A stretch of DNA of 32,143 bases, taken from a virus (lineage: Duplodnaviria; Caudoviricetes). Position 1 is the first letter of the stretch; every line of letters begins with the position of its first letter. Shown in pieces: positions 1-32,143 of the stretch. The notes below the pieces were generated by a model that searched no databases, was not told where the DNA came from, and saw only the letters and a list, made by a program, of their open reading frames with translations. The position numbers and the translations under genes are program-made. The stretch is taken from the IMG/VR virus record IMGVR_UViG_3300020355_000007, positions 1 to 32,143 of that record; one strand, given 5' to 3'.

Positions 1-39
1 AGATGTGAGTGATACTCCAATGGGATGTTAAAAAAGTGC

Positions 40-68
40 TTGCATAGAAATTAAAATTAAACTAGAAT
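40..68 (+). promoter_or_regulatory. sigma70-type promoter for rIIB-like gene
   Basis: TTGCAT(40-45)-17 bp-TAGAAT(63-68); purine-rich GAGGAAAG before ATG 91. Confidence 0.6.
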
Positions 69-90
69 AAAAAAAGTAAGAGGAAAGAAT

Positions 91-960
91 ATGATACCTT
101 ATATCTTAACAGACAATAGCCTGACCGTTGTGATTGACGGCAAGGCTGAAACAATGGCAAGTTCCCATCCATCTTGGGCATTAGCCAACGAAGCACTAGC
201 GTCCGAAAATTGGGATGAGCTAGGGAAGTTATTTGACGTACAAACGGCAGTTGCCAATTACGTTGATGAAGAAACGGGCATTGAAGTGCGAGACGGTGCT
301 ATCTACTACGAAGGTGAAGTGGTTCACAATCTGGTTGTAGACAAGGTTCTGGACTTTATGAGCAAGAATCTACCGTTCAAGCCTCTTTTGAGGTTTCTTG
401 TGAAACTGATGGACAATCCATCCCGCCGTTCTGTGGATGAATTGTATAGGTTCCTAGAGCATAAAAGTATGCCCATCACCCCAGAAGGCAATTTTCTTGC
501 CTACAAGGGTGTTAACAATGAACACAAGGACTTTTACTCTGGCAAGTTTGACAACTCTGTTGGACAAGTTCTTGAAATGCGCCGAAACAGTGTGTGTGAC
601 GATGCCAACATTGGATGCTCTTATGGGTTCCACGCTGGTACATACGAGTACGCTAAAGGCTACGCCAGTGGAGGTGGATACCTCATGGTAGTAGAAATTG
701 ATCCAAGTGACGTTGTGAGCGTTCCTCACGATTGTGACTGTCAGAAGTTGCGTACTGCCAAATATACTGTTGTGGGCGAGTACGAGCATATTGACGCTCC
801 ACCAATGGACGATACGTTCACTGACGAGTGGTACGACTATGACGATGAGGACATAGACGATGATGCTCCCGAATATGGTGCGGGATGGGACGCTGGCTAC
901 AAGCAAGCCAAGAAAGACATTCTGGATACCATTGACCCAGACAATCTGCATAACAACTGA
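91..960 (+). CDS. rIIB: rIIB-like protein (T4 rIIB family)
   Basis: Motifs MPITPEGNFLAYKGV, DFYSGKFDNSVG, EMRRNSVCDD and CSYGFHAG resemble the conserved rIIB block; acidic C-terminal tail. Confidence 0.8.
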   Translation: MIPYILTDNSLTVVIDGKAETMASSHPSWALANEALASENWDELGKLFDVQTAVANYVDEETGIEVRDGAIYYEGEVVHNLVVDKVLDFMSKNLPFKPLLRFLVKLMDNPSRRSVDELYRFLEHKSMPITPEGNFLAYKGVNNEHKDFYSGKFDNSVGQVLEMRRNSVCDDANIGCSYGFHAGTYEYAKGYASGGGYLMVVEIDPSDVVSVPHDCDCQKLRTAKYTVVGEYEHIDAPPMDDTFTDEWYDYDDEDIDDDAPEYGAGWDAGYKQAKKDILDTIDPDNLHNN

Positions 961-974
961 TATGTAGGTATCAT

Positions 975-1021
975 CCCCTGCCAAGGCAACATTTACGCAT
1001 AAAGCCTTGGCGGGGGTTTTT
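975..1021 (+). terminator. intrinsic terminator
   Basis: CCCCTGCCAAGGC pairs with GCCTTGGCGGGGG (one G-U), followed by a T run. Confidence 0.65.
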
Positions 1022-1055
1022 ATTTAAACTAAAGCAAATTATTTAAAATTTTAAA

Positions 1056-1265
1056 ATGGCAAACAAAAAAAAATACATTGTAGCAAAGAAAAAAGGAACT
1101 AATTTATCTCTTGGCATCATGGGTGCAACAACTGTTGAACAAGCAAAAAAGAGAATGAAAAACAACAATTTACCCGCCGAAGATTATACATACAAAATCA
1201 AACAATATACTTGCGATCATTTAGGAGAGCAGGAAAGTCATGTTAGTGGAGGTATAAATGAATAA
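1056..1265 (+). CDS. hypothetical basic protein
   Basis: 69 aa ORF whose stop overlaps the next start. Confidence 0.6.
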   Translation: MANKKKYIVAKKKGTNLSLGIMGATTVEQAKKRMKNNNLPAEDYTYKIKQYTCDHLGEQESHVSGGINE

Positions 1266-1431
1266 GAATCAATACTGGATGAAAATTAGATACAATCACG
1301 ATGGACAAGAGCGTTGGGAGCTTACGAAGGGTCAATTTGCCAATGAACATTCAGTTCTCAGAGCGTATGAAGCAAGAGGCAAATCATTAAATTATACTAT
1401 ACTAGAAACCAAACCATACAAGACTAATTAA
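1258..1431 (+). CDS. hypothetical protein (57 aa, not in ORF track)
   Basis: GGAGG 5 nt upstream of ATG 1258; MNKNQYWMKIRYNHDGQERWEL...KPYKTN. Confidence 0.65.
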   Translation: MNKNQYWMKIRYNHDGQERWELTKGQFANEHSVLRAYEARGKSLNYTILETKPYKTN

Positions 1432-1433
1432 TT

Positions 1434-1607
1434 ATGAGAAACTACGACATCATTAAAAAAGTATTTGAGATTACCCAGATTGACGAAGAAGTAAAGCCTT
1501 GGGACTATGAGGAGATAGCACAAGAAAAGCTCAAAGAGATTGAGGAATTGATTGCTGATGAACGCCCTCAAATTACTGGCCCCAAATTTAAAAAAATTAA
1601 AAATTAA
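1434..1607 (+). CDS. hypothetical protein (57 aa, not in ORF track)
   Basis: MRNYDIIKKVFEITQIDEEVKPW...; fills the gap between the previous stop and tRNA-Leu exactly. Confidence 0.6.
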   Translation: MRNYDIIKKVFEITQIDEEVKPWDYEEIAQEKLKEIEELIADERPQITGPKFKKIKN

Positions 1608-1609
1608 AA

Positions 1610-1696
1610 GGGGAAGTGGTGGAATTGGCAGACACAACAGACTTAAAATCTGTCGAGCATTAGCTCATGCGGGTTCAAGTCCCGCCTTCCCTACCA
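1610..1696 (+). tRNA. tRNA-Leu(TAA)
   Basis: Acceptor GGGGAAG/CTTCCCT, anticodon arm ACAGA-CTTAAAA-TCTGT, long variable arm, GGTTCAAGTCC T-arm, encoded CCA. Confidence 0.95.
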
Positions 1697-1698
1697 AA

Positions 1699-1775
1699 TG
1701 GCCCGTAGCTCAATCGGTTAGAGCAGGGAACTCATAATTCCAAGGTTTAGGGTTCAAGTCCCTACGGGCCAACCA
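1699..1775 (+). tRNA. tRNA with CAT anticodon (elongator Met or lysidine Ile2)
   Basis: Acceptor TGGCCCG/CGGGCCA, loop CTCATAA, GGTTCAAGTCC, encoded CCA; paired 1-72 and no triple G-C anticodon stem, so not initiator. Confidence 0.9.
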
Positions 1776-1809
1776 ATTTAATATAGTTCCCTTATTCTAG
1801 TTATAGATG

Positions 1810-1842
1810 ACCCCTTTATTTATTTATAGAGGGGTTCTTTTT
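1810..1842 (+). terminator. intrinsic terminator after tRNA pair
   Basis: ACCCCTTTA...TAGAGGGGT followed by TCTTTTT. Confidence 0.6.
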
Positions 1843-2097
1843 AATTTATTTTAAAAAAACACAATACACGACCTGTAATGATGTATGATATAGGGTGAAA
1901 TATAGCTATTAATGGCCCCAAATTGCTGTATAAGAGGAGATATAGTATATTATAGTATGAGTGTGGTGAAGTGTATTAAAGTGTGTGATAATGGGTTAAA
2001 GGGTATGCCAAAAATTTATATTTATGTCAACTAATACTTTTTAATTCTTTTTTATTTATATTTAAATGTATATTTATGTGGAAGTGTATATTTCTAT

Positions 2098-2439
2098 ATG
2101 GGAAAAGATAACAGAATAACAAAAAAAAGTAAATTCAAAACCACTAAAGGTGTTGAATATAAAGTATTGTTTAGAAAGCCAAATGCAAGATGGTTTGATG
2201 ATGCAGATGGTTATTGTCAAGACCCAAATTCAGAAAATCCAAAAATACTTGTTAATCCTTATTTAACAGATCAAAGTGAATTAAATACAATAATACATGA
2301 AATAGGTCATGCTTTCTTCTGGGATAAAACTGAAAAAGAAATAGCACAATTTGCTAATACTTGCAGCCGAATTTTATATGAAAGAGGGTTTGCTCATAAT
2401 ACAAAGAGAAACCCCCAAAGAAAAAAAAGAAATAAATAA
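2098..2439 (+). CDS. small HExxH zinc metallopeptidase-like protein
   Basis: TIIHEIGHAFF motif followed by E...A..FA. Confidence 0.65.
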   Translation: MGKDNRITKKSKFKTTKGVEYKVLFRKPNARWFDDADGYCQDPNSENPKILVNPYLTDQSELNTIIHEIGHAFFWDKTEKEIAQFANTCSRILYERGFAHNTKRNPQRKKRNK

Positions 2440-2440
2440 T

Positions 2441-2566
2441 TATTTAAAATCTGAAATTTTGTGTGATTTTTTCCGAAATATTAATTGACTATTTTCTAAA
2501 TATATTATATAATTAAATTATATTATTTAAAATCTGCAATTTTGTCTGATATAATCCGAAATAATA
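2441..2566. repeat. imperfect ~43-bp direct repeat (2 copies, 83-bp period) flanking a consensus promoter
   Basis: TATTTAAAATCTGmAATTTTGTsTGATwTwwTCCGAAATAwTA at 2441 and 2524; TTGACT(2485)-17-TATAAT(2508) lies between them. Confidence 0.8.
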
Positions 2567-2758
2567 ATGAAAAAGAAAAACTTGTCATTAAAAGAAATAC
2601 ATCAATACCTCATTGATAATAATTACTTTCATTATAATGAAGATTATTTAATAAAAAAAGGAATAATTTTAAAGAAAGAAAGTAATAAAGAAAAGCCCGC
2701 CAGTTTACCAGAAAAGTCCCAAATATTATCGTCCGATGGCGAAATATACTGGAAATAA
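2567..2758 (+). CDS. hypothetical protein
   Basis: 63 aa ORF between a promoter and a terminator. Confidence 0.55.
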   Translation: MKKKNLSLKEIHQYLIDNNYFHYNEDYLIKKGIILKKESNKEKPASLPEKSQILSSDGEIYWK

Positions 2759-2771
2759 ACCCCTCTATTTT

Positions 2772-2793
2772 TGACCCATTTTGGGTCATTTTT
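2772..2793 (+). terminator. intrinsic terminator
   Basis: TGACCCA-TTT-TGGGTCA followed by TTTTT. Confidence 0.65.
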
Positions 2794-2921
2794 GTTTATT
2801 ATAATTATTTAATTGTAAAAAACACTAATTTTTAAAAATTTTTTTAAATTTTAGCTTCATCGAAAAAAAATAAAAAAAGTGCTTGCACTGAATTTAAACC
2901 AATAGTAGTATTAGGGAAGTT

Positions 2922-3182
2922 ATGAAACAGAAAAAGCCACGCAAAGTAGGAAGCGGCAGAAAGAAGGGTAGCTACTCCTTTATTAGAGTGAAGTTATCTG
3001 ATCTTCAAGAACGCTTTAAAGATTCAGCGGAGATTGTAGTATCCCGCAAGTGGGCTGAAGGTAACGGGTTACAAGGACAGGCGTTTGTTGCTAATGCACA
3101 AGCGATGGAAGCAGTAACCAGCAAGCCGACAGCGCAACCAGAGGACACCGCGCCAGTTGATATGGAATTAACCGAGTGGTAG
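2922..3182 (+). CDS. hypothetical protein with basic GRKKGS N-terminus (possible DNA binding)
   Basis: TTGCAC(2883)-17-TAGTAT(2906) promoter upstream; KKPRKVGSGRKKGS. Confidence 0.65.
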   Translation: MKQKKPRKVGSGRKKGSYSFIRVKLSDLQERFKDSAEIVVSRKWAEGNGLQGQAFVANAQAMEAVTSKPTAQPEDTAPVDMELTEW

Positions 3183-3196
3183 GTGTATAATATAAT

Positions 3197-3427
3197 ATGA
3201 GCACTGCAAAGAGATATAATCTTGCTTATAATTATGTTTTTGAAAAACAAGCACAATGGAAAAAGGAATTAATAATACAAGGTGAGGGGCAATCTTACGA
3301 TAGGGTGTGGGGAGACTTCATAAAAGAAACATTAAGACTAGCAGAATCAGATAAAGAAATTGAAATAGTTAAAAGTAATTATAAAGAATTAAAAAATAAA
3401 TTAACCCCTTCAGGTATAAATGAATAA
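3197..3427 (+). CDS. hypothetical protein
   Basis: 76 aa; preceded by GTGTATAAT-5 nt-ATG. Confidence 0.6.
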   Translation: MSTAKRYNLAYNYVFEKQAQWKKELIIQGEGQSYDRVWGDFIKETLRLAESDKEIEIVKSNYKELKNKLTPSGINE

Positions 3428-3629
3428 TAATAATAAAGAAAAGAAAAAAGTAGTGAAAGACTACCGTTATTGGCAAAAACATAAAGTAGTTTTTGAAGAA
3501 CTGTTTTGGAGCTTGGATGCAGAAGTGCGTCAGAACATTGCAGATAATCCTTATTGTAAAGAAGCCAAGAGCTTTGAAAAGAAATTAGAAAGAGAAGTTT
3601 TAAAAAAATTAGAGTTGACTACTGTTTAA
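3420..3629 (+). CDS. hypothetical protein
   Basis: 69 aa; start overlaps the previous stop. Confidence 0.6.
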   Translation: MNNNNKEKKKVVKDYRYWQKHKVVFEELFWSLDAEVRQNIADNPYCKEAKSFEKKLEREVLKKLELTTV

Positions 3630-3643
3630 ATTTAACCTAGTAT
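3615..3643 (+). promoter_or_regulatory. sigma70 promoter giving a leaderless ruvB-like transcript
   Basis: TTGACT-17 bp-TAGTAT-6 nt-ATG(3650). Confidence 0.75.
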
Positions 3644-3649
3644 TAGGAC

Positions 3650-4597
3650 ATGGCAAAGAACAAACCTACATTGTTTGCTGATGTTGTTGGACAAAACGCT
3701 GCGAAACGCCGCATGACCTTCTATCAGCAATGTTACACCAAGAGCGGCATGATGCCAAACTCCATGATTGTTGCCCAAAAGGGTGGCGGCAAGACGTTTA
3801 TGGCAAAAGCACTTGGTCAACACCTAATGCGCGAAGGCGAGGCAAAGGCCAAACCATTCTTGGAGATCAACTGCGCGTCACTCAAGAACATCCGTCAATT
3901 CTTCAACAACGTGGTTATTCCACACATGATTGACAAGGATATTACAATCTTGTTTGACGAAGCCAGCGAGCTTCCCAAGGACATGGAGATGGGTCTACTC
4001 ACGATCCTCAACCCCAACAAGAATCACCGCAACGAGTTTGCTGTTGATGATTACGTTGTGGATTTTGATTTCCGTAGACACACGTTTATGTTTGCTACGT
4101 CCGAGCCACACAAAGTTTTCCATGCTCTCATGGACAGGCTTGACCGCATTGACTTGGAAGAATATAACAACGATGAGCTTGGTGAGATTGTCTCACGCAA
4201 CCTTCCCGATGTAAAGTTTGAGGACGATGTGCTTAAAGATGTTTCCAGTGTGCTGCGTGGCAACGCCCGTGCTGCTCAAAAGATGGCAAACAACATTGAG
4301 ATGTTCAACGGTACAGAGGGTAGCTTCACCCGCAAGTTGTGGAATGAGTTAAGCAAGACTCTGGGCATTCTGCCAATGGGCTTGAACCGCATTGAGGTAC
4401 AGGTACTCCGTGCGCTTGCAGAAGCAGGAGAGTGTAGCCTCACCAACCTTGCTGCCAAGACAGGCATGACTGCTGACTCTTTGCGGCGGGACTTTGAGAT
4501 GTATTTGCAAAAGATGAACCTCATGCAGATAGACCGTACCGGACGTAGCATTACTGCCAAGGGTAGACAATATCTGGAGGTGTACGATGCAGCCTAA
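3650..4597 (+). CDS. ruvB: RuvB-like Holliday junction branch-migration AAA+ ATPase
   Basis: P.LFADVVGQ, Walker A AQKGGGKT, Walker B ILFDE, ALMDR, LRGNARAA; C-terminal winged helix FEMYLQKMNLMQIDRTGRSITAKG; 315 aa. Confidence 0.8.
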   Translation: MAKNKPTLFADVVGQNAAKRRMTFYQQCYTKSGMMPNSMIVAQKGGGKTFMAKALGQHLMREGEAKAKPFLEINCASLKNIRQFFNNVVIPHMIDKDITILFDEASELPKDMEMGLLTILNPNKNHRNEFAVDDYVVDFDFRRHTFMFATSEPHKVFHALMDRLDRIDLEEYNNDELGEIVSRNLPDVKFEDDVLKDVSSVLRGNARAAQKMANNIEMFNGTEGSFTRKLWNELSKTLGILPMGLNRIEVQVLRALAEAGECSLTNLAAKTGMTADSLRRDFEMYLQKMNLMQIDRTGRSITAKGRQYLEVYDAA

Positions 4598-4970
4598 AGC
4601 ACAGGCTTCCCCTGACTTCCTCAAACTCCAAAAGAGAATGAAGGAGGTCAGGGTGGGAGAGTGGGTTTCCATCTCCAAGAAAATACAAAATAAATATTCT
4701 AATCTTGAAATAGATCAAATAACTAGAATGAGAAGTGATGATGATTTTTCAGAGTATAGAGCAATATCTGGAGATTATTTGTTAAATATAAAAACCTTTG
4801 TTAACTATGTCTCTATGAGTATTGGAGAATCAGAATATGAAGTTGATAGTTATATAGATGTGGTTGGTGCTTTGAATGTAGAAAATAAGGTAATAAGTAT
4901 ATGGGAGATAATATTTTGGTTGAATTGGGATATTAAACATTATGATGATAAATATTTGGATTTTGAATAA
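4587..4970 (+). CDS. hypothetical protein
   Basis: 127 aa; GGAGG upstream, overlaps the ruvB stop. Confidence 0.55.
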   Translation: MQPKAQASPDFLKLQKRMKEVRVGEWVSISKKIQNKYSNLEIDQITRMRSDDDFSEYRAISGDYLLNIKTFVNYVSMSIGESEYEVDSYIDVVGALNVENKVISIWEIIFWLNWDIKHYDDKYLDFE

Positions 4971-5090
4971 ATAGTTTGTATAATAGAGGAAGTAGATAGA
5001 ATAGAGTCTGGGGAGAATCCAGAACGGGGTTTAGTTCTACCTTCATTGAACACTATCTCAAGGTGAGTAGAAACCTCCTCTACCATCAAG

Positions 5091-5130
5091 GTGCTGCGCC
5101 TTTCCTTTCAGGCGCGGCACTTTCTTTTTT
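5091..5130 (+). terminator. intrinsic terminator
   Basis: GTGCTGCGCC...GGCGCGGCAC followed by TTTCTTTTTT. Confidence 0.8.
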
Positions 5131-5270
5131 GCCCAAATAAGTAGGACTTTTGAAATAAGCCCAAATAAGCAGGGTTGCCCAAATAAAGCTAAATAAGTTA
5201 AATAAGAGTAGTAGTATATATAATATAGAATAGAATAATTATAATAAATTTTTAAAAGTTTTATATTGTT
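5131..5270. repeat. cluster of short GCCCAAATAA/AAATAAG repeats followed by an AT-rich tract
   Basis: GCCCAAATAA at 5131, 5159 and 5177, plus further AAATAAG copies to ~5207; nearly pure A/T from ~5215 to 5270. Confidence 0.65.
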
Positions 5271-5273
5271 TTT

Positions 5274-5306
5274 TTGGCACGGGATTTGCAGCCCGCCCCG
5301 TGCCAA
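5274..5306. repeat. 33-bp dyad, copy 1
   Basis: TTGGCACG-GGATTT-GCAGC-CCGCCC-CGTGCCAA; top strand is a full sigma54 consensus, TGGCACG-N4-TTGCA. Confidence 0.95.
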
Positions 5307-5572
5307 AAAGCAAGCCAAAAAGATTTTCGTAAAAACGGCGAATTTCGCACCGGAGAAAACACCCCTTTTGACGAAAACTTTTGAGCGGCAAAATCCTTTG
5401 ACGATCAAAAAACCCCCATAATGATCGGCAAAACGGTTTGTCAATCACAAATGATCGGCAAACAATTAGGCCAATTAATCGCGCTTAATTAAGGTAATTA
5501 TTTTTTTGCATTAAATGTCATTTTCTTCTTGTCGGGAATCTAAAACTAGTCTACTATTAAGAAAGTTAAGAC

Positions 5573-5755
5573 ATGAAAACCTACAAGACATATCAAGCAC
5601 GGAACGCGGTCAAGGCTGCGTTGGTCACCAACCACATCAAAGCTGGCAAGAAGCAAGGCCAGACTCATGCAGAGGCCAAGGCTGAAGCCTACCGTCTGCA
5701 CAACATCAAGGCGGCACTGCCGATCTTAGAAAAACATTTTAGCTGGCAAGGCTAG
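5573..5755 (+). CDS. hypothetical basic protein
   Basis: 60 aa; TTGTCG(5529)-17-TACTAT(5552) upstream. Confidence 0.65.
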   Translation: MKTYKTYQARNAVKAALVTNHIKAGKKQGQTHAEAKAEAYRLHNIKAALPILEKHFSWQG

Positions 5756-5797
5756 AATGTAATTGACAAGAACCTAGATTATTACTATTATTGACTT

Positions 5798-6706
5798 ATG
5801 CCTATAACAGCTAAACAAGAAACGGGCGCGGCGTATGACTTCCGCGTGAATCAAGTTGAGTTCAACAACCCAGTAAATGGGGAGAAGACTGGACTATTTG
5901 CCAACATCCGACAGGACAACAACGAGATTTTGGGAGTTGTGTCCAAGCGGTATTCAATTGTAAACAACAGCGACATTTTGGGACGCGCTGACTCTGCTCT
6001 TGAGGCTGCGGGTATGCCTTACAAGCGCAACGTGTACACCCTTGAGGGTGGACGCAAGATGAAAGCGTACTACGACATTGGCGTAGATGAGGAAGGAAAG
6101 GTCATCAACGAGGCCATGACCCGCAAGGTTGCCAAAGGTGACATTATGGGCTTCCGTTTGATTGCCCAGAATTCCTTTGACCGCACTCTGCGCGTGTCTT
6201 TTGCGCTGGGTTTAATCCGATTGGTTTGCACCAACGGCATGACCACTATGGAAAAAGAGATTTCCATGATTAAGAAGCACTCCCAAAGTTTTAACTTGGA
6301 TGACTTCATTGCTGGTGATGCTTTGGAAACTGCAATCAAACGCTTGGACAACAGCGTGAACGTGTACAAGCTACTGGCTGACCAAGAGGTATCTCAAGAG
6401 CAAGGCTTGAGCATCCTTAACAACCTGACCACTCCACGCTTCAAGAAAGTGTTGAGCGAGAAGGCCCGTGAAGGTGTTGCCCGTATCTGGAACAACCCAA
6501 CGCACGACGAGGATGCAGACCGCAACCTGTACAACCTCAACAACGCCGTGACTCAGTACTTCACGCACGAACAGGATTCAGTGGAGTACGCTCAACGTAG
6601 CAGCAAGCGAGTGCTTGAATACTTTGAGCAAGCCGCGCACTCTGGCAAGGAAGGCAAGACCTTCACCGCCCTCACCAAGAATGAGGAAATCACAGTGGTA
6701 GAATAA
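5798..6706 (+). CDS. DUF932/DUF945-like phage-plasmid protein
   Basis: LGVVSKRYSIVNN, GGRKM, NSFDRT, RLVCTNGM and NLYNLNNAVT motifs; leaderless promoter TTGACA(5763)-17-TATTAT-6-ATG. Confidence 0.75.
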   Translation: MPITAKQETGAAYDFRVNQVEFNNPVNGEKTGLFANIRQDNNEILGVVSKRYSIVNNSDILGRADSALEAAGMPYKRNVYTLEGGRKMKAYYDIGVDEEGKVINEAMTRKVAKGDIMGFRLIAQNSFDRTLRVSFALGLIRLVCTNGMTTMEKEISMIKKHSQSFNLDDFIAGDALETAIKRLDNSVNVYKLLADQEVSQEQGLSILNNLTTPRFKKVLSEKAREGVARIWNNPTHDEDADRNLYNLNNAVTQYFTHEQDSVEYAQRSSKRVLEYFEQAAHSGKEGKTFTALTKNEEITVVE

Positions 6707-6720
6707 TCCACTCTTTAAAT

Positions 6721-6751
6721 ATCCCTCGCCTACGGGCGGGGGATTTTTTTT
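6721..6751 (+). terminator. intrinsic terminator
   Basis: ATCCCTCGCC-TACG-GGCGGGGGAT followed by a T run. Confidence 0.85.
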
Positions 6752-6780
6752 GCCATCACGAAAATTTTCCCCTTGACTTT

Positions 6781-6813
6781 TTGGCACGCGGCGGGCAGCG
6801 GGCGGCGTGCCAA
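6781..6813. repeat. 33-bp dyad, copy 2
   Basis: TTGGCACG-CGGCGG-GCAGC-GGGCGG-CGTGCCAA. Confidence 0.95.
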
Positions 6814-6859
6814 AAAAGTTTTTGTTGACTCGGTTGCAGATTTTGTTTATTATTAGGAT

Positions 6860-7402
6860 ATGTTAACCAGAGAACAGTCAAAGAAAATGTTTAAGCGCGA
6901 AGTGTACCGCAACCTTCACTTCAGAGACGAGGTTGTTTATTCCGTGCGTAAGGATGGACTTGTTGAGGGACACGCTCTTTGTCATGTAATGGATGGAGTT
7001 ACCTTCAGTGTTGGCCCCAAGGGGAATCAACGTGTGCGTGACGAGCAGCGCAAAAATGTTCACGCTGTTATCCGTGGTCACGTTATCAATGCCGTTTGGT
7101 ATGACGAGGAAGAATTAGATTTTGCCAAGAGTGCCGCCAAAGATCTAGCGAAAATTGAGATGTGTGGTGTGCCTGTAAGCCAAAACACAGATGTAAGTGA
7201 CTTGGATGACCCACGCGCTTGGGAGCCTATGTATAAATGGGTAGAGGTTAAGTATAACCCTTATAAGTTCAAGAGTTTTGTTGCTGTTGATGGTGATAAA
7301 CTTACTCCTATCTTTAACGCCCGTAAGGTTGTTATTTATAGTGAAGACAACAAGTCCAAAGTTATGGCAATGATTCCAATTGAAAAAAGTGACAAAAACT
7401 AG
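6860..7402 (+). CDS. conserved phage hypothetical protein
   Basis: VYRNLH...YSVR...QRVRDEQRKNVHA...YNPYK pattern recalled from phage hypotheticals; leaderless promoter TTGACT(6825)-17-TATTAT-6-ATG. Confidence 0.75.
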   Translation: MLTREQSKKMFKREVYRNLHFRDEVVYSVRKDGLVEGHALCHVMDGVTFSVGPKGNQRVRDEQRKNVHAVIRGHVINAVWYDEEELDFAKSAAKDLAKIEMCGVPVSQNTDVSDLDDPRAWEPMYKWVEVKYNPYKFKSFVAVDGDKLTPIFNARKVVIYSEDNKSKVMAMIPIEKSDKN

Positions 7403-7440
7403 TTGACTCAAATTTAAATCCCGACTATTATTAAAAAACG

Positions 7441-7632
7441 ATGAGCATGAAAGATATACAAAACGGCTCACTCTACGTGAATCAGACTAACAATCAGATT
7501 CTCCGAGTGCGAAGCAAGGCGAACAGCAACAGCGTTCTTGCTACTTATGAAGATGACGGTGCAGTTGCCGCCGTACCAGTAGCACAACTGCGTGTTGCTA
7601 GTGAAGATGAGGTTAATGGGTTCCTAGCGTAA
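7441..7632 (+). CDS. small beta-rich hypothetical protein
   Basis: 63 aa; TTGACT(7403)-17-TATTAT(7426) promoter. Confidence 0.7.
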   Translation: MSMKDIQNGSLYVNQTNNQILRVRSKANSNSVLATYEDDGAVAAVPVAQLRVASEDEVNGFLA

Positions 7633-7649
7633 AAACCCAATTCGATTTT

Positions 7650-8050
7650 TGACAATTTGCTGGGAGACGAAAAACAGTCTTGGCAAGCCTAACGTAGCGA
7701 ATGAGGTACGCGCCTCATTAGGGACGAGGAAGCACCAGCAGAACAATTTGGAACAGCGACGGTTGTTCCAACGGCATGTAGCGTAACAATGGTTTACAAG
7801 AGCCATAGCGCACCGAAACAAGAGGCAGGAGTCCATCAAACTCTGGGAGCCGAGTAGCACAGTCCGTAAGGGCGCAGCTATGATGTGAGTAGGGTACGAA
7901 ATGTTGTAGGGTTAATGAACTTGATCTTGGCCCGAGAGTAGTTGCAGGTATTCAAGAAGTCCTGTCATGCCACTAATTTTCTCGCAATAACGCGGGAATA
8001 AACAAAAAAGGACTGTGTGGGAATCACAGAAAGGCTGAGAACATGCCGAA
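7650..8050 (+). ncRNA. putative large structured non-coding RNA
   Basis: No + strand ORF of 60 aa or more; many hairpins plus long-range helices (TGCTGG/CCAGCA, GGCATG/CATGCC), a GNRA tetraloop and three GAGTAG motifs. Confidence 0.6.
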
Positions 8051-8069
8051 AAAAACTTCCCTTTACTTT

Positions 8070-8102
8070 TTGGCACGAGGCGCGCAGCCGATCCCGTGCC
8101 AA
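8070..8102. repeat. 33-bp dyad, copy 3
   Basis: TTGGCACG-AGGCGC-GCAGC-CGATCC-CGTGCCAA. Confidence 0.95.
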
Positions 8103-8185
8103 AAATTTTTTGCTTGACATGCCTGACTGAATTTTAATTAAAAAAAAAGTTTGACGAGCACGCAAAACAGAGGTAAGATTAGGAC

Positions 8186-8905
8186 ATGTTAAACCTACTG
8201 AAGTTTGGAGAGCCTAACGCGAAGCTCAAGAAAATGACAAAGAAGCTTGGACTCAAGCTCATCACCTTTACCCTTCCTGCAGGGTGGACTTGCCCCGGTG
8301 CAAAGGATTGTTTATCACGAGCAGACCGAGTGACCGGGAAAGTCACAGACGGAGCAGACACGGAGTTCCGTTGCTTCATGGCTAGCGCAGAAGCGCGTAG
8401 TCCATCATTAAGAAAAAACGTTTGGCACAACCTTGGATTGATCAAGGACGCATTAGTTGACGGCGTGGATGTTTGCGCGGATCTTATTTGCGCCAGCTTG
8501 CCAAGCAAGTTTGACGTTGTGCGTGTTCACGTTGGTGGCGATTATTTCAACAAGGAATATTTGCAAGCGTGGATTGAAGTTGCCAAGCGCAACCCCGACA
8601 AAGTTTTTTACTCTTACAGCAAAAGCTTGCACCTCTTCAAGCAATTTGCTCTTCCCGAAAACCTTGTGTTGACTGCCTCCCGTGGTGGTAAGTTTGACGA
8701 TCTTATTGACGTCCACGGATGGAAAGAAGCCGTTGTTGTTTATAGTGAAGAAGAAGCCAACGAGCTTGTTTTAGAAATTGACCACGACGACACCCACGCA
8801 GCGTTTGGCAACGATCACTTTGCTTTGCTTATTCACGGCACACAACCTAAAGGTAGTGCGGCGAGTATTGCCTTGCAAAAGTTAAAGAAAGCGAGTAAAC
8901 TATAA
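8186..8905 (+). CDS. GP88-like phage protein (Cys-containing, radical-SAM-like signature)
   Basis: N.KL.K, FTLPAGWTCPGAKDC, CF, VRVHVGGDY, FYSYSKS and PENLVLTAS motifs; leaderless promoter TTGACG(8151)-17-TAAGAT-6-ATG. Confidence 0.7.
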   Translation: MLNLLKFGEPNAKLKKMTKKLGLKLITFTLPAGWTCPGAKDCLSRADRVTGKVTDGADTEFRCFMASAEARSPSLRKNVWHNLGLIKDALVDGVDVCADLICASLPSKFDVVRVHVGGDYFNKEYLQAWIEVAKRNPDKVFYSYSKSLHLFKQFALPENLVLTASRGGKFDDLIDVHGWKEAVVVYSEEEANELVLEIDHDDTHAAFGNDHFALLIHGTQPKGSAASIALQKLKKASKL

Positions 8906-8919
8906 AAACATCATGAAAC

Positions 8920-8994
8920 ATGGTAGAGACATTATTAATCATAGCGGGTATCATAGCACTAAACGTGTTCATCATAAACATAATAGAAGGATAA
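8920..8994 (+). CDS. possible 24-aa membrane micropeptide
   Basis: MVETLLIIAGIIALNVFIINIIEG; an alternative frame from ATG 8913 also exists. Confidence 0.35.
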   Translation: MVETLLIIAGIIALNVFIINIIEG

Positions 8995-9044
8995 AGTATA
9001 AATAGTTGGTGTGTTCATAATAAAATAGTAGGCTAACATAAAAG

Positions 9045-9077
9045 AACGGCGAGGTCTTCGGGTCTCGTCGTTTTTTT
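9045..9077 (+). terminator. intrinsic terminator
   Basis: AACGGCGAG..TTCG..CTCGTCGTT followed by a T run. Confidence 0.8.
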
Positions 9078-9202
9078 GTAGCTATAAATAACTCCATAAA
9101 TAATAACAAATAAACTTTGCCATATATAATAACAAATAAACCTAATAATATAATAATAATAAATAATAATATTTTTCCTTTCGCATTTTTGCCTTGACAT
9201 TT

Positions 9203-9235
9203 TTGGCACGCGGCGCGCTGCCCGCCCCGTGCCAA
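9203..9235. repeat. 33-bp dyad, copy 4
   Basis: TTGGCACG-CGGCGC-GCTGC-CCGCCC-CGTGCCAA. Confidence 0.95.
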
Positions 9236-9320
9236 AAAGCAAGAATATTCGCAAAAAACTTTTTTCATTTTTTTTCGTTTTTGTGCTTGCGTTTTTCTGC
9301 CAAGTCTGTATAATGCTTGC

Positions 9321-9554
9321 ATGAACATTACAGGACAGAGGATTTTAATCAGCCCCAACAGCAAAGCTACCACACGCACCAAAAACCGCATCCGTGAGCA
9401 TGGCGCAAAGGGATTCATTCTGGAACGCCGCAACGACAACGCTTTCCCCCCGATGTGGCTTGTCCGTGCATCCGATGGCTGGATGGGTTGGCTGGCAAAA
9501 GAAGAATTTCACTTGGAAGCTTGGGGCGAAGAATTTTTTGTAGAAAAGTTTTAG
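9321..9554 (+). CDS. hypothetical protein
   Basis: 77 aa; TATAAT(9309)-6 nt-ATG, leaderless. Confidence 0.75.
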   Translation: MNITGQRILISPNSKATTRTKNRIREHGAKGFILERRNDNAFPPMWLVRASDGWMGWLAKEEFHLEAWGEEFFVEKF

Positions 9555-9590
9555 GTAGGACTGCGGATGTCCCACCTCGTATGATAGGAT
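9554..9590 (+). promoter_or_regulatory. palindrome plus extended -10 promoter, copy 1
   Basis: GGTAGGAC-TGCGGAT-GTCCCACC-5 nt-TG-A-TAGGAT. Confidence 0.8.
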
Positions 9591-9599
9591 ATATTTATT

Positions 9600-9767
9600 A
9601 TGATGATAGAAGATCACGAAGTAAAAGTAGGCGACGAAGTGCGCGTAGGAATGCAACTAATGATAGTTGACGAGATCACAGACTATGACACCGTGGTGGT
9701 GATTGACCAAGACGGTGGCGAACTTGAACTAACAGAAAACGAGATTGACGTTTTTATCAACCAATGA
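9600..9767 (+). CDS. small acidic SH3/KOW-like protein (55 aa, not in ORF track)
   Basis: MMIEDHEVKVGDEVRVGMQLMIVDEITDYDTVVVIDQDGGELELTENEIDVFINQ; ATGA overlap with the next ORF. Confidence 0.7.
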   Translation: MMIEDHEVKVGDEVRVGMQLMIVDEITDYDTVVVIDQDGGELELTENEIDVFINQ

Positions 9768-9913
9768 AAGGCGCAAAGAATATGAAAAACAAACAACCCA
9801 AAGCAAGGGTAAACCCTCAAGGCTACATGGGCAGCGCGTCCCGTGAGCATAGTGTGAAAAAGGGCAAAGGCTCTTACAAGCGCAACCCCAAGCACAAGGG
9901 TAATTGTGAATAA
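9764..9913 (+). CDS. arfA: ArfA-like (alternative ribosome-rescue factor) small basic protein (49 aa, not in ORF track)
   Basis: ...SREHSVKKGKGSYKRNPKHKG matches the ArfA core KKGKGSYxRxxKH. Confidence 0.65.
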   Translation: MKGAKNMKNKQPKARVNPQGYMGSASREHSVKKGKGSYKRNPKHKGNCE

Positions 9914-9917
9914 CTTT
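9904..9917 (-). promoter_or_regulatory. 14-bp repeat containing a DnaA-box match, copy 1 (others at 10887-10900 and 13353-13366)
   Basis: TTGTGAATAACTTT; its reverse complement contains TTATTCACA (TTWTNCACA). Confidence 0.65.
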
Positions 9918-9939
9918 TTATCGTAGAAACGATTTTTTT

Positions 9940-10392
9940 ATGAGAGACTTACAGCAGATGAAACAATTGAAACTAACACAGAAGAACTGCGGCACACGCA
10001 TTGCGGTTGGACTCCACGGCGACACTCAAAGCATCACCGAGCGATTCAATTCCTTTTGGAATCACGGCGCGACTGATGGCGAGTTGCATTGGTTAACTGA
10101 TGGCAACGCTTATTTTTGGACTACCGAAAAGGATTTGGAAAAGGCAGTCTTTAACGCGACTCTGTTTGAGCTTTGGAACAAGCGTCCAGAGTTGGAAGAA
10201 GATGACAAACAACCAGAAGCAGAGGCGATTGCCAAGCGCATTGCCAATGACCGCCTTGCCAAGATTGAGAACAACCCGCAGTTGCTTAACTTTAACAAAG
10301 CGGTTTCTATTGCAAACCTAGACTGCTACGCAATGGGAAGTATTACAGCAGAAAAACCAGACAGTGATTATTCAAACAGGGAGACTCTATAA
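9940..10392 (+). CDS. hypothetical protein
   Basis: 150 aa ORF (start may be ATG 9958). Confidence 0.7.
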   Translation: MRDLQQMKQLKLTQKNCGTRIAVGLHGDTQSITERFNSFWNHGATDGELHWLTDGNAYFWTTEKDLEKAVFNATLFELWNKRPELEEDDKQPEAEAIAKRIANDRLAKIENNPQLLNFNKAVSIANLDCYAMGSITAEKPDSDYSNRETL

Positions 10393-10628
10393 TGATTAAC
10401 GCAAACACAAAACACCGTTTGAAAATGAAACGCCTTGCAGCTATACAAAACAAGCCGCGAGTCACCAATGATGACTTTGACGTTATCATTATGGCTGTAT
10501 CCATTGGCGAAAGTTTGCCAGAGTGCCAGAGAATTATGCGCTCTGCCATGCACAACAGAGAGAGAGGAACTACCGTGGCGCACTTTGAGGTGCTGGCGAA
10601 AGTTTTTCAAAAATGTACAAACCTATAA
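10392..10628 (+). CDS. hypothetical protein
   Basis: TAATG stop-start overlap; AGGGAG upstream. Confidence 0.65.
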   Translation: MINANTKHRLKMKRLAAIQNKPRVTNDDFDVIIMAVSIGESLPECQRIMRSAMHNRERGTTVAHFEVLAKVFQKCTNL

Positions 10629-10641
10629 GATTATTATAATT

Positions 10642-10836
10642 ATGGAAATCACTAGAACATCAATCCACTCCGGTATCACCCGCACTCTAACCCTTGACGT
10701 AACCGCCGAGGAAATTGCCACTTGGAAAGCTGGCGAGCTAATCCAAAGCGCCATGCCCCGACTCAATGCCGACGAGCGCGAGTTTATTAAAACTGGCATT
10801 ACCGCAGAGGAGTGGCAGGAAATCTTTGCGGATTAA
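10642..10836 (+). CDS. hypothetical protein (64 aa)
   Basis: Likely start ATG 10642; LIQSAMPRLNADEREFIKTGITAEEW resembles a recurring small phage family. Confidence 0.7.
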   Translation: MEITRTSIHSGITRTLTLDVTAEEIATWKAGELIQSAMPRLNADEREFIKTGITAEEWQEIFAD

Positions 10837-10848
10837 CCGCTTGACTTT

Positions 10849-10881
10849 TTGGCACGGGGCGCGCAGCCCGCCGCGTGCCAA
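10849..10881. repeat. 33-bp dyad, copy 5
   Basis: TTGGCACG-GGGCGC-GCAGC-CCGCCG-CGTGCCAA. Confidence 0.95.
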
Positions 10882-10949
10882 TTTTTTTGTGAATAACTTT
10901 TTGCAGAAACAGGGTTGACAAACAACCAAAACTCTTGTATATTATAAAC

Positions 10950-11153
10950 ATGATGAACGACATGATGCCAACCATTGAAGAGACCGCCTCCCTTGACATC
11001 CTCGCGCAGATTGAGCATGAGGAGTGGGAGCGGGGCAACGAACAGCGCGAACGCTGGGAGGGTCTTGAGGCCATTCACGGGCCATTCCTGAAACCCGACG
11101 AAGCGGCTCTGGTTTGCCGCATGGCGGCACACGTTGCCAAGGTAACAGCTTAA
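10950..11153 (+). CDS. hypothetical protein
   Basis: TTGACA(10915)-17-TATATT-6 nt-ATG(10950) fixes the start. Confidence 0.7.
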   Translation: MMNDMMPTIEETASLDILAQIEHEEWERGNEQRERWEGLEAIHGPFLKPDEAALVCRMAAHVAKVTA

Positions 11154-11204
11154 CATTATGGGCCAGCGCGATGGCCTTGGAAATCGCGCCCTTATTATAT
11201 CATT

Positions 11205-11429
11205 ATGATTGAATTAGGAATGGAGGTCATGGACCTTGACGGCTACCTTGGGGTAGTTGTTGCTTCCCCGCGTGGTGGCAAGTGGCTTGTTCAGAAAGAG
11301 AACGGTCACACCATCCGTGTGCGCGAAGAGCATATGCGCGAGTATGACCGCGAAATTGAGGACCGCATTTGCGGTGGCGAGGACTCCCCCGCCTACCTCA
11401 AGTGGTTAGAGAAGCGCGAGCTTGTGTAG
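11205..11429 (+). CDS. small SH3-like hypothetical protein
   Basis: 74 aa; G.EV.D.DG..GVV pattern. Confidence 0.7.
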   Translation: MIELGMEVMDLDGYLGVVVASPRGGKWLVQKENGHTIRVREEHMREYDREIEDRICGGEDSPAYLKWLEKRELV

Positions 11430-11433
11430 AATC

Positions 11434-11455
11434 AACCCCCGCAAGGGGGCTTTTT
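11434..11455 (+). terminator. intrinsic terminator
   Basis: CCCC-GCAA-GGGG followed by GCTTTTT. Confidence 0.75.
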
Positions 11456-11506
11456 GAATAATTTTTATTGACTCAAACTTAAACTTTGATTAGTATTAAC
11501 AAAGAC

Positions 11507-12028
11507 ATGAAGAAAAACCTACAAGACATTGGTGGCATTATTTTTGATGCCTTTATCACTATTGCGATTGGAATTGTTATTCTTAACATTCTGGGCAGCG
11601 TCCTTGTTTCAACTGCGCTTGGAGCAGAGCAACCATTAACCAAAGACGAGCAGACGGTGGCTCTCACCTTGTTAGGCGAGGCGCGTGGCGAAAAACGGGC
11701 TGGCCTTTATGCCGTTGGGTGTGTGATTCAACAGCGTTCACTAGAGCGTAAGTTGACTCCAGCGCAAGTGTGCTTGCAGCCCAAGCAGTTTTCCTGCTGG
11801 AACGACCGCAAGTATATGGACACAATGCGGCGTTTACTAGAAGCAAACACAGAACAAGCCAAGTATGCAAAGCTGCTTGCGCGTTCTATTTGCAAAGGTG
11901 ACAGATTAGTGCAAAGTTTCACTGGCGAAGCTAATCACTATCATGCAACCTATGTAAAACCGTATTGGAGCAAAAAGTTTAAGCCAACAAAAAGGATAGG
12001 CAATCACATTTTTTACAAACTACCATAA
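11507..12028 (+). CDS. SleB/Hydrolase_2-family cell wall hydrolase with N-terminal hydrophobic segment
   Basis: ALTLLGEARGE, QFSCWN, ANHYHA.YVKPYW and IGNHIFY motifs; start set by TTGACT(11468)-17-TAGTAT(11491). Confidence 0.85.
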   Translation: MKKNLQDIGGIIFDAFITIAIGIVILNILGSVLVSTALGAEQPLTKDEQTVALTLLGEARGEKRAGLYAVGCVIQQRSLERKLTPAQVCLQPKQFSCWNDRKYMDTMRRLLEANTEQAKYAKLLARSICKGDRLVQSFTGEANHYHATYVKPYWSKKFKPTKRIGNHIFYKLP

Positions 12029-12029
12029 A

Positions 12030-12212
12030 ATGAAAAAACTGTATAAAGTAGAACTGAATGAGATCCACTGTGCCACGTTTGAGGTTGAAGCAACCAGCGA
12101 GCATGACGCAGTAAACGAAGTGTTAGACGGTGCGGGAGACTTGGTGCATAGCGAGTATTCCTACACACCCGACAATGATGCTGTGCGTAGCGTTACCTGT
12201 AAGGAGGACTAA
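12030..12212 (+). CDS. small acidic hypothetical protein
   Basis: 60 aa; YKV...FEVEATSE.DA pattern. Confidence 0.7.
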   Translation: MKKLYKVELNEIHCATFEVEATSEHDAVNEVLDGAGDLVHSEYSYTPDNDAVRSVTCKED

Positions 12213-12213
12213 A

Positions 12214-12459
12214 ATGAAAGCCATAATTGAAATTGAACTAGGAAACGAAGCATTTGGAAACAATGACGCAGAGCGTTTGTTTGAGATGCGACAAGTAATG
12301 GAAAAGCTAATGGACAATGCCACGCAGATTATGGCGGCGAGCGTTGGCGACTTTGTAACAGCGCAAGACTATAACGGTAACACAGTTGCGCGAATGGACA
12401 TTGTTGAAGGCGATGTAAAAGCTAAAAAGGTTTATGGATTAGAAAATCATAATTATTAA
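12214..12459 (+). CDS. hypothetical protein (81 aa)
   Basis: AAGGAGG SD before ATG 12214; C-terminal DYNGNTVA motif. Confidence 0.7.
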   Translation: MKAIIEIELGNEAFGNNDAERLFEMRQVMEKLMDNATQIMAASVGDFVTAQDYNGNTVARMDIVEGDVKAKKVYGLENHNY

Positions 12460-12460
12460 A

Positions 12461-12724
12461 ATGAGCGATTATTGGACAGGTTTAGTTAATTATAAGCAAG
12501 GAAAAGAACATAAGTATTTCCGCGCACAATTAGATGACAATGGCGAAGCCATAGAAAGCACCATCTGTGAAATTAACTTTACAGAGGAGCGAGACAGAAT
12601 TAAAGAGCAGATTCAACACGACATTGACTGTTACATTAGTTCACAGCCTTACGGCGACGAAAACGAACAATTGATTTCTGACCTCCAGACCATTATAGTA
12701 AACAACTTTAAGGGCTTTGAATAG
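12461..12724 (+). CDS. hypothetical protein
   Basis: 87 aa, tightly packed after the previous stop. Confidence 0.65.
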   Translation: MSDYWTGLVNYKQGKEHKYFRAQLDDNGEAIESTICEINFTEERDRIKEQIQHDIDCYISSQPYGDENEQLISDLQTIIVNNFKGFE

Positions 12725-12732
12725 TTGACTTT

Positions 12733-12765
12733 TTGGCACGGGGGCGGCTGCCGATTTCGTGCCAA
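12733..12765. repeat. 33-bp dyad, copy 6
   Basis: TTGGCACG-GGGGCG-GCTGC-CGATTT-CGTGCCAA. Confidence 0.95.
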
Positions 12766-12840
12766 TTTGCAAGGGGAATTTTTTTCATTTTTTTTGCATT
12801 TTGTTCTTGTAATTTTCTGCCGATCTGCTATACTCTACGC

Positions 12841-13020
12841 ATGATGATTGAGAACGAAAGCATCTTTAAGGTTACATTCACCAATGACAGCACTGTATTC
12901 ATTAAGGCAATGGACAAGGCCCATGCTCGCCGCATTGTAGAGCGCGCTGGTAGGCAATGGCTCTCAGGAGAACAAACGGTTGATATGATTATTAAAAAGA
13001 TTGAGAAAGTTGAACAGTAG
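12841..13020 (+). CDS. hypothetical protein (59 aa)
   Basis: TG-C-TATACT(12829)-6 nt-ATG(12841); the longer ORF-track start runs through the dyad. Confidence 0.7.
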   Translation: MMIENESIFKVTFTNDSTVFIKAMDKAHARRIVERAGRQWLSGEQTVDMIIKKIEKVEQ

Positions 13021-13052
13021 GACTACGGATGTCCTACCCCATATGTTATACT
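13016..13052 (+). promoter_or_regulatory. palindrome plus extended -10 promoter, copy 2
   Basis: AGTAGGAC-TACGGAT-GTCCTACC-5 nt-TG-T-TATACT-6 nt-ATG(13059). Confidence 0.8.
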
Positions 13053-13058
13053 GTACGC

Positions 13059-13346
13059 ATGAAAACAATTAAGAACATGAAAAACCTATTATCAGAATTA
13101 AGCCCAGAGAACTGGAAAAAGTACGCCAACGCAGTAGCAGACGGTGCAACTCACGCACGGTTTACCTACGCTGACGGCAGCTTTCACCCTTACCCTATTG
13201 AGAAAATCAATCACGGCATGAACGCACACCGCCTCTCAAGCCTTGGCTTGGTACTGGTCAAAGTAACCAAAGAAGGTACGGAAACGCTTGCCCGTTTAAC
13301 CTTTTGGAATAGCTTTGTGGATGACCGCGAGATTAACCCCCACTAA
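13059..13346 (+). CDS. hypothetical protein
   Basis: Start fixed by leaderless promoter geometry. Confidence 0.7.
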   Translation: MKTIKNMKNLLSELSPENWKKYANAVADGATHARFTYADGSFHPYPIEKINHGMNAHRLSSLGLVLVKVTKEGTETLARLTFWNSFVDDREINPH

Positions 13347-13406
13347 AGATTATTGTGAATAACTTTATCTGGCAAAAACTGACAAAACCTTTATAGTAAA
13401 CGAACA

Positions 13407-13916
13407 ATGAACGCACAAAGTACCAGCGGATACGGACAGAGCATGGACAACTCCACCCAGTATTGGAGCATCTCGAACGGCAAGGGATTGCCTCAAATGT
13501 TTTGGGATTGGTGGAAGAAGAACCAAGACACCAAGTTTCGTGTTACCTATACGCGACACGCAAACGAACAGCACAACGATGATTTCACTGGCGAACTCAA
13601 GGCAGACCGCTGGATTATGGATGACTTTTATTTGCGCGACAATCCCACCGAGGTGGTAGAATGTCACTATGACATGAACGACACCACGCGCCCCCGCAAG
13701 TTTATTATGAACTTACCTTTTTATAACAAGGACACGGACAGTGCAGAATGGAATCCTGTTTGGAACTACTGCGTTGCATTTGCTGCCAACAACGTAGACC
13801 CGAACCACCTTGAGGTTGTCACCGTTTGGAAAAGGCGTGACGGTCACAGGGGCAACCCTAATCAGCGCAACAAGTATTCCAAGGGTGTAGGAACGCCTAA
13901 AGAATTTCAGCGATAA
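13407..13916 (+). CDS. hypothetical protein
   Basis: 169 aa, Trp-rich. Confidence 0.7.
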   Translation: MNAQSTSGYGQSMDNSTQYWSISNGKGLPQMFWDWWKKNQDTKFRVTYTRHANEQHNDDFTGELKADRWIMDDFYLRDNPTEVVECHYDMNDTTRPRKFIMNLPFYNKDTDSAEWNPVWNYCVAFAANNVDPNHLEVVTVWKRRDGHRGNPNQRNKYSKGVGTPKEFQR

Positions 13917-13936
13917 GATAGAAGAGAGAAAAGAGA

Positions 13937-14011
13937 ATGTTAGTTATTACCTTTGTTTGTATATTAATTATTTTTATAGGAATCTGGAATGAGCTTCAAA
14001 AATTTAACTAA
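13937..14011 (+). CDS. possible 24-aa membrane micropeptide
   Basis: MLVITFVCILIIFIGIWNELQKFN; purine-rich leader. Confidence 0.45.
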   Translation: MLVITFVCILIIFIGIWNELQKFN

Positions 14012-14026
14012 AAGCTGTTGACATTT

Positions 14027-14059
14027 TTGGCACGGGGGCGGCTGCACGGCGCGTGCCAA
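14027..14059. repeat. 33-bp dyad, copy 7
   Basis: TTGGCACG-GGGGCG-GCTGC-ACGGCG-CGTGCCAA. Confidence 0.95.
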
Positions 14060-14092
14060 TTTGCAAGGGGATTTTTTTTTAACTTTCTTTTT

Positions 14093-14129
14093 GGTGGGAC
14101 TGCGGATGTCCTACCCTGTGTGCTATCAT
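14093..14129 (+). promoter_or_regulatory. palindrome plus extended -10 promoter, copy 3
   Basis: GGTGGGAC-TGCGGAT-GTCCTACC-5 nt-TG-C-TATCAT-6 nt-ATG(14136). Confidence 0.8.
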
Positions 14130-14135
14130 AGTCGC

Positions 14136-14345
14136 ATGATGAAAATGAAAGAGAAACTGTTCAGAGTAAAGATTGCCCTCTGGCGCAAAGCCCAACCCAC
14201 CCGCAGCACCCACATCAGGGCATATGACTTGGCCCACGCCAAGAGAATCAGTAACCGTCTATTTGGGACATTGGGCGTAACAGTAGAACCCGCCAAACCC
14301 TTTCCCCGATTTGATGGAAAAAAAATTGGAGAATTTAACAGGTAG
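14136..14345 (+). CDS. small basic hypothetical protein
   Basis: F.V...IRAYDLAHAKRI resembles FKV...IKAMDKAHARRI in 12841-13020 (possible paralogues). Confidence 0.7.
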   Translation: MMKMKEKLFRVKIALWRKAQPTRSTHIRAYDLAHAKRISNRLFGTLGVTVEPAKPFPRFDGKKIGEFNR

Positions 14346-14377
14346 GACAGCGGATGTCTTACCCCCTATGCTATACT
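14341..14377 (+). promoter_or_regulatory. palindrome plus extended -10 promoter, copy 4
   Basis: GGTAGGAC-AGCGGAT-GTCTTACC-5 nt-TG-C-TATACT. Confidence 0.8.
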
Positions 14378-14395
14378 AGACGCAGTTAAAAGATT

Positions 14396-14548
14396 ATGAA
14401 AGACAACAAAAACGAGTTCAAGAAAGACCTCCACGAGTGGCTGGCAGAGATGAAAAGAAGGCGTGAGATTAACCGCAAGCGCGATGAAGAACAAGCGCGT
14501 TGGGATACTCAGTTCAACGCCCCACTCAACCTGAAAGACAGGGACTAA
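14396..14548 (+). CDS. hypothetical protein (50 aa, not in ORF track)
   Basis: MKDNKNEFKKDLHEWLAEMKRRRE...; AAGATTATG start context. Confidence 0.65.
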   Translation: MKDNKNEFKKDLHEWLAEMKRRREINRKRDEEQARWDTQFNAPLNLKDRD

Positions 14549-14554
14549 AAGATT

Positions 14555-14704
14555 ATGAAGAACCAAGAAATGGAATTGATAAACGACAACGGCACTTGGA
14601 AGATTAAGTGGAACGATGGATTTGAACGCAACTTTGAATCCTTCTTTGAGGCAAGGCTTCACTTTGTAGCTTTGGTGAATCAACAAATTGCAATGGAGCG
14701 TTAA
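14555..14704 (+). CDS. hypothetical protein (49 aa, not in ORF track)
   Basis: MKNQEMELINDNGTWKIKWNDGFERNF...; AAGATTATG start context. Confidence 0.65.
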   Translation: MKNQEMELINDNGTWKIKWNDGFERNFESFFEARLHFVALVNQQIAMER

Positions 14705-14708
14705 GATT

Positions 14709-14867
14709 ATGAACGATATAACGATAACAGAAAACGGAGCCGCTCTAGTAGACGGCACAGAATACCCCATTCACAGCATTGACTACGCGGGCTGTGAAGC
14801 AATCACAATCCCCACGTTGGATTTAATTTCCTACGATGAGGGCGAAACATGGAGAGAGATTGAATAG
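14709..14867 (+). CDS. hypothetical acidic protein (52 aa, not in ORF track)
   Basis: MNDITITENGAALVDGTEYP...SYDEGETWREIE; AAGATTATG start context. Confidence 0.65.
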   Translation: MNDITITENGAALVDGTEYPIHSIDYAGCEAITIPTLDLISYDEGETWREIE

Positions 14868-14878
14868 TATAAAAGATT

Positions 14879-15115
14879 ATGAGTAACATACATGAAAGTT
14901 GGATTGCGCGCAACATTAAGTTGGGTGCGATATACTTAAACGCAAACGATATGCGTGAGATACGAGTGCTTGCAAAGATACCATGCCAAGGCGTATGGTT
15001 TGAGTACGCCGATGGCTCTGGCTATGGCGAGACGCTGCGTTATGGTGACGTACTGTACGCCAAGCTTGACGAGGTAGAAGATTACCTTGAAGATTCTCTG
15101 GCTGCCAGTGCATAA
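14879..15115 (+). CDS. hypothetical protein
   Basis: 78 aa; AAGATTATG start context. Confidence 0.7.
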   Translation: MSNIHESWIARNIKLGAIYLNANDMREIRVLAKIPCQGVWFEYADGSGYGETLRYGDVLYAKLDEVEDYLEDSLAASA

Positions 15116-15133
15116 CCAGAGCTAACAGACCCC

Positions 15134-15168
15134 CCCCTTTTTGAAAACTAGCAAAAGGGGTTTTTTTT
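15134..15168 (+). terminator. intrinsic terminator ending the early-type region
   Basis: CCCCTTTT...AAAAGGGG followed by T8. Confidence 0.7.
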
Positions 15169-15284
15169 ATATACAGTCGGGGGAGGGTAATTTAGATGTC
15201 CACAGGTTTTTCGATTTAGGTGTTTTTAATTTATCGTTTATTTTTTATTGCAAAATGATGGTTTTGGTGGTACTATTTATTACT

Positions 15285-15557
15285 ATGGAGAAATTAGATA
15301 AACAATGGTTAGTTTTTGAAGCTTTTGGGGTAAATTTTCCTTGGAAAGATATTAAGGAACTCAGTGATGAAGACTTAGATTATCTGCATAACAAGGCGGA
15401 CGAAGCCAAAAAGCGCCACGAGGCTGCGGTAGAACAGCAAAAACAGCAGCAGCAACAACAAATGGCTGCTATGCAAGCAGCACAGGCAGCACAACAGCAA
15501 GGCGGTGGAGGAAATATTATTACCCCAAACCAAGCATACAGCTTTGACCAGCCTTAA
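15285..15557 (+). CDS. hypothetical protein with Gln/Ala-rich low-complexity C-terminus
   Basis: TTGCAA(15248)-17-TACTAT(15271) promoter places the start at ATG 15285; QQKQQQQQQMAAMQAAQAAQQQGGGG. Confidence 0.7.
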   Translation: MEKLDKQWLVFEAFGVNFPWKDIKELSDEDLDYLHNKADEAKKRHEAAVEQQKQQQQQQMAAMQAAQAAQQQGGGGNIITPNQAYSFDQP

Positions 15558-15667
15558 TTGAAAAAAGTATTCAATACTATACAATTATTCTGTTTGACAG
15601 CCTACTATTTAGTTAGGACTGTTTTTGTTGGTTTGTATTCTTTTATAACTAATATAATAAAAAAAGA

Positions 15668-17821
15668 ATGAACTTATTATTTGACAGAGTATATGTAATA
15701 AATTTAAAAAGAAGACCAGACAAGTTGGCACATGTAATGGACCAACTTGCTAAACACGATATTCTAGGAAGCATTCCCGTAGAGGTCATTCCGGGCGTTG
15801 ATGGTCAGTCAGAAGTCAATGAAGAATTTTTGGCTGCTAATAATTATAAAATATATAATAAATGGAATGATCCGTGGTGGGGACGCACAAGCCTAAAAGG
15901 TGAAATTGGCTGTAACATTACTCATCACAAAATTTGGGAAAAAGTATCAAAACTAGACGAAAATATACTAGTCTTAGAAGATGATATAGTATTAGAGAAT
16001 GATTTCTTTAATAAAACTCTAGAAATAGCACCCCAAGTCAAAAAATTAGACTTTGATTTTCTTTATATAGGTAGAAAAGCTATATTCCCCGAAAAAGAAG
16101 AAAAACTTACTGATTTATTATTAATTCCAGATTATAGCTATTGGACTTGCGCTTATGTAATCACACCACAAGGAGCAAAAAAATTATCAGAAGGTGGATA
16201 CGAAAAAAATATCAATGTTCCCACCGACGAATATCTACCTTATATGTATGGTGCGCCACATGACTCTGCAAAAAACATATTTAGCTGCGAACAAAATTTA
16301 AAAGCTTATGCATTGATAGAAAATTTAGGAGACCCTCACGACGAAGCTTTTACAGACAGTGAAACAGAAAAATCTGAACCCTATCAAATTTCTGACAGAG
16401 ATGACGCCAAAGTGTTTGCGTTTGCTACAGAGTCTAATGATGGCCTCAAAATGCTCTATGAGAGCAGTTTAAAGTATGGTGTGCCATTAGAGTACGCCGG
16501 TTTAAATGAAGAGTGGACGGGCGGAGACACCTCAAGACTCGACTATCCCGGAGGAGGTCAGAAAGTAAATATATTAAAACAAACCATCAAAAATCTGCCC
16601 GACGATCAGCTAGTTATTTTTACAGACGGTTATGATGTTTTATATAATGATGGATTAAATACAATTATTAAAAAATTTAAGACTTTTGACACAAAAGTGC
16701 TTTTTGGAGCAGAGGTTGCTTGTTGGCCTGACGAAAATTTAAAAACAGACTATCCAGAAGTAGATTCGCCATTAAAATATTTAAACTCAGGAGTAATTAT
16801 TGGTTATGTAGAAGAATTAAAAAGAATTACTAATGAAGACATTAGCGACACTGATGACGACCAACTATATTATACTAAAAAATATTTATCCGGTGAGTTT
16901 GACATCAAATTAGACCATAATTGTGAAATAATTCAAAATTTAGCAGAATTTGATCAAGTTCAAATAAATAAACTAAAATCAAAATTATACAATACCCTTT
17001 TTAATACTACTCCCTCTATAATTCATGGCAACGGAGACGTTAATGTAAAAATGTCTCTTTTAAGAATGTTTAATTTTTTAATAAACTTTAAAAACCATTA
17101 TGGATACACTCCTGTTAATGAAATCGAGGTAAATGAGTTGCCGAAAATTGCTTACAGCATAAATGTTACAGAAACTCCAAAAACGATTGAGGAAAGTCTG
17201 AAAAATTTACTTTCTGTTGATTACGACAGAGAAAAAATATCTTTGCACTTAAATATGGGTCACGAAAGCAAGCTTGAAGTCACTCACGCCGTTATGGAAC
17301 AACTTATGAGTTTTGGAAAGTTCTTTTATACCGAAAATCACAAAAAAACTAATATTTTAAAAGAAAATCCATTAAAAGAGTTTTTAGAACAAGATGTTGA
17401 TTATTTATTTACTATTGATAGTGATTGTAGAATAACTGAGCCTGAGATTTTACAAAAATTAATAAAAAATAATAAAACATGTGTTTCTCCTTTATTGAGG
17501 CACGAAGATTGTTTATTTTCTAATTTTTGGCACGGACAAAAAAGAGATTTTAAAATTCAACAAAGTTCAGTAAGAATGCCCAACTCAGACGAGCCTGATG
17601 AATATGCAGCAATCTGGGATAGAGTTTTAAGCGGATGTTTCAATGTTTTATTTGTTGATAAGTGTTTTTTAATGAAAAAAGAGATTTTGCCTAAAATTCA
17701 AGACTTTTACCGTAAAAATAACGAAGGCAATCCAGATAAAATTAACTTTTGTGCTAATATGGTAAATGAAGGCGTTCACATGTATTTAGATAACCAGCAC
17801 GAATACGGAATAATTGTGTAA
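15668..17821 (+). CDS. GT25 glycosyltransferase fused to PLOD/LH3-like glycosyltransferase domains
   Basis: GT25 motifs YVINLKRRPD, GEIGC..TH..IW, LVLEDD and YSYWTCAY; PLOD-GT motifs GGGQKVNIL, FTDGYDV, AE..CWPD, YLNSG, DDDQLYYT and IIHGNG. Confidence 0.85.
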   Translation: MNLLFDRVYVINLKRRPDKLAHVMDQLAKHDILGSIPVEVIPGVDGQSEVNEEFLAANNYKIYNKWNDPWWGRTSLKGEIGCNITHHKIWEKVSKLDENILVLEDDIVLENDFFNKTLEIAPQVKKLDFDFLYIGRKAIFPEKEEKLTDLLLIPDYSYWTCAYVITPQGAKKLSEGGYEKNINVPTDEYLPYMYGAPHDSAKNIFSCEQNLKAYALIENLGDPHDEAFTDSETEKSEPYQISDRDDAKVFAFATESNDGLKMLYESSLKYGVPLEYAGLNEEWTGGDTSRLDYPGGGQKVNILKQTIKNLPDDQLVIFTDGYDVLYNDGLNTIIKKFKTFDTKVLFGAEVACWPDENLKTDYPEVDSPLKYLNSGVIIGYVEELKRITNEDISDTDDDQLYYTKKYLSGEFDIKLDHNCEIIQNLAEFDQVQINKLKSKLYNTLFNTTPSIIHGNGDVNVKMSLLRMFNFLINFKNHYGYTPVNEIEVNELPKIAYSINVTETPKTIEESLKNLLSVDYDREKISLHLNMGHESKLEVTHAVMEQLMSFGKFFYTENHKKTNILKENPLKEFLEQDVDYLFTIDSDCRITEPEILQKLIKNNKTCVSPLLRHEDCLFSNFWHGQKRDFKIQQSSVRMPNSDEPDEYAAIWDRVLSGCFNVLFVDKCFLMKKEILPKIQDFYRKNNEGNPDKINFCANMVNEGVHMYLDNQHEYGIIV

Positions 17822-17829
17822 AATACATT

Positions 17830-19041
17830 ATGCCGCAATCTAGTGAACCTTATAAATTTGTTGCTTCGACAAGCACCAACGTACCCGGCATACCGCAGGA
17901 AAAAGATGATCCTATTTATCCTACTACCGAGGGTAGTGCTGCCGCGCACAATCTTCAAAACCAACCAATTTTATTTGATGGAACTACTTATGGTACATTA
18001 AATACTCTGGGTGCAAATTATTTCGATAATGTTTATATGCCCCAACCAAAAACGAGAGAATTAGATCATCCCAACAATGTATGTAGTAGTAATTGTACTG
18101 GCCCTAATGATGGATCAAATCCTACCTACGATGATGATTATCGTTATTGGCCAGCCAAGAGAGATAGAGATGGAGGAATAATTGGAACAATTTATACATC
18201 GACAATCAATGCCGGACCCGGATGTTCACGTTACGAGTCCTTAAATCAAAAAAGTTCTGACGAAGGTCATTGGCATGGTACATACGGCTCTCATTATGCA
18301 CACACTGGACATTATTTAGGTTCTCCTGCTTATAAAACTGTTTATTGGGGAACTCCAGATGATAATAGTTTTTTAAATGGAAGTAATTTTACTACTGCTG
18401 ATTATATAAGTGATTTTTTAAGTAAATTTGCTCCGGGGTATTCTGCTAGTTGTTGTACTAATACAGTTGTAGACGCTCGACACTTAGATGACACCACAAT
18501 AAAATGGGGTGACTTTGGAGCTAATAATATTAGATACGGAATTCATTATTACGATGATTATGACGGTGGTTTGGGTTGTGGTGGAGATGGCGGTGGCGAT
18601 TGTTGTTCTAATCAAACGTGCGGAATAATTTTCAGACCTCAAGATATTGCAACAGATCAATTTGTTGAAGCTGCTCCGGGTTGGCGTGTTGGAGGATTAA
18701 AAGACGGAACAACTGCCGACACTGACGCAGCTAGAAATTGGTTAGATTCTACACTTTCAACTCATTGGGTTGAGTGTGATGTATATAATTCTTCAGAACC
18801 AACTCAAGCTAGTAATAATCCACCCGGAAAATTTGGAGTAGTAGATAATACAAGAACAAATAGACAATATAACGTTGTTAGATGTATGCAGGATACTTTA
18901 GGAGACCCTTCTGTAGCGGAAAATCCTGACTCATCAGTAGACGCATCAGAAAGATGCACCAAGGGATGTCTTGACTTGAGTCCCAATCCTACTTGGTTTG
19001 TAAATGAAGGAAAAACTTATACTTCTTCTGCATCTTTGTAA
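17830..19041 (+). CDS. Cys/Gly/Asp/Thr-rich hypothetical protein
   Basis: 403 aa with many Cys (CSSNC, SCC, GCGGDGGGDCC); no family recognised. Confidence 0.7.
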   Translation: MPQSSEPYKFVASTSTNVPGIPQEKDDPIYPTTEGSAAAHNLQNQPILFDGTTYGTLNTLGANYFDNVYMPQPKTRELDHPNNVCSSNCTGPNDGSNPTYDDDYRYWPAKRDRDGGIIGTIYTSTINAGPGCSRYESLNQKSSDEGHWHGTYGSHYAHTGHYLGSPAYKTVYWGTPDDNSFLNGSNFTTADYISDFLSKFAPGYSASCCTNTVVDARHLDDTTIKWGDFGANNIRYGIHYYDDYDGGLGCGGDGGGDCCSNQTCGIIFRPQDIATDQFVEAAPGWRVGGLKDGTTADTDAARNWLDSTLSTHWVECDVYNSSEPTQASNNPPGKFGVVDNTRTNRQYNVVRCMQDTLGDPSVAENPDSSVDASERCTKGCLDLSPNPTWFVNEGKTYTSSASL

Positions 19042-19078
19042 TTTTGGTGTATACTAGTATAGAGGTTATTTTAATATA

Positions 19079-19867
19079 ATGCCTAGAAAAAAGAATGATA
19101 ACACGGGCAAGCTTAAGATTCGGGGCGATAAGGACTTAGCTGAAGAAATATCAAATGAAAATATTACTGAAAAATTTGTCATAGAAAATCCGATCAAAAG
19201 ACAAATCAGAATAAATCAATTTCCTTGGACTGAAAAACAAAAAGAATTCTTTAAAGTCGCACTTCATCCATCTACAAACATCGTTTTTGTAAACGGACCG
19301 GCGGGCACTTCTAAAACACTTTTATCTGTATATTGTGCATTACAGATGCTAAACATGAAAGTTATTTCTGATATTATGTATTTAAGATCAGCAGTAGAAA
19401 GTTCAGACAAAAGCTTAGGGTTTTTACCGGGTACAGCAGACGAAAAATTAAAGTTTTTTAATTTGCCTTTTTTAGATAAATTAGATGAATTATTAGGCGA
19501 AGGCAAGTCAGAAAAGTTAATGACCGAGAAGCGGGTCAGCATGTTTCCTGTTAATTTTGCGAGAGGTATGAATTGGAATGGTAAATGTATAATTCTGGAC
19601 GAAGCCCAGAACTCTACACTTAAAGAAATAACTACTGTCTTGACCAGAATGGGAAAGAACAGTAGATGCTTTATTTTAGCTGATCCAATGCAAACTGATC
19701 TTAAAAGTGAACATTCCCAAGGTGGTTTTCAAAAAATGTTAAAAACTTTCTCAGACGAAGAAAGTCTGCAACATGGTGTTTATACTTTTAATTTTACAGA
19801 AGAAGATATTATGAGATCCGAACTTGTTAAATTTTTAGTTGGCAAAATAAATAAAATTAAGGAATAA
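19079..19867 (+). CDS. phoH: PhoH-like ATPase
   Basis: GPAGTSKT, LGFLPG, FARG, ILDEAQN, VLTRMG, DPMQTD and DIMRSELV motifs. Confidence 0.92.
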   Translation: MPRKKNDNTGKLKIRGDKDLAEEISNENITEKFVIENPIKRQIRINQFPWTEKQKEFFKVALHPSTNIVFVNGPAGTSKTLLSVYCALQMLNMKVISDIMYLRSAVESSDKSLGFLPGTADEKLKFFNLPFLDKLDELLGEGKSEKLMTEKRVSMFPVNFARGMNWNGKCIILDEAQNSTLKEITTVLTRMGKNSRCFILADPMQTDLKSEHSQGGFQKMLKTFSDEESLQHGVYTFNFTEEDIMRSELVKFLVGKINKIKE

Positions 19868-19871
19868 TATA

Positions 19872-20288
19872 ATGAAGGAACAACATCCCGAAGCAGCCCA
19901 ATATAAAGAATTAGCAAAAGAAATGAAATTCCACGAATCAAAACAGTTTGAAGCAGACGATCAAAAAGTAGCGTTAGTAGATATAGACGAAACCGTTTGT
20001 GTTTATTCAGGAAAACGGCAATACGATTTAGCCCTCCCAATCAAAAAAAATATTGATAAAATTAATAAACTTTATGATGAAGGATGGAGAATCATATATT
20101 GGACAGCCAGAGGTGGATCTGAAAGCTCTAAAGCTGCGGGTAGATGTTATTACGATTTTACTTGGAAACAATTAGAGTCATGGGGCTGTAAGTTTCATGA
20201 GCTTTCTACCGGATCCAAGGGTAATTATATTAAACCGGCTTGTGATTTAGTTATTGACGATAAATCCAAAAGAATTGAAGAAATTTAA
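19872..20288 (+). CDS. HAD-superfamily phosphatase-like protein
   Basis: VDIDET, YWTARG, KP..D..IDDK motifs. Confidence 0.8.
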   Translation: MKEQHPEAAQYKELAKEMKFHESKQFEADDQKVALVDIDETVCVYSGKRQYDLALPIKKNIDKINKLYDEGWRIIYWTARGGSESSKAAGRCYYDFTWKQLESWGCKFHELSTGSKGNYIKPACDLVIDDKSKRIEEI

Positions 20289-20308
20289 AAAAAAGTGTAC
20301 TATTTAGT

Positions 20309-20458
20309 ATGAAGACTTTAATTATTTTATTTACAGCATCTTTTGCAATTGGCTGCAACTGGGGAAATTCCGGATGTACGGAATGCTCTTGTGAAGCAGG
20401 ATGTTGCTCATCCGACACGTGTACAGCAGCCGATTGCAATTGCGTTTGTAAAGACTAA
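20309..20458 (+). CDS. Cys-rich micro-lipoprotein (49 aa, not in ORF track)
   Basis: MKTLIILFTASFAIG-CNWGNSGCTECSCEAGCCSSDTCTAADCNCVCKD; lipobox-like, 10 Cys. Confidence 0.7.
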   Translation: MKTLIILFTASFAIGCNWGNSGCTECSCEAGCCSSDTCTAADCNCVCKD

Positions 20459-20463
20459 ACTTT

Positions 20464-20886
20464 GGGAGTGTACTGGTTTCGACTTAAGGCCAGAAGCTCA
20501 AATTGCAAGTAGGAGATGATAGTTGGCTCCTTTAAAATTCTATCAAAACATCTAAATGCCAATAGCGATATTGACATGGAGTTAGCTCCTTCCGTTGCCG
20601 AAGCGGACGCAATTCTTGCCAAGTACGGCTACGCGGAGGAAGAACTCCAGTTGGCAGCATAGTTCTGCCCCGTCCTACTCCGGATGCTCGTTAAGGAGCT
20701 AGGGCGTCGATAACGAGCAAAACACTGGTTGAGTCTGGTTGAGTCTCCAGTAGTTTAAAAAAAGATAGACCAAACTTTACGTGAAGTTGTCGGTAACAGA
20801 CACGTATCGTATTAAACCGACTAAACTTGTAGTATATTTGCGTGACAGTTTTAAGGACGCGGGTTCGACTCCCGCCACTTCCACCA
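20464..20886 (+). ncRNA. ssrA: tmRNA
   Basis: 5' GGGAGTG..GGTTTCGAC and 3' GGTTCGACTCCCGCCACTTCCACCA, with G3-U70; tag frame 20558-20662 ends in LAA-stop. Confidence 0.95.
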
Positions 20887-20888
20887 TT

Positions 20889-21089
20889 TTAAAAATTATT
20901 TATAATTGCTTGTATTTCTCTTAACTTGAGTATTTGATTATAATATTTTTCTTTTAGTTCGGCATCGTGTTCCCCATATCTATATAAATGACTGGAATTT
21001 TCTTTAATTTCCTTTTCTAATAATTCAAGCAATAATGCTTTATGTTCTTTAATTAGTTCTACTTTTTGGCTAATGCTTATATGATTCAT
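20889..21089 (-). CDS. hypothetical coiled-coil protein
   Basis: 66 aa; ATGA overlap with the upstream minus-strand ORF. Confidence 0.6.
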   Translation of the reverse strand: MNHISISQKVELIKEHKALLLELLEKEIKENSSHLYRYGEHDAELKEKYYNQILKLREIQAIINNF

Positions 21090-21259
21090 TTTGGCCTTTT
21101 ACAATGTGATTCTAGTTTGTTTACCATCTTTTCACACTCATGAGCTAAATCATTAACTTTCGCTGCTTCATTTTTATCTTTGCAGCTATAGAAAGAAAGG
21201 GACATTATCTCTTTGAGGTTTTTTTTGAGTTCTTTGCAGGTAATGAGTTCGTAGTCCAT
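21086..21259 (-). CDS. hypothetical protein (57 aa, not in ORF track)
   Basis: MDYELITCKELKKNLKEIMSLSFYSCKDK...; GAGGG upstream on the minus strand. Confidence 0.55.
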   Translation of the reverse strand: MDYELITCKELKKNLKEIMSLSFYSCKDKNEAAKVNDLAHECEKMVNKLESHCKRPK

Positions 21260-21340
21260 AAAATACCCTCTATTATATTTTACAGTTATTTTTTATAAAA
21301 AAGTTAATTATTTTTATGTTTTTTTATGTAATATGTAAGT

Positions 21341-21730
21341 ATGAAGATTTATTGTCCACAATGCGGTAGTCCGACGGCTTATGCTGGTGCTAAACCAAAA
21401 TTTTGCTCGTCGTGCGGAAATGCTTTGTCAGCCCTAGCTAAAAAGGAAAAGGAAGAACAAAAGAACTATGAAATTCACGAAGATATAGACGTTGAAGAAA
21501 ACCCTTCTGAAAGTTTAAATCTAGACAACATGAATGCATTACAAGTTGAAATAAACTATCAACAAAACAACAAGGTTACTTTTGGACAACTAATGAAAGA
21601 TTCAGCGGATGCTGAATTAGACGGGGATATTAATTTCACCGAAAAACAAAGCGTTCCCCAGCGAAGTCCGGATCAAATAATGCAAGATTTCCAAAAAGAG
21701 GCTGGCACGCTTAGAAATAAGAATGGCTAG
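21341..21730 (+). CDS. zinc-ribbon protein
   Basis: YCPQCG...KPKFCSSCG. Confidence 0.8.
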   Translation: MKIYCPQCGSPTAYAGAKPKFCSSCGNALSALAKKEKEEQKNYEIHEDIDVEENPSESLNLDNMNALQVEINYQQNNKVTFGQLMKDSADAELDGDINFTEKQSVPQRSPDQIMQDFQKEAGTLRNKNG

Positions 21731-22391
21731 GAAAAAAATAACATTTGAAGAATCTATACATTTAATCGACGCAGAATTACAAAAAAGAAAAAATAGGTGG
21801 AACCTAACAAGCCTATCTTGGATGGATTACGATGACGTCTGTCAAATTATAAGAATTCACATTTATAAAAAGTGGGATCTATACGATCAATCTAAACCAT
21901 TAGCCCCTTGGTTGAATAGAATCATATCGAATCAAATAAAAAATATAATAAGAAACAATTATGGTAATTATGCCAGACCCTGTTTAAAGTGTTCTGCCGC
22001 AGATGGAGAAGATGGATGTGAAATTTATGGAAAACAATGCAACGATTGTCCATTATATGAACACTGGTTTAAAAATAAAAAAAGAGCACATGATACAAAA
22101 TTACCAGTTTCATTAGAAAATCATCCACAAGAAATATACAACAAACCTTCAGACTCTTTCGATATAGAACTAGAATCAATTAACTTGCATAAAAATATGA
22201 AAAAAATTTTAAAACCTATAGAGTGGAGAGTATATGACCTTTTATACATACAAAATAAAACAGAAAATGAAGTTGCAAAAGCAATGGGATATGTGACTTC
22301 AGAAAAAAATAGACAGCCGGGCTACAAACAAATAAAAAATATTAAAAAATCAATACTTAAAAAAGCAAAAGAACTTATTTCAGGAGAATGA
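21723..22391 (+). CDS. sigma70-family RNA polymerase sigma factor (probably late) with Cys-rich insert
   Basis: Region-2-like DYDDVCQ..RIHIYKKW..YD....LAPWLNRII.NQIKNIIR; region-4-like LKPIEWRVY.L.Y...KTENEVAKAMG. Confidence 0.7.
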   Translation: MARKKITFEESIHLIDAELQKRKNRWNLTSLSWMDYDDVCQIIRIHIYKKWDLYDQSKPLAPWLNRIISNQIKNIIRNNYGNYARPCLKCSAADGEDGCEIYGKQCNDCPLYEHWFKNKKRAHDTKLPVSLENHPQEIYNKPSDSFDIELESINLHKNMKKILKPIEWRVYDLLYIQNKTENEVAKAMGYVTSEKNRQPGYKQIKNIKKSILKKAKELISGE

Positions 22392-23467
22392 AACTTAACG
22401 ACGAAAATCAACAAAAAATTCTAGACGCATGGAATTCAAGCAAAGATGAACCGCCATCTTTAATGGAATTAACAGAACTATGCTTTGGAGAAGGTTTTGA
22501 TGGAAGAAGCAAAGAGGGGAGGGCTGTAAAAGACTTTTTAGCTACTAGACAACTGAGGGCAAGAGCTTCTGATGAATATCAAGCCAAGGGGCTTTTAAAT
22601 TTAACTAAAGATCAAGAAGAATTTATAGATAACAATTTAAGCAGCATGAAGGCTGTAGAAATAGCTAAAGTGATGTATAGAAACGAACAGCTAACAAATC
22701 TCAGCCAAGAGACCAGAACTGTCGCAGAATACATCAAAAACAACTCTGAGGGTATGCAACCCTATGAAAGACCAGAAAACGTCCCTACGGACGAATACAA
22801 GCCACCAAAGACTATTCCTGTAATCATGGCGAGAGTCAATAAATACGTTTTAAATGGAATAGATAAAGAAAAACTGTCACCCAAAATTAAAAAAGATCTA
22901 AAATCTTTAATTGGTTATTTACATACATTTAGATTTAATCACCAAATCAATAGTTTGGCAGCTACAACAGATAGAGAGTTATTTGAAAGTAGTTTTATTA
23001 GATATACTTTTGACAAGGGTGATTTAACACAAGAAGAAGTAGATCAATATATAGTATTAGCCACAGAGGTGGTTATCGCAGGAAACATTCAAGCAAGAAT
23101 AGAACACCTACAAGGACTACTAGATGATTCTGCTGACGATACAGAAGGTAGAAGAATTGCAATGAGTTTAGTAGAAGCAATTAGCTCCAGACAAACTGAA
23201 TATAATCAATCAGTAAACAGGCAACAAAAATTACTTAACGACCTTAAAGTTAAAAGAAGCGATAGAATAAAACAAATGTCAGAAGCTTCAGCTAGTGTTG
23301 TTAACTTGGTAGAAATGTGGAAGGAAGAAGAGTCAAGAAAACAAATGATTCAATTGGCAGAATTAAGAAAAGAAGCTCTTTCCGAAGAGATCAACAAGCT
23401 GTCAGACATGGACGAAATTAAATCTAGAATTATGGGGATCAGCGAAGACGAGGTTTTAAATGGTTAA
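22388..23467 (+). CDS. hypothetical helical protein (possible terminase small subunit or packaging accessory)
   Basis: 359 aa with a coiled-coil C-terminus, two genes upstream of TerL; function from position only. Confidence 0.5.
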   Translation: MKLNDENQQKILDAWNSSKDEPPSLMELTELCFGEGFDGRSKEGRAVKDFLATRQLRARASDEYQAKGLLNLTKDQEEFIDNNLSSMKAVEIAKVMYRNEQLTNLSQETRTVAEYIKNNSEGMQPYERPENVPTDEYKPPKTIPVIMARVNKYVLNGIDKEKLSPKIKKDLKSLIGYLHTFRFNHQINSLAATTDRELFESSFIRYTFDKGDLTQEEVDQYIVLATEVVIAGNIQARIEHLQGLLDDSADDTEGRRIAMSLVEAISSRQTEYNQSVNRQQKLLNDLKVKRSDRIKQMSEASASVVNLVEMWKEEESRKQMIQLAELRKEALSEEINKLSDMDEIKSRIMGISEDEVLNG

Positions 23468-24392
23468 ATGCGCCGAATGCGGACAAGAGTTTGAAACAGA
23501 CAAGCAACTTCACGCTCATCTGAAGAAACACTCTTTGAGGGTGGTGGAATATTATCAAAAACACTTTCCAAGGTATGATCTGTATGATAAAAAAATGATT
23601 CGATTTAAAAATAAAGATCAATATTTTAGAGACGATTTTAATACAATAACAAATCTCAAAAAGTGGCTTAAAGATAAACCTCTAGAAGAATCTAAAGCTT
23701 ATTGTCAAAATATATTAACCAAAAGAAAACATACCAAAGAAATAGAATATTCTCCTACTCAAGTGGAATTAAGAACTATACTAAGTCCACCCATTCAATA
23801 TTATAATGATATATTTTTTGATTATTATGGCCTTTGCGAAAAGATAGGTTTTAAAAATAAATATCAAAATCCAACTAATATTATAGACGGAAAAGAATAC
23901 AATAAAGAAGATTATAAAATACTAATAGATACAAGAGAACAAAAGCCCTTAAAATTTAAAAGAGAAACAATTTCTCAAAAGCTAGATTATGGAGATTACG
24001 CTTTTAGTCATCCAGAACATTCTTGTGATTGTCATATAGAAAGAAAATCTCTTTCTGATTTTATTAGTACCATAAGTGGTGGTTACGATAGATTTATAAA
24101 CGAAATAGAAAGAGCAAAAGAAAATGATGCATATCTAGTAGTTTTAGTAGAAGAAACTTTAACCAATGCTTTAAGCTTTCAATATCTTCCTCATATATCA
24201 AAAAAGATAAGAGCTACCCCGGAATTTATATTTCATAGGGTTAGAGATTTAATTCAAAAGTATCCCAATGTTCAATTCCTTTTTGTAGACGGAAGAAAAG
24301 AGTCTTCTAGAATAGTAGAACTTATTTTTACTTGTGGCTGCGCTTATAAAAAAATAGACTTACAATTAGCCTACGATACAAAGGTATTATAA
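23460..24392 (+). CDS. C2H2 zinc finger plus ERCC4-type nuclease
   Basis: CAEC...LHAHLKKH; IDTREQ, LDYGDY, IERKSLSD and RFINEIER motifs. Confidence 0.85.
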   Translation: MVKCAECGQEFETDKQLHAHLKKHSLRVVEYYQKHFPRYDLYDKKMIRFKNKDQYFRDDFNTITNLKKWLKDKPLEESKAYCQNILTKRKHTKEIEYSPTQVELRTILSPPIQYYNDIFFDYYGLCEKIGFKNKYQNPTNIIDGKEYNKEDYKILIDTREQKPLKFKRETISQKLDYGDYAFSHPEHSCDCHIERKSLSDFISTISGGYDRFINEIERAKENDAYLVVLVEETLTNALSFQYLPHISKKIRATPEFIFHRVRDLIQKYPNVQFLFVDGRKESSRIVELIFTCGCAYKKIDLQLAYDTKVL

Positions 24393-26221
24393 TGTGGTAT
24401 TGTCCAGACAAATATAAAAAAGAAACACCCAATATAAATCAAGACTTAATGAAGCTTGAAGGATTTTTGCACGATAAAGAAGCAAAGATATCTTTAGCTA
24501 AATTTTTAAGATATAATTTAGCTTTTACTACAGAATTAATTTCTGGTATTAAATTAGCACCATTTCAAGAGGTCACGCTTAAAGGTTTTTTTAATAGAAA
24601 CTTTTCGATGTGTGTTTGGGGTCGTGGCTGTGGTAAATCATTTATAGCTGCAGTTTATTGTTTCTTACAATGTATTTTTGTTCCAAAAACAAAGATTCTA
24701 ATAGCTGGCCCGACTTTTAGAACGGCTAGGTTTATTTTTGAGAATTTAGAAAAGTTTGTAGACTCAAAGGGCGCAGAATTACTAAAACAATGTTTTGGAG
24801 CAAAGTCAAAAAGAAACGATCAGTTTAAATGGGATATAAATGGAGGCACAATTACAGCTATTCCATTAAGTGGAGAAAAAATTCGTGGTTTCCGTGCAAA
24901 CGTTCTAGTGCTTGACGAGTACCTTCTTCTTCCAGAAGAAACAATTAAAACAGTTTTAATGCCGTTCTTGGTAGCACCACAAGATATGGCTGATAGAATT
25001 AAAATTAGAGAGATGGAAGACAAGCTAATTAAAAAAGGAGCCATGAAAGAAAATGAAAGAATGGAGTTTAAAAACAATTCTAAAATGATCGCGCTTTCTT
25101 CTGCTAGTTATACATTTGAAAATTTATATAAAACATATCAAGAATGGACGGGTAAAATTTATTCTAAAGAAGAGCTTGATGCAGATTACTTTATATCTCA
25201 AATGGGATATCAAGCTTTACCAGACGAAATGATCGACACTACAATTATTGAAGAGGCTCAGAATGGCGGGCAAAGTCATTCAAGTTTTCAGCGAGAGTAT
25301 TGCGCTCAATTCACGGATGGCAGCGATAGTTACTTTAGCGCAAAAAAAATGCACGAATGCACCATACCTGACGGAGAAACACCCACAACAAGGATTCGGG
25401 GCAAATCAGATTCAAAATATATACTTGGAATTGACCCGTCTTTTTCAAATAGTCCTACCTCTGATTATTTTGCAATGTCGATGTTGGAGTTAGATGACGA
25501 AACCAAATCTGGAACCTTAGTACATAGTTACGCTGTAGCCGGAGGAGATTTAAAAAATCATATAAGGTATTTACATTATCTAGTTAAAAACTTTAATTTA
25601 GAAATGATTATTATTGATAATGCTGGATATCAATTTATTGACGGAGCAGTAGAATCAAAAGACTTCAAACAAACAAGCACTAAGCTGGAGTTTCTAGATT
25701 TTGACAGTAATAAAGAAGGAGAGGATTATAATAAACAATTAAAAATATTAAAAAATTCTTTAAATAAAGAATCTGGAAAAATTGTATTTAAACAAAACTT
25801 TACTAGCGATTTCATTCGTAGAGCTAATGAACATCTACAAAGTTGTATAGATCATAAAAAAATATGGTTTGGTTCTAGAATAACTGCTAATGGGGCAGAA
25901 TTTGATAAAGCTTCAAATACTCATGTAAATCTAAAACAAGTTGGAGAGAATTCAATATTAGACTTGATTGAACACCAAGATGAAATGATATACCAAACCA
26001 AGAAACAATGCACTCTAGTTGAGGTTAAGAGTACCGCAAAAGGAACCCAGACATTTGACCTTCCACAGCATTTAAAACGCTCCACAAGCGCAAATAAGGC
26101 CAGAAAAGATAATTATACAACTTTAATGTTGGCAAACTGGGCAACTAAGGTATATTATGATATGCAAAATGTGCAAGTTGAAAATATAAATGCGACATTT
26201 GAGCCTAAAATCTTTAGATAA
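24392..26221 (+). CDS. terL: terminase large subunit
   Basis: Walker A GRGCGKS, IRGFRANVLVLDE, coupling motif LSSA, FQREYCAQF, nuclease ILGIDPS, terminal RKDNYTTLMLA. Confidence 0.9.
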   Translation: MWYCPDKYKKETPNINQDLMKLEGFLHDKEAKISLAKFLRYNLAFTTELISGIKLAPFQEVTLKGFFNRNFSMCVWGRGCGKSFIAAVYCFLQCIFVPKTKILIAGPTFRTARFIFENLEKFVDSKGAELLKQCFGAKSKRNDQFKWDINGGTITAIPLSGEKIRGFRANVLVLDEYLLLPEETIKTVLMPFLVAPQDMADRIKIREMEDKLIKKGAMKENERMEFKNNSKMIALSSASYTFENLYKTYQEWTGKIYSKEELDADYFISQMGYQALPDEMIDTTIIEEAQNGGQSHSSFQREYCAQFTDGSDSYFSAKKMHECTIPDGETPTTRIRGKSDSKYILGIDPSFSNSPTSDYFAMSMLELDDETKSGTLVHSYAVAGGDLKNHIRYLHYLVKNFNLEMIIIDNAGYQFIDGAVESKDFKQTSTKLEFLDFDSNKEGEDYNKQLKILKNSLNKESGKIVFKQNFTSDFIRRANEHLQSCIDHKKIWFGSRITANGAEFDKASNTHVNLKQVGENSILDLIEHQDEMIYQTKKQCTLVEVKSTAKGTQTFDLPQHLKRSTSANKARKDNYTTLMLANWATKVYYDMQNVQVENINATFEPKIFR

Positions 26222-26241
26222 GGTGTAATATAGATCATAAA

Positions 26242-28218
26242 ATGAAGAAACAATTTACAAAACCGGCTAAACAGGCTAAAAATTTAAAACCTAAGAAAGA
26301 ATCTGCGGCAAGCGAGGAGCAAAAACCAGCAAAAACTACAACCCGTAGAAAAAAGGTAAACGCCTTAGATGACATTACGCCAATATCTGCCTCTTTAAAC
26401 GAGTCTTTTGGTGCTGACATGTCACGAAGAAACAAGGCTGGTTCCATAGAAAGAACAAACAGATTTGCTAATATTGATGATGGATTAATTCCATTCAAGC
26501 ATAGTGGAACTTATCAAAAACAAACAAACATACAAATAAAGGACGCCGTAGTTCTTTGTCAAAAAGCATATTATAATTATGCGATGTTTAGAAATGTCAT
26601 TGATTTAATGACGGAATTTTCTTCAAGCAATATCTATTTCAAAGGCGGAAGTAAAAAATCTAGACAATTTTTAGAAGCTTATTTTAAGAAAATAAATCTT
26701 TGGGGTTTTCAAGAAAAATTTTTCAGAGAGTATTATAGATCTGGCAATGTTTTTGTTTACAGATTTGATGCAAAATTACAAAATAAAGATTTGCAAAAAA
26801 TAACAAAGACTTTTGGTTCTTTAGCTTCATTATCAGATAATTCAAATATACCAATTAGGTATATGATATTAAATCCTGCAGATATTACAATGCACGGAAA
26901 CATTTCTTTTAGTAACGGAACTTATTTTAAAGTTGTCACAGATTACGAATTACAAAGACTTAAAGATCCACAAACAGAAGAGGACGAGCAGGTTTATGAG
27001 AATTTACCACAAGAAACAAAAGATAAACTAAAAAATAATCAAGTAAATAGTTTAAGCTTGCCCTTATCACCAGATAAGGTATCCGCGGTTTTTTATAAAA
27101 AACAAGATTATGAACCTTTTGCTATACCCATGGGATATCCAGTACTAGAAGACATTAACTGGAAAGCAGAAATGAAAAAAATGGATATGGCAATCACAAG
27201 AACAATGCAACAAGCAATACTTCTTGTCACAATGGGAGCAGAGCCAGATAAGGGTGGAATCAATCAAAAAAATCTGACCGCCATGCAAAAGATTTTCGAT
27301 AACGAATCAGTTGGAAGAGTTCTTATTGCCGACTATACAACAAAAGCTCAATTTGTTATTCCCGATATTGCTAATCTTCTTGATCCTAAAAAATATGCAG
27401 TTGTTAATGAGGATATAAAACAAGGATTAAATCATATACTTGTTGGTGATGAGAAATTTGCCAATTCAAACATTAAAGTTAAAGTCTTCATTGAAAGATT
27501 AAGACAGGCTAGAGAAGCATTTATAAACGAGTTCTTAATGCATGAAGTAAAAAGAATTTGTAAAGATTTAGGATTTAAAAATTATCCCACCCCCGTCTTT
27601 GAAGACATAGATATTAAAGATGCAGACACTTATACAAAGGTATATACCCGAATGGTTGAACTGGGCATTTTAACTCCAGAAGAAGCTCTAAAAGCTATAG
27701 AAACCGGAAAACTGCCGGAGGCTCCCGAATCTGTTGAATCTCAAGAAAAATTCAAACAATATAGAGATCAGGGCTTATACGAACCTTTAATTGGAGGTGG
27801 AGCAGGGAAAGAGGATACGCCTAAAGAAAATGGAAGACCGGCTGGATCTGGAACGCCACAAACAACTAAAAATGTAAAACCCGTGGGTACAGGACAGGGT
27901 TATGCTTTTGTTTTAGAAGCTATTAAGAAGAACATGGTTCTTGCTCAAAAATTAGAGTCAGAAGTTTGTGCAAATTTAAGAAAACTTCACGCAGTTAAAA
28001 GAATGAGCAAAAAACAAAAAGCTGTTGCATCAGATATTTGTGAAATTATTATGGCTAATGAATTGCCGCAAAATTGGATTTCAGTAGCTAAAGAATACTG
28101 CGAAGAACCAAAAGATAAAAATTCAGACAGAGTAAATCAAATTCAAAAACTTGCATACGATCATCAAGTAGATAATTATGTAGCAACAATATTATTTGCA
28201 AGCAAAAAGGAAAATTAA
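26242..28218 (+). CDS. portal protein
   Basis: 658 aa directly after TerL; RNVIDLMTEFS and FREYYRSGNVF resemble portal N-terminal helices. Confidence 0.75.
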   Translation: MKKQFTKPAKQAKNLKPKKESAASEEQKPAKTTTRRKKVNALDDITPISASLNESFGADMSRRNKAGSIERTNRFANIDDGLIPFKHSGTYQKQTNIQIKDAVVLCQKAYYNYAMFRNVIDLMTEFSSSNIYFKGGSKKSRQFLEAYFKKINLWGFQEKFFREYYRSGNVFVYRFDAKLQNKDLQKITKTFGSLASLSDNSNIPIRYMILNPADITMHGNISFSNGTYFKVVTDYELQRLKDPQTEEDEQVYENLPQETKDKLKNNQVNSLSLPLSPDKVSAVFYKKQDYEPFAIPMGYPVLEDINWKAEMKKMDMAITRTMQQAILLVTMGAEPDKGGINQKNLTAMQKIFDNESVGRVLIADYTTKAQFVIPDIANLLDPKKYAVVNEDIKQGLNHILVGDEKFANSNIKVKVFIERLRQAREAFINEFLMHEVKRICKDLGFKNYPTPVFEDIDIKDADTYTKVYTRMVELGILTPEEALKAIETGKLPEAPESVESQEKFKQYRDQGLYEPLIGGGAGKEDTPKENGRPAGSGTPQTTKNVKPVGTGQGYAFVLEAIKKNMVLAQKLESEVCANLRKLHAVKRMSKKQKAVASDICEIIMANELPQNWISVAKEYCEEPKDKNSDRVNQIQKLAYDHQVDNYVATILFASKKEN

Positions 28219-28220
28219 TC

Positions 28221-29378
28221 ATGGAAGAAGAACAAGATAATTCAAACGAAGTAGTAAAGGGTTTTTATGGAGATCCAGTTGACGTAAGTATGCCAAACAT
28301 ACCGATCCCCGTACCCCCAGAACCAAAAGAAGAAAAAAATAAAGATGAGTGCGATGTATCTTTTAAATTTGCTTTTGTTGGCGCTGGGCAAGGAGGTTCT
28401 AGAATTGCAGAATCATTTTACAAATTAGGATACAGAAAATTATCCGCAATTAACACGGCACAACAAGACTTAAACACAATTAAACTTATTGATAATAAAC
28501 TTTGTATAGGAGAAGGTGGTGCTGGGAAAAATCCAGAAGTTGCCGCTCAATCTTATGCAAAAAACAAAGAAGACGTATTAGATTTTTTGCGCTTTTCTTT
28601 TGGAGAAGATTACGATAGAATTTTTGTTTGTGCTGGTGCAGGAGGAGGAACAGGAGCAGGTTCTGTTGTACCCTTGGTTCATACGGTAAAAGAATTAAAT
28701 GGAATAGTCAATGCTCCAACACAAAAAGTTGGAGTTATACTTGCTTTACCAAAAGTTTCAGAAGGCAAAAAGGTAAATGCTAATGCACATAACACATTAA
28801 AAGAAGCTTATAAATTAGCCGAAGAGGGATTGATATCTCCATTAATTATTTTAGACAACGAAAAAATAAATAAACTATATCCAAATTTAGCCGTGGCCCC
28901 TTTCTGGGAAACAGCTAATAGCAATATAGCTGGTTTATTTCATTTATTTAATTTAGTTTCTGCAAAAGATAGTTCTTATTCTTCTTTTGATCCGAATGAT
29001 TATAAAACAATCTTAGATTCAGGGCTAATAGTTTTTGGAGCCGCTCCGATAACAGATTGGAAAAATCCAATGAATATAACTAAGGCTGTTAGAGATAATG
29101 TTGCCGGAAATGTTCTTTCTGGAGGCGTAGATCTTAAAACGGGAAATATGGCTGGAGTAGTTATGATTGGAGGTCACAATGTTTTAGAAAATGCTCCACA
29201 AGAAAATATAGATTTAGCTTTTGAGCAATTTTCTAGAATCTTGGGGAGAGGAAGTACTGTTCATAGAGGAATTTATAGTGGAGATCAAGACAGTCTTACC
29301 GTCTATACAGTTATTGGCGGATTAGGAAAACCAGAAGAAAAATTAAAAGAACTAAGAAAACTGGGAGATTTAGATTAA
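28221..29378 (+). CDS. tubulin/FtsZ-family GTPase
   Basis: VGAGQGGSRI, AINT, GGAGKNP, GAGGGTGAG signature, ILDNE and T7-loop-like FDPND. Confidence 0.9.
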   Translation: MEEEQDNSNEVVKGFYGDPVDVSMPNIPIPVPPEPKEEKNKDECDVSFKFAFVGAGQGGSRIAESFYKLGYRKLSAINTAQQDLNTIKLIDNKLCIGEGGAGKNPEVAAQSYAKNKEDVLDFLRFSFGEDYDRIFVCAGAGGGTGAGSVVPLVHTVKELNGIVNAPTQKVGVILALPKVSEGKKVNANAHNTLKEAYKLAEEGLISPLIILDNEKINKLYPNLAVAPFWETANSNIAGLFHLFNLVSAKDSSYSSFDPNDYKTILDSGLIVFGAAPITDWKNPMNITKAVRDNVAGNVLSGGVDLKTGNMAGVVMIGGHNVLENAPQENIDLAFEQFSRILGRGSTVHRGIYSGDQDSLTVYTVIGGLGKPEEKLKELRKLGDLD

Positions 29379-29382
29379 ATAT

Positions 29383-29411
29383 TTGACATTTAATAGGATA
29401 TAACTTATAAT
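29383..29411 (+). promoter_or_regulatory. perfect consensus sigma70 promoter
   Basis: TTGACA-17 bp-TATAAT; AGGAG SD before ATG 29432. Confidence 0.85.
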
Positions 29412-29431
29412 ACAAATATAGGAGAATTATT

Positions 29432-29647
29432 ATGGCAGTTAAAAATAATAAAGAAATTAAACCGGGTTGGAAAACTACGGAATTTTGGCTTACAACTCTT
29501 ACGGTTTTGGCATCTCTGCTTTGGGGCGCTGATGTTGTAGACCCAGATTCTACTGGTACAGCTAACAAAGTTTTTGGTTTTGTGGTTGCAGCCCTTGGAG
29601 CAGTTGGATATACGGTGTCTAGAGGTTTAGCCAAGAAGGATAGCTGA
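29432..29647 (+). CDS. holin-like two-TM protein
   Basis: KPGWKTTEFW, two hydrophobic segments, GY..SRG..K tail. Confidence 0.7.
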   Translation: MAVKNNKEIKPGWKTTEFWLTTLTVLASLLWGADVVDPDSTGTANKVFGFVVAALGAVGYTVSRGLAKKDS

Positions 29648-29838
29648 TGCAATGGTTAGTGGCCTTAGTTAAGGCCCTCTTAGAGTGGGCTACAGCCGAA
29701 ATTAAGAAGGACACTAAAGCTAGTGACGCTGATTCTACGCCTCAATCGTTAAAGGATAGATGGCGAAGAAAAATAGAAGAACAAGAAAAAAAAGTCAAAA
29801 AAGATGAAATTAAAGACGATTCTAATAGCGGCGACTAG
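29647..29838 (+). CDS. possible i-spanin / membrane-associated protein
   Basis: Amphipathic-hydrophobic N-terminus, charged helical tail; overlaps the downstream lipoprotein ORF. Confidence 0.45.
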   Translation: MQWLVALVKALLEWATAEIKKDTKASDADSTPQSLKDRWRRKIEEQEKKVKKDEIKDDSNSGD

Positions 29839-30028
29839 TTTATTTTTGGCGGTTGGTTGTGGTAGTACAAGGGTGGTTTTCGTTGATACTCAGTCTAATT
29901 TAGTTAGACTCGGTCCCAACGTAGAAGGAAAAATCTACGTCCTCAAGAATGGGGAGTGGATTCTTTCTAAAAACAAGGTAAAGCTTCCGGAGGGCTGGTA
30001 CGCCGGTGGCTTACCGACTGAGGACTAG
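29804..30028 (+). CDS. lipoprotein, possible o-spanin
   Basis: Signal MKLKTILIAATSLFLAVG-C (lipobox). Confidence 0.6.
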   Translation: MKLKTILIAATSLFLAVGCGSTRVVFVDTQSNLVRLGPNVEGKIYVLKNGEWILSKNKVKLPEGWYAGGLPTED

Positions 30029-30053
30029 ACTTCCCCACTGGTTCTCTTGTTTT

Positions 30054-30103
30054 ACGCATGGGTGTAATTTTATTTGCATCCATGCGTTTTTTTATTTTTT
30101 TTT
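30054..30103 (+). terminator. intrinsic terminator
   Basis: ACGCATGGGTGTAA...TTGCATCCATGCGT followed by long T runs. Confidence 0.8.
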
Positions 30104-30135
30104 AAAAAAAACCTTGATGTAGAGGAGATGAAACC

Positions 30136-30864
30136 ATGGAAGAAGAAAACGATAAAAGAACTCAAGAGGAAATTTCGGCAGATATTAAATTAAAAGAAGC
30201 AGAAATTGCTTTTAAAATTGCTGAAACTGAAAAAATTCAAGCCGAAGCGTCAAAAGCCATATATGAAGCCCACGAGGCTGAACTTCTATGGAAGGAATCT
30301 AAAATGGTTCATGATAGAAGAATGGCTGATGATGAAAACAATCATCTTTATAGATTTGATGGAGATGTTTCAAAGACTTCCGTCCTTAGATGTATGAGAA
30401 AGTTAACTGAATGGTCTAGGCTGTCCCCGAAATGTGATATGGAAATTGTTTTTTCATCTCCCGGCGGTAGCATTATAGACGGTTTTGAATTGTTTGATTT
30501 TATTCAAGAACTAAGATCAAGAGGACATAAAATTACAACAGGCTCTCTTGGGATGGCTGCTTCTATGGCAGGAATTCTTTTAATGGCTGGAGATATAAGA
30601 TGGATTGGTCATCAATGCTGGATGATGATTCATAGGGCTGCGTTTGGAGCAATTGGAAAAACTTACGAAGTTGAAGATGAAGTTAGATTGGTAAAAAGAA
30701 TTGAAGAACGCTGTTTGGATATTTTTGTCGCAAGATCCAAATTAACCAAACAAAAAATTAAAAGAAATTGGGACAGGAAAGATTGGTGGATCGACGCGGA
30801 TGAATGTTTGGAGTTAGGGTTAGTGGATGAAATCAGAGGCATTATGCCAGAAAGTAAAAAATGA
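30136..30864 (+). CDS. clpP: ClpP-family serine protease with N-terminal coiled extension
   Basis: SSPGG, GMAASMA (Ser), MMIHR (His), DWWIDADECLELGLVD. Confidence 0.88.
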   Translation: MEEENDKRTQEEISADIKLKEAEIAFKIAETEKIQAEASKAIYEAHEAELLWKESKMVHDRRMADDENNHLYRFDGDVSKTSVLRCMRKLTEWSRLSPKCDMEIVFSSPGGSIIDGFELFDFIQELRSRGHKITTGSLGMAASMAGILLMAGDIRWIGHQCWMMIHRAAFGAIGKTYEVEDEVRLVKRIEERCLDIFVARSKLTKQKIKRNWDRKDWWIDADECLELGLVDEIRGIMPESKK

Positions 30865-31190
30865 AAAATTGGATTATAAATCATGTAGCACACATGGCTT
30901 GTGTTGTTTTAACTTCAACAATATTTGTAGTTTATTTAATTGTTCAAGACATTAAACATACTTCTGAAAAATTAATACTACAAAAAGAATATATAGAACT
31001 ATTAGACACCAATCACAAACAAAGCGAACAAAATTTGCGTTGTATAGAGATGATTAGAGAAAGAGACGCAGCATTAAAAGAAGTAATAGAAAGATATAAC
31101 CTTTTATTAAGACAACTTAACGGAACTGCGAAATGGGCAACGAATAATGAAAAAGAAAATACTATTGCCACTAGAGGAGAAAAATTCTAA
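30861..31190 (+). CDS. N-terminal TM plus coiled-coil protein
   Basis: Hydrophobic residues ~10-28 followed by heptad-like sequence. Confidence 0.6.
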   Translation: MKNWIINHVAHMACVVLTSTIFVVYLIVQDIKHTSEKLILQKEYIELLDTNHKQSEQNLRCIEMIRERDAALKEVIERYNLLLRQLNGTAKWATNNEKENTIATRGEKF

Positions 31191-31419
31191 ATGGTGGATA
31201 GGGTCAAAAGAGGAGGAAATTACTTGGTATACAAAAAAGGGAGATGATATTTATTTGATTCCCGGATCTGAGTTTCCAGAAGTAAAGATTGACTCTAAAA
31301 CAAAAAAAAGACAAAAAATTCGCTCCAATAAAACTGAATTAAAACTCATGCTTTTCATTGCAATTGGGTCATTCATTGGTGTGGCTTTAGCCATGTTAAT
31401 ATTTTATCTAATATCATGA
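31147..31419 (+). CDS. C-terminal TM protein
   Basis: LMLFIAIGSFIGVALAMLIFYLIS tail. Confidence 0.6.
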   Translation: MKKKILLPLEEKNSKWWIGSKEEEITWYTKKGDDIYLIPGSEFPEVKIDSKTKKRQKIRSNKTELKLMLFIAIGSFIGVALAMLIFYLIS

Positions 31420-31910
31420 AAAAGTTAATTTTTATTATTTCAATACTTTTATTGAATCCGGGTTGCGCACTTTTTCATTTAGACAAACTTGAAAACATGC
31501 ATCAAAAATCCTGTGGGCCAACAGCAATAAGAGACGCTTTAAGCCAAATTCACAAAGGAATAAAATGGAAAAAAAGTCCGTTTGACAGAAATCAAATTTC
31601 AAAAGAAATAAGAAACACGGGAGATGTTCGAAGAATATTTTTAGGAAGCTTTAATCACAACGCTTTTGAAATAACTTGGCCTAGTGAAATAGAAAGCTAC
31701 CTCAATAAACATAATTTAAATTTTAAAAAAATAAATAAAATACAAGGAATTAAAGACTTAAATAAAACTGTAATATTTCTTGTAAAAGGGTCTACTTTAA
31801 AAGGCGAGTGGCACTGGATTACTTTTCCTACTTATTCTTTAGAATATATACAAAAAGTATTTGGAGATAAAACAGAAATAGTATTGGGATATATAATAGA
31901 TGAGACCTAA
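31416..31910 (+). CDS. exported papain-like (C39-like) cysteine peptidase, possible lipoprotein
   Basis: Signal peptide ending NPG-C; Q.SCGPTA catalytic Cys motif; HW motif. Confidence 0.6.
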   Translation: MKKLIFIISILLLNPGCALFHLDKLENMHQKSCGPTAIRDALSQIHKGIKWKKSPFDRNQISKEIRNTGDVRRIFLGSFNHNAFEITWPSEIESYLNKHNLNFKKINKIQGIKDLNKTVIFLVKGSTLKGEWHWITFPTYSLEYIQKVFGDKTEIVLGYIIDET

Positions 31911-32115
31911 AGATTTATTGTGCTATAATGGATTATTTGTCGAAATCGAACGAAAAGACGATTTCTGGGGCAACGACGTCGTGTATATATATGATGGGCT
32001 CAGTGATGCCTCAGAAGACGAAATAAACGCCATTAAAGACTATTTATACAACGAAGGTTTTACTCAAGACAGAAGAACTAGATGTGAAGTTTTAAGGAGC
32101 GAAAATTTCGATTAA
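31900..32115 (+). CDS. small acidic hypothetical protein
   Basis: 71 aa; overlaps the previous stop. Confidence 0.6.
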   Translation: MRPKDLLCYNGLFVEIERKDDFWGNDVVYIYDGLSDASEDEINAIKDYLYNEGFTQDRRTRCEVLRSENFD

Positions 32116-32143
32116 TTTTAAAAAGAAATAAGAAATCCTTAAT

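What the first reader, a model, noticed from the sequence alone, without database searches (positions are those of the whole stretch)
5274..14059. Seven 33-bp dyads, each a head-to-head double sigma54-like site, divide the early region into 1.1-1.9 kb gene units
Seen: TTGGCACG-N6-GCWGC-N6-CGTGCCAA occurs at 5274, 6781, 8070, 9203, 10849, 12733 and 14027 (spacings 1507, 1289, 1133, 1646, 1884 and 1294 bp). Arms, 17-bp gap and central GCWGC are invariant in all 7 copies, while the mostly GC-rich N6 segments vary and do not consistently pair. All copies are intergenic, after the last gene of one unit and before the promoter of the next. I saw none outside 5.2-14.1 kb. Outer flanks are partly conserved: TTGAC-(A)TTT on the left in 5 copies, N3-GCAAG on the right in 4. 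Established: the sigma54 (RpoN) promoter is TGGCACG-N4-TTGCW (GG-N10-GC), and sigma54 holoenzyme forms stable closed complexes without an activator. Each dyad has GG-N10-GC on both strands, and copy 1 is a perfect consensus. Inference: this is a protein-binding array rather than RNA hairpins. Options are (a) a decoy that traps host sigma54-RNAP, (b) roadblocks or insulators between early units, (c) sites for a dimeric phage protein (partition, DNA entry or nucleoid organisation), or (d) recombination joints that shuffle gene cassettes, analogous to the PeSL elements of T4-type phages. I do not know of a described element with this architecture.
Basis: partly seen in the sequence, partly recalled or inferred. 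Interest (0 to 1): 0.92.

Follow-up and report, generated by a model that had tools for sequence, protein, structure and literature searches.

The report
Double sigma-54 docks before phage promoters
A large uncultured phage and its relatives place a 33-base mirror-image DNA site a whole number of helical turns upstream of their early-type promoters; each half resembles the landing site of the bacterial sigma-54 RNA polymerase but is predicted not to open, so it likely parks that host enzyme to tune the neighbouring promoter.

Summary
All seven dyads are real. They are the only ones in a 162-kb record that is 99.9% identical to the window. The motif recurs in 21 viral contigs and almost never in bacterial genomes. 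Its variation fits a protein site, not an RNA hairpin. (1) Sister phages use the same half-site, with an AT-rich tail and ATG at +1 to +3, like an ordinary sigma54-type leaderless promoter. In dyads that tail is GC-rich. (2) Dyad centres cluster at about -63, -71, -81, -91, -101 and -121 from the next sigma70-type promoter, the class I activator register (94 of 112). This replicated in a held-out set. (3) The dyad travels with the downstream promoter unit and is not a crossover point. Best reading (0.5): parked host sigma54 holoenzyme acts on the neighbouring promoter. Main rival (0.3): an unknown dimeric activator. Against sigma54: the -14 T is present in only 2 of 14 window halves, and sister joints keep the GC core without these arms. 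The host is unknown and binding is untested.

The parts
5274..5306 (.). Dyad 1 (centre 5290); top half is a full sigma54 consensus; first dyad of the array, 240 bp before the next promoter-like site
6781..6813 (.). Dyad 2 (centre 6797), centre at -63 from the presumed start of the next promoter
8070..8102 (.). Dyad 3 (centre 8086), centre at -100
9203..9235 (.). Dyad 4 (centre 9219), centre at -102
10849..10881 (.). Dyad 5 (centre 10865), centre at -85 (the one off-phase copy)
12733..12765 (.). Dyad 6 (centre 12749), centre at -92
14027..14059 (.). Dyad 7 (centre 14043), centre at -93 from a GTAGGAC-type promoter
6825..6853 (+). sigma70-type promoter after dyad 2, ATG 6 nt later (leaderless-type), gene 6860-7402 (Pfam Phage_L5_gp82)
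8151..8179 (+). sigma70-type promoter after dyad 3, ATG 6 nt later, gene 8186-8905 (Pfam GP88)
9287..9314 (+). sigma70-type promoter (TTGCGT / TATAAT) after dyad 4, ATG at 9321
10915..10943 (+). sigma70-type promoter after dyad 5, ATG at 10950
12807..12834 (+). extended -10 promoter after dyad 6, ATG at 12841
14094..14129 (+). third promoter class (GTRGGAC-N5-GTCY palindrome plus TGnTATnnT) after dyad 7, ATG at 14136; other copies at 9555, 13017, 14342
5088..5133 (+). intrinsic-terminator-like hairpin upstream of dyad 1
6721..6752 (+). intrinsic-terminator-like hairpin 30 bp upstream of dyad 2, separate from the dyad
9046..9078 (+). hairpin with U-tract upstream of dyad 4
15135..15170 (+). terminator-like hairpin closing the last unit
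5798..6706 (+). DUF932 gene, unit 1
11507..12028 (+). cell-wall hydrolase gene (Hydrolase_2), unit 5
3650..4597 (+). RuvB-like AAA+ ATPase just upstream of the array; RuvB fold, not a sigma54 activator; used as the marker to fetch sister phages

Best explanation
The dyad is a two-fold symmetric DNA site in the upstream part of the next early-type promoter module, and it likely parks host sigma54 RNA polymerase in a closed, non-melting state from which that enzyme would tune the neighbouring sigma70-type promoter. Shown: each half has the -24 box and the -12 GC at rigid sigma54 spacing. The two halves share the -11 base, and each half's would-be melting region is the GC-rich start of the other half. 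The centre lies a whole number of turns (period about 10) upstream of the promoter, across A/T tracts. The dyad moves between genomes together with the downstream promoter and genes. Inferred: one holoenzyme binds at a time, in either direction, because the two footprints overlap. It stays closed for lack of a meltable tail and a phage activator. It sits on the same helical face as the sigma70 enzyme and acts on it through alpha-CTD/UP-element contact or bending. The sign is not determined. I lean to stimulation, because the centres match class I activator positions. Gene shuffling is a by-product of the repeated promoter modules, as in PeSLs.
For: Half-site variation follows the sigma54 motif. 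In 88 distinct dyads (176 halves, found with up to 4 mismatches), position -21 changes only C to T (13 of 13 changes). The GG and GC positions have 1 and 4 exceptions. TGGCAC and TGGCAT occur 236 and 117 times in the 720 seed promoters of PMC12316311 S2 Table. Spacing is rigid: 92 of 95 arm pairs have one distance. GC lies 7 nt after TTGGCAY in 145 of 402 halves across 45 sister loci. Strict -24/-12 spacing is a sigma54 hallmark (PMC5505868). Sister record G007 has 16 such sites, all on the sense strand, against 0 reverse and 0 for the control pattern. Their tails are AT-rich (6-9 of 11), against 1-5 of 11 in the window halves. ATG lies at +1 to +3 in 19 of 29 filtered sister sites and 0 of 176 dyad halves. 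A single intact half at the same spacing suffices in many sister joints: 41 single versus 29 double in 12 loci. This fits a monomeric directional reader. Phasing: R=0.58 at period 10 (51 lineage-collapsed distances; 0 of 2000 jittered nulls reach it). The upstream-side control is unphased (R 0.10-0.15, n=78). It replicated on 52 new metagenome promoters with the same phase (R=0.62). 94 of 112 centres lie within 1.5 bp of -61.5-10n, against 40% expected. CRP class I peaks are -61.5, -71.5, -82.5, -92.5 (PMC4132738). The dyad is patchy on the RuvB-like tree (at least 4 changes forced by supported branches) yet keeps the same sequence, which fits a constant host reader. No RpoN DNA-binding domain was found in 8 phage records. 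Most sigma54 holoenzyme in E. coli sits inactive on DNA (PMC4591121) and can repress sigma70 promoters (PMC4551910).
Against: The -14 T is present in 29 of 29 sister promoters but in only 60 of 176 dyad halves and 2 of 14 in the window. The -15 T is present in 6 of 176. The -12 element is therefore poor and binding may be weak. The GC-rich GCWGC core persists in sister joints with no TTGGCAY arm (L264, L283, L291, L293, L294), so the core has a role that sigma54 does not explain. TTGACA replaces TTGGCA at the same position in a few arms. Class I phasing is what a dimeric activator would give. No paper read shows sigma54 holoenzyme stimulating a sigma70 promoter. The host, and whether it has rpoN, could not be established. 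Phasing could partly reflect 10-bp indels in A/T tracts, and lineages are not independent. The RpoN-domain searches had no first-look candidates, so a remote phage homologue is not excluded.
Confidence: 0.5

Rival explanations
1. A dimeric or tetrameric transcription factor (phage-coded, or a host protein other than sigma54) binds the dyad and activates the next promoter by class I contact with alpha-CTD. The sigma54 likeness reflects descent from promoter sequence or a similar recognition helix.
For: Two-fold symmetry, indifference to orientation (47 GCAGC vs 36 GCTGC in sense; 24 vs 28) and class I register. The -14/-15 match is poor. The GC core is conserved without the arms. G001 has many small genes of unknown function and three sigma70-like proteins.
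Against: Single intact halves are common in sister phages. The spacing is exactly that of sense promoters in sisters. The site is unchanged across distant, non-monophyletic lineages. The strict dyad is nearly absent from bacterial genomes (9 loci, 2 of them on a contig matching phage contig L025/L052), so no host regulon uses it as such. No candidate reader was identified.
Confidence: 0.3
2. The array is a decoy or sink that titrates host sigma54 holoenzyme to blunt a sigma54-dependent stress response.
For: 5-15 copies per genome, and unmeltable-looking tails. In Flavobacterium, sigma54-type promoters precede groES/EL, dnaK and lon (PMC9723704).
Against: A sink needs no phase relation to the downstream promoter. 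It would be expected to keep the best -12 element. E. coli already has over 135 chromosomal sites (PMC4591121).
Confidence: 0.07
3. The dyads are crossover sites of a site-specific recombination system that shuffles gene cassettes.
For: Gene order and content differ widely between dyads in relatives. Block ends are enriched at dyads. Two exact inversions of the 17-bp core with unchanged flanks were found. Three short-spaced dyads lie at or near array edges or beside a full dyad. A RuvB-like gene is adjacent.
Against: Block ends are one-sided (12 starts at the upstream edge, 1 end at the downstream edge, of 78). A distinctive left N6 travels with the right flank. No reverse-orientation block of 200 bp or more was seen in 9 pairwise comparisons. 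None of the 15 joints shown in strain-level contigs ends in a dyad, though 13 more were not shown. No tyrosine integrase was found in 5 records, and no serine or tyrosine recombinase family in the G001 proteins scanned.
Confidence: 0.05
4. Bound protein at the dyad is a roadblock that insulates early units from read-through.
For: Position between units, often just after a terminator; works in either orientation.
Against: Separate terminators exist. Phasing is to the downstream promoter only. Intragenic sigma54 binding did not lower expression of overlapping genes in E. coli (PMC4591121).
Confidence: 0.05
5. The dyad acts as an RNA or single-stranded DNA hairpin (terminator, processing site).
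For: The copies fold at -19 to -27 kcal/mol with flanks (z from -1.2 to -4.6). Core inversions suggest occasional hairpin or template switching.
Against: No compensatory change in the arms. The C-to-T change gives 5 G-U wobbles and 8 mismatches in the sense strand. N6 pairs number 234 of 528, against 253 in shuffled halves. An invariant GCWGC and a fixed length are not needed for a stem. A-tracts rather than U-tracts follow copies 1-4. No Rfam match.
Confidence: 0.03

Closest known systems
Bacterial sigma54 (RpoN) -24/-12 promoters, including repressive non-activated sites of E. coli (PMC4551910, PMC4591121, PMC5505868; passages read) and the single sigma54-like promoter of phage YuA (bioRxiv 2023.10.13.562163, passage read)
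   Same: TTGGCAY box, GC at fixed spacing on one strand, same C/T variation at -21; sister phages use the same half as a sense promoter-like site before leaderless genes.
   Different: Two halves fused head to head on a shared -11 base; GC-rich tail; weak -14/-15; no start codon or gene at the would-be start; repeated 5-15 times; phased to a sigma70-type promoter 60-140 bp downstream rather than overlapping it.
PeSL cassettes of T4-type phages RB49 and phi1 (PMC2839356; abstract and sections 13 and 16 read)
   Same: Repeated intergenic module of terminator, AT-rich tract and sigma70-type promoter in a hyperplastic region of small unknown genes; units reshuffled among relatives.
   Different: The PeSL stem-loop is a tested terminator at variable positions. 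Here the terminator is separate, and the extra element is a rigid 33-bp protein-type dyad at a fixed helical phase. Mini-circles were not seen (contigs only). The phage has a DnaE-type polymerase and is not T4-like by the genes found.
Class I activator sites (CRP) (PMC4132738; passages read)
   Same: Symmetric site centred near -61, -71, -82, -92 with an A/T-rich tract between site and promoter.
   Different: Different sequence, 33 bp with three conserved blocks; series extends to -121 and -141; the downstream promoters already have near-consensus -35 boxes.
CIRCE (HrcA operator; consensus recalled, from no call)
   Same: Outer arms TTGGCAC / GTGCCAA.
   Different: CIRCE is 27 bp with 9-bp arms and a free 9-bp spacer; here 33 bp with an invariant central GCWGC.

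Membership tests
sigma54 -24/-12 promoter | -24 box TGGCAY with invariant GG | tested here: met
   14 of 14 window halves; 175 of 176 in the relaxed set keep GG; the set was selected on this pattern
sigma54 -24/-12 promoter | GC at -13/-12 at strict spacing (GG-N10-GC) | tested here: met
sigma54 -24/-12 promoter | T at -14 and -15 (TTGC) | tested here: not met
   -14 T in 2 of 14 window halves and 60 of 176 overall; -15 T in 6 of 176
sigma54 -24/-12 promoter | Meltable region and a gene or transcript starting about 11 nt after -11 | tested here: not met
   AT 1-5 of 11 in window halves; ATG at +1..+3 in 0 of 176; transcript starts themselves not measurable
sigma54 -24/-12 promoter | Cognate AAA+ activator with GAFTGA loop | tested here: inconclusive
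   Only phage hit to PF00158 is the RuvB-like protein, which has the RuvB fold and no GAFTGA; host activators unknown
sigma54 -24/-12 promoter | Bound by sigma54 holoenzyme; host has rpoN | not testable with these tools
   host not identified
PeSL | Repeated intergenic sigma70-type promoter with AT-rich upstream tract in a hyperplastic region | tested here: met
PeSL | The conserved palindrome is a terminator stem-loop | tested here: not met
   no covariation, no U-tract after most dyads; separate terminators
PeSL | Modular shuffling at the repeated module | tested here: met
   also at dyad-free promoters
PeSL | Mini-circles from exchange between modules | tested here: inconclusive
   only assembled contigs available; no joint inside a dyad among 15 shown
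Site-specific recombination site | Crossovers inside the site, giving symmetric left- and right-shared junctions | tested here: not met
   12 vs 1 of 78 blocks
Site-specific recombination site | Cognate recombinase encoded nearby | tested here: inconclusive
   no PF00589 in 5 records; none in Pfam/PHROG scans of G001; G001 is 96% complete, and ORFs under 55 aa or over 1000 aa outside the window plus one ORF across a locus edge were not scanned
Class I activator site | Centre on the same helical face as RNAP (-61, -71, -82, -92) | tested here: met
   94 of 112; start sites inferred from -10 hexamers
Class I activator site | Promoter activity depends on a bound activator contacting alpha-CTD | not testable with these tools
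   needs reporter and in vitro assays
CIRCE | 9-bp arms with 9-bp spacer (recalled) | tested here: not met
   arm spacing is 19 nt between the 6-mers in 92 of 95 pairs; the three short ones have 7, 8 and 9

The most novel reading that the evidence does not exclude
A widespread phage lineage has turned the host's sigma54 promoter into a symmetric, melt-proof dock and uses the parked sigma54 holoenzyme itself as an upstream regulator, in class I activator position, of its sigma70 early promoters. Sister phages run whole early regions from ordinary sigma54-type leaderless promoters with no phage activator found, which would point to a host whose sigma54 works with little or no enhancer.
Probability: 0.35. 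Interest if true: 0.9.

Novelty: new variant of a known kind. Interest (0 to 1): 0.72.

Why it matters
Sigma54 holoenzyme binds many sites where it does not transcribe, and what such parked enzyme does is an open question (PMC4591121, PMC4551910). This array is a natural, much-replicated design with clear predictions: half-site mutants, 5- versus 10-bp shifts, and removal of rpoN. All can be tested with E. coli components. If right, it adds a way for phages to control early genes with no protein of their own. If the rival holds, it points to an unknown dimeric activator with a 33-bp site. The sister phages with 16 sigma54-type leaderless promoters offer a direct test of whether activator-light sigma54 exists in nature.

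Tried and rejected
Host identification failed. Terminase and polymerase had only 24-32% hits among cultured phages. Homologue, cluster and Atlas look-ups returned mostly unnamed or viral proteins. The tmRNA matched only at its 3' end. The array region had no match in 50,697 phage records. RuvB-like protein as a phage sigma54 activator: rejected on fold (top hits all RuvB, TM up to 0.82), absence of GAFTGA and lack of fit between its tree and joint type. It was not followed up, so the 41-bp form reported elsewhere was not seen here. A strict GCSGC-centred version gave 2 loci. A PSSM score was not possible: supplementary file 3 of PMC12316311 held activator protein motifs, not the promoter matrix. 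My first promoter caller was noisy and gave weak phasing (R 0.29 at 10.5; 0.22 on distinct values). The stricter caller drops dyads with no TTGAC promoter. Phasing was not seen for GGGACCGGTCCC joints (n=12), and other joint types had too few calls. RNA run X19 gave sparse contigs that say nothing about starts or levels. Contig C (L003, one match in GC-rich DNA) was dropped as unrelated, and near-duplicate contigs were collapsed. No description of this architecture was found in paper searches. The library lacks most subscription journals. Complex prediction was not used, since it cannot take DNA.

Full report
Observation. They have no mismatches, no further copy appears at up to three mismatches, and 100 shuffles gave none. 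The window is part of a large phage. Record G001 (162 kb, CheckV 96%) is 99.93% identical over the window and has no other dyad. It encodes a terminase, tubulin, DnaE-type polymerase, RecA-like and RuvB-like proteins, three sigma70-like proteins and many sugar-modifying enzymes. The array lies in a stretch of raised GC content (0.41-0.49 against about 0.32 downstream). It is filled with small sense-strand genes, many with ATG 6-7 nt after a -10 hexamer (46 of 112 promoter calls across relatives).

Distribution. The strict pattern gave 106 loci on 21 viral contigs, several of them near-duplicates, with up to 15 copies per contig. It gave at least 203 loci in metagenomes. It gave only 9 loci in 185,579 prokaryotic genomes, two of them on a contig that matches phage contig L025/L052. 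The runs that hold the stretch are marine, estuarine or seawater metagenomes. No cultured phage matches the region, and the host could not be named.

Not a hairpin. In 88 distinct dyads oriented by transcription, arm changes are one-sided and never compensated. The C-to-T change at arm position 7 gives 5 wobbles and 8 mismatches. The N6 segments pair in 234 of 528 positions, against 253 for shuffled halves. The copies can fold, but real terminator-like hairpins sit separately upstream of dyads 1, 2 and 4. Rfam finds only two tRNAs and a tmRNA in bases 1-22000.

The half-site is the unit, and it has sigma54 geometry. Position -21 varies only between C and T. These are the two common forms in the 720 seed promoters of PMC12316311 (term counts in S2 Table). 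Arm spacing is one value in 92 of 95 pairs. I fetched 55 sister loci through the RuvB-like gene. In 45 non-redundant ones, GC follows TTGGCAY at 7 nt in 145 of 402 halves. The second peak, 118 at 10 nt, is the other GC of GCWGC. Many sister joints keep only one intact half at this spacing (31 antisense, 10 sense, 29 both). Most telling, L259 and L262 use the same half on the sense strand in front of genes. Record G007 has 16 forward, 0 reverse and 0 control matches, with AT-rich tails. ATG lies at +1 to +3 in 19 of 29 such sites and a short leader precedes it in most others (this set was filtered for AT-rich tails). The +1 position follows the rule used in PMC4591121. The dyad is thus best read as two such promoters fused on their -11 base, each with its melting region replaced by GC-rich DNA (AT 1-5 of 11 in the window; no ATG at +1 to +3 in 176 halves). 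The weak point is the -14 T: 29 of 29 in sister promoters, 60 of 176 in dyads, 2 of 14 here.

The dyad belongs to the next promoter. Earlier scan notes claimed helical phasing, so I tested it. Distances from the centre to the next TTGAC promoter cluster at 36-37, 45-50, 55-59, 66-68, 76, 86-88 and 106-108. After collapsing lineages (n=51), R is 0.58 at period 10, and none of 2000 jittered nulls reaches it. Distances to the upstream stop codon are unphased. Fifty-two new promoters from the metagenome loci give R=0.62 with the same phase, and a promoter was never called on both sides. Relative to the inferred start, 94 of 112 centres lie within 1.5 bp of -61.5-10n, against 40% by chance. In the window they are -63, -100, -102, -85, -92 and -93. 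These are the class I activator positions of CRP (PMC4132738, passages). A/T runs are enriched on the promoter side (63% against 26%). Caveats: start sites are inferred, lineages are related, and tract indels could add periodicity.

Shuffling. Gene order between dyads differs widely among relatives. Of 78 shared blocks of 300 bp or more, 12 start at a dyad's upstream edge (0.8 expected) and one ends at a downstream edge. The pairs are not independent, and BLAST extends through the repeat. The asymmetry says that the dyad moves with the downstream unit. Contigs of close strains bridge all seven dyads and replace genes at other promoters, chiefly the GTAGGAC class. None of 15 joints shown ends in a dyad (13 not shown, contigs only). 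Twice the 17-bp core is exactly inverted with flanks unchanged, so orientation does not matter. No integrase was found.

The wider family. Sister phages fill the same joints with other designs. These include a GC-rich GCWGC core with only inward-facing TTGACA boxes, GGGACCGGTCCC, TAGTACGTACACGTACTA, and double IHF-like sites (IHF consensus recalled). The sigma54-type dyad is scattered over the RuvB-like tree, with at least 4 changes forced. Two of the other motifs are each confined to one branch. The window's nearest relatives by this gene (L256, L260, L268) lack the arms. This favours a constant, host-encoded reader for the arms. It also shows that the GC core has a role of its own that I cannot explain.

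Mechanism. No RpoN DNA-binding domain was found in 8 records. The only match to the sigma54-activator family is the RuvB-like protein, which folds as RuvB. In the closed complex the modelled DNA runs from about -33 to -5/-9 and is bent and distorted at -12 (PMC5505868). The two halves' footprints would therefore overlap, and one enzyme would bind at a time (inference). In E. coli most bound sigma54 holoenzyme is inactive and does not roadblock (PMC4591121), but it can repress sigma70 promoters (PMC4551910). I therefore favour a parked sigma54 holoenzyme acting on the neighbouring promoter from the same helical face (0.5), over an unknown dimeric activator (0.3), decoy (0.07), crossover site (0.05), roadblock (0.05) and hairpin (0.03). 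Binding, the sign of the effect and the host are untested.

Novelty. The parts are known (sigma54 sites, class I positions, PeSL-like modules; one sigma54-like promoter in phage YuA). I found no description of a fused double sigma54-type site phased to phage promoters in ten searches. Earlier AI notes of this scan report the same element in related genomes and are not independent support. Of the papers I read passages or the named sections only, plus term counts in two supplementary files of PMC12316311. Its class-specific promoter matrices were not seen and may bear on the -14/-15 question.

Noticed in passing
L259 2464-10098; L262 14493-20583; also L310, L312, L313: Sister phages head 16 and 9 small genes with sigma54-type sense promoters directly before ATG or a short leader; no phage activator or RpoN found in these partial records.
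   Followed up: partly
window 9555, 13017, 14094, 14342: A third promoter class: palindrome GTRGGAC-N5-GTCY in place of a -35 box, then TGnTATnnT and a leaderless or short-leader gene; strain-level gene swaps fall at these repeats.
   Followed up: partly
window 20464-20886: tmRNA gene (Rfam 136.9 bits, missed by ARAGORN in the matching G001 stretch) with an unusually long, 33-residue tag frame ending in LAA; may help identify the host.
   Followed up: partly
window 3650-4597: RuvB-fold ATPase with no RuvA found; the joint arrays begin within about 0.7-2.5 kb after it in most sister loci that show an array.
   Followed up: partly
L263, L274, L275-L278, L279, L283-L291, L293, L294, L307: Other joint designs at the same place: GGGACCGGTCCC, TAGTACGTACACGTACTA, GAGACAAT-N-ATTGTC, double IHF-like palindromes, bare GCWGC cores with inward TTGACA boxes.
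   Followed up: partly
L006 near 2973; L015 near 3997; G003 near 29118: Short dyads with the same arms but only 5-7 nt between them, about one helical turn shorter, at or near array edges or next to a full dyad.
   Followed up: no
flanks of window dyads 1, 2, 4-7 and relatives: Inward-facing TTGAC or TTGC boxes 21-25 bp from the centre, roughly where a sigma70 -35 box would lie for the same start site, but with no -10 box.
   Followed up: partly
window 24392-26221 versus G001 25465-26781: The terminase ORF is 609 aa in the window but stops at 438 aa in G001, where the two differ by one 11-base gap; assembly difference or real variant not checked.
   Followed up: no
window 5340-5470: After dyad 1, a run of imperfect repeats (TTTGACGA, ATGATCGGCAAAA) that recurs at the start of the array in L259; possibly an origin- or end-related element.
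   Followed up: no
window 7630-8050: About 420 bp without a convincing ORF before dyad 3, partly shared with L001; no Rfam match; possible non-coding RNA.
   Followed up: no
G003 14163-14936 and 22217-22990: GP88 unit duplicated in two different dyad-bounded slots of one genome.
   Followed up: no
window 28221-29378; G001 100-127 kb: Tubulin/TubZ-like gene, and a 27-kb block of nucleotide-sugar and glycosyltransferase genes.
   Followed up: no
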